In this document: positions 1-64,000 of the stretch, in pieces
Layout of the letters: each line of letters starts with the position of its first letter
Position numbering within the stretch: position 1 is the first letter of the stretch
From: Planctomycetota bacterium
GTDB taxonomy: Bacteria > Planctomycetota > Phycisphaerae > UBA1845
Direction: 5' to 3'
Assembly (NCBI GenBank): GCA_043806315.1
Contig: JAZDHF010000280.1
Coordinates: 2,972-66,971, forward strand
Length of the DNA stretch: 64,000 bases
Position numbers and translations under genes: made by a program
Notes under the pieces: model-generated
The model's input: only the letters and a program-made list of their open reading frames with translations
Databases searched by the model: none
What the model was told of the DNA's origin: nothing

Positions 1-21
1 TAGGGCCTCCCGCGTGTCGTG

Positions 22-600
22 TCACTCGCCGCGGCGCTGGGCTTGGCTTAGCTCTTCGACCCGTCGCTGAAGCGCGGCCAGTTGTTCGCGGAGGTCGTCC
101 AGGCTTTCCTCCGTGGTTTGGCCGTCGGTTGGCGGCTCAGGCGGGGGTGCAACGACCGGATCCGGTGTCGGCGGAGCGCCGGAAAACGCTTGCATCATCC
201 GACCGGCCCATTCCAAGGGCGACGTGACGTTGGCCTGCATGGCCTGCCGCAGGTAGGCGTCGAATTGCTTCTGCGAGCTGGCGAACAAGCCCAGAAACGG
301 CCCGAACAACCGCTCCATCGACGAACGCAGCACCTGCCGGTCTGAGCGGATCATCAGGTGCAGGACGGAGCTGGGGAACAGGTCGAGCTTGGGTTCGTCC
401 TGCTCCAAAAGAATCTGGGTCAAAACGAGGTTGGTGATGTCGTCCCCGTTTCTCGAATCCGTGACGCAGACGTTCTTCCCGGACACGATGAGGTCGTGGA
501 CGTCCTGGATGGTCACGTGCCGGCTGTGGGTGGCGTCGTAGAATCGCCGGTTGGGGTACTTCTTGATTTGAATAACTTCCGGATGACGGCTGTCGAACAT
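22..600 (-). CDS. phaR: PHA synthesis repressor PhaR
   Basis: ORF 22..681. IKKYPNRRFYDATHSRHVTIQDVHDLI matches the PhaR N-terminal DNA-binding region. Start moved to the ATG at 600 (MFDSRHPEV). Divergent from the pha operon. Confidence 0.85.
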   Translation of the reverse strand: MFDSRHPEVIQIKKYPNRRFYDATHSRHVTIQDVHDLIVSGKNVCVTDSRNGDDITNLVLTQILLEQDEPKLDLFPSSVLHLMIRSDRQVLRSSMERLFGPFLGLFASSQKQFDAYLRQAMQANVTSPLEWAGRMMQAFSGAPPTPDPVVAPPPEPPTDGQTTEESLDDLREQLAALQRRVEELSQAQRRGE

Positions 601-741
601 GCGGAACCTCTCGATCCAGCGTCCCAATAAGCGTCGCAGAACCTCTGTTAGAGTACCGCAAACGCAGACGTTCGTCAACAATCGCGCTGTGTAATGTTCA
701 TAAGGCTATGTGTCTAATGAAGTTACGTGACAAACGAACAT

Positions 742-759
742 TTTGTGCGATCGCACAAA
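742..759. promoter_or_regulatory. Perfect 18-bp palindrome TTTGTGCGATCGCACAAA, candidate PhaR operator
   Basis: Read directly in the phaR/phasin divergent intergenic region. It contains TGC-N4-GCA and lies 7 bp upstream of the -35 box. Confidence 0.4.
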
Positions 760-765
760 TTTTCC

Positions 766-793
766 TTGACGCAACTGCACAATAGGGTATACT
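766..793 (+). promoter_or_regulatory. Sigma-70-like promoter (TTGACG, 16-bp spacer, TATACT)
   Basis: -35 TTGACG at 766-771 and -10 TATACT at 788-793, about 75 bp upstream of the ATG at 867. Confidence 0.5.
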
Positions 794-866
794 TTAGCCG
801 GTAACATCGAGGACGACGGTCCGACGATAAGATCGACCTAGTAGGGCTTTGAGGAGAATAGCACCC

Positions 867-1352
867 ATGGTGGCCGAAACGAAAGAAACGATGACGAAGG
901 TGTTTGATTGCGTGACGGAGAGCGTTCGGACGGCGTTTGACGCCGGCCGAAAGACCCAGGACGCCTGGTTCAAGGCGATCGGCGAGGTGTGGAAGCGTCC
1001 CGGTGATGTCGGCAACTTCTATGCAAACGGCGAGCGGGTGATGCGCGAGTGGGTCCCCTTCCTGGGCAAGAACCTCGAGGTGGCGACCCATTGCTGTGAC
1101 GCGGGCATGCGAACGGGCCTCGACGTGTTCAAGGCCGCATGTGACGCGACCGCCCAGCCGGGCGAGGCCGACCCCTACAACGCGACCCGCCAGATGTGGG
1201 ACGCGACGTTCGAGGCGGTCCGGACCAACTTCGACACGTTCGGCAAAGCCGGCGTTCGGACGATGGAGAACTGCTCGGCGTTCTGCGATGCCGTCTTGCA
1301 CGAGGAGACGGTCTCCAGGCCGATGAGCGGCCCGCCCAAGACCGCCAAGTAG
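867..1352 (+). CDS. Hypothetical helical protein, possible phasin (PHA granule protein)
   Basis: ORF 849..1352. GAGGAG lies 10 nt before the ATG at 867. No motif recognised. The call rests only on its position between phaR and the thiolase. Confidence 0.45.
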   Translation: MVAETKETMTKVFDCVTESVRTAFDAGRKTQDAWFKAIGEVWKRPGDVGNFYANGERVMREWVPFLGKNLEVATHCCDAGMRTGLDVFKAACDATAQPGEADPYNATRQMWDATFEAVRTNFDTFGKAGVRTMENCSAFCDAVLHEETVSRPMSGPPKTAK

Positions 1353-1455
1353 TTACGGCCGAACGTAGGCCCGCGGATAGATTTCTCCGCCGAGAGCGTC
1401 AGATTCAGGATGAGGCGTCCGCAGCGAGTGGAAGCGAGCGGAGGGAGGCTCATTC

Positions 1456-2640
1456 ATGCTGAAGAGTGTGTACGTGGCCGGCGGGGTGCGGACTCCGTTC
1501 GGGGCGTTCAACGGAGCGCTGGCGACGCTGGCAGCGCCGGCACTGGGGAGCATCGCCATCCGGGCCGCTCTTCAGAAGGCCGGAGTCGACCCCAAGGAGG
1601 TCGACGAGGTCCTGTTCGGCAACGTGATCGGGGCCGGTATCGGACAGAACCCGGCGCGGCAGGCTTCGCTCGGGGCCGGGATCGGCGTCGAGGTCGGCGC
1701 GACCACGATCAATAAAGTCTGCGGTTCCAGCCTGCGGGCGGTCATCCTCGCGGCCCAGGCGATCCAGTGCGGCGATGCCCGATTGGTCGTCGCCGGCGGG
1801 TGCGAGAGCATGACCGGAGCCCCCTATCTGCTGCGCAAGGCGCGGAGCGGTTACCGCATGGGCCACGGCGAGCTCGTCGACGCGATGATCTACGACGGGC
1901 TGTGGGACGTATATACCTCCCGCCACATGGGCACCTGCGGCGATCTATGCGCCCGCAAGTACAACATCTCCCGCGAGGAACAGGACACGTTCGCCATCGA
2001 GAGCTACACCCGCGCCATCCGCGCCTGGGAGGACGGCTTCTACGCGGTGGACGTGGTGCCGGTCGAGGTGAAATCGAAAAAGAGTTCGACGATCGTCGAC
2101 CATGACGAAGACGTGGCCAAGTTCCAGGGCGAGGAGAAGCTGCGTTCCCTTCCGCCGGCGTTCGGCCCGGAAAGCACCATCACCGCGGGCAACGCCTCGA
2201 AGATCAACGACGGGGCGGCGGCGATGGTCGTCTTCGACGACGACGCCAAGAAGGCGATGGGGCTCAAACCCGTCGCCCGCATCCTCGGCCACGCGAACGT
2301 GGCGATGGAGTCGGATTGGTTCACCATCGCCCCGATTTACGCCATCCGCAAACTCTGCGACCAGCTCAGGATCAAACCCGGCGACGTTGACCTGTACGAG
2401 ATCAATGAGGCCTTTGCGATCGTCGCGGTCGTGGCGATCCGTGAGTTGAAGTTGGATCGCAATCGGGTGAACGTCGCGGGCGGCGCGGTGGCGATCGGCC
2501 ATCCGATCGGGGCGACCGGGGCGCGGATCGTCAGTACGCTCACCCGAGCGCTGGAACGACACGATAAGACGCTGGGCATCGCGTGCTTGTGCATCGGCGG
2601 CGGCGAGGCCAGCGCCATCGCCATCGAACGTTGCCGCTAG
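1456..2640 (+). CDS. phaA: Acetyl-CoA acetyltransferase (beta-ketothiolase)
   Basis: 394 aa. VAGGVRTPFG N-terminus, active-site NKVCGSSLRA, C-terminal CIGGGEA. Confidence 0.9.
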   Translation: MLKSVYVAGGVRTPFGAFNGALATLAAPALGSIAIRAALQKAGVDPKEVDEVLFGNVIGAGIGQNPARQASLGAGIGVEVGATTINKVCGSSLRAVILAAQAIQCGDARLVVAGGCESMTGAPYLLRKARSGYRMGHGELVDAMIYDGLWDVYTSRHMGTCGDLCARKYNISREEQDTFAIESYTRAIRAWEDGFYAVDVVPVEVKSKKSSTIVDHDEDVAKFQGEEKLRSLPPAFGPESTITAGNASKINDGAAAMVVFDDDAKKAMGLKPVARILGHANVAMESDWFTIAPIYAIRKLCDQLRIKPGDVDLYEINEAFAIVAVVAIRELKLDRNRVNVAGGAVAIGHPIGATGARIVSTLTRALERHDKTLGIACLCIGGGEASAIAIERCR

Positions 2641-2654
2641 GAGGCGGCCGAGAT

Positions 2655-3125
2655 ATGGGCAACTACGACGCAAACAACCGCGGCGCCGCGAACGATCCGT
2701 TTTCGCGATTCTGGCTGGACCTGATGTCGAAGATGTCAGGGTCGGCGTTCGCGACGACAACGGCCCCCACGCAAGAAGAAACCATGAAGCGGATGCGGCA
2801 GGCGTTCTTCGACTCGTGGGCCACACACTGCGACGAATTCCTGCGCTCCGATGCGTTCCTCGACGTGCTGAAGAAGTCGATGGACAGCGCCTTGGCGTTC
2901 AAGCAGGAACTCAACGAGTTTCTGACCAAGGCGTTGCACGAGCAGCAGATGCCGGCCCGGAGCGACACCGATTCCATCATGCTCGTGCTGCGCAGCTTGG
3001 AAGATCGCGTCCTGGATCGGATCGACCGTCTTTCGCAACGCGTCGACGGCCTCGAAACGGCGGTATCGGGGACGTCCACCGACGCGGCCACAGGCAAACG
3101 CCGGCCCAAAGGGGTCCCCCAATGA
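2655..3125 (+). CDS. Small PhaE/PhaR-like partner subunit of class III/IV PHA synthase (putative)
   Basis: 156 aa from the ATG at 2655. C-terminal coiled-coil-like LRSLEDRVLDRIDRLSQRVDGLE. Its stop overlaps the phaC start (ATGA at 3122-3125). Confidence 0.5.
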   Translation: MGNYDANNRGAANDPFSRFWLDLMSKMSGSAFATTTAPTQEETMKRMRQAFFDSWATHCDEFLRSDAFLDVLKKSMDSALAFKQELNEFLTKALHEQQMPARSDTDSIMLVLRSLEDRVLDRIDRLSQRVDGLETAVSGTSTDAATGKRRPKGVPQ

Positions 3126-4222
3126 ACGCAACGTTCCCATCATTCATGCCTTGGATGACGACGCCGGACCAGATGCAAGAGCAGTGGATGGGCTTCGCCC
3201 GGAAAATGGCCCATTGGCCCAAGGCGTTGGAGGTCGCTCGCAAGGTGCGGGTCGGCGCCACGCCGAGCGATGCCGTGTTCCGCGTCGATAGGCTGCGCCT
3301 GCTGCGTTATTTCACTGACGTGGAGCAACAGTATTCGACGCCGCTGCTCGTGGTATTCGCCTTGGTAAACCGTCCGTACATTCTCGACCTGCGGCCCGGA
3401 AAAAGCGTCGTCAGCCACTTCGTCAACCGCGGCTTCGGCACCTACAATCTGGACTGGGGCATCCCCTCGGACGGCGATCGGTTCCTCAATATGCAGGACT
3501 ACATCGAGGGATACCTCGATACCGTCGTCGATCAGGTCCGCAAACGCTCGGGGTGCGATCAGATCAGTATTCTCGGCTACTGCATGGGCGGGTCGATGTC
3601 GGCCATGTATACGGCGTTGCATCCTGACAAGATCAAGAACCTCATTCTGCTGGCCGCGCCGGTCGATTGGTCCAATCGCGAATACCTGCTCGCCAAATGG
3701 ACGGATGCGTCCATCTTCGACGTGGACAAGTTGATCCACGTCTACGGCAACGCCCCGGCGGACCTCTTGCAGGGGTCGTTTCAGTTGCTCAAGCCCGTGT
3801 CCACGATGGTGGAAAAGTACTTCAGCTTCTACGAGAACATGGAGGACGAGAAGTTCCTCGAGGACTTCTTCGCCATGGAGACCTGGCTGAACGACAACAT
3901 CCCCGTCGCGGGCGAGATGTTCCGCCAGTTCGTGAAGTACTGTATGCAGCAGAATCTCTTGATTCAGGGGAAGCTGCGGATCAACGGGCGGTTGGTCGAT
4001 CTACGGAAGATCACGTGCCCGATCCTGAACTTGACGGCCACGCAGGACCACCTCGTGCCGGCGGAATTGAGCTTGCCGTTCAACGACGCCGTCGGTTCCT
4101 CGGACCGCAAGAGCGTCAACTTCCCGGCGGGGCACATCGGGATGGCCGTCGGCACCAAGGCGAATCGCGAGCTGTGGCCAAGCGTTTGTGATTGGCTGGC
4201 GGAGCGGTCGGACGCCGTGTAA
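3122..4222 (+). CDS. phaC: Class III-type poly(3-hydroxyalkanoate) synthase PhaC
   Basis: 366 aa from MNATFPSF. Lipase box GYCMGG. The size fits class III/IV rather than class I. Confidence 0.85.
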   Translation: MNATFPSFMPWMTTPDQMQEQWMGFARKMAHWPKALEVARKVRVGATPSDAVFRVDRLRLLRYFTDVEQQYSTPLLVVFALVNRPYILDLRPGKSVVSHFVNRGFGTYNLDWGIPSDGDRFLNMQDYIEGYLDTVVDQVRKRSGCDQISILGYCMGGSMSAMYTALHPDKIKNLILLAAPVDWSNREYLLAKWTDASIFDVDKLIHVYGNAPADLLQGSFQLLKPVSTMVEKYFSFYENMEDEKFLEDFFAMETWLNDNIPVAGEMFRQFVKYCMQQNLLIQGKLRINGRLVDLRKITCPILNLTATQDHLVPAELSLPFNDAVGSSDRKSVNFPAGHIGMAVGTKANRELWPSVCDWLAERSDAV

Positions 4223-4302
4223 GCGGAGTGCCACGGCTGTGTCAGCCGTGGTCTGCACCGCCCATGCGGCAGCGGTACAGCGAGTGAAGTCGCCGAGCGG
4301 GG

Positions 4303-5136
4303 ATGGACGACGACATGGAACTCAAAGGCAAGGTCGCGATCATCACCGGAGGAGCGAGCGGCATCGGGAGCGCGACTTGTCTGAAGCTCGCGGAGGAGCA
4401 GGTCAAGGCGATCGGCGTCGTCGACCAAATGGACGATGTGGAGGACATCTGCCGTGAGGCCGACCATCAGGCCGGACGCGAGTTGTTCATACCGTTTCGC
4501 GGGGACGTGGTGGACAGTTCATTTCGGGAGCGTGTATTCGCCGAGATGGAGAGCCGCTTCGGCGTGGTGAGTTTGTGCGTTCCCGCAGCGGGGATCACCC
4601 GCGACCGATTGTGCGTCAAGGTCTATCAGAACAACGGATGGGTCACGCCGAGCATCTATAGCGAAACCGACTTCCGGCGGGTCGCCGATGTCGACCTCCT
4701 CGCCCCCATCTACTGGGCCATGCGGACGGTGGGGTCGGTCGCCGTCGACCGGGCGAAACGCGGGCTGAAGGAGTGGAGTCCGGAAGAGTCCGTCCAGGGG
4801 GCCATCATTCTCATCGGCTCGATTTCATCGGCCGGGAACCGCGGTCAAATTTCGTACGCGACGGCCAAGGCGGGATTGGTGGGGGCCCAGGGAACCCTGT
4901 CCAAGGAGGCCATCTACTATGGCGTGCGCTGCGCGATCATTCATCCGGGCTTCACCGACACGCCGATGGTCCGGGCGCTCGGGGAGAAGATGATCCAGGA
5001 GCAGGTCCTGCCGAACACCCAACTGCGGCGTTTGATCCGTCCAAGCGAGATCGCCGGGGCGATCGTGTTCATGCTCAAGAACTCGGCCGTCAGCGGGCCG
5101 CTGTGGGCGGACGCGGGGTGGCATCCACACGCGTAG
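4303..5136 (+). CDS. SDR-family oxidoreductase (acetoacetyl-CoA reductase-like)
   Basis: TGGASGIG cofactor motif and SYATAKAG (YxxxK). Sits in the pha cluster. Confidence 0.8.
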   Translation: MDDDMELKGKVAIITGGASGIGSATCLKLAEEQVKAIGVVDQMDDVEDICREADHQAGRELFIPFRGDVVDSSFRERVFAEMESRFGVVSLCVPAAGITRDRLCVKVYQNNGWVTPSIYSETDFRRVADVDLLAPIYWAMRTVGSVAVDRAKRGLKEWSPEESVQGAIILIGSISSAGNRGQISYATAKAGLVGAQGTLSKEAIYYGVRCAIIHPGFTDTPMVRALGEKMIQEQVLPNTQLRRLIRPSEIAGAIVFMLKNSAVSGPLWADAGWHPHA

Positions 5137-5254
5137 TGGGTGCTTCAATCGGCGGCCCAACGGCGAGAGTTCCTTCGTCCGACACGCCCACCTCGCCGGG
5201 AGCGATAGACGCTCATACTCCCGGGATCAGAAAACGGGTAGCAGGGTGCCGGGC

Positions 5255-5725
5255 TCAGACGCTCTTGCCACGCGGTTTTCCGCGACGAAGAACCAAGGTG
5301 ACGCGACCATACGTCGCGCCCTCAAGATCTTCAAGCGCGTGCTCGATATCAACGAACTTCCCGAGCTTACTGGTCCAGTACCCGGTTGCGAGCTGCCGCG
5401 CTGCATGGGTGGGAACACCCTCCTTGTTCGCGAAAACAGCTATCTTCTCGTAGCCCTGCTCGACAGCGTGAGAATCGCACTCCTCATAGCCAAGAAACGA
5501 GTATGCTGACGCGTACGCTGCGACCGAGTACTCGACCGGCGAGCCTTCCGGCCAGAAGTACTGAGGGTGGGGCTCCCACCATTTGCCCTGGTCGCCCGCG
5601 GCCCAGGCGATGCAGTTGTACCGAACGTCGGACGGGCTCGTGATCGTATACCTCGCGGGGCGGAGTTTGGGGAACCTCGATTCGAGCTCGCCCTGGATCA
5701 GATCCACCGTTGTTCGTACCCCCAT
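5255..5725 (-). CDS. Hypothetical protein with candidate Cys/His hydrolase motifs
   Basis: ORF 5255..5818, ATG at 5725 (alternative GTG at 5707). Motifs YNCIAWAAG, PTHAARQ and DIEH. Last gene of the three-gene operon. Confidence 0.5.
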   Translation of the reverse strand: MGVRTTVDLIQGELESRFPKLRPARYTITSPSDVRYNCIAWAAGDQGKWWEPHPQYFWPEGSPVEYSVAAYASAYSFLGYEECDSHAVEQGYEKIAVFANKEGVPTHAARQLATGYWTSKLGKFVDIEHALEDLEGATYGRVTLVLRRGKPRGKSV

Positions 5726-6120
5726 CGGATCCAGGCTTCCGCCATGGCGTCGACGTCGCCGGAGGATGCCGGGGATACTGGATTGACTCCCGTGATGGCG
5801 TGTAACGCCCAGAACCAATGGTCGCGTTCACGTAGCAGTTCCCGTAGAAGGAGAGGCAGCGCAAGCGGTCCCATCCCGATGATTTGTTGGTAGGCTGGAT
5901 GCATGCACATTTGCGGAAGGGAGGAGAGAAACTTCGTTTCTTCTTTCCACACCTTTGCCAGCCGGGCGAACTTCTGCGGGACCGTCTCCATCTGTCGCGA
6001 AGCTGGATCCCAGTAGTGCTCGAGAACGCTGCCAAGCCGCTGACGCAGCGTTTGAGCGTCCGGGCTGCCGCCAGGAGTTTGGTCCGGGCCGGGCACCCAC
6101 GTGAACGGCTCGAACTTCAC
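5698..6120 (-). CDS. Hypothetical protein (helical, W-rich)
   Basis: ORF 5698..6171. The GTG at 6120 overlaps the upstream stop (GTGA), suggesting translational coupling. An alternative ATG lies at 6171. Confidence 0.5.
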   Translation of the reverse strand: MKFEPFTWVPGPDQTPGGSPDAQTLRQRLGSVLEHYWDPASRQMETVPQKFARLAKVWKEETKFLSSLPQMCMHPAYQQIIGMGPLALPLLLRELLRERDHWFWALHAITGVNPVSPASSGDVDAMAEAWIRWGYEQRWI

Positions 6121-6914
6121 CGCGGGGAAGTCACCGGCGCGCCGAGTCCGCCTTGGCTGGATGCTGGGCATTCGAATAGGTCCTCGGTTTCCTTCGTGAT
6201 GCTTTCAAAGAAAACGCGGTTCTTGACGTTTCGAAGTTGCTCGAAGCGGTCCCAAAGATCAACCGCGTCCGGAGCGCAAGTTTCCTCTTGGAACGCATCG
6301 ATGTCCAGGATGATTGGCACAACATCCCGAGCATCCGACTGAACAACCGTTTGCGTCACAATTGCGGTGGCGCGTGGGTTATCGAAGGGAATTACGAGCC
6401 TGATAAAGAACTCGGACAGGCCCTGGGGCAGCGTCCGAGCCACTTCCGGAGTTGTGTGAAACCACCGACGAAGGTCCACAACGGGCGGCGGAATCTCGAT
6501 CCGGTTGATGTACCGAACCGCCATACGAAGAATCTGAATCGGCCGAGTTAGGGCCTTGTATCGATCCCATAGAGCCTCAGCCTCATACTTCAACTGCTCC
6601 CACGTTTCATAGGGCTTCAAGCGACTGAAGGTGAACCCGTCTTGGCGAGCCTGGACGATCTGATTCCCTTCGGGGGAGACAAACAGATACCCATCGACCC
6701 TGCCGGTCGGCTCGTGCAAACGCGGAACCGCACCCGGGGCGACTTCGAACTGGCTCTGCCACGACGCACGCTCGCGGCGATTGGGATACTGCGCACGAAT
6801 GCCGTCCTGAAACGTGGACAACGTTTCCAGCGTCACCTTCGCGGGGAGCTTGACGCGGATGTCAATCAGCGCTTCCGTGATCGGAGCGTTGGGAAGGTGT
6901 GGCCACTGCGACAT
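6117..6914 (-). CDS. TIGR04255-like uncharacterised protein
   Basis: 265 aa. N-terminal NAPITEALIDIRV and overall length recall the TIGR04255 family. This is from memory and was not searched. Confidence 0.55.
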   Translation of the reverse strand: MSQWPHLPNAPITEALIDIRVKLPAKVTLETLSTFQDGIRAQYPNRRERASWQSQFEVAPGAVPRLHEPTGRVDGYLFVSPEGNQIVQARQDGFTFSRLKPYETWEQLKYEAEALWDRYKALTRPIQILRMAVRYINRIEIPPPVVDLRRWFHTTPEVARTLPQGLSEFFIRLVIPFDNPRATAIVTQTVVQSDARDVVPIILDIDAFQEETCAPDAVDLWDRFEQLRNVKNRVFFESITKETEDLFECPASSQGGLGAPVTSPR

Positions 6915-7148
6915 CGGTCCAATCCCGTCCTACGCTACGCCGCCCCAAGTACATGCACCGGAACACCTCACAAACCGGACGCCTTTTCGGAGTGATGCTA
7001 CGGCCTCGCGTGCGAGTTGTAAACACCGGGTCGCAGGTTCACCTTGGCGCTCGGCTTCCGACCTGCGGTGTGACGGCGCTTATCTCCGGCCCATCCGGCG
7101 CTCCGCATTCGCCCACGAGTCACCGGCCACATAGTCGGGTCATCGACC

Positions 7149-7292
7149 AGGGCAATCGCATCTTAATGTGAAACGGCGTTTATCATGCTGATAATGCGGA
7201 GGCAAGCTGGCGGGATTAAGGATCCCGAACTGATCGAACCCACGTACCAGCCGCGCCACGCGGGCTCCGGCGATTTAGATGCGATTGCCCTG
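7149..7292. mobile_element. MITE-like non-autonomous element, copy 1
   Basis: About 144 bp. Terminal inverted repeats (C)AGGGCAATCGCATCT at both ends. Flanked by direct repeat GGTCATCGACC at 7138-7148 and 7293-7303. About 98% identical to copy 2. Confidence 0.75.
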
Positions 7293-7503
7293 GGTCATCG
7301 ACCCGACGCTTTGTCCCGTGCGTGGGGACGATTCGTCGGCCCTGCAAATCCGACCTGCAACCGATATTCACCCCGACCCCCCTTTATCACTACTGGGACA
7401 AGCGTTTTTGCACGTCTACAGACCCCTTTGCCAGTACTGATAACCCGCATAGAGGTGAACATCGGCTGCAAGTACAACTCTGCACTCCCCCACGAATCAC
7501 CAG

Positions 7504-9399
7504 TTACCCGTCACCGTTGACCGTCGACCACGCGGCCGATGTGGCGAAGCGGTGTTGGCGTTCGACCATATCGCGGTAGAGGCCGTCGTTGCCCATCAAC
7601 TCGACGTGGGTTCCGATTTCCACGATTCGTCCTTGATCGAGAACGACAATCATGTCGGCGTGGGTGACGGTGCTGAGGCGATGGGCGATGACGAACGTCG
7701 TGCGGGTGGAAAGTAAGTCGACCAACGACGCCTGGATAAGCTGCTCGCTCTCCGTGTCGAGGTTGCTGGTGGCCTCGTCGAGGATGAGGATTTCCGGGTC
7801 GGCCAGGATCGCGCGGGCGATGCTGATTCGCTGCCGCTGGCCGCCGGAGAGCTTCACGCCCCGTTCGCCGATGAGTGTGTCATAGCCTTCAGGAAGTCGG
7901 TCGATGAACTCGTGGGCGTTGGCCCGGGTGGCCGCGTCGATGATGGCCGACTCCCCGGCGTTGCGTCGACTGTAGGCGATGTTCTCGCGCACCGTGCCGT
8001 CGAAGAGAAACACCTCCTGGGGCACGATCGCCAGGTGTTGCCGGTAGCTGGCCAATCGAAGATCGCGCAGGTCGATCCCGTTAATGAGAATCGCGCCCGC
8101 CGTCGGATCGTGGAAGCGGGCCGCCAAGTCGGTGAGGGTGGTCTTCCCTCCGCCGCTCGGACCCACCAGAGCCACGGTGCTTCCCGCGGGAACGGTCAGT
8201 GACACCTCGTGCAAGACGGGGATATCCTTGCGATACTCAAAGCTCACCGCGTCGAAACGGATTTCGCGGATGGGGTACGGCGCGTCCACGGCGTGGGGCA
8301 CGTCGGGCTTCTCCTCTCGTCTTTCCAGGATGTCGAACACCCGCTCCAGCGCCGCCAACGCCTGTTGCGTCGCGCTGTAGGAGTTGACGATCAGCGAAAC
8401 CGGATGAAGCAACATCAGGGCGTACATCTGGAACGCGATGATGTCGCCGATCGTGCCATGACCTTGGACCACGCGATAGCTTCCGAAGCCGACGATGGCC
8501 AAGGTCGTCGCGGGAATCAGCAGTCCCCACCCCGAATTGACCACAATCTGCAACCGCTCGGCGAGAAGATTTTTTCGGATGATGGTGTGATGGGCGACGG
8601 CGTAATCGCGCTCCTCGCGGCGTTCGCGGCGGAAGGCACGGACCACCCGCAGCCCGCCGAAGGTCTCCGTGACGTGGGCGTCGATCCGCTCGCGCTCCTC
8701 GGCCATCGTGCGATAGATGGGGCGGACGCGCTGAATGTAAAGCAAGTTAATGAGGACAATCGGCGGAATCATCAGCCCGGCGATCAAGGCCATCTGCCAA
8801 CTCAGGAAGATCAACACGCCGACCGTCAGGATGACCCGAATCGAGGCCACGCCGGGAGTTATGACGGCGATTTGCACCATCCCCGTGACCTTGTCCGTGT
8901 CCTGCGAAAGGCGCGACACGATTCCGCCGGACTTCAGGTCCGCCAGCTCGCTGAGCGGGAGTCGCAGAAATCTCTCGAACAGCCGCTGCCGCAAGCGGAA
9001 GATGACCTTGGCGTTCAGGACGGCCATCAGGTACCAGCGGACGGTGTCGATCCCCTGGACGAAAAGCAACAGGGCGAACATCCCGCCGCACACCAGTGCC
9101 AGACGCCGCAGCTTCGCCGCCGAGTCGATCGCCTGGTCGGGTAGGACCTTGTCGATGATGTATTGCGTCGCCAGCGGCAGGACCATTCCCGCACCGACGC
9201 TGAGGAGGGCAAGAACGAGGATGGTCAACAACCTGGAGCGATGGGGCCAGAGCCACTTGCGGTATTGCCGCAGGTAGTGTTTGCGGACGCTGCGGTCGCG
9301 TATCGGCCGATCGGTCCGGGGCGCACCCGGATCGGTCCGACGCGTGGGGTCGGCGCGAAAGGCCCGATAGTGTTGCTTGGACGAAATCAACCTCGACAT
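7504..9399 (-). CDS. ABC exporter, fused permease/ATPase (MsbA-like)
   Basis: 631 aa. N-terminal TM domain, Walker A GPSGGGKTT, signature LSGGQRQRISIARA, Walker B ILILDEATS. Confidence 0.9.
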   Translation of the reverse strand: MSRLISSKQHYRAFRADPTRRTDPGAPRTDRPIRDRSVRKHYLRQYRKWLWPHRSRLLTILVLALLSVGAGMVLPLATQYIIDKVLPDQAIDSAAKLRRLALVCGGMFALLLFVQGIDTVRWYLMAVLNAKVIFRLRQRLFERFLRLPLSELADLKSGGIVSRLSQDTDKVTGMVQIAVITPGVASIRVILTVGVLIFLSWQMALIAGLMIPPIVLINLLYIQRVRPIYRTMAEERERIDAHVTETFGGLRVVRAFRRERREERDYAVAHHTIIRKNLLAERLQIVVNSGWGLLIPATTLAIVGFGSYRVVQGHGTIGDIIAFQMYALMLLHPVSLIVNSYSATQQALAALERVFDILERREEKPDVPHAVDAPYPIREIRFDAVSFEYRKDIPVLHEVSLTVPAGSTVALVGPSGGGKTTLTDLAARFHDPTAGAILINGIDLRDLRLASYRQHLAIVPQEVFLFDGTVRENIAYSRRNAGESAIIDAATRANAHEFIDRLPEGYDTLIGERGVKLSGGQRQRISIARAILADPEILILDEATSNLDTESEQLIQASLVDLLSTRTTFVIAHRLSTVTHADMIVVLDQGRIVEIGTHVELMGNDGLYRDMVERQHRFATSAAWSTVNGDG

Positions 9400-9542
9400 C
9401 TTCCCTCCGACACGCGACCACGACGGACCGCGCAGGAACCGAAGGCGATTATAGCAGGCCGAATCGCGCGTGTGGCACGGCGGCCCGCCGCAGCCTCGTC
9501 CCGCGTGCTTCCCGCTTGGAGTGGCGAAAATTCCTACGGGAT

Positions 9543-9621
9543 GTCATTCTGAGCGCAGCGAAGAATCTCCTTACGTGTCGAGATGCTTCGCTCCGAGATT
9601 CTTCGCTGCGCTCAGAATGAC
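9543..9621. repeat. Palindromic REP-like element (GTCATTCTGAGCGCAGCGAAGAATCTC arms)
   Basis: 27-bp arms at 9543-9569 and 9595-9621 are exact reverse complements. A related element lies at 12966-13030. Confidence 0.75.
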
Positions 9622-10018
9622 GTGAAACGACTACCCCCGCCACCCCTAACGGGATGCACCCCCTCGTCCCCACCGCAGACGGCGGGGTCGCATCGGCGCT
9701 TGTCATTTCGATCTCGGCGTGATATACTTGTGATGGAAATAAGGGTATTCGACGTCCGCGACCGGGGCGGCGTCAACTCCTCCCGTAATGGGAAGAGGGG
9801 AACCAACAACGTGCGTCATCCCGGGCGCCGCGGCGGGCGGATTCGGCGGGTTGAGTCGCCGTGACGGCCAAGCGGCCGTCGGTCCGCGAGGCTGCGGTCG
9901 TCGTGGCCCACGTTGGTGCAGAGCGCAGCAGATCGGAGTTCTAGGGTCCGTCTGATCATGCGCTCTGCTGCTTTGCGCCGCCCGCATCGGGCCGGCGAAC
10001 GCACCTGGACGGTGAACC

Positions 10019-10216
10019 GTGCCCTGCCCCGAACTGACTGCCGCCTTCTTCAGTTGGGACGATCATCACCTTTTCACCGTGGCCATTGTCGCCGTCATCG
10101 TTTTCCTGGCGACATCCTCGCGCCGCCCCTCGCGTCGATGCACTCGCTGTCGCGAAATCAACCGTGAGCAGGCCGTCTACTGCGCCCAATGCGGCACGCG
10201 GCTGCCCAAACGGTGA
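10019..10216 (+). CDS. Small membrane protein with C-terminal zinc ribbon (putative)
   Basis: 65 aa. One hydrophobic helix, then CTRCREINREQAVYCAQCG. No other support. Confidence 0.3.
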   Translation: MPCPELTAAFFSWDDHHLFTVAIVAVIVFLATSSRRPSRRCTRCREINREQAVYCAQCGTRLPKR

Positions 10217-10296
10217 AACGTTCGGCACCTGGCACGCGTAATGGACGTTATGATCTCCGAACGCCCGACGGGTCTTCGATATCGTGACCCAGGGGA

Positions 10297-10416
10297 GAAG
10301 TTCAAAGTGCGAAGTTCAAAGTTCGAAGACGGGCTCCGCCTCTTGCGCGCCCGGCGAGAGCGTTGCGTCTCTTTGAACTTTGACTTTTGAACTTCGAACT
10401 TTGAACTTCGAACTTC
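10297..10416. repeat. Heptamer-armed hairpin element (GAAGTTC/CAAAGTT repeats), 3' of the pilin operon
   Basis: Left arm 10297-10328 and right arm 10371-10416 are imperfect reverse complements built of 7-nt repeats. Starts 4 nt after the stop at 10420. Confidence 0.8.
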
Positions 10417-10419
10417 CCT

Positions 10420-11991
10420 CTACGACGGCGAAATGCTCAACGTCGCGACCTCGATGTTGACGACGGGCGACGGACCGTCGAAGGTCGGCGTCTGCTCGCC
10501 GCCGGGTTGTGAACGGTCCACCGCCGGCGGGAAGACCCACACCGTCCGCAACAGCTCTTCGGGATCGGGGTCTTTGGTCCAATCGGTCTTCGTGCAGCTT
10601 TCGCAGCGCGAATCGCCGGCGGGGATCTCGATGTCTTCCTGGAGGATCTCGCGGTCGAGCGTCAGGATCGCTGACTCGTTGCCGTTCTGGTCGAGGAGGA
10701 TCCGGCGCTTGGCGACGCGGTAGACGTGCCCTTCGATCTCATCCACGAATGTCGTGCCGGACGGGAACATCGAGGCCAAACCGCCTGCCAGACTGCCTGT
10801 TACACCGTCAGGAGGAACGTGGATTTCCGTGGGCACGCCGGTCGGGACCTTCGCTGAGTCTGGGGGAGCGCTGCGATACGCGAGCGACCTGGGAAGCTGA
10901 ACCTGCACACGCCACCCGACGGGGAACATCACGTCGTTTTTCGACTCCATGGCCGCCGGCTCGACGGCCTGGACCGGGCGAACGAACGAGAACGGATTGG
11001 GGATTCGCGCCGGAGTGGGGTCCTGCCGCGCGTAGCGGTTGGTCGACTTGGAGCGCCGCAACGTGACATAGTACATGTCGAAGGTGCGCGTGCTCCCCAT
11101 CGCCGCCGCGGCCTCACGGACCAGTCTATCGGATTCCCCCGGCAGCACCGACGGGTCGAACGCAAGCGGCGCCGGACCGACGCGAGTGCGCAGGCGATGC
11201 AGCACCGCCCAACAAAATCGCCGCGTGGCCAGTTTCTCGTTCCATTGGTCCAGTTCCTGACCGGGCACCGCAGGGGGCGCGGCGATGGGCGGGTAAAGCC
11301 GCTCCCAGACCCGGACTTGCGGAGTGTAGAAAAGTCGATCGGGGAACGCCTCGCCCCGGTTGCGCTGGTTGACGGGATGCGGATAGTCGGTCTTCAAGAA
11401 CCGGCCTTGGACGATCTGCGTCACGGGAGGCGTCGGGAAACTCCCACCGGGGTCCTCCAAGTCCCACGGATTCTCGGGGACGGTGGCGACGACCTGGACC
11501 GTGCTGAGGAAGAGAATGTTCTCGACGTTCAGAGCGTGAACCGACGTGTCGGAGTAGGCGAGGATGGCCTTGTACCAATCGAGCCGTGGCGATGCCGGTC
11601 CCACTAACGTCGGATCGAAAAACATGTCGCCGGCCAGACTCCCCGTCGTCAATTGCGACTCCTCGAAGCACGGCGTCGGTGGAGGAGGGCAGACTTTCAC
11701 GAGACTATGTCCAGCCGGGCGAAGCAAGGCCGATAGCGTCGCATGGGCGCCGGAGGAGGCCGCTTGTTCGACGGTGTAGTCGCTGAGCGTTCGCGCCCGG
11801 TCCCAGGCGACGGGGAAAATCGTCGCCACCATCACCAATCCCAAACCGAGAATGACAATGGCGATCATCATCTCTACAAGGGAGAAGGCGCTGCGCGAAG
11901 CGAGAAGTGAGAAGTGAGAAGTGAGAAAGGGGATGAACCGACCTTCCTTCAGTCTTCTCACTTCTAACTTCAGTCTCCGTTTCTCGCTCAT
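10420..11991 (-). CDS. Large pseudopilin (prepilin-type N-terminal cleavage/methylation domain)
   Basis: 523 aa. SRSA|FSLVEMMIAIVILGLGLV class III signal after a 35-aa leader. Start overlaps the upstream stop (ATGA). Confidence 0.75.
   Translation of the reverse strand: MSEKRRLKLEVRRLKEGRFIPFLTSHFSLLASRSAFSLVEMMIAIVILGLGLVMVATIFPVAWDRARTLSDYTVEQAASSGAHATLSALLRPAGHSLVKVCPPPPTPCFEESQLTTGSLAGDMFFDPTLVGPASPRLDWYKAILAYSDTSVHALNVENILFLSTVQVVATVPENPWDLEDPGGSFPTPPVTQIVQGRFLKTDYPHPVNQRNRGEAFPDRLFYTPQVRVWERLYPPIAAPPAVPGQELDQWNEKLATRRFCWAVLHRLRTRVGPAPLAFDPSVLPGESDRLVREAAAAMGSTRTFDMYYVTLRRSKSTNRYARQDPTPARIPNPFSFVRPVQAVEPAAMESKNDVMFPVGWRVQVQLPRSLAYRSAPPDSAKVPTGVPTEIHVPPDGVTGSLAGGLASMFPSGTTFVDEIEGHVYRVAKRRILLDQNGNESAILTLDREILQEDIEIPAGDSRCESCTKTDWTKDPDPEELLRTVWVFPPAVDRSQPGGEQTPTFDGPSPVVNIEVATLSISPS
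11900..11987. repeat. Heptamer-armed hairpin element (GAGAAGT variant) inside a prepilin leader
   Basis: Arms at 11900-11930 and 11942-11987, imperfect. Translated as EKRRLKLEVRRLKEG...LTSHFSLLAS. Confidence 0.6.
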
Positions 11992-13082
11992 GGCGCTTTC
12001 GCGACCGCCTCACCGACCGGACCGCGGACGACGGCCCCGGTCAAACGATGGACGTAAAACGGCTGGGCCGCGTCCAGAAGGAACTGCCGCTTCTGCTCCG
12101 CCGTCCCCGCGTTGCTGAACAAGGATTCGTCGTACACCAACAGTCCGTCAACCGAGGGGAAATTGATGGCCACATCCCTGTTCCCCGCGTCGGTCACCAG
12201 AGAGTCAATCTTCTGCACGCCTTTGGGGTCAATGTTCAAGGTCACATTCGCTTGGTCATAGTATTTGGACACCTGCGCAGGTGGTGCACCGGGACCGCCG
12301 ACGGTCAACCCGGTCACGTCGCCACCGGGGCTTTTGTCCGGATCGGCGTCGAGGTCGCGGATCAACACGTCGCGCCGCACGCGCAACTGCCCACTGCTCG
12401 AGTAAATCATGGAAAAGAAGTTCCGATGCCGCTGGGCTTGATCGCGGTCCGGGGGGAGGGAAATCGTGAAGTCGTTGTTCTCCAACTCCTGCGGGCTGAA
12501 CGTCGCCGCTCTCACTTTGGCTGGATCGACACCGGTCCATTTCCGGTCGTTGGGATCCTCAACAACGTACCTCGGCACGACGCGCATAGGGACGGGCAGG
12601 GCGTAACTTCGTTCCGTCGTGACGTTGAAGACGTTGGCCCAGGCCTCGCGGGTGGCGGGATCGGCGGCCTTTTTCGCGTCCTGGATAATCGATACGATCC
12701 GTTGCACCCCGGCCTCATCGACGTAGAAAAACAGACCGCTGTCGCCGAAGTCGTTCTGCATGGCCCGGGCCCGGGTGGTCATCAACATGCCGCTGATAGT
12801 GTCCTGGGCCTCGGCGATGCGACGCTCCTTCCACATCGTGCTCGCGGCCGGGAGCACGATCCCCACGATCAGCAGGATGACGGCCACCACGATCACCATT
12901 TCGACCAACGTGAACGCAGAAGTTCGAAGTGCGAAGTTCGAAGTGCAAGAGAATGGGCGGCGGTTGTCACCCTGAGCGAAGCGAAGGGTCCAGCTCCAGA
13001 ACGAAGATGCTTCGCTTCGCTCAGCATGACGCTCGCCCGCCGCGCCTTTCTTGAACTTTGAACTTTGAACTTTGAACTTCAT
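11988..13082 (-). CDS. Pseudopilin with a 62-aa leader
   Basis: 364 aa. RTSA|FTLVEMVIVVAVILL. The only in-frame start upstream of the FTLVE motif is the ATG at 13082. Confidence 0.7.
   Translation of the reverse strand: MKFKVQSSKFKKGAAGERHAERSEASSFWSWTLRFAQGDNRRPFSCTSNFALRTSAFTLVEMVIVVAVILLIVGIVLPAASTMWKERRIAEAQDTISGMLMTTRARAMQNDFGDSGLFFYVDEAGVQRIVSIIQDAKKAADPATREAWANVFNVTTERSYALPVPMRVVPRYVVEDPNDRKWTGVDPAKVRAATFSPQELENNDFTISLPPDRDQAQRHRNFFSMIYSSSGQLRVRRDVLIRDLDADPDKSPGGDVTGLTVGGPGAPPAQVSKYYDQANVTLNIDPKGVQKIDSLVTDAGNRDVAINFPSVDGLLVYDESLFSNAGTAEQKRQFLLDAAQPFYVHRLTGAVVRGPVGEAVAKAP
12919..13080. repeat. Nested palindromic elements (outer heptamer arms, inner REP-like palindrome)
   Basis: Outer arms at 12919-12949 and 13050-13080. 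Inner arms at 12966-12986 and 13010-13030 (GTCACCCTGAGCGAAGCGAAG / CTTCGCTTCGCTCAGCATGAC). Confidence 0.8.
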
Positions 13083-14122
13083 TGCGGCTTGATTCCCTTG
13101 GCCAGTTTCTCCTTCAACGCCGGGTTGGAATAGACGTTGTCGTCGTTGTACGGTTCATTGATGATGTGGTCGTGGGCCGCGCCGCCGGAGAAGTCGTAAA
13201 CGAGCGACACCAACCCCGTCGCTCCCATCGCGTCCTTGGTGAGCTGGTCCTTTCCGTTGGGTCCGTAGGAGAAGATGACCGGCTGCCCGCCGTTGAGCCG
13301 GATGATCTCCGTCGAGGAGCGGTTCCATGTGTCGTGATTCCTCGAGGGGATCGGCATGAAACTGGGATTCACGGACGGGTCCTGCCAATCGCGCTCAGAG
13401 AAATAGCTAATCGGGTTGCCCCAGTCGTCGATGATTAACCGAATCTGGTGGTCGTTCGGATCCCAGGCTCCGGTTGCTCCTCCCGTACGGTCCAGGAACA
13501 GCGCCGGAGTGCCGTCGGCTTGCAGAGCGCCGACGGTGCGATTGCGGTCGGGGATGCGGTCAAGGATGGCGGAGCCCGACTCGCTCAAGGTCTCGATCGC
13601 CAGGATCATGGCCGCTTGGTCGCGGTTCTCCAGGGCATTCGCCGCTTGGTCCCCGTCTTTGTAGAAGCGCATGGCACCCCAGGAAGGCGTAGGCGCCGGC
13701 ACGATGACCGCGCCGCCAGCGGCGAGTGTTCGTACCGCTGGCGGCGGTCCGCTGCCCGGCAGCCCCGCGAGCGTGAACACCTCTAACTCATCCGGCGGGT
13801 AAGCCCCGTAACGGTCGGAATAATTCACGGTCAGGGGTGGAGGGACTAGTTTGGGTTGCCGGGCCCGGGTGATCGTGGGCTTGGCGGTTTGCTCGCGTTT
13901 GAATTCCTCGACCGCGTCCGCGACGATCTGCAGGACCGACTGCGTGTTGTTGCTGCGGCCCTTGTTGATGAAGCCGGAACTGGCCACCAGGATGGCGCTG
14001 ACCAGGATGCCGATGACGACGATGACGATGAGGAGCTCGACGAGGGTAAGCGCCCGCTGCGAGAACGAGGTTCGAAGTTCAAAGTTCAAAGTTCGAAAAC
14101 GAATACCCCATCTGCGCTGCAT
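13079..14122 (-). CDS. Pseudopilin (prepilin-type N-terminal domain)
   Basis: 347 aa. SQRA|LTLVELLIVIVVIGIL. Confidence 0.75.
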   Translation of the reverse strand: MQRRWGIRFRTLNFELRTSFSQRALTLVELLIVIVVIGILVSAILVASSGFINKGRSNNTQSVLQIVADAVEEFKREQTAKPTITRARQPKLVPPPLTVNYSDRYGAYPPDELEVFTLAGLPGSGPPPAVRTLAAGGAVIVPAPTPSWGAMRFYKDGDQAANALENRDQAAMILAIETLSESGSAILDRIPDRNRTVGALQADGTPALFLDRTGGATGAWDPNDHQIRLIIDDWGNPISYFSERDWQDPSVNPSFMPIPSRNHDTWNRSSTEIIRLNGGQPVIFSYGPNGKDQLTKDAMGATGLVSLVYDFSGGAAHDHIINEPYNDDNVYSNPALKEKLAKGIKPQ

Positions 14123-14156
14123 TGTCCTGACCTTTTGAACTTCGACCTTTGAACTT
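14067..14156. repeat. Heptamer-armed hairpin spanning the start codon of the 13079..14122 gene
   Basis: Arms at 14067-14099 (coding) and 14131-14156 (5' UTR), about 21/25 paired. The ATG (14120-14122) lies in the loop. Confidence 0.75.
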
Positions 14157-14164
14157 TAGGCTTT

Positions 14165-15301
14165 TCAGTCCGTCTTTCGCGTCCAGTTGAGTACGTCGTC
14201 GTCGGTGCCGTAACGGGCGTCGGGACCGGCGCTGATCAACAGATAGGCGTCCTTTTGCACCGGCGTGGGGCGGGCCTTCACCGAACCGTCGAGGATGAAG
14301 CGTGCGAAGGTGTGCTTGTAATCGTCCCCCTGAGAGGCGACGTCTACGACCTTCACCGAGGGGTCCGGCGATTTGGCGCCATGAATCCAATGCTGTTGCC
14401 CATGTTCATCGGTGCTGGCGCCGAAATCGAGACCCTTGACCTCACCCAACAGGCCTTCCGCGCTGCCCGTGATAATCGCGTTGTCCTCTTGCCAGTAGAT
14501 GCCCGGCTTGCCCGAGGCGCCCGTCATCCGCAGGGCGGTTGGGTTGGCCTTGTAATACAGGATCGGATGGTCCCAGGGGTCGGTGAAGACGCGCTGGCCG
14601 CTGGCGATCTTGGGCGAACCACCCTCCAGCGCAGCCAAGTTGAGGATCGTCCCTTTGTCGGCCAGTTCTTGCAAAGTCTTGGCGCTCTCCTTCATCTTCT
14701 CGTCGACGTACCCGGCCCCGCCGTAACGCGGGAACTTCTCCTTGCCCGTAGCGGGGTCAACGGCGTAGATGCCCGATTTCCCAGTCGCCGCGTCGTATTT
14801 CTTGTGCGTGTCGTGCGACCAAAGTCCTTTGGCCTCGGGGGTCACGTCGCGGAACCCCGGCGTACCCAAGCCGTCCGCTCCGATCATCGCGTGAACGAGC
14901 AGATGTGCGCCGGCGATTCGGACCTTCGTGTTTGGATCTTCGCCCTGCGGATCGGCGATCGTCTGGCGGTCGGTTGGAGGATCCGTGTCATCCCCGGCGG
15001 ACGGCGGCAGGGTCCCGCCCAAGGCCGCCTCGGCGCGAAAGGCGTTGATGCCGGTGTCCAGAGCCTTGAACTGGGCGCTGGCCTGAGCGAGTTTCGCCTG
15101 ACCCCTCACCGCCGAAAACGCGGGCAACAGCGCCGCGAGCAGCAGAGCGATGATCGCGACCACCACCATCATCTCCACTAAAGTGAACGCGCGAACCGGA
15201 AGTTCGAAGTTAGAAGTTCGAAGTTCGAAGACCGAAGGGCGTCGCCTCCGAGCCCGGTCGTGTATCTTTGAACTTTGAACTTTGAACTTTGAACTTTTCA
15301 T
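14165..15301 (-). CDS. GspG-like pseudopilin with large central insert
   Basis: PVRA|FTLVEMMVVVAIIALLL. C-terminal LLISAGPDARYGTDDDVLNW resembles the GspG C-terminus. ATG at 15301 chosen, 5 nt after the upstream stop. Confidence 0.75.
   Translation of the reverse strand: MKSSKFKVQSSKIHDRARRRRPSVFELRTSNFELPVRAFTLVEMMVVVAIIALLLAALLPAFSAVRGQAKLAQASAQFKALDTGINAFRAEAALGGTLPPSAGDDTDPPTDRQTIADPQGEDPNTKVRIAGAHLLVHAMIGADGLGTPGFRDVTPEAKGLWSHDTHKKYDAATGKSGIYAVDPATGKEKFPRYGGAGYVDEKMKESAKTLQELADKGTILNLAALEGGSPKIASGQRVFTDPWDHPILYYKANPTALRMTGASGKPGIYWQEDNAIITGSAEGLLGEVKGLDFGASTDEHGQQHWIHGAKSPDPSVKVVDVASQGDDYKHTFARFILDGSVKARPTPVQKDAYLLISAGPDARYGTDDDVLNWTRKTD
15198..15298. repeat. Heptamer-armed hairpin element inside a prepilin leader
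   Basis: Arms at 15198-15230 (GAAGTTC repeats) and 15266-15298 (CTTTGAA repeats). Translated as KSSKFKVQSSK...VFELRTSNFEL. Confidence 0.8.
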
Positions 15302-15305
15302 CTGA

Positions 15306-16436
15306 TTACTCCGTCCACGGCGGAAGGTTGGAGACATCGTCACTCGTACCGTAGCGCCCGTCGACGCCGGCGCTGATCAGCAGATACCCGTCCGCGTTCA
15401 CCGCCCGGAGCGGCATGGTCGGCTTGGCGTCGGTCGGGTGGGCCGCGTAGGCGCTGTAGATCTTGCGGTCGATGATATATCGAGCGAAGTTTTCGCGATG
15501 CTCGATGAGCTCCTGCTTTTCCGCAGTCACCATGTCCACCGCCGTTTCCTTCGCCCCGGACAGCGCGATGGTATGTTTGGCTCCCGTGTTGCCGAAATCC
15601 CAGCCACGCTCCGTATCCGCGTTCCCTTTCCCGGTGAAGGGGATGTTGTCCTGATGGAAGTACATCGGGGGGCCCTTCTCCTGGTCCCCACCGTCGTAGT
15701 TGTTGTCCACCTTTCGGACGTCCTCGACCATGTTCGATTCCCGGCCGTGGGCGTTGGCCGCGTAATAGAGGATCGGTTGATCGAACGCATCGACGACGAC
15801 CGGAAGGTTCTGCACGCCTTGGGGGTCGTTGTCGTCTGAGGTCCAGCCCGTACCAAACAGTGCTCGATTCGGCCGCCCGGGCAAGTCCTTCGTCTTTTTC
15901 ACCGCCAGCCCGTTCGTATCCGCGTACGGTCCGCCGCGAGGCTGCAACACCTGCCCCGGCCCGAGCGGATCCGGCGTATACCACTTCCACGGCAGCTTCT
16001 GCAGGTCGTCCTTGTTCGGTACAATACTGCGTTTGATGTACCCCAACTGATCGACCCCCATCAGCATCGCCGGCAACCAGTGCGCGCCGGTGACGACCGG
16101 CTTCTTCTCCAGGAATGGAAACTCCCCTAGGAGCGACTGAAAGACTGGTGGATTGCCAATCGGCGGATGGGCGAACGAAGGCGGATAGCCGTTGGTCCGC
16201 GGGAAGTCCGGCCCGTTGTCGTTCTTGAACATTTCCAGCCCGACCTTGATGGAGTCGAGGGCCTTCTTGGTCGTCATCTTTTTCGCTGCGTTGCGCGCGG
16301 CGCTCAATGACGGGACCAGAATCCCAATGAGCAGGGTGATGATGAAGATCACGGTCAGCAACTCCACGAGCGAGAAGCCTCGCCGCCGCGAATGCGGAAT
16401 GGTGAATTCGGAATGTCGAAATTCAAAATTGAGCAT
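15306..16436 (-). CDS. GspG-like pseudopilin with large central insert
   Basis: RRRG|FSLVELLTVIFIITLLIGILVP (canonical Gly at -1). C-terminal LLISAGVDGRYGTSDDVSN. Confidence 0.8.
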   Translation of the reverse strand: MLNFEFRHSEFTIPHSRRRGFSLVELLTVIFIITLLIGILVPSLSAARNAAKKMTTKKALDSIKVGLEMFKNDNGPDFPRTNGYPPSFAHPPIGNPPVFQSLLGEFPFLEKKPVVTGAHWLPAMLMGVDQLGYIKRSIVPNKDDLQKLPWKWYTPDPLGPGQVLQPRGGPYADTNGLAVKKTKDLPGRPNRALFGTGWTSDDNDPQGVQNLPVVVDAFDQPILYYAANAHGRESNMVEDVRKVDNNYDGGDQEKGPPMYFHQDNIPFTGKGNADTERGWDFGNTGAKHTIALSGAKETAVDMVTAEKQELIEHRENFARYIIDRKIYSAYAAHPTDAKPTMPLRAVNADGYLLISAGVDGRYGTSDDVSNLPPWTE

Positions 16437-16460
16437 GCTTAGCCTCCATTCCGCATTCGC
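16388..16460. promoter_or_regulatory. Perfect 15-bp stem hairpin bracketing the SD and start codon of the first pseudopilin gene
   Basis: GCGAATGCGGAATGG (16388-16402) and CCATTCCGCATTCGC (16446-16460). The loop holds GGAGG and the ATG (16434-16436). The region has a 7-nt GAAnnnn periodicity. Confidence 0.6.
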
Positions 16461-16469
16461 CGTTTCGGC

Positions 16470-17726
16470 TCAACCTTTAGAAACATTCTCGATCAGTTTG
16501 ACCAGAGGCAGGAACAGCGCGATCACGATGAACCCGACGATACTGCCCAGGAGGACGACCATGAGCGGCTCAAGGAGGGAGACCAGGCTCGCCACCGCGA
16601 CGTCGATGTCCTCCTCGTAGTTGTCCGCGATCTTCAGCAGCATCTTGTCGAGCTCGCCGGTTTCCTCGCCGACGTCGATCATATTGGTCACCAATCCGTC
16701 GCAAACCCTGGTCGCCCGCAACGGGGCGGCGAAGCTCTCGCCCTCGCGGATGGAGTCGTGTACTTTCTCCATGGCCCGCGAGTAAACCTCGTTGCCGGAG
16801 GTTTCGCGAGTGATAAGGATCGCCTCCAGGATCGGCACGCCCGCGCTGATGAGCGTGCCCAGGGTGCGCGTAAATCGCGCCACCGCGTTTTTCTCCAGCA
16901 GGTTTCCGAAAACGGGGATTTTCAACCCCACGAAGTCCACCACGTACCGCCCGCCCTTGGAGGATCGGATCAGCTTGAACACGAAATAGATCGCGAACGG
17001 GCCGAACAGGATAACCGCCCACCCCGGCGGTTTCCCCTTCATCACCCAGTCCGACGTATTCATCAACACCAACGTCATACCCGGCAAGGTGACGTCGAAG
17101 TCCCTGAAAATGTCTTTGAACTTGGGGATGACCACGATCATGATGCCGGTCACGATGCCCATGGCGAACGTAACCACGACGATCGGGTAGATCATCGCCC
17201 CGATGATCTTTCGCTTCAGCTTCTCCGCTTTCTCCATGAACTCGGCCAAACGCTGCAGGATCACGTCGAGCACGCCGCCCGTCTCCCCCGCCGCGACCAT
17301 GTTCACGTACAGACGGTTGAACGCTTTGGGGTGCTTGGAACACGCCTCCGACAACGTCGAACCGCCCTCGATATCCTCCGCGACCCCGCGCAGAATGTTC
17401 TTCAGCGTCCCCGGTTTTTGTTGCTCTTCGAGGATGTTGAGGCTGCGGAGGATCGGCAAACCGGCGTCCTGCAGGGTGGAAAGCTGGCGAGTGACCTCGG
17501 TCAGGACCTTGGTCTTGACCCGCCCGAAGGCGAAGCCGCCGCCTTTCTTCTTCTTCTTGCCCGGAGCGGCGGCCTTCGCCTTGGTGCCGCCCTTTTCGCG
17601 GATGCGCGTCGGGAAGTAGCCGAGGTTGCGGATTTTGGCGAGAGCGTCCTCGTTGGAGAGCGCCTCGAGCTCGTCCTTCACCTGCTCCCCGCCCTGATTC
17701 ATGGCCTCATAGGCGAATGTCGGCAT
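16470..17726 (-). CDS. Type II secretion/type IV pilus platform protein (GspF/PilC family)
   Basis: 418 aa. Two T2SSF-type repeats with TM segments. Sits next to the secretion ATPases. Confidence 0.9.
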   Translation of the reverse strand: MPTFAYEAMNQGGEQVKDELEALSNEDALAKIRNLGYFPTRIREKGGTKAKAAAPGKKKKKGGGFAFGRVKTKVLTEVTRQLSTLQDAGLPILRSLNILEEQQKPGTLKNILRGVAEDIEGGSTLSEACSKHPKAFNRLYVNMVAAGETGGVLDVILQRLAEFMEKAEKLKRKIIGAMIYPIVVVTFAMGIVTGIMIVVIPKFKDIFRDFDVTLPGMTLVLMNTSDWVMKGKPPGWAVILFGPFAIYFVFKLIRSSKGGRYVVDFVGLKIPVFGNLLEKNAVARFTRTLGTLISAGVPILEAILITRETSGNEVYSRAMEKVHDSIREGESFAAPLRATRVCDGLVTNMIDVGEETGELDKMLLKIADNYEEDIDVAVASLVSLLEPLMVVLLGSIVGFIVIALFLPLVKLIENVSKG

Positions 17727-17770
17727 AACTCACCGTCACCACATGTTTCTGCGTTTCTGCTTTTCTGCGT

Positions 17771-19579
17771 TTATTCCTCGATGATCGTTTCCTTCACGAC
17801 CTCATCGAGGGTGGTGATCCCTTCGTAAATCGCCATCAAGCCGGTCTCACGCAGCGTGCGCATGCCGCGCTTGACCGCTTCGTGTCGCAGCACGGCCGTC
17901 GATCCCTTGCGCATGATGAGCTCGCGCAAGGGGTCGTCCAGGATCATTGACTCGTAAATCCCCATCCGGCCCCGGTAGCCGGTGTTGTTGCAGTAGTCGC
18001 ACCCCTTACCGTAAAAGAACATCCGATCGCCGACGTCCTCCGGCCGCAGGTCGACTTCCATCAGTTGCTCTTCGGTCGGGCGGTACTCGGCCTTGCAGTT
18101 GGTACAAATCCGCCGCACCAACCGCTGAGCCACGATCGCCTCAAGTGTCGCCGTAATCAAAAACGGCTCCATCCCGAGGTCCAACAAGCGCGCGATAGCG
18201 GACGGTGCGTCGTTCGTATGCAGCGTCGTGAAGACCAGGTGTCCCGTCAACGAGGCTTGAACGCTGATTTGGGCCGTCTCCAAGTCGCGGATTTCGCCGA
18301 CGAGGATGATGTCCGGGTCCTGCCGCAAGAAGCTACGGAGGCAGCGGGCGAAGGTCAGCCCCACGTCCGGGCGGACCTGCGTTTGAATGATCCCGTCGAT
18401 GTCGTACTCCACGGGGTCCTCGGCGGTAAGAATCTTCACGTCCGGCTCGTTGAGTTCCGAGAGAGCGGAATACAGCGTCGTGGTTTTGCCGCAGCCGGTT
18501 GGACCCGTGTTGATGATGATCCCATTGGGTTTACGCATGAGCTGGCGGAAGGTCGCCAACTCATCGTCGCGCATTCCGATCTTATCGAGGCTGAGCGCCA
18601 CGACGGAGCGGTCGAGCACGCGGAGCACCACGCTTTCCCCGAACATCGTCGGCAGCACGCTGACGCGAAGGTCGATGGGCATCCCCCGCAAGGACAGCTC
18701 GATGCGTCCATCCTGGGGGAGTCGCCGCTCGGCGATGTCGAGGTTGGCCATGACCTTGATCCGCGAGGCGATGGCCAGGGCCACGTACCGCGGCGGCGGC
18801 ACCATCTCGTACAGCACGCCGTCGATGCGGTAGCGCATCTTGAACTCCTCGTCGAACGGTTCGAAGTGGATGTCGCTCGCCTTGTCCTTGATGGCTTGGA
18901 GCAACACCAGGTTGAGGAGCTTCTTGACCGGGTTGAGGCCCATCATCTCCTTGATTTCGGCGAGGTCGATGGAGTCTCCGCGGTTGTTGAACTTAGCGAG
19001 GTCTTCGTCATCGGCCAGCTCGCCGATCAGGTTGGCGATGGATTCCTGCTCCCCTTCGGGATAGAACCGGTCGATGGCGTTTTGCAACTCTTGGGGGGAG
19101 CAGAGGAACGCCTTGATGTTGAAGCCCAAGAGCGTCTTGAGATCATCCGTGGCCATGAAGTTGTCCGGGTTATCGAGGGCCACGGAGAGCTCGTTCCGCT
19201 CGCGATTCAACTCGAAGGCGACCACCCGGTAGGTGTTGGCCATTTGGGCGGTCATCACCGCGACCACCTCGGGAGGAACGTCGAGCTTTCCCAGGTCCAC
19301 CGTGCCCATTCCGCTCTGGGCGGCCAGGGCAATGTTGAGCTCTTCCTCGGTGACGTAACCCAACTCGACGAGGATTTGTCCCAGCGGGCCTCGCTTCTGC
19401 TTTTGGATGTCGAGAGCCTCGTGGACCTGCGTGCGGCGCAGCTTCCCCATCTTGATGAGGATGCGACCGAGCTGCCGCCCGCGAAGCTGCTCGATGGGCG
19501 GCATCTTCAGCTTCGCCTTTGCGGCGGGGGCCGCGCTCGGCTTGGCGGTCGCAGGATTGGTGGTCGGTTGAGGCGGCAT
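17771..19579 (-). CDS. GspE/PilB-family secretion ATPase, copy 1
   Basis: 602 aa. N-terminal T2SSE_N-like region, Walker A GPTGCGKTTT, C-terminal CxxC...CxxC cluster. Confidence 0.9.
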   Translation of the reverse strand: MPPQPTTNPATAKPSAAPAAKAKLKMPPIEQLRGRQLGRILIKMGKLRRTQVHEALDIQKQKRGPLGQILVELGYVTEEELNIALAAQSGMGTVDLGKLDVPPEVVAVMTAQMANTYRVVAFELNRERNELSVALDNPDNFMATDDLKTLLGFNIKAFLCSPQELQNAIDRFYPEGEQESIANLIGELADDEDLAKFNNRGDSIDLAEIKEMMGLNPVKKLLNLVLLQAIKDKASDIHFEPFDEEFKMRYRIDGVLYEMVPPPRYVALAIASRIKVMANLDIAERRLPQDGRIELSLRGMPIDLRVSVLPTMFGESVVLRVLDRSVVALSLDKIGMRDDELATFRQLMRKPNGIIINTGPTGCGKTTTLYSALSELNEPDVKILTAEDPVEYDIDGIIQTQVRPDVGLTFARCLRSFLRQDPDIILVGEIRDLETAQISVQASLTGHLVFTTLHTNDAPSAIARLLDLGMEPFLITATLEAIVAQRLVRRICTNCKAEYRPTEEQLMEVDLRPEDVGDRMFFYGKGCDYCNNTGYRGRMGIYESMILDDPLRELIMRKGSTAVLRHEAVKRGMRTLRETGLMAIYEGITTLDEVVKETIIEE

Positions 19580-19589
19580 TACCTAACGT

Positions 19590-20735
19590 TCAACTTCTGA
19601 ACACCGACGCCTCTTCTTCCTCACCCTCAGCGCCGACTTTCTTCTCCATCTTGCTCATGTCCAGCCCGCGGCGGTGGGCGTCGATCTTGTCCTGCATGGC
19701 CCCCGGATGTCGCGATTTGTCGATGCAGTCCTCGGCGTTGATCGTGCCGGCTTCATACAATGTCCACAGGTGCTCGTCGAGCAACTGCATGCCGTACTTC
19801 TTCCCCGTTTGGATGGCGGAGTCGATGCGGAATGTCTTGTTCTCCCGGATCAGGTTGGCGATGGCCGGCGTGGTAACCATGAACTCGTACGCCGCGATCA
19901 TCCCCTTCCCAATCCGCGGCAGCAGCACTTGGGACAAACTGGCGATCAGGTTGGTCGACATCTGCACGCGGATTTGCTCCTGCTGCTCGTGCGGGTACGC
20001 GTCGATGATTCGGTTGATGGTGCCCTGGCAGCCCGTGGTGTGCAGCGTGCTGAAGACCAGGTGCCCGGTCTCGGCGGCGCGGATTCCGGCCGCTATGGTC
20101 TCCAAATCGCGGAACTCGCCGACCAGGATTACGTCCGGGTCCATACGCAACACACGCTTCAGCGCTTCCGAGAAGCTCGGCACGTCCGTCCCGATTTCAC
20201 GCTGGTTGACGAGCGACTTCCTATGGGTGTGGTAGTACTCGATGGGGTCCTCGACGGTAACGATGTGGCGATCGAGGCTCTTGTTGATGTAGTCGAGCAT
20301 GGTCGCCAGGGTCGTGGTCTTTCCGCACCCTGTCGGCCCGGTGACCAGGAACAGCCCGCGCGGCCGACGGCACAACGCCCGGCAGATATTGGGAAGACCG
20401 ATCTCCTCAAAGGTCAGCAACTTGGCCGGGATCAGACGCAGCACGATCGCGATGTTGCCCTTCTGCTTGAAGATGGATACACGAAACCGCCCCGCGTCCC
20501 CGAAGGCAAAGGCGAAGTCCGTGCCGCCCTCTTCCTGCAGCTCTTGTTGGTTGCGTTCGGGGCAGATGGCCTTCATCAGGGCCGTGGTATCGTCGGGGCC
20601 GAGGACTTTCGTCTCCAGCGAACGCAGATGCCCCTGCAAGCGGATGACCGGCGGTCGCCCGACGGTCAGATGCAAGTCGGATGCTCCCTGTTTGATGACC
20701 GTCTCCAACAGATGATCGATGTGAAGACTCGCCAT
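19590..20735 (-). CDS. pilT: PilT-family retraction ATPase
   Basis: 381 aa. GASDLHLTVGRPPVIRLQG N-terminus and Walker A GPTGCGKTTT. About 35 aa of acidic C-terminal extension. Confidence 0.88.
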   Translation of the reverse strand: MASLHIDHLLETVIKQGASDLHLTVGRPPVIRLQGHLRSLETKVLGPDDTTALMKAICPERNQQELQEEGGTDFAFAFGDAGRFRVSIFKQKGNIAIVLRLIPAKLLTFEEIGLPNICRALCRRPRGLFLVTGPTGCGKTTTLATMLDYINKSLDRHIVTVEDPIEYYHTHRKSLVNQREIGTDVPSFSEALKRVLRMDPDVILVGEFRDLETIAAGIRAAETGHLVFSTLHTTGCQGTINRIIDAYPHEQQEQIRVQMSTNLIASLSQVLLPRIGKGMIAAYEFMVTTPAIANLIRENKTFRIDSAIQTGKKYGMQLLDEHLWTLYEAGTINAEDCIDKSRHPGAMQDKIDAHRRGLDMSKMEKKVGAEGEEEEASVFRS

Positions 20736-20756
20736 TCCATTCGTCCTCGAGAACCG

Positions 20757-22475
20757 TTACGCTGTTTCCGCCACGATCCCCTCTGCCTGGGTTGTGCCTA
20801 CCAGATCGTCCGCGGTGGTCACGCCCCGCAGCACCTTCAGCTTTCCATCCTCCAACAACGTTCGCATTCCGGCCGCCCGGGCCGCCGCCCGAAGCTGGGT
20901 CGTTGTCGCGCGGTTGAAGGCCAGGTCGCGGATTTGCGTGTTCATCGTCATCAATTCAAAGATGCCGATACGCCCTCGAAACCCCGTGCCGCTGCACCGC
21001 TTGCACCCCACTCCCTTCCAGAACGTCTTCCCGGCCGTTTCCGCCTCGGTAAACCCCAGCAGCTTGAGCGACCGGGGGTTCGGATTGGGATCCTCCACCT
21101 TGCACTCCGTGCAGATCACCCGGACGAGCCGCTGGCCCATGATCGCCTGGATGGAACTGGCCACCAGGAAGGGCTTGATCCCCATATCGGTCAAGCGCGT
21201 GATCGCCGAGGGAGCGTCGTTGGTATGCAGGGTGCTGAACACCAAGTGGCCCGTCAGCGCTGCCTGGATCGCCACGTCCCCCACTTCGCGGTCACGGATT
21301 TCGCCGACCAGGATGATGTTCGGCGCCTGACGCAGCATCGAGCGGAGAATCCTGGCGAAAGAGAGTCCGATTTCCTCCTTCACCTGGCACTGGTTCATCC
21401 CCGTGAAGTTGTACTCTACCGGGTCCTCGGCGGTGATGATCTTCTTGTCCGGGCGGTTCAACTCTTGGAGGGCGGCGTACAGCGTCGTCGTCTTCCCGCT
21501 GCCGGTGGGCCCGGTCACCAGGAAGATGCCGTTGGGCCGGTGAATAATCTTGAGGAACTTCTGGTAATCGTCCTCCGCGAAGCCCAGCGCCGGGATCCCC
21601 ACGCGAACCGATTCGGGCCGGAGAATACGAAGAACCGTGCTTTCGCCGTGATACGCGGGGAGGGCGCTCACCCGGAAGTCGATGTCGCTGCCCCCGATCC
21701 GCATCTTGATCCGACCGTCCTGCGGAACCCGACGCTCCGCGATGTCCATCCCCGACATGATCTTCAACCGCGTCCCCACCGATCCCTGCATCGCCTTGGG
21801 GATGTCGTCACGGATGTGGCAAACGCCGTCGATGCGGAAGCGCACGCGGACGCGGTCCGCCATCGGCTCAATGTGGATGTCGCTCGCCCGCGTGTGCACC
21901 GCCTCGGTAATGATGAGGTTGATCAGCCGGACGATCGGGGCGTCGCCCTCCTCGGCCTGCAAGGTCTTGCTCCCCGCCCCGCCCTCTTCCTCCGGGGCCT
22001 CCTGGTCAATGCTCGCCATGGTCTGCGAAAGCATGTCGCCCTGCGGGTTCACGAACTTCTCGATGAAATGCTTCACCTTGCTCAGGGGCGCCAGCGTGGG
22101 GACGATCTCCCGACCCAGCTTGAACCGCAGCAGGTCCAGGGTCTCCAAGTCCAGGGGATCGGTGATGATGACCTTCAGTTTCGGTCCGTCCTCGCCGAGA
22201 GGGAGGACGGAGTAGTCCTCGATCATCTTGGACGGGATCAGGCCCAGCACCTCGCGATCCACGACGTGCTTATCCAGGTCGATGTATTCCAGCCCGAACT
22301 GGGTCGCCAAGGCCTTGAGCACGTCGTCCTCGGTGCACAACTCCAGCTCGACCAGGGCCTCCCCGATCCGCTTGTTGTGCTCCTTGGCGTAAGCGAGGGC
22401 GTCGGCCAGGGCGTTGGCGTCGATGATGCCCCAGCCGACCAGCGTCTCACCGAGTTTCTTGCGTACTTTGGCCAT
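20757..22475 (-). CDS. GspE/PilB-family secretion ATPase, copy 2
   Basis: 572 aa. Walker A GPTGSGKTTT and a tetracysteine motif (CTECK...CKRCSGTG). Confidence 0.9.
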   Translation of the reverse strand: MAKVRKKLGETLVGWGIIDANALADALAYAKEHNKRIGEALVELELCTEDDVLKALATQFGLEYIDLDKHVVDREVLGLIPSKMIEDYSVLPLGEDGPKLKVIITDPLDLETLDLLRFKLGREIVPTLAPLSKVKHFIEKFVNPQGDMLSQTMASIDQEAPEEEGGAGSKTLQAEEGDAPIVRLINLIITEAVHTRASDIHIEPMADRVRVRFRIDGVCHIRDDIPKAMQGSVGTRLKIMSGMDIAERRVPQDGRIKMRIGGSDIDFRVSALPAYHGESTVLRILRPESVRVGIPALGFAEDDYQKFLKIIHRPNGIFLVTGPTGSGKTTTLYAALQELNRPDKKIITAEDPVEYNFTGMNQCQVKEEIGLSFARILRSMLRQAPNIILVGEIRDREVGDVAIQAALTGHLVFSTLHTNDAPSAITRLTDMGIKPFLVASSIQAIMGQRLVRVICTECKVEDPNPNPRSLKLLGFTEAETAGKTFWKGVGCKRCSGTGFRGRIGIFELMTMNTQIRDLAFNRATTTQLRAAARAAGMRTLLEDGKLKVLRGVTTADDLVGTTQAEGIVAETA

Positions 22476-22738
22476 TGGTCCGTGGGATTGTTACTGTTGT
22501 TCCGGCCGCCGGCGCTATCGGGCCGCGTCCATGCGGAATCCGGGTCGCGGCCCCGGCGCACCGGGGTCCAGGCAGTAAGGCATACCCAGTACGGATTCTA
22601 GTGGCCCACCCGGCGAACTTCAACCCGCCCCAGGGGGGGTCGGCTCGGGGTCATGACGGCCCGTAGACGGCGTTCTTTGGGGTGTCGCAAATCCCGGGGC
22701 GCCGGTTGCCCGCCGCCGGAGGCGCGTAGCGCATGTGA

Positions 22739-23932
22739 TTACTCGTCTGGGACGAGGGGGAGGTTTGTCGGAGGCGTATCGTCGAAGATCTCGTAGGCCC
22801 CCATGTCCACCGTCCCCAAACGGATGCGCGCCAGGAGCCCAAGGTCCTTCGGGGTCGGCTCGACGGTGTTCGTGTCCCAGTCGAGATCGCCCGCATCGGG
22901 CGGCAACGTATCGGCGGTGGGAGTACTATCGCCCGTGTTCTTGCACGGAGACGTGGCCTGCAATCCGTACGCGCCTGCCGCGGCGCTCAGAAACTGCGGA
23001 TGGGCGTTGATGTTGCCCATCCCGCTCCAGCCTCCTTGAACGTCGCTATACCTGACGTCCGGGCCGTCACCGGGCCCGTAGATCTGATCCCAGGTCGGCG
23101 CCGGCGGGTCTCCCTCAACTCTTGTATTACCCCATAGAATGCAGTTGCGGAGCTTGAGACTCTCCGACGGGTCGCTGACCGCTCCGCCGCGCAGCCACGT
23201 CGCCTGATTGTTCGCGAACGTGCAGTTGGTGAAGACCGCGCCCCCACCCGGTGACATCGCGAAGGCCCCGCCCCGTCCGGCCTTGTTGTCGTGGAACAGG
23301 CAGTTCGTAAACGTGGCGGAAGCACTCTCCAGGAACACCGCGCCTCCTTCGTGGGGCGCGTCGTCCCGCGCCGTGGCGCCGTTGTGACGGAAGATACAGT
23401 TGACGAACTGCGGCGAACTGTTGCCGCGGATCACGACGGCACCGCCGAGGATGGAAGCCGTGTTGTTCTCGAATGTGCACTGCACAATCATGGCGCTGCT
23501 GTCCGACAAACTCAGGCCGCCGCCGCCGTGATCGTCCGTGTCATGCCCGCTTCTGATGCTGAATCCGCGAAGCACGGTAGCTGCCGAATGGTTCGCACTC
23601 TTGACGCACTGCTTGGTTCCGCCGCCGTCGACGATGGTGACGTTGGCCGTCGGGTTGCTTTGCGAGGCGCTCGTCTCAGTCCCGGCAAAGCCGCCGATGA
23701 TCTGCACGCCCTGTTTCAAGTCGAACCGCGGGTACGTTCCGGCCTTGACCCAAATCTGATCGCCCGAGTTGGAAGCCGCACGGGCGTCGCCCAGCGTGCA
23801 GGCGTCGGCCCAACTCAGGCAGTCACCCGTCCCCGTGGCGGCGACTTTGGCGTAGCGCGTCGCCGCCTCGGCCACCGACGAAAAAACCAACAGACCGCCG
23901 AACGCAATTGTCAAACTGCAAGTTTGCTTCAT
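22739..23932 (-). CDS. Secreted right-handed beta-helix repeat protein
   Basis: Signal peptide MKQTCSLTIAFGGLLVFSSVAEA. Repeated xNCxFxxN rungs (FTNCLFHDN, FTNCTFANN, LRNCILWGN). C-terminal VDMGAYE. Confidence 0.7.
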   Translation of the reverse strand: MKQTCSLTIAFGGLLVFSSVAEAATRYAKVAATGTGDCLSWADACTLGDARAASNSGDQIWVKAGTYPRFDLKQGVQIIGGFAGTETSASQSNPTANVTIVDGGGTKQCVKSANHSAATVLRGFSIRSGHDTDDHGGGGLSLSDSSAMIVQCTFENNTASILGGAVVIRGNSSPQFVNCIFRHNGATARDDAPHEGGAVFLESASATFTNCLFHDNKAGRGGAFAMSPGGGAVFTNCTFANNQATWLRGGAVSDPSESLKLRNCILWGNTRVEGDPPAPTWDQIYGPGDGPDVRYSDVQGGWSGMGNINAHPQFLSAAAGAYGLQATSPCKNTGDSTPTADTLPPDAGDLDWDTNTVEPTPKDLGLLARIRLGTVDMGAYEIFDDTPPTNLPLVPDE

Positions 23933-23971
23933 GGCATTACACTCCCTCATTCGTCATTCGTAACTCATCAT

Positions 23972-26404
23972 TCACGGATTAGGCGTACACCGCCCGCAAC
24001 GATCGCGGCAGAACGGACTCCCGCACGTCTCACCCGTCGGACAGTGCTCCCTGCTGATGCACGGATCGCCGCTGCCGCTGCACGTCTTCACGCACGTGGA
24101 TTCGGCACCAAGCCCGGGAAGGGGCGAACCTCTGCATGTGGCCACACCTCCCGGCAGCGGAAACGGATCGCACGCGAGACTGCCCTCGCCGGGACCGCAG
24201 GTCACCAGCGACGGGCACTGGCACGGACCGCCGTACGGATAGGCCAGCCCCTTAAACGCGTCCACCACCGCCACGACGTCCGTTGCGCCGACGTCCGTGT
24301 TGAGTTCCGGCAGGTTCGGTTGAACCTGCGAACGGGAGTTCGCTGGAGCGCCCGCCAGCTTCTTGAACTTGTTGACCAGCGCGGTCGCGTCGGAGCCGTC
24401 GGGCTGCGTCCCAGTCCCCGGCGGGTTGTATGCCGTCTCCACGTCGCCGGAGCGGCGCGTATACATCGGCACGGCGGCGGACACATTCGTGCACGCGTCC
24501 TCGTTGCCCGTGCACGACGCCCCGTAGGTCTTCACGCTGTACTCCGAGCTGGGCATGATCTCCGCACCCACCACCGTGATCCGTCCGCTCGCCGTCTCCG
24601 CGACCCAGTCCGCGTAGAACGGCGAACACTGCAGCCGCGCCGCACGGTAGGGTCCGCTCAACGGCGGGCCCTGGGCCTCGTAGAACGTCGCCGGCTTGCC
24701 CACCCAGCGGGCGCAACCGCCCGTCTCGCCAGTGCCAGTGCAAACCCCGACAGCAGGGGGAACGGGGGCGAGGACGGTTCCGCAAGCAACTCCCGCCTCC
24801 CAGCATCCGAAGTTCTGCGGCGGACAGCAACCCGCGTTCGGCGGCTCCGGATTCTGCAGCTCGACCAACTCCACCCTGATGGCGTCCTGCCCAGGCGTAC
24901 CGGTCGCCGGGCACGGTGGGGACACCATGAAGCGCAACGATCGAGTGGTCCGATCCAGGCTGGGCGGATCGGAGTCCCAAACAATCTCACCCGGCGACGC
25001 AAACTGTCCGCAGACCCTCGCGCACGGGCCAAGGTTAATTTGGATTCTGGAAGGCAGTGGCTCGCTCGGCGAGAGGTCGCCCACACACAGGTTCCCGTCG
25101 AATACGCCGCCGACGAGAATATTCCCTTCAAGTGCGCCACCGACCAGGACATTGCCATCTGAGGACACGTCGCGCGACACGATGATGTCGCCGAGGACAT
25201 CGGCAAAGACCGTTACGGTCCCACCCATATCGCGGTCAATCTGAATGACCCCATTCGAAAGCAGACGCCCTCCACCAGCCATATTCCCGGCCACGCCGAT
25301 TTGACCATCGGCGTCTTCGCGGATGTGGATAGTCCCATTCAGATCGGCCTGACAGAGTTTGATGTCGCTACCCGACGCGGCGCTTAAAAACGTAGCTGTA
25401 CCTGAAAAGACGGCACCATTCTCTGCGAGCCCCACAGTCTCCGTGATTTCTCCGCCATCGAGGATTATCCCACTGCCGCCGCCAGGGATCAGTAGCTCCC
25501 CGGCGACGGGCCAATCGTTAAGGTCGATTGTCGGAATATGCTGCCCAACCGGCGTAAGTGTATCGTAGATTTTGATGACTGCCGACGCCTCGACACCGGT
25601 CCCCAAAAGCATGTCGCCGGAGAACTCGCCTAGGGTCCCCTCGACACCAAATGTGATGGAGACGGCCCCAAGCGTGTCGGCGATCTCGATGCTCGCGTCC
25701 GGGGCAACATTCCCGTTTACGGTCAGGGTTGCAAGCTCCATCACCCCCGTGACCGCGATATCCCCCAGTAGATCACCGCCGATGGTTAGCGACGGGGAGA
25801 GCACCACGGCCTCAATCCTGCCTAGAGCATCACCGGAAATGTCGAGAGACGACACCTGAGGAACAATGATGTCCCCTTCGGCGTCACCGTCGATGGTGAG
25901 GGAAAGGGTTCCGCCTGACCACCCGCTTGTTTTCTGGAGAGTGAGGTTCCCAGCGAGATTGCCAGACATTCTCGATCCGGAAGCGATGGACGAACAATGG
26001 TCGCCCGCTGGCGTCAGGCTCGCGGAGTTGAGGTTGGCGGCACCCGGTCCCTCGTCCGGGTTGGCGATCTTCACGCTATAGTTGTACTCTCCCGGCGAGG
26101 TGATGCTCCCGATGTTCGCCGGAGCGCCCTGCGCGTCCTTCGACCACACACGCCAAGCGTAAAGCGCGCCGGACGGCTCTTGACCAACGAGCAAACGCAC
26201 GGTCGGACCCGTGGGATCAGCGTTGAAGTCAAACACGTAGTCAACGCCCGCGGTCGGCGCGACAGCCAAATTATCGATTCGAACGCAGATGGTCGGTCCG
26301 CCGCCTGTGCCGCAGGCCTCCGGCCCAGCCTTAACACCGGTGCAGGGGGCAACCGTTCCGAAGAACGCGAAAAGCCAGAGCCGTGTGCCGCGTTTCATCC
26401 GCAA
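23972..26404 (-). CDS. Large secreted repeat protein with Cys-rich C-terminus
   Basis: 810 aa. Signal peptide, G/D/I/V-rich beta-repeat core, Cys-rich C-terminal tail. Function unknown. Confidence 0.6.
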   Translation of the reverse strand: MRMKRGTRLWLFAFFGTVAPCTGVKAGPEACGTGGGPTICVRIDNLAVAPTAGVDYVFDFNADPTGPTVRLLVGQEPSGALYAWRVWSKDAQGAPANIGSITSPGEYNYSVKIANPDEGPGAANLNSASLTPAGDHCSSIASGSRMSGNLAGNLTLQKTSGWSGGTLSLTIDGDAEGDIIVPQVSSLDISGDALGRIEAVVLSPSLTIGGDLLGDIAVTGVMELATLTVNGNVAPDASIEIADTLGAVSITFGVEGTLGEFSGDMLLGTGVEASAVIKIYDTLTPVGQHIPTIDLNDWPVAGELLIPGGGSGIILDGGEITETVGLAENGAVFSGTATFLSAASGSDIKLCQADLNGTIHIREDADGQIGVAGNMAGGGRLLSNGVIQIDRDMGGTVTVFADVLGDIIVSRDVSSDGNVLVGGALEGNILVGGVFDGNLCVGDLSPSEPLPSRIQINLGPCARVCGQFASPGEIVWDSDPPSLDRTTRSLRFMVSPPCPATGTPGQDAIRVELVELQNPEPPNAGCCPPQNFGCWEAGVACGTVLAPVPPAVGVCTGTGETGGCARWVGKPATFYEAQGPPLSGPYRAARLQCSPFYADWVAETASGRITVVGAEIMPSSEYSVKTYGASCTGNEDACTNVSAAVPMYTRRSGDVETAYNPPGTGTQPDGSDATALVNKFKKLAGAPANSRSQVQPNLPELNTDVGATDVVAVVDAFKGLAYPYGGPCQCPSLVTCGPGEGSLACDPFPLPGGVATCRGSPLPGLGAESTCVKTCSGSGDPCISREHCPTGETCGSPFCRDRCGRCTPNP

Positions 26405-26487
26405 TCCTCCTTCGCGCCACGTTTTCGGGCTTGACTCCGTCCCCTCCCAGGGGGCATAATCCTCGGTGGAGGGAGTAAGAGCCCACT

Positions 26488-27192
26488 ATGTTCCGATATT
26501 CTCTCTTGCTGGTCGTTGCGCTTGGCGCAAGCGCGCAAGCCCAGACTGTGTCGTATCAAGGAACGACATTCCCGGAACAAGATGGATGGACTCGTGACGA
26601 GCAGTTGTTCCCAGCCGATCGGGCGATCGAGAACGGTTGGCTGGTACAGCGGGCGGATGTGGTTCCGCAAGAGCCGCCGTTCCTGGACGTCAGCGAGCAA
26701 GACTTTTACCGTCGATCGCTTTCGGAGTTCGCTTGGTCGGATCCGTTCTTCATCGAGTGGCGCATGGTCACAGACGGACCGCGTACTGGGATCCCGAGCG
26801 CTTCGCCCGCGGCGATCGTTGCGGGCGGCACCTCCCACGCCTTCTATCACTTCACGATTGCAGAGGATCAAGCGCGTTTGATCAACGCCGACCTCTCGGT
26901 CCTTCTGGTCGATATCGCGCCGGGCGTACCGCATAACTATCGCCTCGAACTGTACGGGACGCAATCCTACCGCTGGCTGATCGACGGTCAAGTGGTCGAT
27001 TCCGGAATTCCGGAGGGCCCATACCCCACCGCGGACTCGGAGATCGTCTTCGGGGCCCGTGCCGCTGGGCAAACCATCACCGACCGCTGGGACTACATCC
27101 GCTACGGCACGATCCCCGAACCGGCGACCGGCGCGCTGCTGCTTGCGGGCGCCGCCACCGTTTCTTTTCCTCGGCGCAAGAAGGTGCGATGA
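26488..27192 (+). CDS. PEP-CTERM sorting-domain protein
   Basis: Signal peptide, then C-terminal IPEPATGALLLAGAATVSFPRRKK (PEP motif, TM helix, basic tail). Confidence 0.7.
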   Translation: MFRYSLLLVVALGASAQAQTVSYQGTTFPEQDGWTRDEQLFPADRAIENGWLVQRADVVPQEPPFLDVSEQDFYRRSLSEFAWSDPFFIEWRMVTDGPRTGIPSASPAAIVAGGTSHAFYHFTIAEDQARLINADLSVLLVDIAPGVPHNYRLELYGTQSYRWLIDGQVVDSGIPEGPYPTADSEIVFGARAAGQTITDRWDYIRYGTIPEPATGALLLAGAATVSFPRRKKVR

Positions 27193-27232
27193 CGAATGTT
27201 CGCCCGCCGGCATCGGCGGTAGAATCGCACCC

Positions 27233-28099
27233 ATGTTGCGGATCGGTCGGTACGAACTCTTCTCCGTGGTCACGGGTACGTTCCGCCTCGACGGCGGGGC
27301 CATGTTCGGCGTGGTCCCCAAGGTCCTCTGGGGCAGCGCCGTCAGCTTCGACGATGCCAACCGCATCTACCTCGCCACGCGAACGCTCCTGGCCGTCGAC
27401 CGCGACGCCCAGCGCGTGATTCTGGCCGACACCGGGTGCGGGACGAAGTGGAGCCGCGAGCACGCCGCACGCTTCGCCATCGAACACGACCGCGAGGCCA
27501 TTCCCAACGCTCTCGCGGCGCTCGGTCTGTCGGCCGGCGACGTCACCGACATCGTCGTCACCCATTTGCACTTCGATCACAACGGCGGCTTGACCGAATG
27601 GTTCGACGACCCCGGCGGCCCGACGACCCTCCGTTTCCCCAAGGCCCGACATTTGATTCACAGAAAGCAGTGGGATCACGCCCACCATCCGAACTACAAG
27701 GACCGCGCGTCGTTCCTCAAGGAGGATTTCGACAGTCTGGAAAACGCGGGCGTGCTTCGTTTTGTCGAGGGCGACCAACCGACCGCGCCGTGGGACGGCG
27801 CGGAGTGGTTCATCTCTCACGGCCACACGCCGTACCAACTGCACCCCGTGTTCACCGACGGCTCGACTCGGCTCTACTTTGTCGGCGATCTGATCCCCAC
27901 GACGGCACACCTACGCCTCGGCTGGGTCATGGCCTATGACCTGTTTCCGCTGACGACGATTCAGGAAAAAGAGATGCTCTTCCGCGGGGCGATCGAGAAG
28001 GGGTGGTTGCTGGCTTTTCCGCACGATCCTAGAATTAGCGGGGTCTCTCTCGGTGGGACGCTCGAGAGGCCGATTGTCACTCAGACCCTGCTCCTTTGA
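27233..28099 (+). CDS. MBL-fold metallo-hydrolase
   Basis: THLHFDHNGG (HxHxDH). ATG at 27233 (MLRIGRYEL). Confidence 0.8.
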   Translation: MLRIGRYELFSVVTGTFRLDGGAMFGVVPKVLWGSAVSFDDANRIYLATRTLLAVDRDAQRVILADTGCGTKWSREHAARFAIEHDREAIPNALAALGLSAGDVTDIVVTHLHFDHNGGLTEWFDDPGGPTTLRFPKARHLIHRKQWDHAHHPNYKDRASFLKEDFDSLENAGVLRFVEGDQPTAPWDGAEWFISHGHTPYQLHPVFTDGSTRLYFVGDLIPTTAHLRLGWVMAYDLFPLTTIQEKEMLFRGAIEKGWLLAFPHDPRISGVSLGGTLERPIVTQTLLL

Positions 28100-28196
28100 A
28101 GAACTCCGCACCGCCGCCGAAGATGACTCCCGGTGACCGGCGGCTGCCGCGCCTCGCTCGTGGAAATCAGCTTCCGAAGGTTGACGAAGCTTACCG

Positions 28197-28239
28197 AAAA
28201 AAGAACGCGAAACCGGTGGTTACGCCGGCTTCGCGTTCT
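28197..28239 (-). terminator. Rho-independent terminator (minus strand)
   Basis: 15-bp stem with 1 mismatch (28202-28216 / 28225-28239). Followed on the minus strand by a U6 run (28197-28202). Confidence 0.45.
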
Positions 28240-28487
28240 CTTCAAGCCCTGTTCGCAAACCCGCGCCGCCCTCGCCACGCAGGTTACGGAAGGCGCCGCT
28301 TCACCGAATCGTCCACCGCTGCGGCCTCGCAGCGCCGGAAGATCGCCGAGTGACCAAGCAAACCAAGAAAAGACGCGAAGCCGCGCTAGCCGCGCGACCC
28401 CGCGTCCACAATCCCATGGCCACTCCCCGCGCGCCGGGCTGCATCCCGTGGATCAGACCCGCGCCGAAGAGTGGTGTTGGCAGACCC

Positions 28488-28670
28488 TTAGTTCGTGTCG
28501 TCGGTCGAGAAGATATTGAACACGCCGTTGTTGTCCAGCAGGTACTCTTGGCCGGCATACATCGCCGTGTCCCACAGAATCCGCTGCCAGTTCCACCCGC
28601 CCAGGCAACCGCCGAAAAGCGTCGTTCCAGCCAGTGCCAACAACAAGGCACCCTTCTTCATCTTGCGCAT
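28488..28670 (-). CDS. Small putative lipoprotein
   Basis: 60 aa from MRKMKKGALLLALAGTTLFGGC (lipobox-like LFGGC). No other support. Confidence 0.4.
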   Translation of the reverse strand: MRKMKKGALLLALAGTTLFGGCLGGWNWQRILWDTAMYAGQEYLLDNNGVFNIFSTDDTN

Positions 28671-29377
28671 CTGTTGATCTCCTTTGATAAACGGTTTGCG
28701 ATCTCGCTTACCCGAGTTACGCCCGGATCTAAACACCGCAGCAAGAGGCAAACTTGTCACACCGGGTCACGGCCCGGCTCATTCCAAACACCTCTTTCGG
28801 CGCGGGTCCGCCCCCGCGCCGCTACTCAGACCTCACTAAACGGTTGTTCTCTTTTCCCGCCTCAACCTATGCCGTCCGACTCGGTCATCCGCGCCGCCGA
28901 GTTCGACCGTCAAAATTGGTCGGGCCTGGTGTCCGGTAGCTTTCGCTACTCAGTTGAGGCGATCGGTCCATCGCCCATCGGGCAACTCGTTCGACCGACC
29001 CCACGAAAGGGGGATCGCGTCGTTGGTGCCCGGGACTATTGTGCGACCGCCTGACGACCGCAAGAGTACGCCGCCGTCATCTCGCGCGGCCCTGTTGCAA
29101 TCCGCGCCACCGCCCTTCGTCCGCGCCGACGATCGACGGCATGTAGGGCCTTATCGGGCAATCCGTTCGCCCAGCATGAAGTTTTTCTAGTCCCGCCCGG
29201 CAAGCATTCTTGCCTACACGAACACGCCCACGGGTTCGACGGCGTACGCTGGACAACCCCTACCCCCGCTCAACGCCGATTCGAGCGGGGCAGACACAGT
29301 GGCATAAGCATCGTCCTATGTCAAGTCAATAATTCTCTTCCAACCCAAAAAAGTCCTAGTGCTTTATCGGATAGGTG

Positions 29378-29386
29378 TGGTATACT
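29378..29386 (+). promoter_or_regulatory. Extended -10 promoter element TGgTATACT upstream of rho
   Basis: Sits in a locally AT-rich patch about 190 nt upstream of the rho start. No good -35 box. Confidence 0.3.
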
Positions 29387-29573
29387 GTGATCGCAAGCCG
29401 CCGGATTCTCACGAATCGTTTCAGCAGACCGCGGCCTGGGCCGTCTTTCGCTCACACATGCCGTAACCCCATGCAGGAGCCTTACTTGGGGACGGGGTGG
29501 CAGGTGTTTATCGGCCCGCTGCATGAACCTTGACCACGGATGGATTAGCCAGTCTACTAAGCAGGATGTGAAC

Positions 29574-30710
29574 ATGGGTGATATAGCCCTCCAGGAAACG
29601 GGCGTGTTCGAGCCGAACGGGCGAGCTGGAGGTTATCTCCGCTCGGGGGACGCCAACTACCGAATCCAGCCCGGCGACGCGCTGGTGACCCCGCAGGTTA
29701 CACGCGAGTTACGACTCCGCGGCGGCGAGACCATCGTCGGGACGGTTCGGGGCGGCGGCGACCCGCGCCGGGGCCGCGGCCGTGAGTTGCACGAGGTCGA
29801 GTCCGTCAATGGGCGCTCGGTCGATGATTACCTCGACGCCAAGCCCTTCGAAGAGCTGACCGCGATCGATCCGCAGGCGGCGGTCCGGTTCGAGACGCCC
29901 GGCGGGTCGCCGTCGATGCGCGTCGTTGATCTGATGACGCCCATCGGACTCGGTCAACGCGGACTCATCGTCGCGCCGCCGCGAACCGGTAAGACGATCC
30001 TGCTGCAACAGATGGCCGCCGGCGTGGCCGCGAACTACCCCGACGTCTACATGATGGTCCTGCTCATCGACGAGCGGCCTGAGGAAGTGACCGACATGCG
30101 CCGCACGGTCCACGGCGAAGTCGTGTTCAGCAGCAACGACCAGGACATCGCCAGTCACGTGCGCATCGCCCGCTTGATGATCGAGAAGGCCAAGCGCCTC
30201 GTCGAGTGCGGGCATGATGTGTTCGTTCTGCTCGACTCGCTGACCCGCGTGGGCCGGGCCTTCAACGCCGCCATCCGCACCAGCGGACGGATCATGTCCG
30301 GCGGACTGGACATCCGAGCGCTGACCGAGCCCAAGGCCATCTTCGGGGCCGCCCGCAACGTCGAGCACGGCGGGTCGCTGACCATCATCGCCTCGGCCCT
30401 GATCGACACCGGCAGCCGCATGGACGAAGTCATCTTCAACGAGTTCAAGGGCACGGGGAACATGGAGATCATGCTCTCGCGGGAGATGGCCAACCGCCGC
30501 GTCTGGCCCGCGATCGACCTCAATCAATCCGGCACGCGCAAGGAAGAGCGGCTGCTCTCCCCGGAGGCCCTCGCGGTCTCGCACAAAATCCGCCGCTCCC
30601 TCCTCGACCGCGACCCCATCCGCGCCATGGAGCAACTCAACGCCGCCCTGGCCAAGTTCCCCTCCAACGCCGAGTTTGTGGCCAAGTTCAACGAACGACT
30701 CTGGCGGTGA
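29574..30710 (+). CDS. rho: Transcription termination factor Rho
   Basis: Walker A APPRTGKT and LIDERPEEV. The ATG at 29574 is preceded by AGGA. The ORF track starts at 29523. Confidence 0.9.
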   Translation: MGDIALQETGVFEPNGRAGGYLRSGDANYRIQPGDALVTPQVTRELRLRGGETIVGTVRGGGDPRRGRGRELHEVESVNGRSVDDYLDAKPFEELTAIDPQAAVRFETPGGSPSMRVVDLMTPIGLGQRGLIVAPPRTGKTILLQQMAAGVAANYPDVYMMVLLIDERPEEVTDMRRTVHGEVVFSSNDQDIASHVRIARLMIEKAKRLVECGHDVFVLLDSLTRVGRAFNAAIRTSGRIMSGGLDIRALTEPKAIFGAARNVEHGGSLTIIASALIDTGSRMDEVIFNEFKGTGNMEIMLSREMANRRVWPAIDLNQSGTRKEERLLSPEALAVSHKIRRSLLDRDPIRAMEQLNAALAKFPSNAEFVAKFNERLWR

Positions 30711-30760
30711 CACGTCCAGGCACGAAGGCACGGAGGGACGGAGGGACGAAGGTAGGCAGG

Positions 30761-30836
30761 GACGGGGAGATCGTGCCACGTTGTGACACCTATGCGATGT
30801 TCCACGTGGAACATGATTTGCGCCCCCGGCGCGCGG
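30761..30836. repeat. About 76-bp repeat with GTTCCACGTGGAAC core (left flank of the ROCO-cyclase locus)
   Basis: Its reverse complement aligns without gaps to 34657-34735 at about 65-70% identity, with identical core-to-TGGCACG spacing of 20 nt. Confidence 0.5.
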
Positions 30837-31207
30837 AGTGGGCGCTCCCGGAACGACCCACCGACGCGGGTGCACGGCCTCCGCGGTCTCTGCCTATAGA
30901 ACTTGCGGGGTGATCGGCGGGTGGACGATCGCGGGGCGATCACCGCCCGCCCATTCCGAATTGGAAGGGGGCGGTCACGGCGCGGGAGCGGATCGCTCCC
31001 CGCGGACGGCGGAGGCGGCAGGCTGCGATCCAACAACCCTACTCGAAAAACAAGAATCTCCCCCTACTGTCGACGAGTAGGTCATCGGTGGGAGCCAATA
31101 GTAGGGGAAGGTGCGAGCACCTGTCCCACTCGGCTTCCGCGCCGTTGGCGCGCCGCCGATCGGAGGCGATAATTCGCACCCGCTGCAGGTGTGATGAGGG
31201 ATGACCC

Positions 31208-31327
31208 ATGGCCGACGCTTTCGCATACGACGTCTTCCTCAGCTACAACTCAAACGACAAGGCGCGTGTGCGGCGGCTGGCCGAGTGGTTCCAGGCAGCA
31301 GAAGCGCAGCGGGAATCTTATGGCTGA
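31208..31327 (+). pseudogene. TIR-domain N-terminal remnant (39 codons)
   Basis: Own translation: MADAFAYDVFLSYNSNDKARVRRLAEWFQAAEAQRESYG*. YDVFLSY-x3-D is the first TIR strand motif. Its stop overlaps the start of the next gene. Confidence 0.55.
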
Positions 31328-34300
31328 CAAGAATCAGGAAGAGCAATGGCGGCGCGCCGACGATGAGGTGCGGAAGAATCTGCCGCCGGGCGTGAAGCTC
31401 GTCCGTACACTGCGCGGGCACACGGACTGGATTGGGCGGATCGCGTGGTCGCCCGACGGGCGGCTTATCGCATCGCCCTCGATGGACATGTCCATTCGCC
31501 TCTGGGACGCGGAAAACGGCAAGGAAACCCGCCGATTCGAAGGGCACCAGCACGGGGTCAATAGCGTCGTTTTCAGCCCGGACGGGGCACGACTGGCCAG
31601 CGGAAGCTACGACAATACCGTGTGCCTCTGGGACGTGGGAACCGGCGAGGAACTCCGCCGATTCAAAGGGTACGAGCACAGCGTCAATGGCGTCGTCTTC
31701 AGCCCCGACGGGGCGCGACTGGCCAGCGGAAGCGACGACAACACCGTGCGGGTGTGGGACGTGGGAACCGGCAAGGAATTCCGCCGATTCGGAGGGCACC
31801 AGGGCTGGGTCAGTAGCGTCGTATTCAGCCCCGACGGGGCACGACTGACCAGCGGGGGCGGCGACAACACCGTGCGGCTGTGGGACGTGAGAACCGGCAA
31901 GAAACTCCGCCGATTCGAAGGGCACCAGGAATGGGTCCCTAGCGTCGTATTCAGCCCGGATGGGGCACGACTGGCCAGCGGAAGCGACGACAACACCGTG
32001 CGGCTGTGGGACGTGGGAACCGGCAAGTTGCTTCGCACGCTGGAAGGACACACGGACTCCGTGATTTGCGTTGCGTTCCTCTCCGATGGGCGGCTCCTGG
32101 CTTCGAAGAGCAGTGATCACACCGTCCGTCTGTGGAGCGTCGATCCCGGCGCGTGCGTGGCGGTGATCCCCGAGCCCACCTCACGCTACCTTTGGCCACC
32201 CGGTCTCGCCTTCAATCCTCGCCTTCCGAGGCTCGCCACGGTCGGTTCCGATCCGGGCGCGCCCGCGGACAACCCGGGATCAACAGAGACACTCCGCGAC
32301 TGCGTCATCCACATCTGGCAACTGGACCTCGCCGTCCTACTCGGCCAAGTGGCTGAGCCAAGCGCCCACTACGTCAACGCCAAGGTGGTTTTGGTGGGCG
32401 ACACCGGCGTGGGTAAAACCGGGCTGAGCCTCGTGCTGAACCACCAGCCCTATAGGGAGACCGACTCCACGGCGGGGCGGCATGTCTGGACGTTCGATTC
32501 ACGGGAGGTCCCCGTCGGGCTCAATGTCGCGCAGACACGCGAGACGTTGTTGTGGGATTTGGCCGGACAGCCGGGCTATCGAGTCATCCACCAGTTGCAC
32601 CTCAACGAAGTGGCCGTCGCCCTCGTGGTGTTCGACGCCCGCAGTGAGACCGATCCGCTCGCCGGCGTCCGGCACTGGGAGCGCGCCTTGCGCTTGGCGC
32701 AGCAGCGGCAGGGGACTTCGGGCGTCCCCATGAAGAAGTTCCTGGTCTCCGCCCGCAACGATCGCGGCGGCGTCTCCATCGGCGAGGAACGAGTTAAGAC
32801 GATCCTCGATGAATTCGGGTTCGACGGCTATTTCAAGACCAGCGCCAAGGAAGGCTGGCAGGTCAAGGAACTGCGGGCGGCCATCGAGAAGGCGATCGAG
32901 TGGGAAACGCTCCCGGAGGTTTCGTCCTCGCAATTGTTCGCCGACATCAAGTCGTTCCTGCTAGAGGTGAAGAAGACGGGCCGGCTCTTGGCGCCGGCGA
33001 GCCAGCTTTACGACGACTTCGCCCGTCAGCATCCCGACACGGCGGCGAAAACGGCGAACCTTCGTGACCAGTTCGAGACCTGCACCGGGCGGCTGGAAAA
33101 CCGCGACCTGATCCGCCGCCTCACCTTCGGCGGCTATGTGCTCCTCCAGCCGGAGTTGCTGGACGCCTACGGCTCCGCGATGGTCAACACGGCCAGGGAA
33201 GAGCCGGACGGGCTCGGTTCCATCGCCGAAGAAATCGCCCTGACCGGCAAGTTCTTCGTACCCAAGGAGCAGAACATCAAGGATCCCGGCCAGGAGCAGT
33301 TGCTGTTGCACGCCACCGTGGAGGAACTGGTCCGGCACGACCTGGCCCTGCGCGAGAACGCGGATGACGGGCGCTACCTCGTCTTTCCATCGCAGTTCAA
33401 CCGCGACTACGAAGACGCGCCCGAACCCAAAGGCAAGGCGGCCGCGCTGACCTTCGAGGGCCCGGTCCAGAGCCTTTATGCAACGCTCGCGGTGCGGCTG
33501 GGTCACAGCGGCTTGTTCACTACCGGGCGGGCGGAGATGTGGCGCAACGCGGCCATCTTCACCGCCACGGCGGGCGGCAAGTGCGGGCTTTTCCTACACG
33601 AATTCGCCGAGGCCCGCGGGCGTTTGATCCTCTTCTTCGATGACCACGCCAGCAGCGAGACGCGGTTCCACTTCGAGGAATTCGTCCTGGCCCATGCCCG
33701 TCGCCGTGCGCTGGACGGGACCGTGGAACTCGTGCGGTTTTTCATGTGTCCCGACTGCGCTGACCCGGTGCCCGATAGCTACGTGAAGCGGCTTAGGGAT
33801 AAAGGAACGATGGCGTTCAACTGTCCCTGCGGAGGGACGGTGTCGCTGGTCGAGCCGAAGGAGCGCATTCGCTTCCCGTCGCAAGTCGAGGCCATGGACA
33901 AATCCGCCGACCGGCAGCGGGATTTCGATGCGTTCGTCATGTCGGCCAAAGGCGAGACGAGCACCAAGGACTTTCACGAATGGGCCGGAGGCGAGCGGGT
34001 TACGCTGGCGATCGTGTTCACCGACGTGATCGGCTCGACGGCGCTGAGCGAAGAAATCCGGGAAGAGGCCATGAACGAAGTGCGGCGGGCGCACTTTGTC
34101 CAGAGCCGCAAGTTGCTGGCGCAGTTCAAAGGCCGGGAAATCAAGACCATAGGCGACAGCTTCATGGCCGCGTTCAAGGCCGTGGACGCGGCCCTGGATT
34201 ACGCGATTGCCTTGCAGGTCAGCACCGGCGATCCGCACGTGCAGATCCGCGCCGGCATCCATATCGGCCCGATGCAGGTGGAGGAAGGCGACGTGTTCGG

Positions 34301-34499
34301 CGGAATCGTGAACTTCGCCGCCCGCGTGGTCGGCGCCATCAAGGGCGCTGAGATTTGGTTGAGCGACCGCGCCAAGGAGGACATTGACCGGCTCGGGGCC
34401 TCGCGGCACAAACGGTTGGGATGGAAACGACACGAGGGCGTTACCATGAAGGGTTTCCCCGGCATGTTCACGTTGTGGTCGATGCAAGAAACCGGCTAG
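31320..34499 (+). CDS. WD40 - Roc GTPase - COR-like - class III nucleotide cyclase multidomain protein
   Basis: 1059 aa from MADKNQEE. Seven WD40 blades. P-loop GDTGVGKTG and DLAGQ (32382-32906). Central region with a FFMCPDC...NCPCGG knuckle. Cyclase motifs FTDVIGST, KTIGDSFMAAF and IVNFAARV (33987-34496). Confidence 0.8.
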   Translation: MADKNQEEQWRRADDEVRKNLPPGVKLVRTLRGHTDWIGRIAWSPDGRLIASPSMDMSIRLWDAENGKETRRFEGHQHGVNSVVFSPDGARLASGSYDNTVCLWDVGTGEELRRFKGYEHSVNGVVFSPDGARLASGSDDNTVRVWDVGTGKEFRRFGGHQGWVSSVVFSPDGARLTSGGGDNTVRLWDVRTGKKLRRFEGHQEWVPSVVFSPDGARLASGSDDNTVRLWDVGTGKLLRTLEGHTDSVICVAFLSDGRLLASKSSDHTVRLWSVDPGACVAVIPEPTSRYLWPPGLAFNPRLPRLATVGSDPGAPADNPGSTETLRDCVIHIWQLDLAVLLGQVAEPSAHYVNAKVVLVGDTGVGKTGLSLVLNHQPYRETDSTAGRHVWTFDSREVPVGLNVAQTRETLLWDLAGQPGYRVIHQLHLNEVAVALVVFDARSETDPLAGVRHWERALRLAQQRQGTSGVPMKKFLVSARNDRGGVSIGEERVKTILDEFGFDGYFKTSAKEGWQVKELRAAIEKAIEWETLPEVSSSQLFADIKSFLLEVKKTGRLLAPASQLYDDFARQHPDTAAKTANLRDQFETCTGRLENRDLIRRLTFGGYVLLQPELLDAYGSAMVNTAREEPDGLGSIAEEIALTGKFFVPKEQNIKDPGQEQLLLHATVEELVRHDLALRENADDGRYLVFPSQFNRDYEDAPEPKGKAAALTFEGPVQSLYATLAVRLGHSGLFTTGRAEMWRNAAIFTATAGGKCGLFLHEFAEARGRLILFFDDHASSETRFHFEEFVLAHARRRALDGTVELVRFFMCPDCADPVPDSYVKRLRDKGTMAFNCPCGGTVSLVEPKERIRFPSQVEAMDKSADRQRDFDAFVMSAKGETSTKDFHEWAGGERVTLAIVFTDVIGSTALSEEIREEAMNEVRRAHFVQSRKLLAQFKGREIKTIGDSFMAAFKAVDAALDYAIALQVSTGDPHVQIRAGIHIGPMQVEEGDVFGGIVNFAARVVGAIKGAEIWLSDRAKEDIDRLGASRHKRLGWKRHEGVTMKGFPGMFTLWSMQETG
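31410..32165 (+). repeat. Tandem 126-bp WD40-coding repeats (six units)
   Basis: Units start at 31410, 31536, 31662, 31788, 31914 and 32040. Units 2-5 share near-identical stretches of about 60 nt (cgactggccagcggaagcgacgacaacaccgtgcgg.tgtgggacgtgggaaccggcaag). Confidence 0.85.
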
Positions 34500-34656
34500 G
34501 TGCGCCAATGGGCGGGGTTCGATACCGCGTCTCACGACCTCCGCCCGACGCCCCGACTTTCCCGCCACTTCGAGTTTCCGGGCGACCGCTGCGCGACCGT
34601 TTTCCCCCCGATCACCCGCGAAGTTCTCTCAGTAGATGAAGTGTGTCTGCGCCCAG

Positions 34657-34735
34657 CCCGCGCGCACGGTGCGGGAGATTTGTTTCACGTGGAACAACGC
34701 GGCGATGCCAATGACTGGCACGGACCTGTCGTCCC
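34657..34735. repeat. About 79-bp repeat with GTTTCACGTGGAAC core (right flank, inverted relative to 30761-30836)
   Basis: See the 30761-30836 feature. Confidence 0.5.
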
Positions 34736-34748
34736 GGTGCGCCGGGGA

Positions 34749-35123
34749 TCAACGCGCTGGTTGGCCCCGCGCCGGCGATTGGGGTTCTGATTTGCATTTC
34801 GGCGGGGACGACGGTTCGAGGGTGTAGAGAAACCATCGCCGCTTGGGATCGCCGGATCGCGGCGTTTGCCGGGTGCAGTAGATCGTCCAGATCGCAGCGT
34901 CGCTCATCCGCAGGCGGAAGTAGTGGCGGCGCAAATACAGCTCGCCGCCGGCCCGTGCTCCTTCACGCGAGGAGTCCTTCCACGCGCTGAGTTCTTCGAC
35001 CACGGCCAGCGACAGGCCGCGCCAGACAAAGCCCGTCGGCAGCCCCGGCTCGCCTCGACCCATGCGGGACACGCCGAAAGTGCCCGCGTGCGGCGTGATC
35101 GGTTCGCTGATAAGCTCGGACAT
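34749..35123 (-). CDS. Hypothetical protein (124 aa)
   Basis: ATG at 35123 (MSELISEPI). GLPTGFVWRG...LYLRRHYFRLRM. Family not recognised with confidence. The 3' end is encoded by a repeat. Confidence 0.5.
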   Translation of the reverse strand: MSELISEPITPHAGTFGVSRMGRGEPGLPTGFVWRGLSLAVVEELSAWKDSSREGARAGGELYLRRHYFRLRMSDAAIWTIYCTRQTPRSGDPKRRWFLYTLEPSSPPKCKSEPQSPARGQPAR

Positions 35124-35215
35124 CGGTTGGGCTTCGAGTGCGTCCTGAGCCCCCCTCACCCTGCCCTCGGACCCTCCCTCCTCGGTCGGGTCGTCCGACC
35201 CCCCAGGGGGGGAGA

Positions 35216-35471
35216 GGGGGACGTGGTCCGGGGATCGTTGATCCCAGGACTGAAGGTCCTGGGCTAAGTTCGAGCGTCCCAAGCCGGACTCGCGCCCCCC
35301 CCAAGGGGTGGCGCTACGGGCCCCGCGCGGGCGAGGGGGGTGCGGGGGCGGTGGTCGGGGGACCGTTGACCCCAGGAGTGAAGGTCCGGGGCTATGTCCG
35401 CGCGTCCCCCGCCGGCCTCGCCCCACCCCGCTGGGGTGGCGCTACTGGCCCCGCGCTGGCGATTGGGGTTC
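35216..35471. repeat. GC-rich REP-like hairpin cluster, two tandem units of about 120-128 bp
   Basis: Unit 1 is about 35216-35333 and unit 2 about 35334-35462. Each holds a CCCAGGAnTGAAGGTCCnGGG hairpin. The 25-bp tail GGCCCCGCGCnGGCGATTGGGGTTC recurs at 34763-34787. Confidence 0.6.
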
Positions 35472-35477
35472 GGAGGA

Positions 35478-35957
35478 TCACCGTCGGACGTCGTACATGG
35501 CCATGAGGCACTTGGCGAGATCGGAGCGGCCGGGATTGCGCAAATGGGCACCGGCGATGGCGACTTGCAGGCTGTCGCGTTTGGAACCCGCGTCGGCCAC
35601 CCGTACGATGGTCGTGCCGGACTTGCCCTCGTGCGGAGTCAGCCCCGCGCGGAGGGCATACCCGGCCGTGAACGCGATCAGTACGCTCGCTGCGTAGCGA
35701 AGAAGCCCGTGCGACAACCACGCCAACGTCCGCGGCGGCGACTCGCTGAGGATCAAACGGTCGCCCACGCGGCGGACGCTCACCGCTCGCGGTTCGGGGA
35801 GGGCTTGCAGGCTCCGCACGGCCCTGCTCATGGACTCGTATTCGGCACGGCACGGCGCGCATTGCGCGAGATGGGCCTGGAAGGCCGGACGGTCGGCATC
35901 GGAAAGCTCACCGCCCAAGGCGTCGGCCAGCAGCATTTGGAAATCTTCGCACTTCAT
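35478..35957 (-). CDS. Anti-sigma factor (zf-HC2 type)
   Basis: MKCEDFQMLLADALGGEL...HLAQCAPCRAEY, then a TM helix. Its start overlaps the sigma gene stop (ATGA). Confidence 0.7.
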   Translation of the reverse strand: MKCEDFQMLLADALGGELSDADRPAFQAHLAQCAPCRAEYESMSRAVRSLQALPEPRAVSVRRVGDRLILSESPPRTLAWLSHGLLRYAASVLIAFTAGYALRAGLTPHEGKSGTTIVRVADAGSKRDSLQVAIAGAHLRNPGRSDLAKCLMAMYDVRR

Positions 35958-36478
35958 GGTTGCACCTCGTCGGCCCATCGAGGCCGCAGTCGGTCCCGCA
36001 CCGCCTGCACGGCCCGCAGGTAGTGCGTCTTGACCGTCGAAACCGCCACATTCATCTCCGCCGCAATCGCCGCGAAGGTCATCTCATCGTACACCTTGGC
36101 GACCAGCACGCTCCGCTGGATGTCGCTCAAGCGGTCCAACGCGGAAGCGAAGTCCTCTCGTAGCGTCGCACGATCCAGCATCTCAACCGCCCCTTCGTCC
36201 GCCGCCCGCAGGTCCATTGTGTCGGCGACCGGTCCCACATCCGCCTGACGCTTCCGACACATATCAATCGCCCGATTCAACGTGACCCTCCTGAGCCATC
36301 CGCGCGGCTGCGACGGTCGGCCCTGCGTGCATTGTTGGTCCCATCGAAGAAACACGTCCTGCACCACGTCGAGGGCGTCGTGATGCCGCCCCATGAATCG
36401 ATAGGCCCAGCGGTACACCTGCCCGGCATACTGCTCGAACCCGCCGGACCTTGAACCTTCCACCGATGCGGTGGGCAC
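35954..36478 (-). CDS. ECF (sigma-70 family) RNA polymerase sigma factor
   Basis: 174 aa. Region 2 (DALDVVQDVFLR) and region 4 HTH (MTFAAIAAEMNVAVSTVKTHYLRA). Confidence 0.85.
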   Translation of the reverse strand: MPTASVEGSRSGGFEQYAGQVYRWAYRFMGRHHDALDVVQDVFLRWDQQCTQGRPSQPRGWLRRVTLNRAIDMCRKRQADVGPVADTMDLRAADEGAVEMLDRATLREDFASALDRLSDIQRSVLVAKVYDEMTFAAIAAEMNVAVSTVKTHYLRAVQAVRDRLRPRWADEVQP

Positions 36479-36488
36479 GCGCCCTCTC

Positions 36489-37532
36489 CTACTTTTCGTC
36501 CCGGTCCAGCGGCAGCCGCGAGGTCACCATCAACTCGTAGGGCCGATCACGGAACGCCTTCCCATCGAACCCCCACCCCACCGTGCCGTCGTCCTCGGTG
36601 TCGGCGTTGTGGGCGACGATCTCACCGGGCATCGTAACATGGATTTCGAAGGACTGGCCGCCGAGCTGGTTGGTGATGTCGTAGTACTTCTTGGCCCGCT
36701 CATAGCCCGCGTCGAACCTGGCGAGATGTTCTGCATCGAACTCAGCGTCGCGGTGGAGCGATCCGAGGAACGCCTGATGGGCTTCGGCCAGAATCCGTTG
36801 CGATTCCCGCTCAAACTGCTCGTCCTGGTCTTCCTGGGGCGTGTTTTCGTGCCGCTTGGCGAGGGCGTCCCAATCGACCTTCTCCTCATAAACCTTCAAC
36901 AAAGCGGCGCGGGCCAGCAGCCAATGATCAGGCTTCATCGCCGGATTGGTGTCCTTGAGGGCGCGTTGGGCGAGCTCGATCTGCTTGTAGGCCTCGACGC
37001 CCGCGAAGGCCTTAATGATCTGTACGCGCTCCTCGTGCGTCAGCTCCTCGGGCTTCTTCTCGCCGAGCTTCTTGATGTTGTCGTCGATGTGGGCGTCCGC
37101 CCAGAACTGCATGTAGGCCCAATCCCGCGGCGCGTAGACGCGGCGGAAGTGCAGGTACACGCCGTCCTTGCGGCGTTCGCGGCTCAGCGTCGTGGGGAAC
37201 TTCAGGTATAGCCCCGCGTCGGGGTCATTCGGCGCGGCATAGCTGCCGGGAAGCTCCTCGCCCGGTTTGAAGGTCCGTTCCCCCGTCAGATGGACCTCCT
37301 CCTTCTTGTTTTCGTCCGTGCGGAGATCACGGGATACCTTCCACCCGCCCTGCTCGGAGGGCATGGCGTCACCCTTGTCGAAGTCGCCCTTGTCGCCCTC
37401 GTACTCGATGGTGACCGTCACCGCCCCGTCGGGCTTGACGATGAGCGTTTCCTTGCGCTTCACGCAGCCGAGCGCGAACAGCACCGGAAGGACCACTACC
37501 GCCGAGAGAAAAATGAATCGTCGTCCGCTCAT
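36489..37532 (-). CDS. Hypothetical lipoprotein
   Basis: MSGRRFIFLSAVVVLPVLFALGC lipobox. Downstream of the ECF pair. Confidence 0.6.
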   Translation of the reverse strand: MSGRRFIFLSAVVVLPVLFALGCVKRKETLIVKPDGAVTVTIEYEGDKGDFDKGDAMPSEQGGWKVSRDLRTDENKKEEVHLTGERTFKPGEELPGSYAAPNDPDAGLYLKFPTTLSRERRKDGVYLHFRRVYAPRDWAYMQFWADAHIDDNIKKLGEKKPEELTHEERVQIIKAFAGVEAYKQIELAQRALKDTNPAMKPDHWLLARAALLKVYEEKVDWDALAKRHENTPQEDQDEQFERESQRILAEAHQAFLGSLHRDAEFDAEHLARFDAGYERAKKYYDITNQLGGQSFEIHVTMPGEIVAHNADTEDDGTVGWGFDGKAFRDRPYELMVTSRLPLDRDEK

Positions 37533-37705
37533 GTTTGTGCCTCCATGTTCAAGAACCACCCGGTCTCTACTACCCTAGACGTGCCCCGGGCGATTTTGGA
37601 CGACACGATTCGACCAACGATCTTGCATATGCACCCGGTGTTACCGAGAATCCTAGCATGACGGCTGGGGCGTCGCCCCCGGCGGAGACCCAAGCTGGAA
37701 CCAAC

Positions 37706-38332
37706 ATGGGCAAGGCAGTTTCCACGAAGCGGGCGGAACGGATCGAGGTACGGCCTCTGGACCCCCACGATTGGCCCGTCATCGAAGATCTCTTCGGCGA
37801 AAACGGAGCCTGCGGGGGTTGTTGGTGCATGTCCTGGCGGGTCCCGCACGGCGGGAAGCTCTGGGAACAGAGTAAGGGCGAAAAGAACCGTCGGGCCTTC
37901 AAACGACTGGTGCAGGCCGGGGAGGTCCACGGCTGTCTCGCCTTCGTCGGTTCGGAGCCGGTGGGATGGTGCTGCATTGGACCACGCAGCGGTTTCCCGC
38001 GACTCGCGACGATCAAAGCTCTGCAACTCCCGTGGGATGAGGGCACGTGGTCGGTGACCTGCTTCTTCATCCGTTCGCGCTGGCGGAATCGTGGAGTCGC
38101 GTCGGCCTTGCTGCGCGCCGCAGTCAAGCTCGCTCGCGACCAGGGGGCGAGGGAATTAGAGGGCTACCCCGTCCGACCCTACGGCGATGGCCGCATTCCG
38201 GCCGCCTTCGCTTGGACCGGCGTTCCGCGCCTCTTCCAAGAACAAAAGTTCGTCGCCCTTACCCCGCCCGGCCACCCCCGCGACATCTACCGCAAGACAT
38301 TCCGCCAAGCGCGCGAGGCGCCGCCGAAATGA
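37706..38332 (+). CDS. GNAT-family N-acetyltransferase
   Basis: RNRGVASALLRAAV acetyl-CoA motif. Start uncertain (ATG at 37658 or 37706). Confidence 0.7.
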   Translation: MGKAVSTKRAERIEVRPLDPHDWPVIEDLFGENGACGGCWCMSWRVPHGGKLWEQSKGEKNRRAFKRLVQAGEVHGCLAFVGSEPVGWCCIGPRSGFPRLATIKALQLPWDEGTWSVTCFFIRSRWRNRGVASALLRAAVKLARDQGARELEGYPVRPYGDGRIPAAFAWTGVPRLFQEQKFVALTPPGHPRDIYRKTFRQAREAPPK

Positions 38333-38336
38333 GGAT

Positions 38337-39935
38337 TCACCGCGCCGAGGCTTGCACGGGTACGCGCTCAGCCACGTAAACGGTGCTTTGCGTGAGTTCG
38401 CGCCAGAGACGCGGCGGGGCGTAGGCCTCGAACCCCTCGACGCCGTTGTGCCAAAGTTGCTCCAGCGGGCGATTCCCATCCGCAACGATGTATACCCGTT
38501 CCGTGGATGGCGACGTCGGGAGGGACAATGACCGGATCCCCTTCTGGACCATGTAGTATTGCGTGGCCGGTGTGTAGCGACTCACCAGGGCGCATCGGTC
38601 GCTGCCGCGTGCTTTGCATTCCTCAAGGGCCTGTTCGACTTCGACCAATCCGTTAGGCTCCGCGCACAAGTATGGTCGCCGGACGACGGTGAGCAACGGG
38701 AGCGAGACGATGCCGACAACGACCATCGTCGCGAACGGGACTTTGGCACCCCGACGCTCACCGGACAACGCAAGCATCGAACCCAACCTTGACACGCCTG
38801 CGACGGCGCAGACCAGAACAAGAGGCAGGAGCATGACCCACGCGCGGGCGGGGAGCGGCGCGCGCATCAGACCCGCCATTGCCGTGGCGACCAGAACGAC
38901 AACCACGGGCACGAATCCTCGTTCGGATGATTGGCGCAACGAATGAATGACGAACGCGGCACAACCCCCGATAAAGATCGCCGACCAGACGGGGGTAGCG
39001 TCGCGGGTCCACAGCTCCCACGTTGAGCCGAGCATTCCTCCGAACGTGGGGATCTGCGCTCCGAGAATATCGTAGGCCATTTGCCCGGTCCCGACGAGCT
39101 TTCCCACGCCCACCGTGATGAAAATCGGAAAATACAGACCCGTGGTCAGCAACCCGCAAACGCCAAGCCCGATCGTCAGGCCGCGAATCGTCTCTTTCCG
39201 TTGCGCTCCCTGACCGGCCACGACCCAAGCGGCTAACAGCATCGCCGCCGTCAGCCCGGCGACCGGATAGACCATCAGGGGCACGGTGAAGGCACCGAGT
39301 GCGCCGACGACGCCCCAGGCCATCCAGAGTCCTCGCCGCCGCGGTGTGGCGATCAAATGCAGCGTCAGCCCGGCCGCAAGGACGGTGAACAGCGTCAGCC
39401 ACGAGTAGCCGCGGGCGTTGGTGGAGTACTCGATCAACGCGGACGATCCACAGACGGCCAGCGCCGAAAGCAGGGCGACCGCGCGACTGCGGGTCAGCCG
39501 CCATCCAAGCCACGCCGTGGCCGGGATCAGCAGCACTCCGGCCACGAACGCCGGCAGCCGAAGCGCCGCCGGGCTCGTCCCGACGACGCGGCTCACGGCC
39601 CAGACCATCAGCGTGTGCAGCACATGGTTGTTGGGCACGTAGTGCGTGACGATGAACGCCGGCGAGTGCGAACTGAAGTTCAGGTAGTTGTAGGCCTCGT
39701 CGTAGCGCATCGGCTGATCGAGGAATCGCCAGCGCACCGCCGCGCCCAGCAGCGTCAGACCGGTCACCCCCGCGATCATCCATCGCGTCGATCGGTCCTG
39801 TGGAGTGGGTTGTGTGAGCATGAAGCGCATCGGAGACGGTGTCGGGGAGGCGCCCGACGCTTGAGACGCCGACATTATCTTGTTTTTCGGACATCCCGGC
39901 GTCGCCCTGAAGCGAGTCGGGCGACTTACGAGCAA
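38337..39935 (-). CDS. Polytopic membrane glycosyltransferase (ArnT/PMT-like, GT39/GT83-type)
   Basis: 532 aa. About 12 TM helices with an N-terminal RYDEAYNY loop motif. Start uncertain. Confidence 0.65.
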   Translation of the reverse strand: MLVSRPTRFRATPGCPKNKIMSASQASGASPTPSPMRFMLTQPTPQDRSTRWMIAGVTGLTLLGAAVRWRFLDQPMRYDEAYNYLNFSSHSPAFIVTHYVPNNHVLHTLMVWAVSRVVGTSPAALRLPAFVAGVLLIPATAWLGWRLTRSRAVALLSALAVCGSSALIEYSTNARGYSWLTLFTVLAAGLTLHLIATPRRRGLWMAWGVVGALGAFTVPLMVYPVAGLTAAMLLAAWVVAGQGAQRKETIRGLTIGLGVCGLLTTGLYFPIFITVGVGKLVGTGQMAYDILGAQIPTFGGMLGSTWELWTRDATPVWSAIFIGGCAAFVIHSLRQSSERGFVPVVVVLVATAMAGLMRAPLPARAWVMLLPLVLVCAVAGVSRLGSMLALSGERRGAKVPFATMVVVGIVSLPLLTVVRRPYLCAEPNGLVEVEQALEECKARGSDRCALVSRYTPATQYYMVQKGIRSLSLPTSPSTERVYIVADGNRPLEQLWHNGVEGFEAYAPPRLWRELTQSTVYVAERVPVQASAR

Positions 39936-40084
39936 GAAATGCGCGGACGATCACCGATATGAAGCTAGCGCGTGCGCATCCGCGCCCTGAGCCGCGGGCG
40001 GAACAGGCTCCCGGCGCGCCGGGAGCCCGCCTGGAATTCGATTTTCAGTCAACGCAGTCGAGGCCGACCCGCAACGCACCGACC

Positions 40085-42481
40085 ATGACCACCGCAACCA
40101 TCAGCGTCGACGCCCACCGCAAACGGATGGTGCAATTCCTCCGCGAGGGTCGCGGTTATCAGTTCCTGAACATCGCCGACCCGTACCTGGTCCATTGTCC
40201 CGACGACCACTACATCCGCCTCATGGCCGTGCGTGAGTACCTCGCCTTGAATCTCATCGAACCCGCGCGGAGCCTGTTGGACGTGGAGCCGGCGGTGGTC
40301 GAATTACCCGCGGAACTGGCCGAGCTTCGTGAATCGCTTCGATCGCTGCCCGGCGCTGCGATTCCTTGGTCGTCCTTCACCGCTCAGTTCGAGGCCAACC
40401 TGACGGCCCTATCCGATCGCGGCGTGGACGTCACAGCGATCCGTGAGGCCTGGCGCCGAGAGCAGCCCCGGTACGAACTCTTTCGCGACCGCAACAGTGT
40501 GTACCAGGTTCGCCGTCATGACGGCAGCGGTTCGTGGCGGTGGTTCCCTTTCTTGGGAGACCACCGTGTAGTGGATTTCGCCAGAGCCATGCCGGAGGGA
40601 ATCGGGGCCAACATGCCCGGCCCGTATCTGTTCGAGGGACTGGGGATGGGTTGGTTCTTCGAGCGCGTCTACCACGCGACGCGCAACACCTTCCTCGGCT
40701 ATAGCTGCGCCCTGTTCGCCGTTGAGCCGCGACCGGCGTCGCCGGCCATCGTGCTTCACTTGCGGGACTGGCGCGAAATCCTCGCGGACGCCCGGGTCTT
40801 CGTGTTCGTCGGTCCATCGTGCACGGATCAGCTCGCCCGCGCTTGGGAGGAGGATGACGACCTCCCCTTCCCCCATCAGGCGTTTACCTGCGGCGCCTTC
40901 CCGACGGACTACTCGCCAGGGGTCGTCGAAGTGGTTCATCGCGCGGCGGGAACGCGTGAACACGCGGTCCGTGAATCTCTTCGCGACCTGGAGCATCGCT
41001 ATGCGGCGCGCACGCTTCCCCTTTGGGCGAAACGCTTCGACGAGGCTTTGAATCGACGCGGCGAACCGCTGCGAATCCTGGCCGCGGTGAGCACGCACAC
41101 CACGTTCCTCCAACACTCCATGCGCGACGCCCGCCGGGCCCTGGAATCCCTCGGACATCGCTGCCTCGTACTGACCGAAAAGACGCCGTTCGCCGTCACC
41201 GGGCCGTTGACCTATCACAACGCCATCCGCGAGTTCGATCCCGATCTGTTCTTCATCCTCGATCACCTCCGCCCGGAGTTCGAGACGATTCTCCCACGAA
41301 ATCTGCCCATCCTGACCTGGGACCAGGACCAATTGCCGCACGTCTTCACCAAGTCCAACCTCGAGCGGATCGCCAAGCACGACTTTGTGGCCGGTTGCTC
41401 GAAGTCCCGCTGCGTCACCTTGGGTTGCGATCCGCGGCAGTTCCTCCACGCCCGCGTCCCGACCTGCCCGGAACAGTTCGGCGGCGACCCGTTAACCGAT
41501 GACGAGCTATCCCGATACACGTGCGACGTCTCCTACGTCAGTCATGCGTCGCAGACTCCGCGGGCTTTCCACGAGCAAGAGCGACAGGGCTATGCGCATC
41601 CGACGCTTGCCCAACTGCTGGACGAAATGTACGAGCAGATGCCCGCGATGTTGGCCCGGTATCGCACGGCGGACATCGGAGTGATGACCACGGTTCTGGC
41701 CGAGGGTTGTCGCCGCTGCGGAATCGCCCGGCTTGATCCAGACCTTGAGGCCCGACTGCAAGGCTGGTACCTCTGGCGGCTCGGCGATCGGTTGTTCCGC
41801 CACGAGGCGCTAGGATGGGTCGCCGAATGGTCGCGCCGCACAGGGCGGTCGTTCCGCATCTACGGAAACGGCTGGGACAAGCACCCGACGCTCGCCGAAT
41901 TCGCCGCCGGCCCCGCCGACAACGGGCGTGAGCTGTTGTGCGTCTATCGCGCCTCGCGGATCAACCTGCAACTCATGCCCGCGGGGTTCATCCACCAGCG
42001 CTCGCTGGACGGAATGGCCGCCGGCGGGTTCTTCCTCACTCGACTATGTCCCCACGATCTTCGCGGCACGACGCTCCGCCGCCTCGAAGCCCGCATTCAA
42101 GAATTGCGCGTCGCGAGCACGGACGAACTGCTCGGATGTTCAGACGCGGAGCTGCAAACGCTCCTGCGCGGCTATCTCGGGGATTCGATCTGTACGGTGG
42201 ATCATCATAAGTACGACCTTCTCGGCCAGGTCCGCATGAACGCCGAGCTTCTTTACCCCGACGAGGTCTTTCCCGACTTCCGCGAGATCGCCTTCGATTC
42301 CGCGGAGGAGTTCGCCGCCGCCGCGGAACGATTTCTGGCCGACGAGCCGTGCCGCAGCGCAATTGCCGACCGGATGCACAACGTAGTCGTCGAACGGTTC
42401 AGCTATCGCTCGACGATGGACCACTTCCTCCGCTCCATGGCCGCCTATCTCGCCCAGATCGGCGCCGAGGCATCGTCCTGA
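40085..42481 (+). CDS. Large cytoplasmic protein with C-terminal CgeB-like glycosyltransferase domain (putative)
   Basis: ATG at 40085. The C-terminal YRASRINLQLMPAGFIHQRSLDGMAAGGFFL resembles the CgeB/DUF3880 family. From memory only. Confidence 0.5.
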   Translation: MTTATISVDAHRKRMVQFLREGRGYQFLNIADPYLVHCPDDHYIRLMAVREYLALNLIEPARSLLDVEPAVVELPAELAELRESLRSLPGAAIPWSSFTAQFEANLTALSDRGVDVTAIREAWRREQPRYELFRDRNSVYQVRRHDGSGSWRWFPFLGDHRVVDFARAMPEGIGANMPGPYLFEGLGMGWFFERVYHATRNTFLGYSCALFAVEPRPASPAIVLHLRDWREILADARVFVFVGPSCTDQLARAWEEDDDLPFPHQAFTCGAFPTDYSPGVVEVVHRAAGTREHAVRESLRDLEHRYAARTLPLWAKRFDEALNRRGEPLRILAAVSTHTTFLQHSMRDARRALESLGHRCLVLTEKTPFAVTGPLTYHNAIREFDPDLFFILDHLRPEFETILPRNLPILTWDQDQLPHVFTKSNLERIAKHDFVAGCSKSRCVTLGCDPRQFLHARVPTCPEQFGGDPLTDDELSRYTCDVSYVSHASQTPRAFHEQERQGYAHPTLAQLLDEMYEQMPAMLARYRTADIGVMTTVLAEGCRRCGIARLDPDLEARLQGWYLWRLGDRLFRHEALGWVAEWSRRTGRSFRIYGNGWDKHPTLAEFAAGPADNGRELLCVYRASRINLQLMPAGFIHQRSLDGMAAGGFFLTRLCPHDLRGTTLRRLEARIQELRVASTDELLGCSDAELQTLLRGYLGDSICTVDHHKYDLLGQVRMNAELLYPDEVFPDFREIAFDSAEEFAAAAERFLADEPCRSAIADRMHNVVVERFSYRSTMDHFLRSMAAYLAQIGAEASS

Positions 42482-42587
42482 CAAAAGCGACGCCTCGCAC
42501 CCGCCGATAACCGTGTGGCGGTGCGCGAACGCGCAAGAGTTGCGCGAGTCGCTCCGTTCCTCTTCGGACCGGTGGAACCAGCGTGCG

Positions 42588-44087
42588 ATGAGCGATCTGC
42601 CCCTGCAGTTTGACGCCCCGGCGTGGCCTGCTTCCGTTGCTTCGGGCGACGCCGGTGCGGCGGATGCCACCCGCTGGCAGGAGTCGCTTCGACGCTTCTA
42701 TGGTCGGGTGCGGCACGGCGTCCGCGACCGGTGGCTCGACTACTATTACGTTCGGATCAAGCAGCGCCTCGCGGACATCATCCCGCCCGATAGCCGCGTG
42801 CTGGACGTCGGCTGCGGCACGGGCGACTTGCTGTCCTCGCTACGCCCCGCAGTCGGCGTGGGCGTCGATCTCAATGAGGCCATGGTCGAGGAGGCCCGGC
42901 GCTGCCACCCCCATCTACGCTTCCTGCCTATGCGCGGCGAGGACGTCCAGCAACTCAACGAACAGTTCGACTACGTCGTGCTTTGCCAAACCCTGGGCGA
43001 GATTTACGACTTGCTGGCTCTGTTCCGCGCGCTCCAATCGGTCTGTCATGCGCGGACTCGTCTGGTCGTCGTCCACTACAGTCGCGTGTGGCAGCCCGCC
43101 CTGCGATTGATGGAATGGCTCCATCTCAAGAGCCCGTCACCCGAGCAGAACTGGGTTCCGTCCGACGAAATCATCCATTTGCTGAGGCTTTCGGGCTTTG
43201 AAACAATACGCCTGTTCGGCATGACCATCGCCCCGCTTTACCTTCCCTGGATATCCGGGTTGCTGAACCGTTTTGTGGCGAACCTGCCGGGCGTGCATCA
43301 CTTCGGGCTCAACAGCGTGATCGTCGCAAGGTCCGTCGCTCCAACGACCATCGAGGCCGCTCGACCGCGCAGCGTCTCCATCGTGGTTCCGGCGCGCAAC
43401 GAAGCCGGTCACATCGCGCCGCTTCTGGCAAGGATTCCCCTCCTCGCACCGCGACAGGAGATTATCTTCGTCGAGGGCGGCAGCACGGATGCGACGTGGT
43501 GGGCGATCCAGAGAGCGGCACGCGAATACCACGGTCCTTTCACTATCAAGACTTTCCAGCAGAATGGCAAGGGAAAGGGCGACGCGGTTCGTCAAGGCTT
43601 CGAGGCCGCCACCGGAGATGTATTGATGATCCTCGACGCGGACATCAGTGTTCCGCCGGAGGAGTTACCTACGTTCTATGATGCCCTCGTTCGCGGCCAG
43701 GGTGAATTCATCAACGGTTCGCGGATGGTCTATCTCATGGACCGTAAGGCGATGCGTTTCCTGAACTTGCTCGCCAACAAAACCTTCGGATGGGCCTTCA
43801 CCTATCTCCTTTCCCAGAGGTTCCGGGATACATTGTGCGGGACGAAGGTTTTGACCAAAGCGAACTATGAGCGCATCGCGGCGAACCGCGCGCACTTCGG
43901 CGACTTTGATCCGTTTGGAGACTTCGACCTCCTCTTCGGTGCGTCCCGGGCGAACCTCAAAATCCTCGATATGCCTGTTCACTACAAAGCCCGCACCTAT
44001 GGTGAGACCAATATCTCCCGCTTTCGTCACGGGTGGATGCTTCTTCGGATGTGCTACGTCGCCGCCCGCAAGTTGAAGTTCGTGTGA
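42588..44087 (+). CDS. Fusion of class I SAM methyltransferase and GT2 glycosyltransferase
   Basis: VLDVGCGTGDL, then VSIVVPARNE...FVEGGSTD...ILDADIS (GT2 DxD). Confidence 0.75.
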   Translation: MSDLPLQFDAPAWPASVASGDAGAADATRWQESLRRFYGRVRHGVRDRWLDYYYVRIKQRLADIIPPDSRVLDVGCGTGDLLSSLRPAVGVGVDLNEAMVEEARRCHPHLRFLPMRGEDVQQLNEQFDYVVLCQTLGEIYDLLALFRALQSVCHARTRLVVVHYSRVWQPALRLMEWLHLKSPSPEQNWVPSDEIIHLLRLSGFETIRLFGMTIAPLYLPWISGLLNRFVANLPGVHHFGLNSVIVARSVAPTTIEAARPRSVSIVVPARNEAGHIAPLLARIPLLAPRQEIIFVEGGSTDATWWAIQRAAREYHGPFTIKTFQQNGKGKGDAVRQGFEAATGDVLMILDADISVPPEELPTFYDALVRGQGEFINGSRMVYLMDRKAMRFLNLLANKTFGWAFTYLLSQRFRDTLCGTKVLTKANYERIAANRAHFGDFDPFGDFDLLFGASRANLKILDMPVHYKARTYGETNISRFRHGWMLLRMCYVAARKLKFV

Positions 44088-44428
44088 CGCAGACCGTCGT
44101 CTAGGCGCCGCTTCATTCCGTGGCTCTACACGGCGGGCGAAAGGTCGGTTGCTCTCTTGACGGGGCGAAGTAATCCCGCGCCAAGACCTCCGACTCCTGC
44201 ACGGATCGACACTGGCGGAGCGCCATCGCGAAACCGGCTGCGCCGCCGGTTTCGTCCCCCCGCGATGACAGGTAGCGACCGCAAAAGACCGCGGGGGCGA
44301 ACCGCGGGCTATCGTGTATATCGGACGCTCCATTTGCCGGAATCAGTTGTCGAAGCCTCGAAAACGGGCATCTTCGCAGTGGAGTCGATTATCAGACCTT
44401 CTGGATTTTCCGATACCCCAATGAAGCG

Positions 44429-45121
44429 ATGGACCAGGCCGCAACAAAGCTTCGCAACCGGACGGTCGCCGAGCTGTTCGAGCGCGCCGCGGAGAGCTAC
44501 GACCGGTGGAGCAACCCGTACACGATGCGCCGCCGCGCGGCCTCGCTCGCTGCCCACGTCGTCGGACGAAGCGTCGAGATCGGCGGCGGCACGGGCGCCG
44601 TAACCGGGGAACTTCACGACCGCTCGCAAGCCATCCACTCGGACATTTCGCCTCAAATGTGCCGCGTTGCCATGACGAAGCTGGACTGCCCAAGTGTATG
44701 CTTCGACGCGGAGTCGATCCCGCTCGCCGGCGAGACGATCGACACGGCCGTCAGCGCGGAGATGATCTACTATCTGGAACGCCCCCAGTGCTTTCTCGCG
44801 GAAGCCCACCGCGTGCTGCGACCGGGCGGGCGACTGGTTCTATCGACCACCAACCGGGCACTGACGTTCCTCGATCGAGGCCGCACCTTCCTCAGAAGGC
44901 TTGGCTTCTCGCGGATGTTCTTCGACGACGGGTCGCCTCCATTCATGGCACTCGATCGCTTGACCGCGATGCTGGAGCAAACAGGCTTCACGATCGAGGA
45001 AGTGCGTTACATCGTCGTTCTTCCCTTCGCATGTCTCGATCGGCTGAACCGCCTGCTGGAGCGGACGTTCCTCCGCCGCTTCGGCCTGTTCATCGTGATC
45101 GTCGCAAAGAAGAACGCGTAA
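44429..45121 (+). CDS. Class I SAM-dependent methyltransferase
   Basis: VEIGGGTGAVTGEL motif I and LRPGGRLVLST. Confidence 0.75.
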   Translation: MDQAATKLRNRTVAELFERAAESYDRWSNPYTMRRRAASLAAHVVGRSVEIGGGTGAVTGELHDRSQAIHSDISPQMCRVAMTKLDCPSVCFDAESIPLAGETIDTAVSAEMIYYLERPQCFLAEAHRVLRPGGRLVLSTTNRALTFLDRGRTFLRRLGFSRMFFDDGSPPFMALDRLTAMLEQTGFTIEEVRYIVVLPFACLDRLNRLLERTFLRRFGLFIVIVAKKNA

Positions 45122-45294
45122 CGCCGCTCTTGGAAGCGCTACGCGATGCACGTCCGTTCTATGACGGTCCCGACTCTTCGAGAGTTAGAGCCTCCAACAG
45201 AACCGGGAGCGCGAGCGACCGGTCTTGGGTTCTTCGGCCCTCGGGGCTTGGCCCCGCGCTTGCGCTTGGGGTTCTGTCAGACGCTCTTCGTCGG

Positions 45295-46149
45295 TCAAAT
45301 GAGCGCGTTGAGGTTCCCGTTTTTCCGCGTTTTCTTCGCCTGGCAGTTGGGGCAAAAGAACGTCGATCGACCGGCAGCGAGGATGCGGCGGATGGGCGTT
45401 CGGCAAGTCCGACATGGTTTGCCCTCGCGTTGGTAGACGCGATGGAGCTTTTGGAACGAGCCTTCCCGACCGTCGGCGTCGCGATAGTCCATGATGGTGG
45501 AACCGTTGAGGCGGATGGCGCGGCGGAGGGTGGTCTTGATCGCACGCAGCAATCGGTCGGCCCGCTCTACGCTGAGAGTGTCAGCCCGTGTCAGCGGATG
45601 GATACCGGCCGCGTGGAGCGATTCGTCGCAGTAGATGTTGCCCAGTCCGGCGATGACGGCTTGGTCCATCAATAGGGCCTTGAGCTGCCGGCGGCGCTTC
45701 ATCGCCGCCCGAAACGCGGCCGCCGTCGTTTCCAATGGTTCGAGTCCCAACTCGCGGAGCACCTCGCCGCCATGCCGGCCGCTCTCCGTCAGACACCAGA
45801 TGCCGCCGAACCGCCTCGGATCGCAAAAACGCAGTTCCTGCGACGCATCCCGAATCGCAATCCGCAGGTGGGTGTGCTTCTCGACCGGCTGCTCGGTTGG
45901 ACACACGATCAGCCGTCCGGTCATGCCCAGCCGAAAGACCAATTCGACCCCGACGTCCAGGCCGAGAATCACCCGTTTCGCGCGACGGTAGACCCGCTCC
46001 ACGCAACGCCCGGGCAGCAGCTTGCCCAGCGGTCTCGGATCGCCGTGGACGATGTCCGTCCGTGTCAGCCGCACCCGTCCGAGCGTCCGCCCGGCGAGTT
46101 GCCGCTGCAACTGTCGCGCGATGGTTTCGGCCTCAGGCAGTTCCGGCAT
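45295..46149 (-). CDS. mutM: Formamidopyrimidine-DNA glycosylase
   Basis: MPELPEAETI N-terminus. C-terminal zinc finger CRTC...CPNC. Confidence 0.9.
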   Translation of the reverse strand: MPELPEAETIARQLQRQLAGRTLGRVRLTRTDIVHGDPRPLGKLLPGRCVERVYRRAKRVILGLDVGVELVFRLGMTGRLIVCPTEQPVEKHTHLRIAIRDASQELRFCDPRRFGGIWCLTESGRHGGEVLRELGLEPLETTAAAFRAAMKRRRQLKALLMDQAVIAGLGNIYCDESLHAAGIHPLTRADTLSVERADRLLRAIKTTLRRAIRLNGSTIMDYRDADGREGSFQKLHRVYQREGKPCRTCRTPIRRILAAGRSTFFCPNCQAKKTRKNGNLNALI

Positions 46150-46349
46150 TGCTGGGACTCTTCCCGCCGCCCAACTTGTTAAGCTGGGCGATCCACTAGC
46201 CGCCTTTCCCTCGAACCCGGCTTAGGGTACGCTGGGGCGAGTTTGGTGCGTGCCGGAGATGTTACTCTCGGACGCCGGGGGTCGACCAGTGACGCTCCCC
46301 GGCACGCCCCTCAACGGATGGTCATGATCCAAAGCAGGAGTTCGCATGC

Positions 46350-48284
46350 ATGTTGACCGAACGCAAAGCTGAGTCGTCCGGGCACCCCAGAGGGCTGGCG
46401 GCCCTGTTCTTTACCGAAATGTGGGAGCGCCTCGCGTTTTACCTCATGCTGGGCATTCTTCTGCTATACGCGATCGACACCGAGCGCGGCGGACTGGGAA
46501 TGTCGGTGGCCCACGGGACCGAAATCTACGGCACCTACATGGCCTTTGTGTATTTCACGCCGTTCCTAGGCGGGATGATCGCCGACCGCTATCTGGGGTA
46601 CCGGCGGGCGGTGTTGATCGGCGGGCTGCTCATGGCCAGCGGGTTTTTTTCCCTGGGCGTGCGGAGTCACACGACGTTTTTCGCGGGCCTGGTTCTGATT
46701 TGCCTGGGCAACGGGCTATTCAAACCGAACATCACGGCGATGGTTGGGAACCTTTACAAGCCGGGTGATCCGAAGCGCGACACGGGGTTCAACATATTTT
46801 ACATGGGCATCAACATTGGGGCTGCTCTGTCCGCACTCCTTTCCGCGCCGCTCAGGAATGAATGGAGCTACAACACGGCGTTTTGCGGCGCGGCCGTAGG
46901 GCTCCTGATCGGTGTGACCATCCTGAGCATCAATTGGAGAAAACTCGCGTCGGCGGACCGGCGACCGCAGATTGATCCGCGCGATGTCGGCCTTGGGAAA
47001 GTTGCTCTAACGATCTTGCTTCCTGCGGCGGTCTTCGGCGTTATTGGATATTATGTCGGCAAGAATGTAGAGAACATTCGCACCTCCATTGGACCGATCA
47101 CCTTCGCATTCCTAATGGGCATGGTTCCGATTCTGTTTTATTTCCTGACTCTGGTATTCCGCGCGTCTCCGGACGAAAAGCCGGGTTTGGCAGCTTTGAT
47201 TCCCGTATACATTGCGGGCGGGGCGTTTTTCATGATCCTGCACCTCAGCGGCGGGGTGATGACGCTGTTCACCGAAGATCGGGCCAACCGCCAGAGCGAA
47301 TGGGTCCCCGACGCGGTGGAGAAATACTACTGCCAAAAGGCGATGCCTTCGTACTTCGACAACGCCGACCCGACCTTGCCGCGACCGCCCGAAGAATCGC
47401 TCGTCGTCGTAGGCCCCCAGGTGGAGGCGATGTTCGGCGCGCGGCGCTTGAGCGAACCCGCGTTGATCGAGTTGCAACAAAAAAATCCGGATATAAAGGC
47501 GGTTGCGCCCGGCGAACCGGCTTTGAAGGATTGGAAGTTTCTCGCCACCGAGATTCATCCGGCGGACCAGGTCAAGGTGGAGACGGCGCGCGATGAGCAC
47601 GGAGTCGAGACCGTATCGGTGAAGGTTCCGGAAACCGCTAAGCCCCTGCGCGAAGTCCTCGTGGTTCGCGAAGAAGCCGGGCAGAAATACCCCGTGATTC
47701 TTGTTTCTGACAAAACGTACAAGCAAGTCTACCGGAAGGCTTCGGATGCTCGGCTTCCCAAGGGGAGTTTTTTAAGTCTGTTCAATGCCGAGCTCATCAC
47801 CAGCTTTCTGAACCCGCTCTTCGTGGTCCTTTTGACTCCGTTGGTGGTGGCCTTTTTCACGTGGCGGATCAGCATCGGCAAGCCCGTCAGCACGGCGCGG
47901 AAGATTCTCTACGGCATGCTCATCACTTTCGTTTCGCTGCTCTTTATGGCGGGGGCGGCGCGCTCCGGCGGCAACGGGGAGAGCAAGGTGACGCTCTGGT
48001 GGCTTGTAGTGTTCTATGTTGTGGTGACCATCGGTGAATTGTGCCTTTCCCCAATGGGACTCTCGCTGGTGACCAAGCTGGCGCCCAAGCGTTTGGTGGG
48101 GCTGATGCTGGGCGGGTGGTTCGTCTCGACGGCGGTGGGCAACAAGCTGTCGGGTTTCATCAGCGGGCTGGAGCCGACGGCCATGATGTTCGTCGTATTG
48201 AGCCTAGCCATGCTGGCCGTTGCGATGTTGATCCTGATCCTGCTGCCGATGCTGGACCGAGCCATCAAGCGTTACGGCGCATGA
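46350..48284 (+). CDS. POT/PTR2-family peptide:proton symporter
   Basis: FTEMWERLAFY (ExxER motif). Polytopic, with a large soluble insert at roughly 47300-47760. Confidence 0.85.
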   Translation: MLTERKAESSGHPRGLAALFFTEMWERLAFYLMLGILLLYAIDTERGGLGMSVAHGTEIYGTYMAFVYFTPFLGGMIADRYLGYRRAVLIGGLLMASGFFSLGVRSHTTFFAGLVLICLGNGLFKPNITAMVGNLYKPGDPKRDTGFNIFYMGINIGAALSALLSAPLRNEWSYNTAFCGAAVGLLIGVTILSINWRKLASADRRPQIDPRDVGLGKVALTILLPAAVFGVIGYYVGKNVENIRTSIGPITFAFLMGMVPILFYFLTLVFRASPDEKPGLAALIPVYIAGGAFFMILHLSGGVMTLFTEDRANRQSEWVPDAVEKYYCQKAMPSYFDNADPTLPRPPEESLVVVGPQVEAMFGARRLSEPALIELQQKNPDIKAVAPGEPALKDWKFLATEIHPADQVKVETARDEHGVETVSVKVPETAKPLREVLVVREEAGQKYPVILVSDKTYKQVYRKASDARLPKGSFLSLFNAELITSFLNPLFVVLLTPLVVAFFTWRISIGKPVSTARKILYGMLITFVSLLFMAGAARSGGNGESKVTLWWLVVFYVVVTIGELCLSPMGLSLVTKLAPKRLVGLMLGGWFVSTAVGNKLSGFISGLEPTAMMFVVLSLAMLAVAMLILILLPMLDRAIKRYGA

Positions 48285-48699
48285 GGTCCGTGAGAATGCC
48301 GGATGGCGAATTAGGAATGGCGACTGAACGCCTGCGCCCGAATATGGAGCGCACGAGTCGCCATTCGTCATCCGCTGTTGGTTAGGGTGCCGGCCGCCGT
48401 CTTCAAGCTGATCGCAATGATCGCCGTCGCGGCCGGAGTCCTGCTCGGTCTGCTTTCGCCGTTCCTTAAACGTATGATGCACGGGGTGAAGTAGGAAATC
48501 CGCAGAGCAGCCGTGGATCCTGCGCCTACTCTTGGTTCATCCGGGATTTCCGGGATGCGTGGGGGCTTTTCAGCCTGAAAGGCCGGTCGATCATAGCCGT
48601 GGGCAACGCCCACGGTTGTAGGCGACTCAAGAGGGTCGCGACAGGTCAAGTTCTCGCTCGCGGTATCGTTGCGCAGGTGAAAGGACCTGCGATCTCCAG

Positions 48700-50862
48700 C
48701 TACTCTCTGCTCGGCTTCGCCCGGCGGCAGTCCCAATAGGCGAACAACGCCAGACCGAAAAGGAAGACCAGTCCCAGCCAGTTGTTCGTCCGCGCAACCT
48801 GCTCCGCGTCGCTTCCCCGCGCGATCCACCGGGCGGCGAGGTCCAATCGCGGCATGATCTGGTTATCTTTAAACCAGGGCTTGTCCACGAATGCTATGAA
48901 CAGCTTGATGAGCACGTCCATGATGGCCGCCCCGGCGATCAAGCCCGAGGCCACCAGGACGCCCTTGTCAACGCGGGCCTTAGTCAACTTCTCATCCTTG
49001 CTTCCCCGCCCGACCAGCCAGGCGACGAATCCTCCCAGGAGGATCGAGCTGTTGATTTCCATCGGCAGGTACATTCCGAGGGCGAACGCCAACGGACTGA
49101 CGCCGAGCATCAACAGAATCACGGACACCGCCGCCCCCGTGCCGTAAAGCAACCAGGGCACTTGACCGGCTGTCCCCAGAAACCCCTGAATGGCGCTGGC
49201 CATCATGTTCGCTTGCGGGGCTGACAGAGGCTCATTGTGCTCCGGCGACTTGATGAATCCCTGGCTGCTGGCCAACAGCATAATCGTGGCCGTGACCGCC
49301 GCGGAGGCGAGCACGGACGCAACAATGGCACTCCACTGAATCCTCCGCGGAGTGGCTCCAAGCCAGTATCCCAACTTAAACTCGGTCACGAGCGTACCCG
49401 CCATCGAGAGGGCCGTGCATACCACGCCGCCCACCAGCAGCGTCGCCAGCATCCCGCGATCGCCCTTCTCCAACCCTGCGGACAGCAGCGCAACCGCCGT
49501 AATGATGATCGTGGTGACGGTCATTCCCGAGATGGGCGTCGTGGAGATGACCGCTATGGCCCAGGCGGACACGGTTGTGAACAAAAAAGTCACTCCGAGC
49601 GCCAGCAGCACCGCGATAATCGTCAGTCGCGTCGGATTGGGCATGTCGGCCAGGACCATGAAGCGGAAGTAGATCGCCATGGCCGCAGTTACGAGGATGC
49701 CCAGGAGCATCATCGTCGAATAGCTCATGTCCGAGTCCGTGCGGTCATGCGTCAGGTCGGCGCCTCGCGACTTGGAGAGCCCTCCCAGCGCCTGACTTAA
49801 CGCGGTGGCAATCACTTTGCTCATCTTCAGGATCGAGATGATGCCCGCCGCGAAAATACCGCCGATTCCTATGTTGCGGGGGATGTAGAAGAAAATCGAG
49901 CCCGCCTCCGCGTTCGTGAACTTGGGGTGGGGGTTCAGCATGTGCAGGGTGTTTAGGTCAAACTGTCCGAGGAGCGGAACGATCACGAACCACGACAGGA
50001 AGGAGCCGGCGCAGATGATGGCCGCATAGCGAATTCCGATGATGAATCCCAGCCCCAGGTAGTAGGCCCCGGTGCCCATGAAGAACACTGCCTTGACTTT
50101 GTGGGTGAGCTGCGAGAAGAAATCGGACTTAAACGCCAGCGTCTCGATGCTCCTGCTGACGCCTTCCTTGGTTGTCTCCAAAGCCGCCATCCCCGTCGTG
50201 AATATCTCCGTAAAGAGCTTCAGCGCTACCGAGACGAAGTTGTAGGCCATGGCCAGCAGGAACGAGTAGATCAGGACCCAAGCCTGCCCGCCGCCGCTGG
50301 AAGCTCCGGTGGCGAGAATCTCGTTAGTGGCCGTGCCCTCCGGAAACGGGAATTTACCGTGCATTTCCTTTACGAAGTAGCGGCGAAAGGGGATGAGCAT
50401 CAACACGCCAAGGAGGGCGCCAAGCAACGGCACAAAGAAAATCTGGAGAAAGAGAGCCGGGCCCGAGATGTTGAGCTTGGTGTGCAGCTCAAGCACGTAG
50501 ATTGCCGGCATGGTGAAGCACGTGCCGCCGGCGACGATGCCGGAGGTCGTGCTGATCGCCAGGATGTTGATGTTCTCAATGAGGGTGCTGCGCCGCAATC
50601 CGAATCGCAACAGGAGTCCGGAGAGTCCGACGGCCAGGATGGAAATGGGAATAGCCGTCTCAATCCCCTGGCCCGCTTTCAGGGCCAGGTACGTCGCCAC
50701 CACCGAGAAGATCAGGTTCATGACGACCCCGAAGACGATCGACCTGAAGGTGATCTCCGGCGCCGTCGCCCCGGGTGGCACCATAGGAACGTAGACCTCA
50801 CCGGGTTTGAGTTCGCGGTACGCGTTCTCGGGCAGTTTCGTTGCGATTTGTGGTTCAGCCAT
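48700..50862 (-). CDS. OPT-family oligopeptide transporter
   Basis: 720 aa. Polytopic. N-terminal YRELKPGEVYVP is typical of bacterial OPT proteins. Confidence 0.8.
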   Translation of the reverse strand: MAEPQIATKLPENAYRELKPGEVYVPMVPPGATAPEITFRSIVFGVVMNLIFSVVATYLALKAGQGIETAIPISILAVGLSGLLLRFGLRRSTLIENINILAISTTSGIVAGGTCFTMPAIYVLELHTKLNISGPALFLQIFFVPLLGALLGVLMLIPFRRYFVKEMHGKFPFPEGTATNEILATGASSGGGQAWVLIYSFLLAMAYNFVSVALKLFTEIFTTGMAALETTKEGVSRSIETLAFKSDFFSQLTHKVKAVFFMGTGAYYLGLGFIIGIRYAAIICAGSFLSWFVIVPLLGQFDLNTLHMLNPHPKFTNAEAGSIFFYIPRNIGIGGIFAAGIISILKMSKVIATALSQALGGLSKSRGADLTHDRTDSDMSYSTMMLLGILVTAAMAIYFRFMVLADMPNPTRLTIIAVLLALGVTFLFTTVSAWAIAVISTTPISGMTVTTIIITAVALLSAGLEKGDRGMLATLLVGGVVCTALSMAGTLVTEFKLGYWLGATPRRIQWSAIVASVLASAAVTATIMLLASSQGFIKSPEHNEPLSAPQANMMASAIQGFLGTAGQVPWLLYGTGAAVSVILLMLGVSPLAFALGMYLPMEINSSILLGGFVAWLVGRGSKDEKLTKARVDKGVLVASGLIAGAAIMDVLIKLFIAFVDKPWFKDNQIMPRLDLAARWIARGSDAEQVARTNNWLGLVFLFGLALFAYWDCRRAKPSRE

Positions 50863-50997
50863 GATTAACTCCTAGACTTCCTAACGGACGCAAGCGCCCG
50901 GGCACTTCGCCATGGCCCGGGCCGCGAGTTTGGCGAGCCAGCATACCGTATTCGCGGCGAACCGAAAGGGTGTAACGCCGCGGCCCGATTCCGGGGC

Positions 50998-51141
50998 AGG
51001 GCAATCGCATCTTAATGTGAAACGGCGTTTATCATGCTGATAATGCGGAGGCAAGCTGGCGGGATTAAGGATCCCGAACTGATCGAACCCACGTGCCAGC
51101 CGCGCCACGCGGGCTCCGGCGATTTAGATGCGATTGTCCTG
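50998..51141. mobile_element. MITE-like non-autonomous element, copy 2
   Basis: Same orientation as copy 1, with 2 substitutions. Flanked by direct repeat GATTCCGGGGC at 50987-50997 and 51142-51152. Lies 136 bp upstream of the OPT start. Confidence 0.75.
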
Positions 51142-51521
51142 GATTCCGGGGCGCATGCCCGGGTGGGCAAGCCGGTTAACCAGCGAATCGCGACACTTGG
51201 CCCTGCAAGAGCCGACCCAATCAAGGAAGCTTCGCCGAATTCCGCTCTTGCCGCCGGTTGCGGGTGACCGCCACCGGCCCGAAACCGTATGGGATATGAG
51301 GACCGACGAACGCCGCTGTCCGGGCGCCCGCTCCGGCGGAGACGTAGCACGGTCGGATAGCTGACCGCCGGCCATGACCTTAACAGGCTGCAACACGCGC
51401 CTCGGCCCACAGCGAGCCCTTCTGTTCGCCGCACATCGGCAGTCAAGCAGCTCGGTCACGCGACGCAAATTCGCAACAAATACACTGGCGCTTCAACGCC
51501 GCACGGCGAAACGCGTGCCGC

Positions 51522-51944
51522 CTACCTCGGCGCCGACGAATCTTTGGTTTTGAGGAGGTTGGCCAGAGCGGTCAGGTCAAACGGCTTCTCCAAACGCGCG
51601 GTGGTCTGAGACGTCCCACTACCGGTTGTGGGGCGGGTCGAGGTGCGGACGACGCAAGGGGTCGGATTCCGAATCCGCAAGTGGCGTTCGATCTGGTCGG
51701 CCCCGCCGTCGGGGAGGTCGTCGGAGAGGACGGCGGCGTCGATGAGCTGCTCATCCAAGAGGCGATCCGCCGCGGAGACCGAATCGGCGGCGAAGACCTG
51801 GAACCAGCGGCCCAAGTAGGTGACAAGGGACCATCGCAAGAGCGCCTCCGGCTCAACGATGAGAACCGTCCGGACGGGCGGTGCGGTCGCGACGGAGGTC
51901 CTCCGACCGTGTCTCTTAGACTTTGCGGTCGACATGGCGTTCAT
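51522..51944 (-). CDS. Single-domain receiver (response-regulator-like) protein
   Basis: 140 aa with a CheY-like pattern (VLIVEPE...AAVLSDDLPDG). The acidic pocket is atypical. Confidence 0.55.
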   Translation of the reverse strand: MNAMSTAKSKRHGRRTSVATAPPVRTVLIVEPEALLRWSLVTYLGRWFQVFAADSVSAADRLLDEQLIDAAVLSDDLPDGGADQIERHLRIRNPTPCVVRTSTRPTTGSGTSQTTARLEKPFDLTALANLLKTKDSSAPR

Positions 51945-52262
51945 CCTCCCGCGACTTCGTAGCAGATCGCGTGCCAGCCGAACCGGTAGATGTTGAAAAC
52001 GACCGCCTCACCGGGATCGGCGAGCGAGCCTTGCGAGGGGGCTTTTCTGGGCACGGACACAGGGAGTTCTATCGGACATGGAGTAAGGTAGCACGAGGAT
52101 TGCACTGCGGTTGCGGCGAAACGAGACGGGAGGCCCGCCGGGTGCGCGGCCCGTCCCAGAGTAGTGGGGACGGCATCGGTCTTTGCTTCGTTCGCCGGTG
52201 CGGGGGCGCGGTGGGTCGGGGGCTCAATGTCGTGGCACGTCAGGGGACTTTATAATGCCGCA

Positions 52263-53477
52263 ATGCACGAGCCGGTCCTCGAGGATATGAAACGCAGTAT
52301 CGGGTTCACCGCGGAGGATGCGGTGAACGTTCGTTCCCTCGCCCATCCCGCAGCCCGGTTGGCGCCGGCGGTGGTCGAACGGTTTTACGAGGAATTGCTG
52401 CGGCAGCCCGGCGCGGCGGCGGTCTTCACGGGCGGCGCGGAACAGATTGCTCGACTACGGGGGTCGCTGTCCGCATGGCTGCGCGAGGTGTTTGGGGGTG
52501 CTTACGACCAGAACTACTTCCAAAAACGGTTGCGGATCGGAAGAGCCCATGTGCGGGTGGGCCTGCCGCAACACTTCATGGTCGCCGGAATGGAGATCAT
52601 CTGGACGGAGCTGGAACGCGGGTTGCGGACGGGTTCCGGGGACGGCGCGGGGGCGGTGCTTCGCTCGCTGCATAAGCTGCTGATGCTCGATTTGGCCATC
52701 ATGTTGGAGAGCTACAAGGAGAGCCATTCGGAGCAGGTCCGCAGCGCGGAACGCCGGGCGGTCAAGGAGCAACTGACGCGGGCGGAACACTTGGCCGAGA
52801 TCGGGCAGTTGGCGGCATCGCTGGCCCACGAGATCAAGAACCCCCTAGCGGGCATCAGCGGGGCGATTCAGATCATGCGCGACGGAATGCGGGCCGACGA
52901 TCCCCACCGCCCGATCGTCAACGAGATTCTGGGACAGATCAGCCGATTGGACGCGACGGTCAAGGACCTGCTGTTTTATGCCCGCCCCAACCCGCCGCGT
53001 GCGACGACCTTGGCCCTGGGCGACGTAGTCACTCGCGTGTTGACCTTGCTTCGAGAGGAACCGTCGCTACAGCGCGTGCGGATCATCCATGAGCCGGGGC
53101 CTTCGGACGCCGCCATCCACGCGGACGATACGCAGATCGAGCAGCTTCTCATCAACCTGATTCTCAACGCCGCCCATGCCTCGCCCGACGGCGGGGCGAT
53201 CCACCTGCGGATCACCAAGCACGCCGGGCGTATTCGACTGGCCGTGCTGGACCGCGGTACGGGGATGACGCCGGAGGTGCGGGACCAGGCCTTCGAGCCG
53301 TTCTTCACCACCAAGGCGAAAGGCACGGGGCTGGGGCTTTCGATCTGCCGGCGGATTGTGGACGCCCACGGCGGCAACATCGAACTGGAGAGCGAACTGG
53401 GCCGGGGCACGACGGTGATCGTGGACCTACCCGCGGGCGGGGCCGGGGTTCTGCAAGCGACGGGAGCGGAACGATGA
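52263..53477 (+). CDS. Globin-coupled sensor histidine kinase
   Basis: N-terminal protoglobin-like domain (RLRIGRAHVRVGLPQHF). H-box SLAHEIKNPL. N and G boxes LILNAAHA, DRGTGM and GTGLGL. Confidence 0.7.
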   Translation: MHEPVLEDMKRSIGFTAEDAVNVRSLAHPAARLAPAVVERFYEELLRQPGAAAVFTGGAEQIARLRGSLSAWLREVFGGAYDQNYFQKRLRIGRAHVRVGLPQHFMVAGMEIIWTELERGLRTGSGDGAGAVLRSLHKLLMLDLAIMLESYKESHSEQVRSAERRAVKEQLTRAEHLAEIGQLAASLAHEIKNPLAGISGAIQIMRDGMRADDPHRPIVNEILGQISRLDATVKDLLFYARPNPPRATTLALGDVVTRVLTLLREEPSLQRVRIIHEPGPSDAAIHADDTQIEQLLINLILNAAHASPDGGAIHLRITKHAGRIRLAVLDRGTGMTPEVRDQAFEPFFTTKAKGTGLGLSICRRIVDAHGGNIELESELGRGTTVIVDLPAGGAGVLQATGAER

Positions 53478-54838
53478 CGATCCGGGTCCTCATCGTCGAA
53501 GATGAGAAGCTCATCCGCTGGTCGTTGCGGCAGAAGCTCTCCGCCCGGGGATACCAGGTCACGGACGTGGAGAACGGCAAAGCGGCGTTCGAGGCCATCA
53601 ACGCCGGGGTCTACGATCTGATCCTGCTCGACTACAAGCTGCCGGACACCACGGGTTTGGACATTCTACGCAAGGTCCGCGAGACCGACGGGGACGTGGT
53701 GGTCATTATGATGACCGCCTATTCGAGCATCGAGAGCGCGGTCGATGCGATCAAACTGGGGGCCTATGACTACATCACCAAGCCGTTCGACATGGACCAT
53801 GTCCTGCGGACCGCGGACAAAGCCCTGGAAACGACGACGCTGCGGCGCGAGGTGCGGGAGCTGCGCCGACACATCGAACACGACTACGCCATCGGCCGGA
53901 TCATCGGGCGCGACCCGTGCATGTTGGAGCTGTTCGAGGTTGTCAAACGGGTGGCCGAGAGCGGGGCGTCCACGGTGTTCCTCCGCGGCGACTCGGGCAC
54001 GGGCAAGGACCTGATCGCCCGGGTGATCCACTACAACTCGGACCGCGCCCCGCGGCCTTTTATGAACATCACCTGCACGGCGCTTTCCGAGACGCTGCTG
54101 GAGAGCGAGCTTTTCGGACATGAGAAGGGCGCGTTCACCGACGCCAAAAACACCAAGAAGGGTCTGTTTGAGTTGGCGGACGGAGGCACGATCTTCCTCG
54201 ATGAGGTCGGGGATATGCCCCTGGGTCTACAGGCGAAGCTCTTGCGTTTTCTGGAAGAGCGCATGTTCCGGCGGGTGGGCGGGACGACGGAAATCTCCGT
54301 CGACGTGCGAGTGATCGCGGCCTCGAACCGGGACATCGAGAAGGCCATGGAGGAGCGGAAGTTTCGCAACGACCTGATGTTCCGGCTGAATGTGATCCCG
54401 ATTTATCTTCCGCCGTTACGGACGCGAGGGGACGACGTGCGGCTGCTGACGCAGCATTTTGTCGATACCTTCGCCCAGGAGTTTCGCAAACCGATTCAGC
54501 GCATCGACGAAGAGGCGTACGTGAAGCTGGCGGGCTATTCTTGGCCGGGGAACGTGCGCGAGCTGCGCAACGTCCTCGAACGGGCCGTGCTGCTGTGCAA
54601 AGGCGACACCATCGGGGCCGACGATGTCGTCGTGGGCCGGGTCGATTCAGCGGGCGCTTTCCTCGACCTCAGCCACATCACCTTACCGCCCGGCGGGCTG
54701 GATCTTCGGGAGCTGGAAAGCAGGCTGATCCACCAGGCGATGACCCGGACGAACAACAATCAGACCAAGGCCGCCAAGCTGCTCAAGCTCAGCCGCGACG
54801 CCCTGCGCACCCGGCTGGAGAAGCTGGGGATTGTGTGA
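53474..54838 (+). CDS. Sigma-54-dependent response regulator (NtrC family)
   Basis: Receiver domain, AAA+ domain (GDSGTGKD, ESELFGHEKGAFTDA) and C-terminal Fis-type HTH. Its start overlaps the kinase stop. Confidence 0.9.
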   Translation: MTIRVLIVEDEKLIRWSLRQKLSARGYQVTDVENGKAAFEAINAGVYDLILLDYKLPDTTGLDILRKVRETDGDVVVIMMTAYSSIESAVDAIKLGAYDYITKPFDMDHVLRTADKALETTTLRREVRELRRHIEHDYAIGRIIGRDPCMLELFEVVKRVAESGASTVFLRGDSGTGKDLIARVIHYNSDRAPRPFMNITCTALSETLLESELFGHEKGAFTDAKNTKKGLFELADGGTIFLDEVGDMPLGLQAKLLRFLEERMFRRVGGTTEISVDVRVIAASNRDIEKAMEERKFRNDLMFRLNVIPIYLPPLRTRGDDVRLLTQHFVDTFAQEFRKPIQRIDEEAYVKLAGYSWPGNVRELRNVLERAVLLCKGDTIGADDVVVGRVDSAGAFLDLSHITLPPGGLDLRELESRLIHQAMTRTNNNQTKAAKLLKLSRDALRTRLEKLGIV

Positions 54839-54874
54839 ACCCGCGAGGCGTCGCAGTCGGGTCGCCGCAGTGAA

Positions 54875-57800
54875 CTATCGCACGTTGAAGTACTTCGCAT
54901 GTCGGTGGTGGGTGATGAGGGCGGTGGTGGTCTGCTCGGGTTCGAGTTGGAACTCCTCGGAGAGCGTGACGCCGATGCGGCCCGGTTCCAGCAGCGGCCA
55001 GAGCTTTAGTTGATCTTCCAGTCGCGGGCAGGCGGGGTAGCCGAAGCTGTACCGCGAGCCCTGGTAGCGCTGTTTGAAGATTTCCTGCCGCTGCCGGGCG
55101 TCGTGTCCGGCGATGCCCCATTCCACGCGGATTTGCTTGTGAATGTATTCGGCCAATGCTTCCGCTGATTCCACGCCTAGTCCGTGAAGATGCAGGTAGT
55201 CCTGATAACGATCCTGCGCGAACCATTCCCGTGCCACCGCGCTGACACGCCGCCCCGCGGTGACGACGCTGAACGCGGCCACGTCGTAGACGCCGCTGGA
55301 GACCGGCTTGAAGAAGTCGCTCAAGCACCAGTACGGCGGCTTGCCCATGCGCGGAAACTCAAAGACGCTCAATTGCCGATCGCGGTCGTCGGGGTCATAG
55401 ACAATCAGGGCGTCGCCGTCGGACTGCATGGGCCAGAAGCCATAGACGGCCTGTAATTGCAGAATGTTCTCCCGCTCACACTGTTCCAACAGTCGCCGCA
55501 AGATTGGTCGGACCTCGTCATTGATGTAGCGTTTGAAATCCTCCGGACTGCGGCGGTGCTTGCGATACTGCCATTGCACCTGGAAGAGCATGTTCTCGTT
55601 CAAATAGGCAAGGGCCGCGCGGGCGTCGATTCGCTCCACCACCCGCCGACCCCAGAAGGGCGGCTGCGGGACAGGTTCGTCGCGGGAGATATCCGATCGC
55701 GGCGGGATGTAGCCGAAACGTTCGGAGGCTTCCTCGTGGAGATCGGCCCCGAAGTTCGAAGTTCGAAGTTCGAAGTTCGAAGAAAGGGGGACTGCTGCCG
55801 GCGAGTTGTCTTTGAACTTCGACCTTTGAACTTTGACCTTCTCATGGGGTTCGAAGGGGCCCGCGACGATCTGGTCCATCAAATGCAGACCCGCGAAGGC
55901 ATCCTTGGCATAGAACAGTGAACCACTGTATTCGGGCCGAAGGTCCTGCTCGACGTACTTTCGCGTCAGGGCGGCCCCGCCGAGGATGACCGGGGGGTCG
56001 AGTCCCCGCTCATTCAAGACCGCGAGATTCTCACGCATCACGACGGTGGACTTGACCAGCAGCCCGGACATGCCGATGGCGTCGGCGTTGTTTTTCTCAT
56101 AGGCCTCGATGATGTTGTTGATCGGCTGCTTGATGCCCAGGTTGAAAACCGTATATCCGTTGTTGGTCAGAATGATATCGACGAGGTTCTTGCCGATGTC
56201 GTGAACGTCGCCGCGGACGGTGGCGAGCACGATCGACCCCTTGCCGCCTTGGTCGGCCTTGTCGAGGTGCGGTTCGAGGAAGCGGACGGCGGCCTTCATC
56301 GTCTCCGCCGATTGCAGCACGAAAGGCAACTGCATCTGCCCCGCCCCGAACAGGTCGCCGACGGTCTTCATCCCGTCGAGCAGAATATCGTTGATGATGT
56401 CGAGAGGGCGATGGGTCAGCATGGCCTCTTCGAGGTCTTCATCCAGACCGACGCGGTCGCCGTTGATGATCCGCAGCTTCAGATGATCCTCGACGTTTTT
56501 GGGTTTCTCCGTCTCCGCCGCAGCCGCCGTTTCGACGTTCTCGAATGCTCTCAGTAGTTCCTGCAGCGGGTCATAGCCGTCGCGGCGGCGATCGAAGATC
56601 AAATCCTCGGCGAAGCGGCGATGTTCTTCGTCGATCTTGAATAACGGCACGATTCGGGAGACGTGCAGGATGGCTGCGTCCAGACCGCGCTCGCGGGCGT
56701 GGTGCAAAAAGACGCTGTTGAGCACGCGCCTCGCGGGGGCCTTAATCCCGAAGCTGATGTTGCTCAGACCCAGCAGAGTGTGCACGCCGGGGCATTCATC
56801 CTTGATCGCAGCGATCGCGTCCAAGGTTTCCAAGCCGAGACGCCGGTCATCCTCGTTGCCCGTGCAGATGGTGAAGGTGAGGGGGTCGAAAATCAGGTCG
56901 CCGGCGCGAATGCCGTGGCGGTTGGTCACCAGATCGAAAATGCGTTTGGCGACTTCGACCTTTCGCCCGCACGTCTTGGCCATTCCCTGCTCGTCGATGG
57001 TGAGGGCGATGAGTGCCGCGCCGTGACGCTTGGCCAGACGGCAGACCTTGTCCAGCCGATCCTCGCCGTCTTCGAGGTTGATGGAGTTGATGACGCATTT
57101 GCCGCCGGCGAGCTTGAGGGAGGCCTCGAGCACCGGCACTTCCGTGCTGTCGATGACCAGCGGCGCGGTGACGTCGGTGACGAAGCGCCTGAGCACCGCG
57201 GTCATGTCCGCGACCTCGTCGCGTCCGACGTAGGCCGCACAGACGTCGAGCAGGTGGCTGCCGTATTTCACCTGCTCGCGGCCCATCTGCACCATGCCGT
57301 CCACGTCCCCGGCGGCCAGCAGTTCACGGAACCGCTTCGACCCGTTGGCGTTGGTTCGCTCGCCGATGGCCAGCACTTCGCCGTCTTGTCGCAAGGTCAC
57401 GGCCTGGTAGAGACTGCTCACCGACGGTTCGAGCTTGGCACGGCGGGGCCTGGGCGCTCGTGACCCGACGGCGTCAACGACGGCGGCCAAGTGCGCCGGC
57501 GTCGTCCCGCAGCAGCCGCCGACGATGTTCACCCCGTCCACCTCAATGAACTCGACCAGCCACCGGGTCAGCTCCGCGGGCGTGAGGGCGTAGTAGGGTT
57601 TCCCGTTGACGAGCTGCGGCAGGCCGGCGTTGGGCTGGACGATGAGCAGTCGATCGCTGTGTCCGCTGAGGTAGCGGACGTGTTCGCTCATCTCCTGCGG
57701 CCCGGTCGCGCAGTTCAGACCGATGCCGACGACCTCGTCGTAGGCCGCGATCGCGGTCAACGCCGCAGCGATCTCCGTGCCCAGGAGCATCGTTCCGGTC

Positions 57801-58384
57801 GTTTCGATCGTGACCGTGCAGAGGATCGGAACCTGCCGACCCTTCTCGGTCATCGCGTCGATACAAGCGACGATGGCCGACTTGCATTGCAGCAAGTCCT
57901 GACACGTTTCGAGGAGCAGGGCATCGACCCCGCCGTCGAGCAGTCCTCGCCCTTGCTCGGTATAGCTGTCGAGGATTTCGTCCCAGGTCGTCTGCCCGAG
58001 CGACGGCACCCGCGTGCCGGGCCCCATTGAACCGATGACGAAGCGCGGACGGTCGGGCTTGTCGAACTCTCGGACGGCGTCGCGGGCGATTTCCGCGGCC
58101 TTTTTGTTGATCTCGTAGGTGCGCTCGGCGATTCCGAAATCCGAGAAGACGATCTTGTTGGCCCCGAAGGTGTTGGTCATCACCGCGTCGCAGCCGACGG
58201 AAAGGAACGATCGGTGAATGTCGCGCACGACGTCGGGCCGGGTGGCCGTCACGATGTCCACACAGTTCTCGTGGCCTTCGTAGTCGCTCAGGGGCAACTC
58301 GCGCGCATGGATGCTCGTCCCCATGGCCCCGTCGAGGACGAGCACCCGCTCCCGAAGGGCCTGGATGAATGGTGATTCGGTCAT
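54875..58384 (-). CDS. metH: Cobalamin-dependent methionine synthase
   Basis: 1169 aa from MTESPFIQAL. Hcy and pterin barrels, B12 motif GDVHDIGKN and a C-terminal AdoMet-activation domain. Confidence 0.9.
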   Translation of the reverse strand: MTESPFIQALRERVLVLDGAMGTSIHARELPLSDYEGHENCVDIVTATRPDVVRDIHRSFLSVGCDAVMTNTFGANKIVFSDFGIAERTYEINKKAAEIARDAVREFDKPDRPRFVIGSMGPGTRVPSLGQTTWDEILDSYTEQGRGLLDGGVDALLLETCQDLLQCKSAIVACIDAMTEKGRQVPILCTVTIETTGTMLLGTEIAAALTAIAAYDEVVGIGLNCATGPQEMSEHVRYLSGHSDRLLIVQPNAGLPQLVNGKPYYALTPAELTRWLVEFIEVDGVNIVGGCCGTTPAHLAAVVDAVGSRAPRPRRAKLEPSVSSLYQAVTLRQDGEVLAIGERTNANGSKRFRELLAAGDVDGMVQMGREQVKYGSHLLDVCAAYVGRDEVADMTAVLRRFVTDVTAPLVIDSTEVPVLEASLKLAGGKCVINSINLEDGEDRLDKVCRLAKRHGAALIALTIDEQGMAKTCGRKVEVAKRIFDLVTNRHGIRAGDLIFDPLTFTICTGNEDDRRLGLETLDAIAAIKDECPGVHTLLGLSNISFGIKAPARRVLNSVFLHHARERGLDAAILHVSRIVPLFKIDEEHRRFAEDLIFDRRRDGYDPLQELLRAFENVETAAAAETEKPKNVEDHLKLRIINGDRVGLDEDLEEAMLTHRPLDIINDILLDGMKTVGDLFGAGQMQLPFVLQSAETMKAAVRFLEPHLDKADQGGKGSIVLATVRGDVHDIGKNLVDIILTNNGYTVFNLGIKQPINNIIEAYEKNNADAIGMSGLLVKSTVVMRENLAVLNERGLDPPVILGGAALTRKYVEQDLRPEYSGSLFYAKDAFAGLHLMDQIVAGPFEPHEKVKVQRSKFKDNSPAAVPLSSNFELRTSNFGADLHEEASERFGYIPPRSDISRDEPVPQPPFWGRRVVERIDARAALAYLNENMLFQVQWQYRKHRRSPEDFKRYINDEVRPILRRLLEQCERENILQLQAVYGFWPMQSDGDALIVYDPDDRDRQLSVFEFPRMGKPPYWCLSDFFKPVSSGVYDVAAFSVVTAGRRVSAVAREWFAQDRYQDYLHLHGLGVESAEALAEYIHKQIRVEWGIAGHDARQRQEIFKQRYQGSRYSFGYPACPRLEDQLKLWPLLEPGRIGVTLSEEFQLEPEQTTTALITHHRHAKYFNVR
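55751..55841. repeat. Heptamer-armed hairpin element in frame inside metH
   Basis: Arms at 55751-55782 ((GAAGTTC)x4) and 55810-55841. Translated as KVKVQRSKFKDNSPAAVPLSSNFELRTSNF in the linker between the B12 and activation domains. Confidence 0.8.
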
Positions 58385-58474
58385 ATTGGGTGCCACTGGC
58401 GGCTCGTCCGCCAGTGCGGTCGCACGGCGCAACATCGAGCGACCGTAGCGTTCATCGCCCGCCCGAGGCGAGTC

Positions 58475-58662
58475 GCCCCGGAGGGGCGGTCGACCGTAGC
58501 CCACGACTTCAGTCGTGGGACCAGGGACGACGCTCGATCTTTCCCCCTCCCCCATCCCGCCGCCGGCGGCGGCGGGGAAGGGGGAGGGGGTTCTCTTTTC
58601 AGACGCGCCGGTTCCCAGGGCCGAAGGCCCTGGACTACGTTCGCCACGCCCCTAACGGGGCG
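58475..58662. repeat. Cluster of GC-rich hairpins in the metH / zinc-ribbon-gene divergent region
   Basis: Hairpins at 58500-58519, 58543-58590 (about 20-bp stem), 58615-58633 and 58647-58662. Confidence 0.5.
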
Positions 58663-58786
58663 TGATGAACCCCGAATCTATCGGTCGCCAGTCGGCCAAA
58701 CCGCTCGACAGTCTATCGGAAACATCCGGCCCGTTCTATGCGGCGTGCACCGTGGGGGGAGCGTATAATCGGTAGGCATCGAGGTC

Positions 58787-59275
58787 TTGGCGGGTGTGGA
58801 CGGAAGGCAGCCAATGACACGCTCGAGAGACAAGCGGTGGTTCTGCATCACGGTCTGGTGCAGCGTTTTGATTCTGTCCCTCTTTGTACTCAGCTCTCGC
58901 AGGGAGTTTGGCTACTTGGGGCCGACCGTCGTATGCGGGTTCACGCACGGCTGCGTCGCCTTGGGTCTCAACATCGGACCCAATCCCCGCGGTTGGTTCC
59001 TTGAGCACGCAGACTTCGAGCCGAGGATAACCTGGTGGCCGCTCATCGTACCGAACACGGCACTCAAAGCTGTCGCGATGCCCTTGTGGATCCTATTTGT
59101 GATAACTGCCGCCATTGCCGTTGTCTCATGGCGACGGCTCCGCGCGTGTGCGCCCGGTCGCTGCCAGAAATGTGATTACGACCTCACCGGGAACGAGTCG
59201 GGCGTGTGCCCGGAATGCGGGACGAGAATCGCAAATGCCGAAAAGCCGAAACGTCGAAACGCCGAAATCCCATAG
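58787..59275 (+). CDS. Membrane protein with C-terminal CxxC-x-YDLTGN-x-SG-x-CPECG zinc ribbon, paralog 1
   Basis: 162 aa, two predicted TM helices, motif at 59162-59221. Alternative start at 58814. Confidence 0.6.
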   Translation: MAGVDGRQPMTRSRDKRWFCITVWCSVLILSLFVLSSRREFGYLGPTVVCGFTHGCVALGLNIGPNPRGWFLEHADFEPRITWWPLIVPNTALKAVAMPLWILFVITAAIAVVSWRRLRACAPGRCQKCDYDLTGNESGVCPECGTRIANAEKPKRRNAEIP

Positions 59276-59284
59276 CGATCGAGC

Positions 59285-59752
59285 ATGTGGCAAAAGCGGT
59301 GTCCGAGTTGCAAGTCCGGCGTCCCGTGGGTGCGGCTCTTGAGCCACGGCTGGCCCGGACGGCGCTGGCCGTGCCAGCGATGCGGTACGATGCTTCGCTG
59401 GGACCTGCGTCATCGGGCCACCGGCGTGCCGGCGATGCTTCTGGTCATCAGCGCCATCGTGGCCTGGATCATGCTCAACTCATGGCTCGGGACATTGTCC
59501 GGGGACGCCTGGATTCTCGGCCTCGGCGGCTACGCGATGATCGTTCCGCTTTACCTGTGGGCCCAACGTGTGGTCACCTGGGACGGACCCCAGGAGTGCC
59601 TCTGCGGACATGTGCTGACCGGCCATACATCCGGCCCCTGCCCGGCGTGCGGGGCCAAAATCCCCATCGGCTGCAAGAGCTGCGGGTACGACCTCACCGG
59701 GAACGTGTCGGGCGTGTGCCCGGAATGCGGCGAGAAAATTCAACGCCGATGA
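59285..59752 (+). CDS. Zinc-ribbon membrane protein, paralog 2
   Basis: 155 aa. N-terminal CPSC...CQRC ribbon, TM helices, then CLCGH...CPACG and the family motif at 59672-59731. Confidence 0.6.
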   Translation: MWQKRCPSCKSGVPWVRLLSHGWPGRRWPCQRCGTMLRWDLRHRATGVPAMLLVISAIVAWIMLNSWLGTLSGDAWILGLGGYAMIVPLYLWAQRVVTWDGPQECLCGHVLTGHTSGPCPACGAKIPIGCKSCGYDLTGNVSGVCPECGEKIQRR

Positions 59753-60561
59753 TCCGCCGCTTGCTCATTATCGTCGGAGGGGTGACGGTAATACTCGCCG
59801 GTGTTTGCCTCCTCAGCCACGTCCGGCAATTCGGCTACGTCGGCTCTTGGCAGTCCATCGGGCTGCGGGACGGGAAGCTCTGGTACATTTGGCGCGTCAC
59901 GCCGATCTCCGACGGAGAGGGTTTTTACGTCGATGACGCCTCAGCCGTCAACCGCGCCATGTACCAGATCAGCATGGGGGCCCGGTGGCGGGAGAAGCCG
60001 GTCTGGCCTTGGCTGCTGGGTATTCTGGCGGTTGTTGGATACTCGCTGATTCTGCCCCCGATCCGGCGGCTCTGGAAGCGTCCGGCCCCGCGGTGGCTAA
60101 TCGGCGTACTCACGGCTGCCTGTGTTCTCTTTGCGGCCCTGTGGACGACGAGTCATCTCGCGGCGGTGACGTTCGACGGTTCACAGGTCCATTTTCGCCT
60201 TTCAGAGGGGGCCGCGTGGGTGCTTTTCGATCGACACCGGAACTACGCGAGCCTCCCGTGGGGTACGGGATGGAACGTTTATCGCGCTAACCTTCCGCTT
60301 GTCGTCGACACCGGAGGGTACTTTACTTGGCGGGGCGGAAACATCACATTGAGTCTGCCGCTCGGAGTTCTGCTGGTGTTCTTCGCTGTGCCGACGATCG
60401 TGCTCGCCCGCCCGGATCGGAGAGCCTGGACCGGCTATTGCAAGCGTTGCGCCTACGACCTCACCGGCAACGAGTCGGGGGCATGCCCGGAATGCGGGAC
60501 GCCGACGGGGGTTGGTGACAAGGTGCTGGGACCGAGCAGAGATCAGCCCCTTCAGGACTAG
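59749..60561 (+). CDS. Zinc-ribbon membrane protein, paralog 3
   Basis: 270 aa from the ATG at 59749, which overlaps the paralog 2 stop (ATGA). Family motif at 60439-60498. Confidence 0.6.
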   Translation: MIRRLLIIVGGVTVILAGVCLLSHVRQFGYVGSWQSIGLRDGKLWYIWRVTPISDGEGFYVDDASAVNRAMYQISMGARWREKPVWPWLLGILAVVGYSLILPPIRRLWKRPAPRWLIGVLTAACVLFAALWTTSHLAAVTFDGSQVHFRLSEGAAWVLFDRHRNYASLPWGTGWNVYRANLPLVVDTGGYFTWRGGNITLSLPLGVLLVFFAVPTIVLARPDRRAWTGYCKRCAYDLTGNESGACPECGTPTGVGDKVLGPSRDQPLQD

Positions 60562-60590
60562 TCGAGTCCGTGCGGAATCCATCCGCTCCC

Positions 60591-61598
60591 TCACGGTCGC
60601 GGCTCGGATCGTCCGCTCGCTTGCGCTTGCGGCTCTGATGACTGGCGCGACTTCGTAGGTGCATCGCGCGCCGGCATCGCCGCTCCGATCACACCCGCGT
60701 CGTCGCCGAGGCGCGAGGGATGCACGGTTACACGCCGCGTGAAGTCGTCGTCGCGGGAGCGAAGGTGGATCGCGGTTTGTTCGACCAAACAGGGCAACGC
60801 GGTAATCACTCCGCCGCCGAGGCAGACGAGAACCGCAAACGGATCGGTTCCATCAGAGCCGCGACCGTGAGGGAGCGGGCAATCTTGGATTTGAGATTTG
60901 AGATTGCAGATGCCCGAGACCAGGGCGTCGGCGACCCGAGCCACAATGACCCGAGCGGCGGGTTCGCATCGTCCCCAGGCCGATTGCAGACCCGCCAAGC
61001 CATCCTCGTACGCCATCGTCGCGGCCTGTCGCTCCAACGCCGGGCCTGAGGCGATCGTTTCCAGACATCCTCGGAGGCCGCACGGACACGGCGCGGCCTC
61101 GGGTCCGTCGTCAACAGCCAGAACTTCCCAATGCGTCCTCCGATCGATGCCCGTCGATTGGAATCTGCCGTCGACGACGATCCCGCAGGCGACGCCGGTG
61201 CCGAGACGAAGATGCACGAAGGCCCCCGGTCGTGGTGTGCAAGCGGAGTACTCACCCCAAGTGGCCGCGTCGGCGTCGGACATCAGCGCAACCGGAAGCC
61301 CGATACGGTTTGCCAGTTCTTCGCGGATCGGACGACTTTCCAAGAAAGGAAGGTTCACCGAACGGACGAGCACCCCGCGCTCACGATCGACAATCCCCGG
61401 GAGGGCCAAGCCGACGGCGCTCGTAGGCCCACTCTCGGATTCCGACCGAATCCGCTGGATTTCCAGGGCGATCCAATCAAAAAGTTCGTCACCGCTGCGG
61501 GGGGTCGGCGCTCGTCGAGGGGAGAGAATCCGGCCGTCCGGATCAAGCGCGGCCACGCGAATCTGCGTGCCTCCGACGTCGATGCCGATGGTGAACAT
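60591..61598 (-). CDS. ROK-family sugar kinase
   Basis: MFTIGIDVGGTQIRVA and the ROK zinc motif CPCGLRGCLE. ATG at 61598 is preferred over the TTG at 61613, which lies in a repeat. Confidence 0.8.
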   Translation of the reverse strand: MFTIGIDVGGTQIRVAALDPDGRILSPRRAPTPRSGDELFDWIALEIQRIRSESESGPTSAVGLALPGIVDRERGVLVRSVNLPFLESRPIREELANRIGLPVALMSDADAATWGEYSACTPRPGAFVHLRLGTGVACGIVVDGRFQSTGIDRRTHWEVLAVDDGPEAAPCPCGLRGCLETIASGPALERQAATMAYEDGLAGLQSAWGRCEPAARVIVARVADALVSGICNLKSQIQDCPLPHGRGSDGTDPFAVLVCLGGGVITALPCLVEQTAIHLRSRDDDFTRRVTVHPSRLGDDAGVIGAAMPARDAPTKSRQSSEPQAQASGRSEPRP

Positions 61599-61603
61599 AA
61601 GAT

Positions 61604-61715
61604 CGAAGTTCAAAGTTCGAAGTTCAAAAAGGGACGGCTATTTCTCTGGAAGTTGAGTCGCCGCGCGCCGCAACGTCTACATTCTTCGAACTTTGAACTT
61701 TCAACTTTGAACTTC
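61604..61715. repeat. Heptamer-armed hairpin element at the GHL10/ROK junction
   Basis: Arms at 61604-61632 and 61684-61715. Confidence 0.8.
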
Positions 61716-62952
61716 ACGACGCCAGCCAGCGCAGGTGCGGGATGACCTTCTTGCGCAGCGCGGCTCGGGAGCTGCTCTGCCCGTCCATGAGCGGTCGCCC
61801 GCGTCCGTCGGTTCGCTCGAATAGGGAATTATAGGCGAAGGCCGCGAAGTGCGTGCCCGTCCGCGCCGCTCGGTCCACCTGGGCCACGACCTTGCCCCCG
61901 TCGCGCTTGTCGAACATAACCCCCGTTACCACCGGCACCCGCGGGCGCATCGAGGTCCAAACCAACTGCCGCTGGGTGTAGACGCGCATGTCCGCGTCGT
62001 AGTTCATGGGATAGACCGCATCGACCAACCCCTCCGCGATCCACTGACGGGCGTCCTGGAAGTGATTGCGCCTGGCCTGATCCGGCGACGCACCCACAGC
62101 CGAGGTGAGTTTGACCTTCGGATCGACCTGCCGAATCATACTGTGAAGATCGCGGACCACTTGCGTGACGGCTTCGGTCCGCCAGGCGTTCCATGCGCCC
62201 GGCGCCTGATCGGGCGTCCGACCGGTCGCGCGTTTGAACAATGCCAGCGTCCGTCGATCGCGAGGGTAATCCGGCACGCTCGATCCGGGCGGATAGGAGT
62301 TGTTCCACTCGTTGGCGAAACGCATGTAGTCGAGGTGTAGCCCGTCAATGGGATAGTTCGCGACGATCTCGCGCATGACGGCCACGAGATACTTCCGCAC
62401 TTCGGGGTAGCAGGGATTCACGCTGCAATACCACCCCAGCGGTTGCCGCCGCCCCCAGGCGTCATGCCAAAACCATTCCGGATGGGCGTTGTAGAGTTGT
62501 CGGGGATTGCCCGGCGGTTTGTTGCCCCGCCAACCGGGGATCACGTTCACCCAGGCGTGCAGGCTGAGTCCCCGTCGGTGGGCCTCCTTGCAGGCGACGC
62601 CCAGCGGATCGAAGCCCGGGTCGCGCCCGCCGAGCTCATCGGCCCAGGGCTCGATCTTCGAGGGGTAACAGACCGTGCCAGCGCCGCGAACTTGAAAGAG
62701 GACCGTGTTGAACCCCGCGCTCTTGCAGTTGTCCATCACCCGGGCGATGTCGGCGGGCGACTTGTAATCCCATCGTGTCACCCAGATGGCACGGATCGGC
62801 TGCGAACCGTACCTGCCGAAAAGTGTGAACCGCCCGCCGTGGCAACCCGTCGAAACGAGCGTCGCGACGAGGATCAGCGAAACCCGCCCCCAGCGGGAGA
62901 TGAAACGACCGCATCGTGTACCTTGGGTCCGCTCGTCCATGATCTTGTTCAT
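61714..62952 (-). CDS. GHL10-type (family 10-like) glycoside hydrolase, probable lipoprotein
   Basis: IRAIWVTRWDY...FNTVLFQVRG. ATG at 62952 with the signal LILVATLVSTGC. Confidence 0.65.
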   Translation of the reverse strand: MNKIMDERTQGTRCGRFISRWGRVSLILVATLVSTGCHGGRFTLFGRYGSQPIRAIWVTRWDYKSPADIARVMDNCKSAGFNTVLFQVRGAGTVCYPSKIEPWADELGGRDPGFDPLGVACKEAHRRGLSLHAWVNVIPGWRGNKPPGNPRQLYNAHPEWFWHDAWGRRQPLGWYCSVNPCYPEVRKYLVAVMREIVANYPIDGLHLDYMRFANEWNNSYPPGSSVPDYPRDRRTLALFKRATGRTPDQAPGAWNAWRTEAVTQVVRDLHSMIRQVDPKVKLTSAVGASPDQARRNHFQDARQWIAEGLVDAVYPMNYDADMRVYTQRQLVWTSMRPRVPVVTGVMFDKRDGGKVVAQVDRAARTGTHFAAFAYNSLFERTDGRGRPLMDGQSSSRAALRKKVIPHLRWLAS

Positions 62953-63059
62953 GGTTGCCCTCCATAGCAAGTTTGTGGCACCGCCTTCCAGGCCGTGTGT
63001 CGTGTGCCGCGGCTGTGTCAGCCGTGGACGCCACTGCCGACACGGCAGTGGCACACTCT

Positions 63060-63974
63060 CTACCCGATCGTGCCCGCCGAATCAATGATCCGCCCGACGT
63101 GTCCATCCGCCTCCTTCAGCATTGCTTCGGCAGTCGGTCGATCGACCCGTCGAGCGTGCATCACCAGGGCGGTCTTGACCCGCCCTCCGGCGGCCTCCAA
63201 CAACGCCCTGGCGTCGTCCCGTCCCAGCCCGGTGATCGTCTGGATCATCCGCGTCCCTCGATCGACCAGCTTGGCGTTGGCCCGCGTGTTCACGTCCACC
63301 ATCAGGTTCTGGTAGACCTTGCCCACCTGGACCATGGCGATGGTGCTGACCATGTTAAGGACCATCTTGGTGGCCGTTCCGGCTTTCATGCGTGTGCTGC
63401 CCGTGACCGCCTCCGGCCCGGTCACAACCCGGATGGACACGTCGGCGTCATCGCCTGCTTGGTCCTTCGGGACGCAGGCCAGAAAGACCGTTTTCGCCCC
63501 GCGTTGCTTCGCTCGACGAAGCGCACCGTGGACGAAGGGCGTGGTCCCGCCGGTGGCGACGGCGAAAACCACGTCGTTGGGACCGACCGCTTTCTCTTCC
63601 ATCGCGGCTTCACCGTGCTCCGGATGGTCCTCGGCCCCTTCGACGCTCCGGGTCAACGCCTCGATCCCGCCGGCTATGACGCCTTGCACGGTCTTGGGGT
63701 CCGAGAGGAAAGTCGGCGGGCACTCCGTAGCGTCAAGGACGCCGAGCCGCCCACTGGTGCCCGCACCGACGTAGATCAACTGTCCGCCCGTGCGAAAGGC
63801 TGCGACGACCAGCTCGATCGCCCGACAAATATCGTCCCGCGCCGCGGCAACGGCGCTCGCAACCCCGGCGTCCTCGCGGTTGATGAGGTCGAACGCTTCG
63901 GGGATGGACAGGCGATCGAGGTGCTGTGACCGGGGGTTGCGATGTTCGGTGGTCAGATGTCCGCGATCGTCCAT
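63060..63974 (-). CDS. murQ: N-acetylmuramic acid 6-phosphate etherase
   Basis: 304 aa. SIS domain with YVGAGTSGRLGVLDATECPPTF. Confidence 0.85.
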   Translation of the reverse strand: MDDRGHLTTEHRNPRSQHLDRLSIPEAFDLINREDAGVASAVAAARDDICRAIELVVAAFRTGGQLIYVGAGTSGRLGVLDATECPPTFLSDPKTVQGVIAGGIEALTRSVEGAEDHPEHGEAAMEEKAVGPNDVVFAVATGGTTPFVHGALRRAKQRGAKTVFLACVPKDQAGDDADVSIRVVTGPEAVTGSTRMKAGTATKMVLNMVSTIAMVQVGKVYQNLMVDVNTRANAKLVDRGTRMIQTITGLGRDDARALLEAAGGRVKTALVMHARRVDRPTAEAMLKEADGHVGRIIDSAGTIG

Positions 63975-64000
63975 AACGGTTGCGCCAGCTTGCCGTCCGC

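Follow-up and report, generated by a model that had tools for sequence, protein, structure and literature searches.

A scattered, uncharacterised three-gene cassette in a planctomycete encodes a predicted cysteine hydrolase, its small helical partner and a protein of TBP-like fold

What might three overlapping minus-strand genes be doing between the pha locus and a MITE in the genome of a planctomycete? We examined this question in a 64,000-nt stretch of DNA from a Planctomycetota bacterium, hereafter the window, in which a sequence-only reading had described the three genes as wedged between these two flanks. All three overlapping open reading frames, designated g1, g2 and g3, are present as claimed (Table 1). 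The flank on one side is an SDR gene that ends at 5136 and adjoins PhaC. The element on the other side is a genuine MITE, with terminal inverted repeats, a target duplication and a second copy in the window. An exact-sequence look-up of the three proteins returned no database record, a search of 4800-7800 with Rfam detected no RNA family, and a terminator scan gave no more than background at the locus. A promoter scan found two sites against 0.5 expected, a weak result obtained with a sigma-70 consensus from which planctomycete promoters may differ. The promoter-like site in Table 1 is the sole candidate for a g1-g2-g3 operon.

Table 1. Coordinates of the features at the islet; positions are those of the window.
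Feature	Position	Strand	Description
g1	6117-6914	minus	265 aa, TIGR04255 protein; C-terminal 17 residues are a read-through extension
g2	5698-6171	minus	157 aa from ATG; alternative GTG 6120 gives 140 aa; no named family
g3	5255-5725	minus	156 aa from ATG; alternative GTG 5707 gives 150 aa; DUF7689
Ancestral g1-stop/g2-start junction	6168..6171	minus	ATGA in family, ATGC here; window reads CTATTCGAATGC
g2-stop/g3 junction	5698..5701	minus	family mode ATGA; CTGA here
MITE	7147-7293		21-nt terminal inverted repeats and 10-bp target duplication; second copy 50996-51142
Promoter-like site	6995..7023	minus	TTTACA-17-TAGCAT, ~80 nt upstream of g1 ATG

The islet had been taken for a horizontally acquired segment that is less GC-rich than its neighbours. 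The GC contents of the three genes are 0.583, 0.618 and 0.605 compared with 0.630 ± 0.019 for 32 long reference ORFs, their GC3 is 0.68-0.72 compared with 0.78 ± 0.07 (z of -0.8 to -1.5), and their codon-usage z ranges from -0.65 to -1.2. The GC is thus lower as described, but the difference is modest. In a related planctomycete, g2 and g3 occupy the same site between an ABC transporter and pha genes, and the g3 proteins are 79% identical. Since the composition is only mildly atypical and the pair sits at the same site in this relative, the acquisition was not recent, and the case for horizontal transfer is weaker than claimed. We also considered a functional link to the PHA genes and rejected it because, besides the window, just one close relative shows the linkage, and the neighbour families elsewhere do not include PhaC.

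The gene junctions were compared with those of homologous loci. In the window, the TGA stop codon of g1 (6119-6117) shares nucleotides with an in-frame GTG (6120-6118), and this GTGA overlap had been read as the junction with g2. The overlap is there, but in 61 of 67 homologous trios g1 and g2 overlap by the 4 nt ATGA, within the pattern TTCnnATGA. The ATGA has mutated to ATGC in the window (6171-6168), and with its TGA stop lost, g1 runs 17 codons further; its homologues end in ...ELF[KR]. Close relatives of g2 begin MPSIQP... in the alignment. By these comparisons, the ATG at 6171-6169 is the likely start of g2, and the GTGA overlap at 6117-6120 is probably a secondary feature, ATGA being the junction of the family. 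The g2/g3 overlap in the window is 28 nt with the ATG start of g3 and 10 nt with the GTG start, which agrees with the 10-28 nt seen before. A -4 overlap (ATGA) is the commonest arrangement of this second junction (60/141 loci, with a range from -32 to +12). The window has CTGA instead of ATGA, and the start of g3 has consequently shifted upstream to GTG 5707 or ATG 5725. Overlaps of the coupling type are found at the junctions throughout the family, in line with the translational coupling proposed for the trio. Judged from these overlaps, the cassette would consist of adjacent small genes that are co-transcribed and coupled in translation, as is the case in type II and tripartite toxin-antitoxin (TA) systems.

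The assignment of g1 to TIGR04255 was borne out by a score far above the NCBIfam cutoff (152.7 bits versus 30, E = 1.5e-44, profile positions 2-252 of 252). The AF2 model of g1 (pLDDT 87.5) shows the order S1-H1-S2-S3-S4-S5-H2 twice, and a Foldseek search of the PDB with this model retrieved TBP chains with E values of 2e-4 to 5e-3 and probabilities of 0.99-1.0. The TM scores to these chains are low (0.26-0.43), and so the likeness to TBP is at the level of fold and does not imply homology. On the basis of the model, g1 is predicted to be a tandem TBP-like fold protein. Its invariant residues include E14, D18, R130, R134, R138, D204 and D206. Our literature search found no paper that names TIGR04255 or DUF7689.

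The latter is the Pfam family (PF24738) to which g3 belongs, with an E value of 5e-38 and 130.9 bits against a threshold of 22.6 over model positions 2-117 of 118; the sequence-only reading had put no name to g3. DUF7689 comprises 4,486 clusters at 50% identity. In the AF2 model of g3 (pLDDT 93), C38 starts a helix (38-42) while H107 and H129 are located in strands (105-111 and 125-129, respectively). C38 is present in 160 of 161 homologous sequences, and the two histidines are invariant (161/161). As modelled, these conserved residues reproduce the papain-like pattern of a cysteine at the N-terminal end of a helix, a histidine in a strand after it and a third polar residue in a strand further on. 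Foldseek matches to the PDB were weak (best E 0.13, TM ≤0.41), the top ones being NlpC/P60 proteins, AvrPphB and DUBs; those to BFVD reached an E value of 2.7e-3 with TM scores of 0.51-0.53 and included many NlpC/P60 and CHAP entries. Neither Pfam NLPC_P60 nor CHAP matched g3 at E ≤ 1, and sequence and profile searches of the PDB with g1, g2 and g3 gave matches at chance level only. The model leads us to predict that g3 is a papain/NlpC-P60-like cysteine hydrolase with the residues Cys38-His107-His129. A literature search on papain-like TA toxins, and on TA or defence roles of NlpC/P60, gave no specific result; the slash in 'NlpC/P60' may hinder matching.

For g2, the sequence-only reading's failure to find a name stood, as no match was obtained in Pfam, NCBIfam, PADLOC, PHROGs or the PDB. 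The homologue alignment defines a conserved core, F..L...W..E....SS..MHPAYQQIIGMGP.A.PLLLREL...PDHWFWAL.AITG.DPV, and relatives form no fewer than 954 clusters at 90% identity. Relatives are found in at least 588 species genomes of many phyla. No HTH or RHH domain, the DNA-binding motifs of classical antitoxins, was detected in g2. Neither g2 nor g3 matched a TA family in Pfam, NCBIfam or PADLOC; no family of PADLOC-DB v2.0.0 matched g1, g2 or g3 at E ≤ 1, and PHROGs gave no match for any of the three. The absence of housekeeping homologues supposed for the trio held in family, defence, phage and PDB profile searches alike.

The trio recurs in the same order and on the same strand in many phyla and in phage contigs, so the idea of a module does not fail for want of conservation, but g1 is optional. 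The locus sets used for this are the best 80 matches of pattern scans and not random samples, and the g2 profile was built from trio-type sequences. Loci were first anchored on g2 in 80 species genomes. In this set, g3 lies directly downstream at 57 of the 74 loci that could be tested, while g1 lies upstream in 33 of 68. When loci were anchored on g3, g2 was found immediately upstream in 72/72 metagenome and 31/31 viral loci (103/103 testable) and g1 was present in 22/42 and 19/31, respectively. The constant core is the g2-g3 pair, with g1 in about half of the loci. Short upstream genes in loci L083 and L081 were rejected as separate genes; they are mis-called or frameshifted copies of g1. An intact g2 accompanies a truncated or absent g3 in 17/74 loci and no g3 occurs without g2 (0/103; Fisher p = 1e-7). 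This asymmetry, in which g2 outlives g3 and never the reverse, fits an antitoxin and a toxin, because that model expects orphan antitoxins but not orphan toxins. The genes downstream of orphan g2 are mutually unrelated. One of them has, by eye, a transglutaminase-like motif and no PDB relative. The two core components are also naturally fused in P0397 and in the Bacteroides plasmid protein WP_004295351, which consists of DUF7689 and a C-terminal g2-like domain (E = 2.7e-9 with the g2 profile). From all of the above, the trio is genuine as a cassette: it is uncharacterised, occurs widely but in scattered fashion, and combines a predicted cysteine hydrolase with a small helical partner and a protein of TBP fold.

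We give about an even chance to the explanation that the islet is a tripartite TA-like conflict module expressed as one coupled operon. In this model g3 would be the effector, a cytoplasmic hydrolase of the papain/NlpC-P60 fold that uses Cys38-His107-His129 to cleave a bond (amide, isopeptide or thioester) in a target that is widely conserved among cells. The g2 protein may bind g3 and keep it harmless or controlled, as an antitoxin or adaptor would. The g1 protein, a putative tandem TBP-like structure with a charged concave sheet, would serve as an optional and interchangeable head module. Its role would be to detect a signal, such as that of an infection, in the form of a nucleic acid or ligand, or else to autoregulate the operon in the way of omega in omega-epsilon-zeta. 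We infer, and only infer, that g3 is toxic and that g2 neutralises it, and likewise the substrate, what g1 does and any anti-phage effect. The toxin/immunity or defence role suggested earlier gains from the asymmetric decay of g3, from a link to zeta toxin and from contexts with restriction-modification (R-M), TA, IS and phage genes; it loses from the lack of a match to any catalogued system and from neighbours that are mostly ordinary. If correct, it would provide a new effector chemistry, a new partner family in g2 and a TBP-fold head module that bacterial conflict systems can reuse. It would also give TIGR04255 a first testable role, with C38, H107, H129 and constructs of the pair versus the trio as concrete experimental handles. 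All three components are functionally uncharacterised in spite of the family sizes given above.

The surroundings of the cassette bear on this explanation and on a different one, in which the cassette encodes a non-toxic accessory enzyme. Here g2 and g3 would be the obligate subunits of a cysteine hydrolase or transferase and g1 a helper that binds a ligand or substrate; the enzyme might act, for example, on cell-wall precursors, on acyl/CoA thioesters or in a protein modification. The scattered distribution would then be that of an ordinary accessory function tied to particular niches. CoA-dependent acyltransferases are among the enzymes with a papain fold. The strict pairing of g2 with g3 and their natural fusions suit an enzyme complex as well as they suit a TA pair, ordinary genes of metabolism or transport make up most of the neighbours in 256 flanking ORFs, and the relative keeps the cassette at the same place, between its ABC transporter and pha genes. 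In addition, an in-frame fusion of DUF7689 to CoaE, situated between polA and rho, is conserved in P0373 and P0404 (~60% identity, estimated by eye). Neither this fusion nor the secreted lipoprotein fusion of Bacteroides looks like a dangerous toxin. The stable residence of the islet between the same genes in the related planctomycete likewise speaks against a conflict module.

On the other hand, obligate subunits should decay together, yet g2 is intact without an intact g3 in the 17 loci noted above. No metabolic neighbour recurs across the loci, the pha linkage being limited to the window and its relative, and the cassette is found in phage genomes and inside R-M operons. A zeta toxin is moreover preceded by a gene of the same TIGR04255 head family. 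We regard the accessory enzyme as unlikely, while noting that even in that case the strict pairing and the fusions would define a new two-component hydrolase. In a small panel, R-M genes are neighbours at 7/160 loci and TA genes at 4/160 (11/160 in all). One cassette lies inside a Nitrospira type I R-M operon. A strong type I R-M enrichment was downgraded, since the HsdR proteins of the four Nitrospira loci are 85-87% identical and these loci represent one inherited locus rather than independent events. Elsewhere, a cassette together with a type III R-M system is inserted between hisA and hisF, and another copy lies beside an Xre/RES TA pair and IS1595. Further clear cases of such contexts are an MTase/BglII fragment, a RAMA domain and prophages. 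The distribution of the cassette resembles that of a TA or defence module.

The fold predicted for g3 raises another possibility, namely an exported cell-wall system in which an NlpC/P60-type peptidoglycan hydrolase is paired with an immunity protein or acts as a phage tail or lysis lysin. The fold matches of g3 include peptidoglycan endopeptidases, the T6SS effector Tse1, a phage tail assembly protein and lysin segments of tape-measure proteins. In three phage contigs the trio comes straight after the tape-measure gene, and the Bacteroides homologue WP_004295351 is a predicted lipoprotein whose gene is adjacent to that of a MACPF protein. Effector/immunity pairs of the NlpC/P60-CHAP type (Tse1-Tsi1, Tae/Tai) and NlpC/P60 endopeptidases would share with g3 the predicted fold, a Cys-His-His-type arrangement and a small partner encoded alongside. 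The cassette differs from them in lacking a Pfam NLPC_P60 or CHAP match, signal peptides and a secretion context, in its upstream partner and in its weak Foldseek E values. By eye, neither the window proteins nor their aligned homologues show a hydrophobic N-terminal segment, a signal peptide, a lipobox or a trafficking domain; the Bacteroides lipoprotein fusion is the exception. Apart from that fusion, g3 is a stand-alone protein of ~150 aa. It has none of the trafficking domain, downstream immunity gene and export signals of polymorphic toxins, and the putative immunity gene is located upstream and is likewise devoid of a signal peptide. The commonest neighbour families include no secretion-system genes. 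In phage genomes the place of the cassette is not fixed, as it also occurs after primase, before DNA polymerase exonuclease and between head and neck genes. Finally, its carriers include a CPR bacterium and a contig that was binned as an archaeon of a peptidoglycan-less kind. An exported system is, in our view, very unlikely.

We hold it still less probable, and indeed highly improbable, that the cassette is a phage-derived counter-defence or host-takeover device, with g3 a protease that inactivates host immunity proteins and the chromosomal copies remnants of prophages. The g2-g3 pair does occur among genuine phage structural and replication genes in 31 IMG/VR contigs, where the cassette adjoins tape-measure, terminase and portal genes, and a P2-like Ralstonia phage has a TIGR04255 gene near one end of its record. 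However, at the vast majority of loci there are no phage genes in the vicinity, and some copies reside inside host R-M and housekeeping operons. Among 50,697 GenBank phage records there was no match to g3 and one to g1, and prophage cargo is defensive at least as often.

The conflict module was further compared with known systems. Tripartite type II TA systems (omega-epsilon-zeta, TAC and paaR-paaA-parE) have three small, co-directional and coupled genes, as does the cassette, and their order of accessory or regulator first, partner in the middle and effector last may, by analogy, apply to g1, g2 and g3. Orphan middle genes (g2) are common and orphan effectors (g3) absent, in keeping with this likeness. 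The differences are that g3 is a predicted cysteine hydrolase and not a P-loop kinase, that g2 is unlike epsilon, and that g1, a 250-aa TBP-fold protein, is neither a small repressor of the RHH type nor a chaperone like SecB. In RnlA, the toxin of an anti-phage TA system, tandem TBP-like domains bind RNA, and the TBP-like domain is required for binding of the RNA substrate (PMC8266594); prokaryotic Schlafen defence nucleases are fused to TBP-like domains (PMC13056530). RnlA-RnlB and LsoA-LsoB could be analogous in placing a tandem TBP-like pair alongside a toxic enzyme checked by a small protein partner. In RnlA these domains are fused to a HEPN RNase, whereas the cassette has a separate, optional g1 and a predicted papain-fold enzyme. 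The 50 best Foldseek matches of g1 do not include RnlA, and sequence similarity to RnlA-RnlB/LsoA-LsoB is absent. In the fused toxin-antitoxin sensor CapRel(SJ46), a C-terminal antitoxin domain autoinhibits the protein. The Bacteroides fusion, with its enzyme domain N-terminal and its g2-like domain C-terminal, is analogous to it in architecture only, since it is a predicted lipoprotein and its domain families are unrelated.

TIGR04255 genes also head other cassettes, with downstream gene pairs that are not homologous to g2-g3 (five partner types sampled). The Panacea domain of PanA is a hyperpromiscuous TA partner, and TIGR04255 resembles it in that one conserved component is joined to several unrelated gene pairs; it differs as a third gene that is not itself the antitoxin. 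We examined whether the partners in these other cassettes could be divergent forms of g2 and g3 and rejected this on hhalign probabilities of <1% and the lack of any Pfam family. It is a tentative and rather doubtful extension of the conflict model that TIGR04255-headed cassettes in general are unrecognised, widespread tripartite immune or conflict systems, in which a TBP-like sensor licenses interchangeable effector pairs on chromosomes, plasmids and phages. The g1-type protein would sense a nucleic acid or ligand derived from an invader, and the effector pair would be an NlpC/P60-like hydrolase with a helical partner here and zeta or unknown proteins elsewhere. The third gene of a TIGR04255-led cassette on a Vibrio plasmid is an annotated zeta toxin, and on a Crinalium plasmid the TIGR04255 gene precedes another unrelated pair. 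Such pairs are also present in the P2-like Ralstonia phage and in four viral contigs, and the cassette of Thermus pTB1 is located beside VapBC, a DNA methylase and Cas6. On this extended model, carriers of TIGR04255-headed conflict systems would be spread across bacteria and possibly archaea.

The islet consists of three overlapping genes on the minus strand, as the sequence-only reading had described, and the ORF table and the sequence agree on this. It lies between an SDR/PhaC block (SDR end, 5136) and a 147-bp MITE, beyond which is an ABC-transporter gene. A scan of the islet found no convincing internal terminator, and the g2/g3 overlap is 28 or 10 nt long depending on the g3 start. The stop codon of g1 (TGA, 6119-6117) does overlap a GTG (6120-6118) as reported earlier, but this GTGA is probably secondary, the family ATGA junction at 6171-6168 being ancestral. 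That ATGA is common to the g1 stop and the g2 start in 61 of 67 trios, and the commonest g2/g3 junction is a 4-nt overlap. The window has ATGC instead: its 6179-6168 segment, CTATTCGAATGC, is the family TTCnnATGA with the last A changed to C. The g1 stop was thereby lost and g1 now reads 17 codons into g2 (6117-6171), gaining 17 residues missing from its homologues. Close relatives share this extension together with an MPSIQP start of g2, and two 82-92% identical relatives (P0241 and P0242) carry the extension as well. From these alignments, g2 probably starts at the ATG at 6171.

Coordinates of the islet genes, neighboring elements and related loci (window positions unless a locus is named)
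Feature	Location	Strand	Size or content	Source
g1	6914-6117	minus	265 aa	ORF table and sequence
g2	6171-5698 (ATG) or from GTG 6120	minus	157 aa or 140 aa	ORF table and sequence
g3	5725-5255 (ATG) or from GTG 5707	minus	156 aa or 150 aa	ORF table and sequence
Promoter-like site	7023-6995	minus
MITE, first copy	7147-7293
MITE, second copy	50996-51142
Target-site duplication, first copy	7137-7146 and 7294-7303		GGTCATCGAC
ABC-transporter gene	7504-9399
Inverted repeat	9543-9621		perfect 27-nt arms, 25-nt spacer
Low-complexity called ORF	L088, 6274-6591		105 aa
ORF downstream of an orphan g2	L055, 6420-7322		300 aa
Trio with type III R-M	L090, 7001-12862
DUF7689/g2-like lipoprotein fusion	L091, Bacteroides xylanisolvens plasmid NZ_CP041231, 4839-5837		332 aa
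TIGR04255-headed cassette	L128, Vibrio parahaemolyticus plasmid CP063527, 158-2105		TIGR04255, 179-aa protein, annotated zeta toxin
TIGR04255-headed cassette	L127, Crinalium plasmid, 5001-6831		TIGR04255, 182-aa protein (weak HEAT matches), 171-aa protein
TIGR04255-headed cassette	L129, Ralstonia P2-like phage YO139_2, 194-2061		TIGR04255, ~165-aa 'DWDGYG' protein, 131-160-aa protein
TIGR04255-headed cassettes	L123-L126, four viral contigs		same pair: ~165-aa 'DWDGYG' protein, 131-160-aa protein
TIGR04255-headed locus	L130, Thermus pTB1		TIGR04255, 147-aa protein; VapBC, DNA methylase and Cas6 adjoining

The MITE is genuine. Its two copies match at 144 of 147 positions, end in 21-nt terminal inverted repeats (CAGGGCAATCGCATCTTAAT...), and each has its own 10-bp target-site duplication, that of the second copy being GATTCCGGGG. 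Just past the ABC-transporter gene is an inverted repeat (GTCATTCTGAGCGCAGCGAAGAATCTC and its reverse complement), from which the 'SERSEES/FAALRMT' pseudo-ORFs in the ORF list arise.

The islet had also been described as less GC-rich than its neighbors. Against the 32 long ORFs of the window (GC 0.630 ± 0.019; GC3 0.78 ± 0.07), g1, g2 and g3 are indeed lower (GC 0.583, 0.618 and 0.605; GC3 0.68-0.72), but the difference is mild and, with codon-usage z values of -0.65 to -1.2, composition gives only a weak signal. In the nearest relative for which a long contig exists, g2-g3 is flanked by the ABC-transporter and SDR/PhaC genes as in the window, g1 is missing, and g3 is 79% identical to that of the window. 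We conclude that the islet has long been at this site and that this planctomycete lineage has either gained or lost g1. In that relative the 105-aa ORF is the only one in the ~600 bp that replace g1.

Conservation was surveyed with a g2 profile scanned against one genome per GTDB species, which yielded at least 588 loci. The best 80 of these, mapped by HMM and by tblastn, form the basis of the locus counts anchored on g2. They come from Planctomycetota, Nitrospirota, Rokubacteria/Methylomirabilota, delta-proteobacterial lineages, Myxococcales, Spirochaetales, Cyanobacteria, Chloroflexota, Acidobacteriota, Armatimonadota, Cloacimonadota, Atribacteria, Omnitrophota and KSB1, and include a CPR Peribacteria MAG (L021) and a 2.3-kb contig binned as Methanococcoides sp. 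(L030), the latter possibly a binning artefact or contamination. Directly downstream of g2, g3 is full-length at 57 of 74 testable loci, truncated or frameshifted at 10 and absent at 7; directly upstream, g1 is full-length at 33 of 68, truncated or frameshifted at one and absent at 34. When loci were anchored on g3 instead, g2 was immediately upstream in all testable cases (72/72 metagenome, 31/31 IMG/VR), with g1 present in 22/42 and 19/31, respectively. Gene order and strand were constant in all loci surveyed, and the trio does behave as a conserved unit. Since g2 and g3 pair this consistently and g1 occurs in only part of the loci, g2-g3 is the constant core and g1 a frequent but optional head gene.

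The protein encoded by g3, which the earlier reading could not name, belongs to Pfam DUF7689 (E 5e-38), a family of 4,486 clusters at 50% identity (E ≤ 1e-3). In a confident model (pLDDT 93), a helix begins at Cys38, and His107 and His129 lie on consecutive sheet strands. Among 161 non-identical members, down to ~29% identity, H107, H129, Y36, N37, W117 and K120 are invariant; C38 occurs in 160 of them and D126 in 159. Foldseek matches are weak yet coherent: AvrPphB, several NlpC/P60 endopeptidases and DUBs in PDB (E ≥ 0.13), and tape-measure lysin segments, NlpC/P60, CHAP and Tse1-like proteins in BFVD (E from 2.7e-3, TM up to 0.53). We read g3 as a predicted cysteine hydrolase of the papain/NlpC-P60 fold whose triad would be of the Cys-His-His type. 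These matches would also suit an exported cell-wall effector or lysin; inspection by eye found no N-terminal hydrophobic signal sequence in g1, g2 or g3, and we consider this explanation less likely.

No match to g2 was found in Pfam, NCBIfam, PADLOC, PHROGs or PDB, and its family is well conserved (at least 954 clusters at 90% identity). The aligned core, MHPAYQQIIGMGP.A.PLLLREL...PDHWFWAL.AITG.DPV, resembles by eye a HEAT-like helical hairpin. The N-terminal segment (profile positions to ~35) is detectable at 48 of the 54 loci that have g1 and at 8 of the 53 that lack it, as counted with a profile built from trio-type sequences. This would fit a g1-specific interface, or it may mirror subfamily phylogeny instead.

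The g1 product matches TIGR04255 over its full length (152.7 bits; cutoff 30), and no Pfam domain was found in it. Its AF2 model (pLDDT 87.5) has two tandem beta-alpha-beta4-alpha repeats, and the PDB matches are TATA-binding protein (TBP) chains (Foldseek probability 0.99-1.0, E 2e-4 to 5e-3) and also AdoMetDC. TM scores are low (0.26-0.43), and the likeness to TBP is therefore a fold-level statement only. The invariant residues (E14, D18, R49, D92, R130, R134, R138, D204, D206) are mostly charged and occupy alternating strand positions in the alignment and model, suggesting a functional concave surface for binding a ligand or nucleic acid. There is a precedent in RnlA, an anti-phage TA toxin whose tandem TBP-like domains serve to bind RNA (PMC8266594), and TBP-like domains also occur as fusions to prokaryotic Schlafen defence nucleases (PMC13056530).

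Decay of the core is asymmetric. An intact g2 accompanies a decayed or absent g3 at 17 of 74 loci, while none of 103 loci had g3 without g2 (Fisher p = 1e-7; best-hit samples in both cases), as would be expected of a g3 that does harm when g2 is missing. The two also occur fused. One g2-g3 fusion, P0397, shares its island with an Xre/RES TA pair, an IS1595 transposase and an AAA_14 ATPase. In a predicted lipoprotein of Bacteroides plasmids, DUF7689 (Pfam E 9e-27) is followed by a g2-like domain at the C-terminus (profile E 2.7e-9), and the gene adjoins that of a MACPF-domain protein; the same lipoprotein is found on 11 Bacteroides/Phocaeicola plasmids, 10 of them typed conjugative and the other mobilizable. 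These fusions indicate that the two families act together physically. Other three-gene cassettes also begin with TIGR04255, and the pairs that follow it there have no relation to g2/g3 (see table).

We propose that the islet is a tripartite TA-like conflict cassette, the best-supported reading and one to which we give an even chance. The g3 product would be the effector, a cytoplasmic cysteine hydrolase; g2 would be its obligate binding partner, restraining or controlling it; and g1 would supply an exchangeable TBP-fold module, either to sense a cue (nucleic acid or ligand) or to autoregulate the operon. This proposal builds on the observed anatomy, predicted folds, invariant residues, pairing rules, fusions, modularity and contexts; the toxicity of g3, its neutralisation, target and trigger we infer.

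Genomic contexts bear on the proposal in both directions. The trio lies between hsdR and hsdS in a Nitrospira type I R-M operon, these occurrences being one inherited locus. At another locus it forms one block with a type III R-M system (N6_N4 methylase, ResIII helicase) between two His_biosynth-family genes, which appear to be hisA and hisF of a histidine-biosynthesis operon. Single copies adjoin an N6/N4 methylase with a BglII fragment and a RAMA-domain protein, and a decayed copy is near a group II intron. On phage contigs the cassette directly follows tape-measure genes or sits among terminase, portal, neck and replication genes, which would accommodate phage counter-defence; we regard that role as less likely, the cassette also lying inside host R-M operons. 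Several observations count against a conflict role: no PADLOC model matches the cassette, a small R-M/TA panel matches only 11 of 160 loci, the commonest neighbor families among 256 flanking ORFs are otherwise ordinary, and the window site is old. So does an in-frame fusion of DUF7689 to CoaE (dephospho-CoA kinase) between polA and rho (JGI 3300047160), downstream of a 112-aa gene, presumably g2, and found in two cluster representatives with the same junction, ~60% identical by eye (P0373 and P0404). The main competitor is a non-toxic two-subunit accessory hydrolase, which we hold to be possible though rather unlikely, the asymmetric decay favoring a harmful g3.

By family, g1 belongs to TIGR04255 and g3 to DUF7689, both uncharacterised labels that no paper found in our literature search names. 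No known TA or defence family matches the cassette, which we class as a TA or conflict cassette made of novel parts. Its proposed workings follow those of tripartite TA systems of the omega-epsilon-zeta type, and it shares with RnlAB the use of TBP-like domains, but it is a member of neither. Experimental follow-up is worthwhile because the cassette is widespread and the predictions are simple to test.

No PDB sequence relative was found for the 300-aa ORF downstream of an orphan g2. It carries a transglutaminase-core-like motif (RQGTCGNMGVLYYSLCWRLGRP) and might be an alternative papain-fold partner.

Follow-up and report, generated by a model that had tools for sequence, protein, structure and literature searches.

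Why does a hairpin built from 7-nt tandem repeats sit at boundary after boundary of a pseudopilin operon, in places inside the coding sequence itself? We addressed this question in a 64,000-nucleotide stretch of DNA (the window) from an uncultured, Phycisphaerae-like member of the Planctomycetota. The initial annotation had described eight such elements and proposed a mobile or expandable family of RNA hairpins exploited at gene starts.

Heptamer-armed hairpins in the window

All eight hairpin elements were present where the initial annotation had placed them, and Tandem Repeats Finder detected period-7 arrays at each. Inverted-repeat pairing of the arrays across the window gave arms of 24-33 nt that are 80-96% complementary. 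The sequence RAAGTTCRAAGTTC, at one mismatch or fewer, matched the window 34 times against 0.06 expected, a count reached by none of 100 shuffles, and a period-7 scan of the whole 64 kb found arrays almost confined to the element sites. Predicted folding energies ranged from -26 to -100 kcal/mol (z -2.2 to -11) on either strand. The spacers measure 25-105 nt rather than the 30-60 nt first given, and the length of element 3 is due to a further palindrome, REP-like and unrelated, that sits within its loop (12959-13037). Against the 3-4.5 copies per arm originally described, element 6 (16388-16460), the weakest of the elements, has 2 GAATGNN units in its mRNA 5' arm and 4 in its 3' arm.

Five pseudopilin genes on the minus strand (15306-16436, 14165-15301, 13079-14122, 11988-13082 and 10420-11991) were identified by Pfam and by cleavage motif. 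Four of the five met the Pfam N_methyl threshold; the product of 11988-13082 had zero Pfam matches and carries the A/FTLVEM motif as in the other pseudopilins. Upstream and co-oriented are genes for a GspF-like platform protein (16470-17726, minus strand) and a GspE-like ATPase (17771-19579, minus strand), and two more T2SSE ATPase genes occupy 19590-22475. Each of the six boundaries of the pilin operon carries an element, and the minus strand is the strand of all genes that host the elements.

Five elements had been said to overlap the first codons of a pseudopilin gene. They do, and the statement lumps two architectures: (i) in the genes with starts at 15301, 13082 and 11991, the ATG precedes the entire hairpin; and (ii) in those with starts at 16436 and 14122, the loop contains the ATG and coding is confined to the 3' arm. 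To the first group belongs element 5 (J2, GAAGTTC-type, 15198..15298, minus strand), which is wholly contained in the 38-aa leader of pseudopilin 2 (MKSSKFKVQSSKIHDRARRRRPSVFELRTSNFELPVRA/FTLVEMM), with its ATG (15301) behind GGAG. No other in-frame start was found between element 5 and the cleavage site, and the NCBI annotation gives an identical 378-aa product. Element 3 (J4, GAAGTTC-type, 12919..13080, minus strand) lies wholly in the 56-aa leader of pseudopilin 4, whose ATG (13082) is part of an ATGA overlap. Element 2 (J5, GAGAAGT/ACTTCTC-type arms, 11897..11971, minus strand) lies wholly in the leader coding sequence of pseudopilin 5 (MSEKRRLKLEVRRLKEGRFIPFLTSHFSLLASRSA/FSLVEMM), whose ATG (11991) overlaps the upstream TGA.

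In the second group, element 4 (J3, GAAGTTC-type, 14067..14157, minus strand) has ATG 14122 in its loop, its 5' arm in the spacer past the pseudopilin 2 stop, and a 3' arm that encodes leader residues (…RFRTLNFELRTSFSQRA/LTLVELL). Element 6 (J1, GspF to pseudopilin 1; GAATGNN/NNCATTC arms; 16388..16460, minus strand) has ATG 16436 in its loop and a Shine-Dalgarno sequence, GGAGG, at the stem-loop border; L124 and L133 have two more units in this 5' arm. As originally described, one element, element 1 (GAAGTTC/GAACTTY arms, non-coding, 10297..10416, minus strand), follows the operon, 4 nt past the last pseudopilin stop (10420-10422). No T-run follows element 1.

Two more elements had been noted in the window. 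Element 7 (GAAGTTC-type, 55751..55841, minus strand) is not intergenic; it is translated in frame in metH, the methionine synthase gene (…EKVKVQRSKFKDNSPAAVPLSSNFELRTSNFG…), as an insertion of approximately 31 aa in the linker that joins the B12-binding domain to the activation domain. It was absent from the MetH orthologues compared, in which linker length is variable. Element 8 (GAAGTTC-type, 61599..61715, unstranded) occupies the spacer between a GHL10-family gene, which ends at 61714, and a ROK-family kinase gene that likely starts below 61613. This pair did not complete the list: a GAATGNN-armed hairpin (48292..48375, plus strand) lies 8 nt past a POT transporter stop in a convergent intergenic region, and a solo direct array, (GAATGAN)x4 with no partner arm (23941..23975, minus strand), fills the spacer from an upstream stop (23972-23974) to the Shine-Dalgarno/ATG of a beta-helix protein gene. 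Apart from the operon boundaries, only four sites in the window are occupied: by two intergenic hairpins, by the metH copy in frame and by the solo array ahead of a gene start. Matching heptamer arrays were seen genome-wide and in many phyla, in unrelated contexts that include in-frame positions within large proteins, so the sequence family is not pilin-specific; in other phyla they lie mostly at gene boundaries of every kind.

Enrichment and turnover at pilin junctions

We compared about 20 related operons (approximately 19 non-duplicate loci), defining the junction zone as the stretch from a pilin cleavage site to 170 nt upstream of it. Period-7 arrays numbered 61 in the 12.1 kb of junction zone versus 4 in 97.9 kb elsewhere, which includes ATPase, GspF and ABC-transporter genes and many other intergenic spacers. 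The family is concentrated at pilin cistron boundaries in these operons, at 5.03/kb versus 0.04/kb (more than 100-fold), and the 4 arrays outside the zone are at pilin boundaries too. Near-continuous helices of at least 20 bp occurred in 27 of 68 junction windows versus 2.3% of 1,106 background windows; a helix of at least 15 bp is missing from about one-third of junction windows.

The heptamer at any one junction varies by genome (GAAGTTC, GAATGNN, GAGAAGT, CAATTGC or CGACAAT), and the window operon alone carries unrelated heptamers (GAATGNN, GAAGTTC and GAGAAGT) at adjacent junctions. At J3, 13 of 17 non-duplicate genomes carry a hairpin that has heptamer arms and a loop containing the start codon, with at least four heptamer families represented, and GC-rich palindromes replace it in 4 more genomes. 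Although the sequence at J3 has turned over completely, 17 of 18 genomes have a palindrome of some kind there. About half of the genomes are without a hairpin at J2, J4 of L118, L121 and L127 has a direct array only, and some junctions of related operons carry non-heptamer palindromes instead. In the clade, the RAAGTTC or GAATGNN array comes ahead of its complement in all 37 hairpins. Architecture tracks space, with the start in the loop at spacer junctions and the hairpin within the leader where stop and start overlap. These observations point to an element that is fast-evolving yet positionally fixed.

Comparison of alleles bore out the proposal that the elements expand, through an exact 14-nt (two-unit) indel with otherwise identical flanking sequence. 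It was the sole indel observed and is located in a non-coding arm; repeat number was unchanged across three junctions in a pair of contigs that are 99.3% identical. Mobility, also proposed, fared less well: it is weakly suggested by the 50-nt loop of element 1, which shares 98% identity with a loop at a different, non-orthologous junction, that of the J4 leader hairpin in L133, and by the hairpin and no-hairpin alleles of one junction among close relatives. At J2, hairpin and plain alleles occur on closely related backbones, and most of 120 orthologues have the ancestral leader of approximately 12 aa. The pilin operon is a recombination mosaic, with diversified pilin domains, junctions among divergent blocks and block borders that coincide with junctions. 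Unrelated palindrome families share junctions and nest in loops.

Reading frame, strand symmetry and competing explanations

The 7-aa periodic peptides originally reported (KFKVQSS and FELRTSN) were correct, and each is identical in all frames because three 7-nt units make seven codons. Peptides of the different heptamer families are wholly different (KFKVQSS, FELRTSN, IPHSAFR, HSTFDIR and IANCQLP), and all translated copies are in dispensable sequence, either a cleaved leader or a length-variable linker. An in-frame start codon, mostly ATG, lies upstream in 69 of the 69 junction leaders scored, so there is no evident OFF allele. In translated GAACTTY arms, T at the position that would create an in-frame TGA was found in 0 of 11 units versus 4 of 20 elsewhere. 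Translated 5' arms prefer AAAGTTC (KFKVQSS, rich in Lys and free of Glu) over GAAGTTC.

A hairpin acting as RNA, as initially proposed, left no sense-strand signature in folding, pairing or compensation. Sense and antisense strands folded equally well (-53.2 versus -54.1 kcal/mol; the sense fold was the more stable one in 30 of 69), and G.U pairs and A.C mismatches showed no sense bias, A.C mismatches being slightly more numerous in the sense strand (53 versus 34). In five orthologous J2 hairpins, 5' arms gather substitutions without compensation, and A.C mismatches are retained where a synonymous or conservative substitution could restore pairing. In GAATGNN arms the 5-nt core is conserved and the two N positions are often mismatched between arms.

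Our tentative reading, possible rather than probable, is that palindromes built by slippage from heptamers, and open-reading where translated, serve as intercistronic mRNA stem-loops that tune each pilin cistron. Anatomy, enrichment, turnover and frame maintenance are demonstrated by the comparisons above, and we infer that the elements are transcribed, fold in vivo and affect expression. Tandem 7-nt palindromes, as opposed to copies of one transposon, would grow, shrink and be replaced fast through slippage and recombination between alleles. At J1 and J3, which have a spacer, a purine-rich 5' arm that ends in the Shine-Dalgarno sequence occupies the spacer, the loop contains the start, and leader residues are encoded by the 3' arm. 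At J4 and J5, where stop and start overlap, and at J2, where they nearly abut, the entire hairpin is accommodated in the leader coding sequence and translated. This would be tolerated because prepilin peptidase cuts off the leader and because the 7-nt repeat encodes one stop-free 7-aa peptide in all frames; selection would need merely an in-frame total length and no TGA in the GAACTTY arm. On the polycistronic mRNA, such a stem-loop could set the output of neighbouring cistrons by (i) limiting free ribosome entry, so that initiation relies on ribosomes coming from the upstream cistron; (ii) acting as an RNase barrier or substrate, stems of at least 20 bp being possible RNase III substrates; or (iii) shielding the upstream segment from 3' decay. 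Against tuning stand the missing strand signature, the uncompensated substitutions, the fact that hairpins are not universal, the spread of the heptamer arrays beyond pilin genes and the constant repeat number in the 99.3% identical contigs.

A neutral or selfish origin, which we consider somewhat unlikely, would have hairpin repeats (heptamer or REP-like) arise or land anywhere and persist where harmless, in spacers, leaders and linkers. As a recombination mosaic that offers five permissive sites, the operon would collect them, and existing palindromes may draw further insertions. Much of the evidence fits: translated copies confined to dispensable leaders or variable linkers, unrelated palindrome families at identical junctions and nested in loops, junctions among divergent mosaic blocks, plain 12-aa leader alleles such as those of L118 and L124, the lack of both compensatory change and sense-strand bias, and the scatter of arrays in other phyla over gene boundaries of all kinds. 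It accounts poorly for a more than 100-fold enrichment over approximately 98 kb of flanks rich in other intergenic spacers, for occupancy of 6 of 6 operon boundaries against only four other window sites, for a J3 palindrome kept in 17 of 18 genomes through complete turnover, and for the uniform orientation of 37 of 37 hairpins.

A 7-nt unit is not a multiple of 3, and arrays within the 5' end of surface-protein genes could be slippage hotspots that flip pilins ON and OFF by frameshift or, upstream of the start, grade expression. If real, such a contingency locus would generate diversity in a surface structure that phages or grazers encounter. The two-unit indel between near-identical sequences, the mosaic, diversified pilin domains, the precedent at H. 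influenzae hmw (PMC12721329) and, in the unrelated genome L095, an ATG followed by (GAAGTTC)4 whose frame is not that of the pilin ORF all agree with it. We nevertheless judge it improbable: none of the 69 junction leaders lacks an in-frame start, arrays this short (3-5 units) and imperfect slip less often, the 99.3% identical contigs show no length change over three junctions, the sole indel is non-coding, and one copy is in frame in metH, where switching would harm.

The ribbon-helix-helix omega repressor of pSM19035 uses contiguous 7-bp heptads as its operator. The elements might likewise act as DNA, either as operator-like heptads for a DNA-binding protein or as cruciforms or recombination hotspots exchanging pilin cassettes. 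Fitting this are the missing RNA strand signature, the occurrence of both direct and inverted arrangements, the fixed orientation of 37 of 37 hairpins, the match of mosaic borders to junctions, and the GAATGNN pattern of kept core and mismatched N positions, which suits a recognition unit rather than a stem. We find this reading quite improbable, as a single genome, that of the window, has at least three unrelated heptamers at adjacent junctions and sister genomes differ in heptamer at the same junction, so that many regulators would be required; between different alleles there is no array homology that could drive exchange, and identical heptamers occur in metH and behind unrelated genes. Selection for an extended basic, Ser/Lys/Arg-rich 7-aa periodic leader, for example for membrane targeting or the timing of prepilin processing, is very improbable, since the AAAGTTC preference and in-frame leaders that favor it are set against entirely different peptides across heptamer families, a 12-aa leader that suffices in most orthologues, and elements at non-coding positions.

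Relation to known repeats

The initial annotation had known of no description of the class. For the exact sequences, their peptides and the association with prepilin leaders this stands, with zero literature matches; heptamer repeats, inverted arrays and the hmw hairpin have been published. Simple-sequence contingency loci are known in pathogen pilus and adhesin genes and likewise place a unit not divisible by 3 in the 5' part of the coding sequence, in genes for surface structures. The elements here differ in having OFF-frame alleles at 0 of 69 junctions and short, imperfect arrays. Rickettsia palindromic elements (RPEs), said to have been found by Ogata and colleagues in 2000, are reportedly inserted in frame in protein-coding genes, and the MetH linker and pilin leaders fit their pattern of a hairpin repeat tolerated in frame at permissive sites, adding peptide. 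Each RPE copies a defined consensus of 100-150 bp, its central part included, whereas here only the internally periodic arms are shared and all loops but one are unique. REP/BIME sequences are intercistronic mRNA stabilizers, as at malE-malF, that block 3' decay and set relative cistron expression. Together with REPINs, which are REP-type extragenic palindromes (PMC3116915), they resemble our elements as short palindromes between co-transcribed genes or past the last gene, with many copies per genome. REP sequences are extragenic, conserved and tied to RAYT transposase, in contrast to the tandem-repeat arms, entry into coding sequence and varying sequence family seen here.

Over-represented heptameric repeats, including inverted arrays, are described in Xanthomonas (GGGAATC) and Nostoc (GGGGAYT) (PMC4692102), TAACTGA repeats lie just upstream of start codons in Beggiatoaceae (PMC4679880), and cyanobacterial heptanucleotide repeats also belong here (PMC4692102, PMC4679880). 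They resemble our elements in being tandem 7-nt units, located for the most part at gene boundaries and in some cases inverted and stem-loop capable, in the recurrence of one heptamer across distant phyla, and in slippage as a proposed origin. They were described as intergenic and mostly direct, with no gene-class association reported; in the pilin elements inverted pairs dominate, enrichment at prepilin starts exceeds 100-fold, and translation is routine.

Stem-loop tuning has its precedent, by analogy, in the 5'-UTR hairpin of H. influenzae hmw1A (PMC12721329). The hmw1A and hmw2A hairpins contain (ATCTTTC)n, and at hmw1A RNase III processing controls expression; repeat number varies and alters expression, and stem length suits RNase III (PMC12721329). 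In both systems a surface-protein gene has, at its 5' end, a tandem 7-nt repeat that makes up an arm of a long transcript hairpin, predicted in our case. At hmw the repeat forms the left arm only (at least 10 units), the right arm is G-rich, and the hairpin is untranslated and at one locus type, unlike the pilin elements, which have repeats of 2-5 units in both arms, are often translated, occur at every cistron and vary in heptamer by junction. Stem length would change from strain to strain, the arms being simple repeats; if the stem-loop reading is true, such change would yield heritable variation in pilin stoichiometry.

Heptamer-armed hairpins at the pseudopilin gene starts

The pilin operon contains five minus-strand pseudopilin genes, preceded by genes for GspE-like ATPases and a GspF-like protein. 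Pfam's prokaryotic N-terminal methylation motif is matched at threshold by four of the five products, and the fifth (11988-13082) shares their A|FTLVEM motif. We call the start boundaries of these genes J1 (between the GspF-like gene and pseudopilin 1) to J5, and refer to other retrieved genome loci by L-numbers. Tandem Repeats Finder returned period-7 arrays at each site where the initial annotation had placed hairpins with 7-nt tandem-repeat arms, and an inverted-repeat search of the window paired these arrays as inverted arms of 24-33 nt that are 80-96% complementary. Allowing up to one mismatch, the window contains 34 matches to RAAGTTCRAAGTTC versus 0.06 expected, a count that no shuffle reached. 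A period-7 scan of the whole window found almost no arrays away from the element sites. The arrays are heptameric SSRs, with 7-nt units joined head to tail and over-represented relative to chance. Stem energies, which the annotation had suggested estimating, are predicted at -26 to -100 kcal/mol on either strand. With corrections, the arrays, the complementary arms and the excess of the repeat bear out the hairpins; the feature is real, statistically strong and reproducible.

Read on the mRNA (minus) strand, the hairpins show two architectures: (i) at J2 (15198-15298; gene start 15301), J4 (12919-13080; gene start 13082) and J5 (11900-11987; gene start 11991), the entire hairpin lies 3' of the ATG, within the leader, the prepilin segment before the cleavage site; and (ii) at J1 (16388-16460; gene start 16436) and J3 (14067-14156; gene start 14122), the 5' arm is in the spacer, the ATG in the loop and the 3' arm in coding sequence, with a Shine-Dalgarno at or beside the end of the 5' arm. 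The ATG overlaps the upstream TGA as ATGA at J4 and J5. At J2 the ATG, preceded by GGAG, lies four bases past the upstream stop, and the hairpin must be translated because there is no other in-frame start between it and the A|F cleavage site. The 378-aa product of this gene is identical in the public annotation.

Reading frames remain open through these elements. A 7-nt repeat yields one cyclic 7-aa peptide, whichever of the three frames is read. AAAGTTC and GAACTTC produce no stop, and GAACTTT produces a TGA once in every three units. Along the 3' arm of the J3 hairpin, which is translated, a single C-variant unit sits exactly at the would-be TGA position. T occupies 0 of 11 at-risk units in translated arms versus 4 of 20 elsewhere, small numbers whose difference is partly a logical necessity. 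An in-frame start codon is present upstream in all 69 scored junction leaders from the window and its relatives.

Three elements lie away from the pilin starts. Element 1 (10297-10416) begins four bases past the last stop of the operon. The small ORF adjoining it (10019-10216) resembles a cluster of overlapping or paralogous ORFs at 58787-60561 with a common C-terminal zinc-ribbon-like motif (C..C…CPECG). Element 8 (61599-61715) is intergenic, in the spacer between GHL10-family and ROK-family genes. Element 7 (55751-55841) lies within metH and keeps its reading frame; it falls between the B12-binding and activation domains and provides about 30 extra linker residues relative to the Thermus enzyme, and it is missing from the MetH orthologues compared, whose linkers vary in length. 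An Rfam Acido-Lenti-1 RNA (46.9 bits; gathering score, 37) is found on the minus strand at 58474-58519. The likely true metH start (MTESPFIQALRERVLVLDG, near 58384) is about 90 nt further downstream, which puts this RNA in the metH 5' leader. Further members of the heptamer family are a GAATGNN hairpin 3' of a transporter gene and a solo array that ends in the Shine-Dalgarno of another gene.

Fixed positions and sequence turnover in related operons

We recovered the operon from about 20 genomes related to that of the window, an uncultured member of the Planctomycetota; the closest public relatives are labelled Phycisphaera. The 170 nt upstream of the five cleavage sites contain period-7 arrays at a density of 5.03/kb versus 0.04/kb in the other 97.9 kb, and the four arrays counted as outside are also at pilin boundaries. 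Helices of at least 20 bp are predicted in 27 of 68 junction windows versus 2.3% of background windows. The heptamer at any one junction varies by genome: GAAGTTC, GAATGNN, GAGAAGT/GAAGACT, CAATTGC with (CGTGCCT)n, CGACAAT or GGTGATT. At J3, a heptamer hairpin whose loop contains the start codon is present in 13 of 17 non-duplicate genomes, and the other four have GC-rich palindromes. Three loci (L118, L121 and L127) have only a direct array at J4, and about half of the genomes have no hairpin at J2, where the pseudopilin 2 leader is 12 aa (MNRNAATVRRGA|FTLVEMM) in most of 120 orthologues and a hairpin leader in few. Among hairpins of the GAAGTTC and GAATGNN families in the clade, all 37 have the RAAGTTC or GAATGNN array first and its complement second, an order that holds on either strand and was never found reversed.

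A distinct family of REP-like palindromes (GTCAYYCTGAGCGNAGCGAAGRRTC … reverse complement) occurs at 9543-9621, with perfect 27-bp arms, and at 12959-13037, nested in the loop of the J4 hairpin. It is also nested in pilin-junction hairpins of two other genomes (the J4 loop of L129, and J2 of L131).

The nearest relatives, L133, L124 and L118, are recombination mosaics of the window, in which blocks of 98-100% identity alternate with blocks of 40-70%. The junctions belong to the divergent blocks, and the blocks run inside the pilin genes (10420-16436 versus L133, L124 and L118), the pattern expected of diversifying surface proteins. In the J1 5' arm (16446-16460 region), the window is short by exactly 14 nt, or two units, relative to L124 and L133, with identical flanks. 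Two contigs that are 99.3% identical show zero length change at three junctions. The presence/absence polymorphism that the initial annotation had proposed looking for at orthologous junctions exists at J2, where hairpin alleles (window, L133, L120 and L121) and plain alleles (L124 and L118) sit on closely related backbones. The 50-nt loop of element 1 (10326-10375), which is non-coding, is 98% identical to L133 3546-3594, the loop of a translated J4 leader hairpin; a whole element can therefore occupy different junctions. We considered, and rejected, the idea that loops are more conserved than coding sequence: because the relatives are mosaics with backbone blocks of 98-100% identity, identical loops carry no extra weight.

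The strongest facts are positional fidelity despite sequence turnover, an architecture that tracks the spacer, and the maintenance of open frames. From the fixed position, the architecture and the open frames, we infer that every boundary between pilin cistrons favours a stem-loop. As the main rival explanation, repeats would accumulate neutrally at permissive sites of a recombining locus.

Relation to known repeats and wider distribution

In-frame palindromic insertions are known from Rickettsia. Two of our cases are similarly RPE-like, being in-frame palindromic insertions missing from orthologues (the MetH linker, and the pseudopilin 2 leader versus the 12-aa leader). However, RPE copies are full-length consensus copies including the centre, whereas the eight loops in the window are mutually unrelated, and only that of element 1 recurs, in L133. 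The MITE class was rejected, as no conserved core is common to the copies; reading the sequence around the elements revealed no flanking direct repeats. REPs and BIMEs are unlike the elements in that a REP is an extragenic, conserved palindrome of 20-40 nt, whereas the elements enter coding sequence, have tandem-repeat arms and vary in family.

Heptameric repeats are over-represented in bacteria, and inverted heptamer arrays have been published (PMC4692102). In Beggiatoaceae, TAACTGA repeats directly precede start codons (PMC4679880), and a Haemophilus influenzae adhesin is controlled by a heptamer-repeat 5'-UTR hairpin that is processed by RNase III (PMC12721329). The elements resemble this hmw-type system in that a heptamer repeat forms the arm of a long hairpin, as predicted by folding, at five pilin gene starts. 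They differ in that the hmw array has at least 10-11 units and is untranslated, whereas the arms here have 2-5 units and three of the five pilin copies are fully translated. The suggestion that the class is undescribed thus holds in part: the exact heptamer sequences and leader peptides had no match in the literature, but heptamer repeats, inverted arrays and the hmw hairpin are published. The elements are best placed among the known heptamer-repeat and palindromic elements, as a variant that is new in two respects: its association with prepilin gene starts is fixed, and its hairpins are translated into leader peptides.

An SSR unit not divisible by 3 inside an ORF also recalls frameshift contingency loci. 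Frameshift phase variation is nevertheless a less likely explanation, as we looked for OFF-phase alleles and found none in the 69 junction leaders. One possible case is in an unrelated uncultured bacterium (L095, CBDUQS010000008.1; minus strand near 5466), where a pilin-like gene has an ATG followed by (GAAGTTC)4 out of frame with GFTLVEL; the gene may be in a phase-OFF state, or its start may have escaped recognition.

At least 117 contigs, spanning Verrucomicrobiota, Acidobacteriota, Bacteroidota, Planctomycetota, Chloroflexota, candidate-phyla-radiation groups and others, contain (RAAGTTC)n arrays of 3.5 units or more. The arrays are mostly solo and direct, and are often adjoined by arrays of other heptamers. 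By crude gene calls, they are enriched near gene starts (40% versus 18% of random positions) and gene ends (29% versus 8%), and the orientation of GAAGTTC arrays to neighbouring genes across phyla shows no start bias (21 sense versus 25 antisense). In Phycisphaerae, (RAAGTTC)n also occurs in frame within large ORFs. In two Phycisphaera genomes (L105 near 2390, and L028 near 4234 on the minus strand), the reading frame of an approximately 1000-aa protein includes a solo (RAAGTTC)4 at one and the same position, with different A/G variants. In other phyla, a few pilin-like genes have such arrays in the leader. The pilin leader of Acidobacteria bacterium 28-1 (L073, minus strand near 5512) starts with MKFKVQSSKFKV, a GAAGTTC-type array, followed by a hairpin of another heptamer (AGGGACA / CATCCCT) directly before G|FTLLEL. 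Outside the clade, 4 of 124 GAAGTTC arrays lie near an N-methyl motif, and the link to pilin genes there is suggestive only. A repeat-peptide search of a set of 5.8 billion proteins gave 37 matches, all of 55-114 aa and none with a Pfam domain. The nine we inspected are largely translated arrays, and the search does not reveal host gene classes.

Other repeats within the window include two copies of an element of about 147 bp (7147-7293 and 50997-51141) with inverted-repeat ends (CCAGGGCAATCGCATCTTAAT / ATTTAGATGCGATTGCCCTGG), which looks like a MITE. A 126-nt tandem repeat (31503-32027; 4.2 copies) lies inside an 1102-aa ORF, with a period that would fit WD40 repeats, and a 128-nt tandem repeat (35207-35477; 2.1 copies) lies in a GC-rich region.

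Possible action on the transcript and its meaning

G.U versus A.C mismatches, and sense versus antisense stability, served as tests for a functional strand and showed no bias. Since the strands fold equally well and orthologous J2 hairpins retain uncompensated A.C mismatches, there is no sign of selection on the mRNA fold specifically. Apparently better folding of the plus strand probably reflects stop-codon avoidance and a Lys preference in translated arms. A search of Rfam 15 gave no family for the elements at gathering score; at E ≤ 1 the only hit was mir-483, a generic hairpin match of 31 bits versus the 60 required. Intrinsic (Rho-independent) terminators were rejected, as the scan called no heptamer hairpin and the stems are AT-rich with no T-run after them; it found 8 terminator-like sites versus 8.1 expected. 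We dropped the likeness of GTTCGAA to a tRNA T-loop as a coincidence. Roles of the arrays at the DNA level, which would call for many regulators given the unrelated heptamers at adjacent junctions of one genome, and roles at the peptide level, given the 12-aa leader of most pseudopilin 2 orthologues, are less likely explanations.

If a stem-loop is favoured at each pilin cistron boundary, it would be supplied by heptamer palindromes built by slippage, or by other palindromes, and cleavage of the leader would explain why coding sequence tolerates it. Any action of the hairpins would most likely be on the polycistronic mRNA, where they might affect translation coupling, RNase access or segment stability, and differences in stem length between strains may then vary pilin ratios. 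A broader proposal is tentative, and we consider it unlikely as a whole: that members of the PVC group, such as these Phycisphaerae, need a long 5' stem-loop of any sequence for each pseudopilin cistron, and meet this need with self-expanding heptamer palindromes that ribosomes translate as part of the leader peptide. These would form a distinct class of operon-tuning elements, with position and polarity (RAAGTTC or GAATGNN first) under selection and sequence turning over by slippage and allele exchange, and would at the same time make the composition of the pilus more evolvable.

For annotation, gene callers either take the repeats for unusual low-complexity N-termini or overlook the true start, and arrays elsewhere yield spurious short "hypothetical proteins". 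The system also offers a tractable test of an old question, the over-representation of heptameric repeats in bacteria, because natural hairpin and no-hairpin alleles exist at the same junction in closely related backbones. If the hairpins tune expression, they would be a simple and evolvable means of controlling how much of each subunit a single transcript yields, and structured non-coding elements could inhabit coding sequence, with the cleaved leader as a safe harbour.

Follow-up and report, generated by a model that had tools for sequence, protein, structure and literature searches.

Judged from its sequence and from its orthologues, the pseudopilin-like gene g4 of an uncultured Planctomycetota bacterium very probably encodes a long leader peptide that is derived from palindromic repeats, is translated by coupling to the preceding gene, and is then removed. 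The explanation that accounts best for the observations as a whole is that g4 is a functional minor pseudopilin gene with a coupled start, whose repeat-encoded leader is cleaved off and serves as a permissive site; a probability of about 0.75 is assigned to this explanation in its entirety. The source is a Phycisphaerae-type MAG, and "the window" denotes the whole stretch of 64 kb that was analysed. The following features are of importance.

11988..13082, minus strand: g4, minor pseudopilin-like gene; 364-aa precursor, 308-aa predicted mature protein; the ORF equals NCBI gene call P0001
12915..13082, minus strand: leader-peptide coding region, 56 codons, 168 nt, MKFKVQSSKFKKGAAGERHAERSEASSFWSWTLRFAQGDNRRPFSCTSNFALRTSA, net charge +7
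12846..12914, minus strand: class III signal core, F+1 T L V E+5 M and then a hydrophobic helix, FTLVEMVIVVAVILLIVGIVLPA
13079..13082, minus strand: ATGA overlap of the g4 start ATG (13082-13080) with the g3 stop TGA (13081-13079), a translational-coupling junction
13049..13080, minus strand: 5' arm of the outer heptamer-periodic hairpin, (AAGTTCA)x4, translated KFKVQSSKFK
12919..12950, minus strand: 3' arm of the outer heptamer hairpin, (CTTCGMA)x4, translated SCTSNFALRTS
12959..13037, minus strand: inner REP-like inverted dimer in the outer loop; unit A 13030-13006, GTCATGCTGAGCGAAGCGAAGCATC; unit B 12990-12966, reverse complement GTCACCCTGAGCGAAGCGAAGGGTC

g4 is the fourth of five pseudopilin genes in an operon with GspE-like and GspF-like genes upstream, and prepilin-type, FimT or PulG are among the frequent names of its 253 homologues. 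As in class III signals and the genes that carry them, a hydrophilic, basic leader precedes Phe+1, Glu+5, and a hydrophobic helix of about 20 residues, and the genomic context consists of GspE/F-like genes and four other pseudopilins. The residues F57, T58, E61, and M62 are invariant in alignment A1 of 30 homologues. Over 31 orthologues the FTLVE codons differ synonymously, and the residues F-T-L-V-E upstream of Met62 are kept. Pilin-family models align from residues 55-57 of g4; the scores lie below the curated cutoffs both for TIGR02532 (13.8 bits, cutoff 16.3) and for PF07963 (15.7 bits, cutoff 21.2). PF07963 is passed by g1, g2, g3, g5, and many orthologues of g4.

The signal differs in two respects from class III signals as described in the literature (PMC4471445). 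Firstly, the leader comprises 56 aa instead of 6-26 aa, a range that agrees with the short leaders of about 6-25 aa taken as normal in an earlier reading of this DNA, made from the sequence only. Secondly, residue -1 is Ala and not Gly, which is stated to be invariant in bacterial class III leaders and critical in model systems (PMC4471445). Ala is likewise found at -1 in g2, g3, and g5, and the orthologues of g4 contain either Ala or Gly. The 64-kb window showed no gene for a prepilin peptidase.

The unusual leader, together with an N_methyl HMM score under the threshold and a MAG as source, where assembly or population variants are possible, might indicate that g4 is decaying after its N-terminus was broken by repeat insertion, as the sequence-only reading had considered. 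However, the ORF is intact over 364 aa, and its stop overlaps the start of g5. For the mature protein, dN/dS was 0.15-0.32 (about 0.2) in comparison with nine relatives, and all ten orthologues compared possess intact genes. The preservation of FTLVE despite synonymous changes also speaks against decay, and repeat-built leaders of similar or greater length are widespread among the orthologues. Decay is therefore hardly credible. Nor is the leader a singular oddity of one gene, as had been assumed: repeat-built leaders of 33-129 aa are common in the pseudopilin operon of this clade.

The upstream pseudopilin gene g3 spans 13079..14122. The frame is open for 80 codons ahead of Phe+1 (codon 12914-12912), and within this stretch ATG 13082-13080 is the sole in-frame ATG, GTG or TTG. 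The sequence-only reading had recognized both this uniqueness and the link to the upstream stop through ATGA correctly. It had counted 62 leader residues, which is in error: the segment 13082..12915 (168 nt) encodes 56, as does the peptide printed in that reading. The only in-frame near-cognate codons of the open stretch are three AAG, all of which are located within the 5' arm; between the 3' arm of the hairpin and FTLVE, neither a near-cognate nor a canonical in-frame codon exists. Across the leader segment of the window itself, only one of the three frames is closed. The evidence from this single sequence is therefore weak, and the case rests on comparative data.

In 20 of 22 orthologous loci, a start codon that overlaps the g3 stop shares the frame of FTLVE and is followed by an open frame up to Phe. 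The overlaps are of the form ATGA, GTGA, TAATG or TGATG, with ATG or GTG as the start codon. The interval between stop and Phe ranges from 47 to 176 nt and adopts 17 different values, all of which are 2 mod 3, and it contains unrelated repeats. According to our count, at least 16 frame-preserving indel events have occurred, which corresponds to a chance of about (1/3)^16. The two exceptions, L056 and L060, have an ATG or GTG inside the loop. At the g4-to-g5 junction, 32 of 37 intervals are 2 mod 3 and extend up to 383 nt, which corresponds to leaders of up to 129 aa. For the 42 distinct long coupled leaders, whose mean net charge is +5.8, the remaining two frames stay open in just 2% and 24% of cases. 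A long repeat-derived leader that is indeed made was one of the options in the sequence-only reading, and it is strongly supported by the stop-overlapping start, conserved, in frame, and open over all 17 spacer lengths, and by the similar behaviour of the g4-to-g5 junction.

These data also bear on the alternative that the palindromes are untranslated intercistronic RNA followed by the g4 start, which would be a non-canonical codon or Met62 (ATG 12897-12895). For roughly one orthologue in four, gene callers do place the start at MVIVV...; initiation would be hampered by so stable a hairpin right at the start codon, and REPs annotated in N-termini are often truly extragenic (PMC3733652). An untranslated spacer, however, would not be expected to keep the frame over 17 lengths. 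Upstream of Met62, protein-level conservation of FTLVE goes along with synonymously varying codons, and a start at Met62 would moreover remove Phe1 and Glu5, the residues that define the pilin N-terminus. Non-canonical initiation, which the sequence-only reading had listed as well, is not required and lacks a suitable codon between the 3' arm and FTLVE; the frame-breaking orthologues possess canonical ATG or GTG codons in the loop. A downstream start is thus very unlikely.

Translation of the repeats by coupling remains the preferred reading, and the closest relatives illustrate how the leader is composed. L026, L027, L030, L031, and L067 share the KFKVQSS hairpin and the overlapping ATG; their loops are different and are devoid of the REP dimer, and their leaders of 35-42 aa are all in frame. 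A comparison of orthologues for the nested insert, as had been proposed, consequently recovers the hairpin in the closest relatives and not the inner dimer. Distant orthologues have plain leaders of 8-30 aa with a start that is mostly still stop-proximal, which suggests that coupling is ancestral and that the repeats were added later.

The outer arms (12919-12950 / 13049-13080) comprise 32 nt and are 84% complementary; the 5' arm is 93-97% identical to the arms in L027, L030, L031, and L067. The inner arms (12959-12986 / 13010-13037) comprise 28 nt and are 82% complementary, and the GC-rich flanks 13037-13031 and 12965-12959 pair, too. Folding energies of the nested element are -105.1 kcal/mol (z = -6.4) for the sense RNA and -110.5 kcal/mol (z = -7.6) for the antisense strand, and none of 200 shuffles folds as well, which is far beyond chance. 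An inner palindrome nested in an outer heptamer hairpin had been described in the sequence-only reading, and its range for the inner element, 12966-13030, matches the two REP-like units exactly. The leader had been said to consist entirely of these two elements; this is true for nearly all of it, except for RTSA, its four final codons, and a small number of linker codons outside the repeats. Since a fold of about -100 kcal/mol has the start codon at its base, initiation would depend on the proposed coupling.

Head-to-tail arrays of 7-nt units form period-7 tracts in the window and in related loci. The units found here are AAGTTCA/G, AAGTGAG, AATGGCG, AATCGGC etc.; none of them is TAACTGA or an STRR unit. 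In the GAAGTTC family, the occurrence of A in the 5' arm and C in the 3' arm is explained by stop avoidance, because CTTTGAA would create a TGA. As a general cause of the A/C asymmetry between the arms, avoidance of stop codons was rejected, as it fails in the CCAATTG/CAATCGG family and out-of-frame units also mostly contain C. At gathering and E-value thresholds, no Rfam family was found for the outer hairpin or the inner dimer; a single sub-threshold chance match (mir-483) fell on the g5 hairpin. The consensus hairpin-encoded peptide gave only one weak match as a protein query, the element being too lineage-specific or of too low complexity.

Copies at other sites show that the hairpin and the inner dimer are each members of a repeat family. 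The hairpin family is represented at all six cistron boundaries of the operon and three times in the remaining ~58 kb of the window. The copies in and around the operon are listed below.

11897..11971, minus strand: heptamer hairpin in the g5 leader (35 aa), unit GAAGTGA; g5 is 10420..11991 and its ATG overlaps the g4 stop
14066..14157, minus strand: heptamer hairpin at the g2/g3 boundary, with the g3 ATG (14122) in the loop
15199..15300, minus strand: heptamer hairpin in the g2 leader; g2 probably starts at ATG 15301, 4 nt past the g1 stop and preceded by GGAG
16388..16467, minus strand: heptamer-type hairpin at the GspF/g1 boundary, unit GGAATGC, with the g1 ATG (16436) in the loop
10297..10416, minus strand: heptamer hairpin directly after the g5 stop; its loop is that of the L027/L030/L031 g4 leaders, save for one extra base

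Besides the copy that follows the last operon gene, the family has members within metH and between convergent genes. The metH copy is in frame and lies between two conserved domains of an intact 1226-aa gene, which argues that such elements are translated and tolerated. The metH linker of the window is longer by about 16-28 aa, and 29 residues do not align to Thermus MetH; a clean empty site was not found among the homologues, which are only 40-56% identical and have linkers of varying length. Conservation of the frame in orthologues, the dN/dS values of g4, and the metH copy all indicate in-frame insertion into genes under purifying selection.

The concentration of hairpins at the cistron boundaries raises the question of whether selection maintains them as cis-acting nucleic-acid elements of the pseudopilin operon, the peptide being a by-product. 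They could block independent entry of the 30S subunit and thereby keep the minor pseudopilins strictly coupled at 1:1, act as intercistronic stabilisers or processing sites of the mRNA that set the ratio of major to minor pseudopilins, or serve as slippage-prone switches. Besides their location, it speaks for such a role that L027, L030, and L031 agree at 100% of the 97 nt of arms plus loop but at only 61-74% of the adjacent 4-fold sites of g4; conservation beyond that of synonymous sites suggests that the hairpin may be more than a passive passenger. Furthermore, starts are found at the hairpin base or in the loop, in L032 and L060 together with a GGAGG Shine-Dalgarno sequence in the loop, and gain or loss of one 7-nt unit shifts the frame. 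For heptanucleotide arrays beside start codons of Beggiatoaceae, a function as post-transcriptional signals has been proposed (PMC4679880).

On the other hand, distant orthologous operons run without any hairpin, and the family is also present in metH, between convergent genes, and past the last gene of the operon. At the same site, other lineages contain unrelated heptamers, arrays without a partner (L001, L034) or quite different palindromes (L003, L025). The same loop variant is found at different sites in different genomes; this exchange of loops between sites agrees with selfish repeats that are dispersed and homogenised. Every assembled copy is in the ON frame, and copy-number variation was not observed. 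The hairpins have no U-tract, and a promoter and terminator scan yielded 11 terminator-like sites versus 10.2 expected; they are not canonical intrinsic terminators and contain no promoters. A cis-acting role is therefore possible but doubtful. It is compatible with translation of the leader and would supplement our best explanation rather than replace it. A wider version, in which the hairpins, kept well beyond what neutrality would predict, form a lineage-wide cis-element system of Phycisphaerae that gates entry to coupling or loop starts, sets stoichiometry or provides 7-nt slippage switches, seems unlikely; if it were true, the class III leaders of 33-129 aa would be its visible footprint and not neutral baggage.

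The inner element resembles REP/BIME sequences, including the CGTC-tagged ones (PMC3733652), in that it consists of two inverted stem-loop units of ~25 nt, i.e. imperfect palindromes in the range of 20-40 nt that are paired in inverted orientation. The unit reads GTC-AnnCT-GAGCGAAGCGA-AGnnT-C, and its 5-bp stems co-vary among copies. As is known for REP/BIME, the units dimerise, can fold into a bigger hairpin, and are located between unidirectional and convergent genes. Related dimers were detected at 9543-9621 of the window as well as in L039 and L056; at the site of the g4 leader, the dimer is missing in L026, L027, L030, L031, and L067. A difference from tagged REPs is that the tag varies: CGTC stands before unit A in g4 and before one of the units at 9543-9621, other copies have TGTC, and the GTC is part of the stem. 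No transposase or RAYT domain was identified in the 26 ORFs of the window that were scanned with Pfam. Insertion of the REP into an L027-type loop was rejected, because the loop of the window shares nothing with that of L027, which implies replacement. With respect to MITEs, the outer arms could act as TIRs; the loop was replaced rather than filled, and no target-site duplication was recognised.

Taken together, we propose that ribosomes terminating at g3 re-initiate at ATG 13082 by translational coupling. They would then read a 168-nt segment that is almost completely made up of two nested repeats, the heptamer hairpin and the REP-like inverted dimer in its loop, and produce a basic cytoplasmic leader of 56 residues. 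Prepilin peptidase would cut off this leader between Ala and FTLVE and leave the mature pseudopilin unaltered, so that repeat insertion is probably harmless. The repeats themselves are presumably dispersed palindromic elements that are actively homogenised. They would pile up here because they find a permissive landing site in the coding region of a cleavable leader at a cistron boundary, and selection would hold them in frame and free of stop codons.

By analogy, the element is an insertion of the RPE or in-gene REP type at a permissive site. Rickettsia palindromic elements are short palindromes found between genes and in frame inside functional genes (Ogata 2000, as cited in PMC3184786). RPEs and intragenic REPs (PMC3184786; Di Nocera 2013, PMC3733652) are in-frame palindromes that add 20-80 residues at tolerant positions, many of them N-terminal; here, the tolerant positions are the cleavable leader and the metH interdomain linker. 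In contrast to RPEs, the outer element has arms with 7-nt periodicity, two elements are nested, and the site is a leader that would be removed post-translationally. The likeness concerns the way of working only, and membership of the Rickettsia RPE families is not claimed. The TAACTGA repeats of Beggiatoaceae and cyanobacteria (PMC4679880) are similar in being tandem 7-nt arrays of 3-5 copies right at translation starts, which are abundant, lineage-specific, composed of mixed related 7-mers, and subject to indels in 7-nt steps. They differ in that the units here are AA[TG]nnn[GC]; that inverted pairs form long hairpins here, whereas only 1 of 170 sets was inverted in a Beggiatoaceae genome (PMC4679880); and that the arrays are translated here, whereas TAACTGA arrays lie upstream of the ATG (PMC4679880). 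Loops that carry a Shine-Dalgarno sequence and an ATG are reminiscent of Neisseria REP2, which gives the downstream gene an RBS and an ATG, and of the mycobacterial intercistronic repeat units (MIRU), repeats between operon cistrons whose ORF ends overlap the flanking genes (PMC3184786). Sequences and organisms differ from both, and MIRU ORFs are separate mini-cistrons that are not fused to the downstream protein.

The accepted range of 6-26 aa for class III leaders would be extended to a predicted 56 aa here and up to about 129 aa in the clade. If these leaders are processed, prepilin peptidases are indifferent to the length and content of the leader and tolerate Ala at -1. A systematic annotation error follows as well, as many such genes are called from after FTLVE and thereby lose their pilin signature. 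The heptamer-periodic hairpins of Phycisphaerae constitute an undescribed family with conservation above that of synonymous sites. Cleavable leaders at coupled junctions appear to be safe harbours in which palindromic repeats pile up, nest, and turn over, and they would offer a clean natural example of reading-frame selection that filters selfish repeats.

The gene under study, g4, is the fourth of five pseudopilin genes (g1 to g5) that have class III-type N-termini and are preceded by T2SSE and T2SSF genes. A period-7 scan and an inverted-repeat search located a heptamer hairpin, i.e. an inverted pair of arrays of 7-nt units, at each of the operon's six cistron boundaries. Three more are found elsewhere in the window.

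Genes and repeats of the window
17771..19579: T2SSE ATPase gene
16470..17726: T2SSF gene
15306..16436, minus strand: g1
14165..15343, minus strand: g2
13079..14122, minus strand: g3
11988..13082, minus strand: g4
10420..11991, minus strand: g5
16388-16467: heptamer hairpin, g1 ATG within its loop
15199-15300: heptamer hairpin; probable g2 start (ATG 15301) directly 5' of it, 4 nt past the g1 stop
14066-14157: heptamer hairpin, g3 ATG within its loop
12919-13080: heptamer hairpin of g4
12919-12950 and 13049-13080: outer arms of the g4 hairpin (32 nt, 84% complementary, 98 nt apart)
12959-12986 and 13010-13037: inner arms of the g4 hairpin (28 nt, 82%)
13030-13006: REP-like dimer, unit A, GTC-ATGCT-GAGCGAAGCGA-AGCAT-C
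12990-12966: REP-like dimer, unit B, reverse complement GTC-ACCCT-GAGCGAAGCGA-AGGGT-C
11897-11971: heptamer hairpin of g5; the g5 ATG overlaps the g4 stop
10297-10416: heptamer hairpin directly past the g5 stop
9543-9621: second REP-like dimer, ATTCT/AGAAT stems, perfect 27-nt arms (GTCATTCTGAGCGCAGCGAAGAATCTC ... reverse complement)
61599-61715: heptamer hairpin occupying exactly the interval between two genes of the same direction
48306-48375: heptamer hairpin between convergent genes
55751-55841, minus strand: heptamer hairpin (GAAGTTC family), in frame within metH (54875..58555, 1226 aa; ..EKVKVQRSKFKDNSPAAVPLSSNFELRTSNF..)

The g4 protein has 364 residues, comprising the leader MKFKVQSSKFKKGAAGERHAERSEASSFWSWTLRFAQGDNRRPFSCTSNFALRTSA and a mature part that starts with FTLVEMVIVVAVILLIVGIVLPA...; an identical protein (P0001), annotated as hypothetical, is listed at NCBI for a Planctomycetota MAG. 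Upstream of the Phe codon (12914-12912), 80 codons are open in frame. As stated by the sequence-only reading, they contain a single ATG, GTG or TTG, which is the ATG at 13082-13080; its claimed coupling to the upstream stop also holds, as it overlaps the TGA of g3 in an ATGA. This ATG is situated 56 codons before Phe, so that the leader consists of 56 and not of the claimed 62 residues; the peptide printed in that reading likewise has 56. The net charge of the leader is +7. Class III leaders have been described as comprising 6-26 residues and ending with Gly (PMC4471445), whereas that of g4 comprises 56 and ends with Ala. The protein scores just below curated HMM cutoffs, which its paralogues and many orthologues pass. 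Ala is found at position -1 in four of the five pseudopilins, g2 to g5 (VRA/F, QRA/L, TSA/F and RSA/F; regions 15187, 14050, 12915 and 11887); only g1 has Gly, and close orthologues mostly have Ala.

The two nested palindromes proposed for the leader were recovered by the inverted-repeat search and agree with fold energies. The nested hairpin reaches -105.1 kcal/mol in the sense RNA (z = -6.4) and -110.5 kcal/mol in the antisense (z = -7.6), and in neither case did any of 200 shuffled sequences fold as stably. In the predicted fold, pairing at the foot of the outer stem includes the last base of the AUG, G, and those that follow it, which makes independent entry of the 30S subunit look unlikely. 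Two units of ~25 nt in inverted orientation form the inner element. Their loop of 11 nt is constant while the 5-bp stems flanking it co-vary, a pattern to be expected of REP-type units. Dimer copies in two related loci, L039 and L056, have the same architecture. With CGTC at one end of some copies and TGTC in others, the dimer resembles, and is a candidate member of, the "CGTC-tagged" REPs (Di Nocera et al., PMC3733652). The second dimer of the window occupies the gap downstream of the operon, where spurious ORFs arise (..HSERSEES.. / ..FAALRMT..). Rfam contained no family matching the heptamer hairpin or the dimer, and no published description of the heptamer-hairpin family was found.

A search with the g4 protein yielded 253 homologues. 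In scans of genome and metagenome collections, 63 loci with synteny were identified, each in a MAG of Phycisphaerae or Planctomycetota; L064-L067 came from two further look-ups, of encoding contigs. At the mature N-terminus (FTLVEMVIVVAV...) there is almost no variation, in contrast to the hypervariable leader. Distant orthologues possess plain basic leaders of ~8-30 residues without hairpins, and close ones possess other repeats in the same position, among them further heptamer families (MTPIRQSTIDNRQSAIPA, MKIIRHSPFAIRHSRA, MIANCRLPIADCRL... and MNGEWRLAKSEW...HSAFSIQHSAF). The leaders of L003 and L025 contain a different palindrome (...PLPSRGEGWVRGE...LTLTPTLSLEGRG...), and those of L001 and L034 a single heptamer array without a partner arm. 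Nested arrangements occur elsewhere: the L056 leader (58 residues) combines a heptamer hairpin with the same REP-like dimer, and the L014 leader has 60 residues.

The g3 stop was located in 22 close loci. In 20 of these, the stop is overlapped by an ATG or GTG (ATGA, GTGA, TAATG or TGATG) from which an uninterrupted frame leads to FTLVE, the first mature residues. The interval from the g3 stop to Phe adopts 17 distinct values in these loci, which range from 47 to 176 nt and are all 2 mod 3. By our count, the frame survived at least 16 indel events, for which the probability by chance is ~(1/3)^16; because the loci are related and counts are not fully independent, distinct spacer lengths were counted instead of loci. 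The two exceptions, L056 and L060, have an interval of 1 mod 3 and a canonical start in the hairpin loop, preceded in L060 by GGAGG. At the g4-to-g5 junction, 32 of 37 intervals are 2 mod 3; they extend to 383 nt, corresponding to leaders of up to 129 residues. When 42 distinct long coupled leaders were examined, one of the alternative frames was open in only 2% and the other in only 24% of them. These leaders are basic (mean net charge +5.8), which would fit a cytoplasmic location. The g5 orthologues of L001, L002, L003, L026, L028 and L029 have predicted leaders of 79-129 residues with other palindromic repeats (..IAHRFIGGNASPSIWNSPVGTVERSSRPSGTG..ETLGYFHASLRDA/FSLVE), in frame with an ATG overlapping the g4 stop; translation could alternatively start from a TTG at -57 in the same frame.

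Among 31 distinct orthologues, the FTLVE codons, which lie upstream of Met62, vary synonymously (TTC/TTT, ACC/ACG/ACA/ACT, TTG/CTC/CTG/CTT, GTC/GTG, GAA/GAG), and Val is replaced by Ile (ATC) in six. This variation indicates that translation starts upstream of FTLVE. Gene calls of g4 beginning at MVIVV..., for example the public entry P0004 (L027 locus), are misannotations. Many public calls of g4 orthologues begin at the Met after FTLVE and lose the pilin signature (L027/L065, L064, L066, L067, L002 and others), the caller having passed over a GTG start or the leader made of repeats. The dN/dS values of mature g4 versus nine relatives are 0.15-0.32 and all genes are intact, which excludes the gene decay that had been considered. 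Non-canonical initiation, also proposed, is unnecessary given the conserved canonical start; the only in-frame near-cognate codons upstream of Phe are three AAG, all within the first repeat arm, and none was found just before FTLVE. In combination, the conserved frame, the synonymous variation and the dN/dS values argue that the long repeat-encoded leader is very probably translated from the stop-overlapping ATG.

Since copies occur elsewhere in the window, one of them in frame inside metH, the heptamer hairpin is a dispersed repeat family, and translation must extend through one or more of its copies. The metH copy falls into the linker that joins the B12-binding domain to the activation domain; solved MetH structures align with both of these domains, and ~29 residues at the hairpin do not align to Thermus MetH. 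All heptamer units across window and loci fit AA[TG]nnn[GC]. In two different unit families, A in the 5' arm of the sense strand frequently faces C in the 3' arm, which means that the mRNA has A.C mismatches and the antisense strand G.U pairs. In a promoter/terminator scan, the hairpins did not look like intrinsic terminators. A third dispersed family is a palindromic element of ~147 nt with two copies (7147-7293 and 50997-51141), whose arms CCAGGGCAATCGCATCTTAAT and ATTTAGATGCGATTGCCCTGG enclose a 105-nt loop. The Acido-Lenti-1 RNA motif (RF01687; 58474-58519, minus strand; 46.9 bits, gathering score 37) probably lies within the metH 5' leader, just downstream of a GC-rich palindrome (58543-58589); the likely true metH start is the ATG near 58384 (MTESPFIQ...) and not the longest-ORF ATG at 58555. 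Neither a prepilin peptidase gene nor a transposase was identified within the 64-kb window, of which 26 ORFs were scanned with Pfam.

The closest relatives (L026, 84% identical; L027/L064/L066, 74-80%; L030, L031 and L067) have the (AAGTTCA)x4 ... (CTTCGAA)x4 hairpin of the window, immediately behind the same overlapping ATG. The loops are different, and the leaders, of 35-42 residues, are all in frame. Thus, the outer part of the nested insert is present in these orthologues, but the REP-like dimer is absent from all their g4 leaders and is therefore specific to the lineage of the window; L056 has both parts. The dimer replaces the hairpin loop and does not simply fill it. The g4-leader loop of L027, L030 and L031 (GACGCAACGCTCTCGC...GAGGCGGAGCCCGT) recurs in the window after g5, one extra base aside, and the loop of L030 and L031 at that position is different again. 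The 97 nt of arms plus loop show 100% identity among L027 (596-696), L030 and L031 (3002-3102), whereas adjacent 4-fold degenerate sites of g4 are only 61-74% identical (26-39% differing); the arms of the window are 82-97% identical to theirs. The family is therefore either constrained or continually re-copied and homogenised with loop exchange. An identical hairpin in diverged lineages, with its loop at another site, points to gene conversion between copies or to their active copying. The hairpins may in addition be selected for a function in RNA or DNA, with coupling enforcement, mRNA stabilisation and slippage switching as candidates. Their presence at all six operon boundaries, a conservation exceeding that of synonymous sites and the start codons displayed in some loops are in line with such a role; however, distant orthologues lack hairpins, the hairpins turn over, and copies reside in unrelated contexts.

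Rickettsia RPEs and intragenic REPs are in-frame palindromic repeats inside functional genes, many at ORF N-termini, although the N-terminal cases may really be extragenic (PMC3733652; PMC3184786); for g4, the frame analysis addresses this caveat. MIRU are intercistronic repeats with ORFs overlapping neighbouring genes, and REP2 donates RBS and ATG (PMC3184786). Heptanucleotide arrays are concentrated at start codons in Beggiatoaceae and cyanobacteria (PMC4679880); unlike those of the window, they are untranslated direct repeats of different units. We file the g4 leader as a putative RPE-like or REP-like in-frame repeat insertion, which is nested and lies within a prepilin leader. Ribosomes terminating at the g3 UGA would re-initiate at the overlapping g4 AUG, then unwind and translate both palindromes into a basic cytoplasmic leader of 56 residues, which prepilin peptidase would cut off at A/F. 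Permissiveness is the simplest explanation for the enrichment of repeats at these junctions: in-frame insertions free of stop codons would be tolerated by the metH linker and likewise by a cleavable leader located at a cistron boundary.
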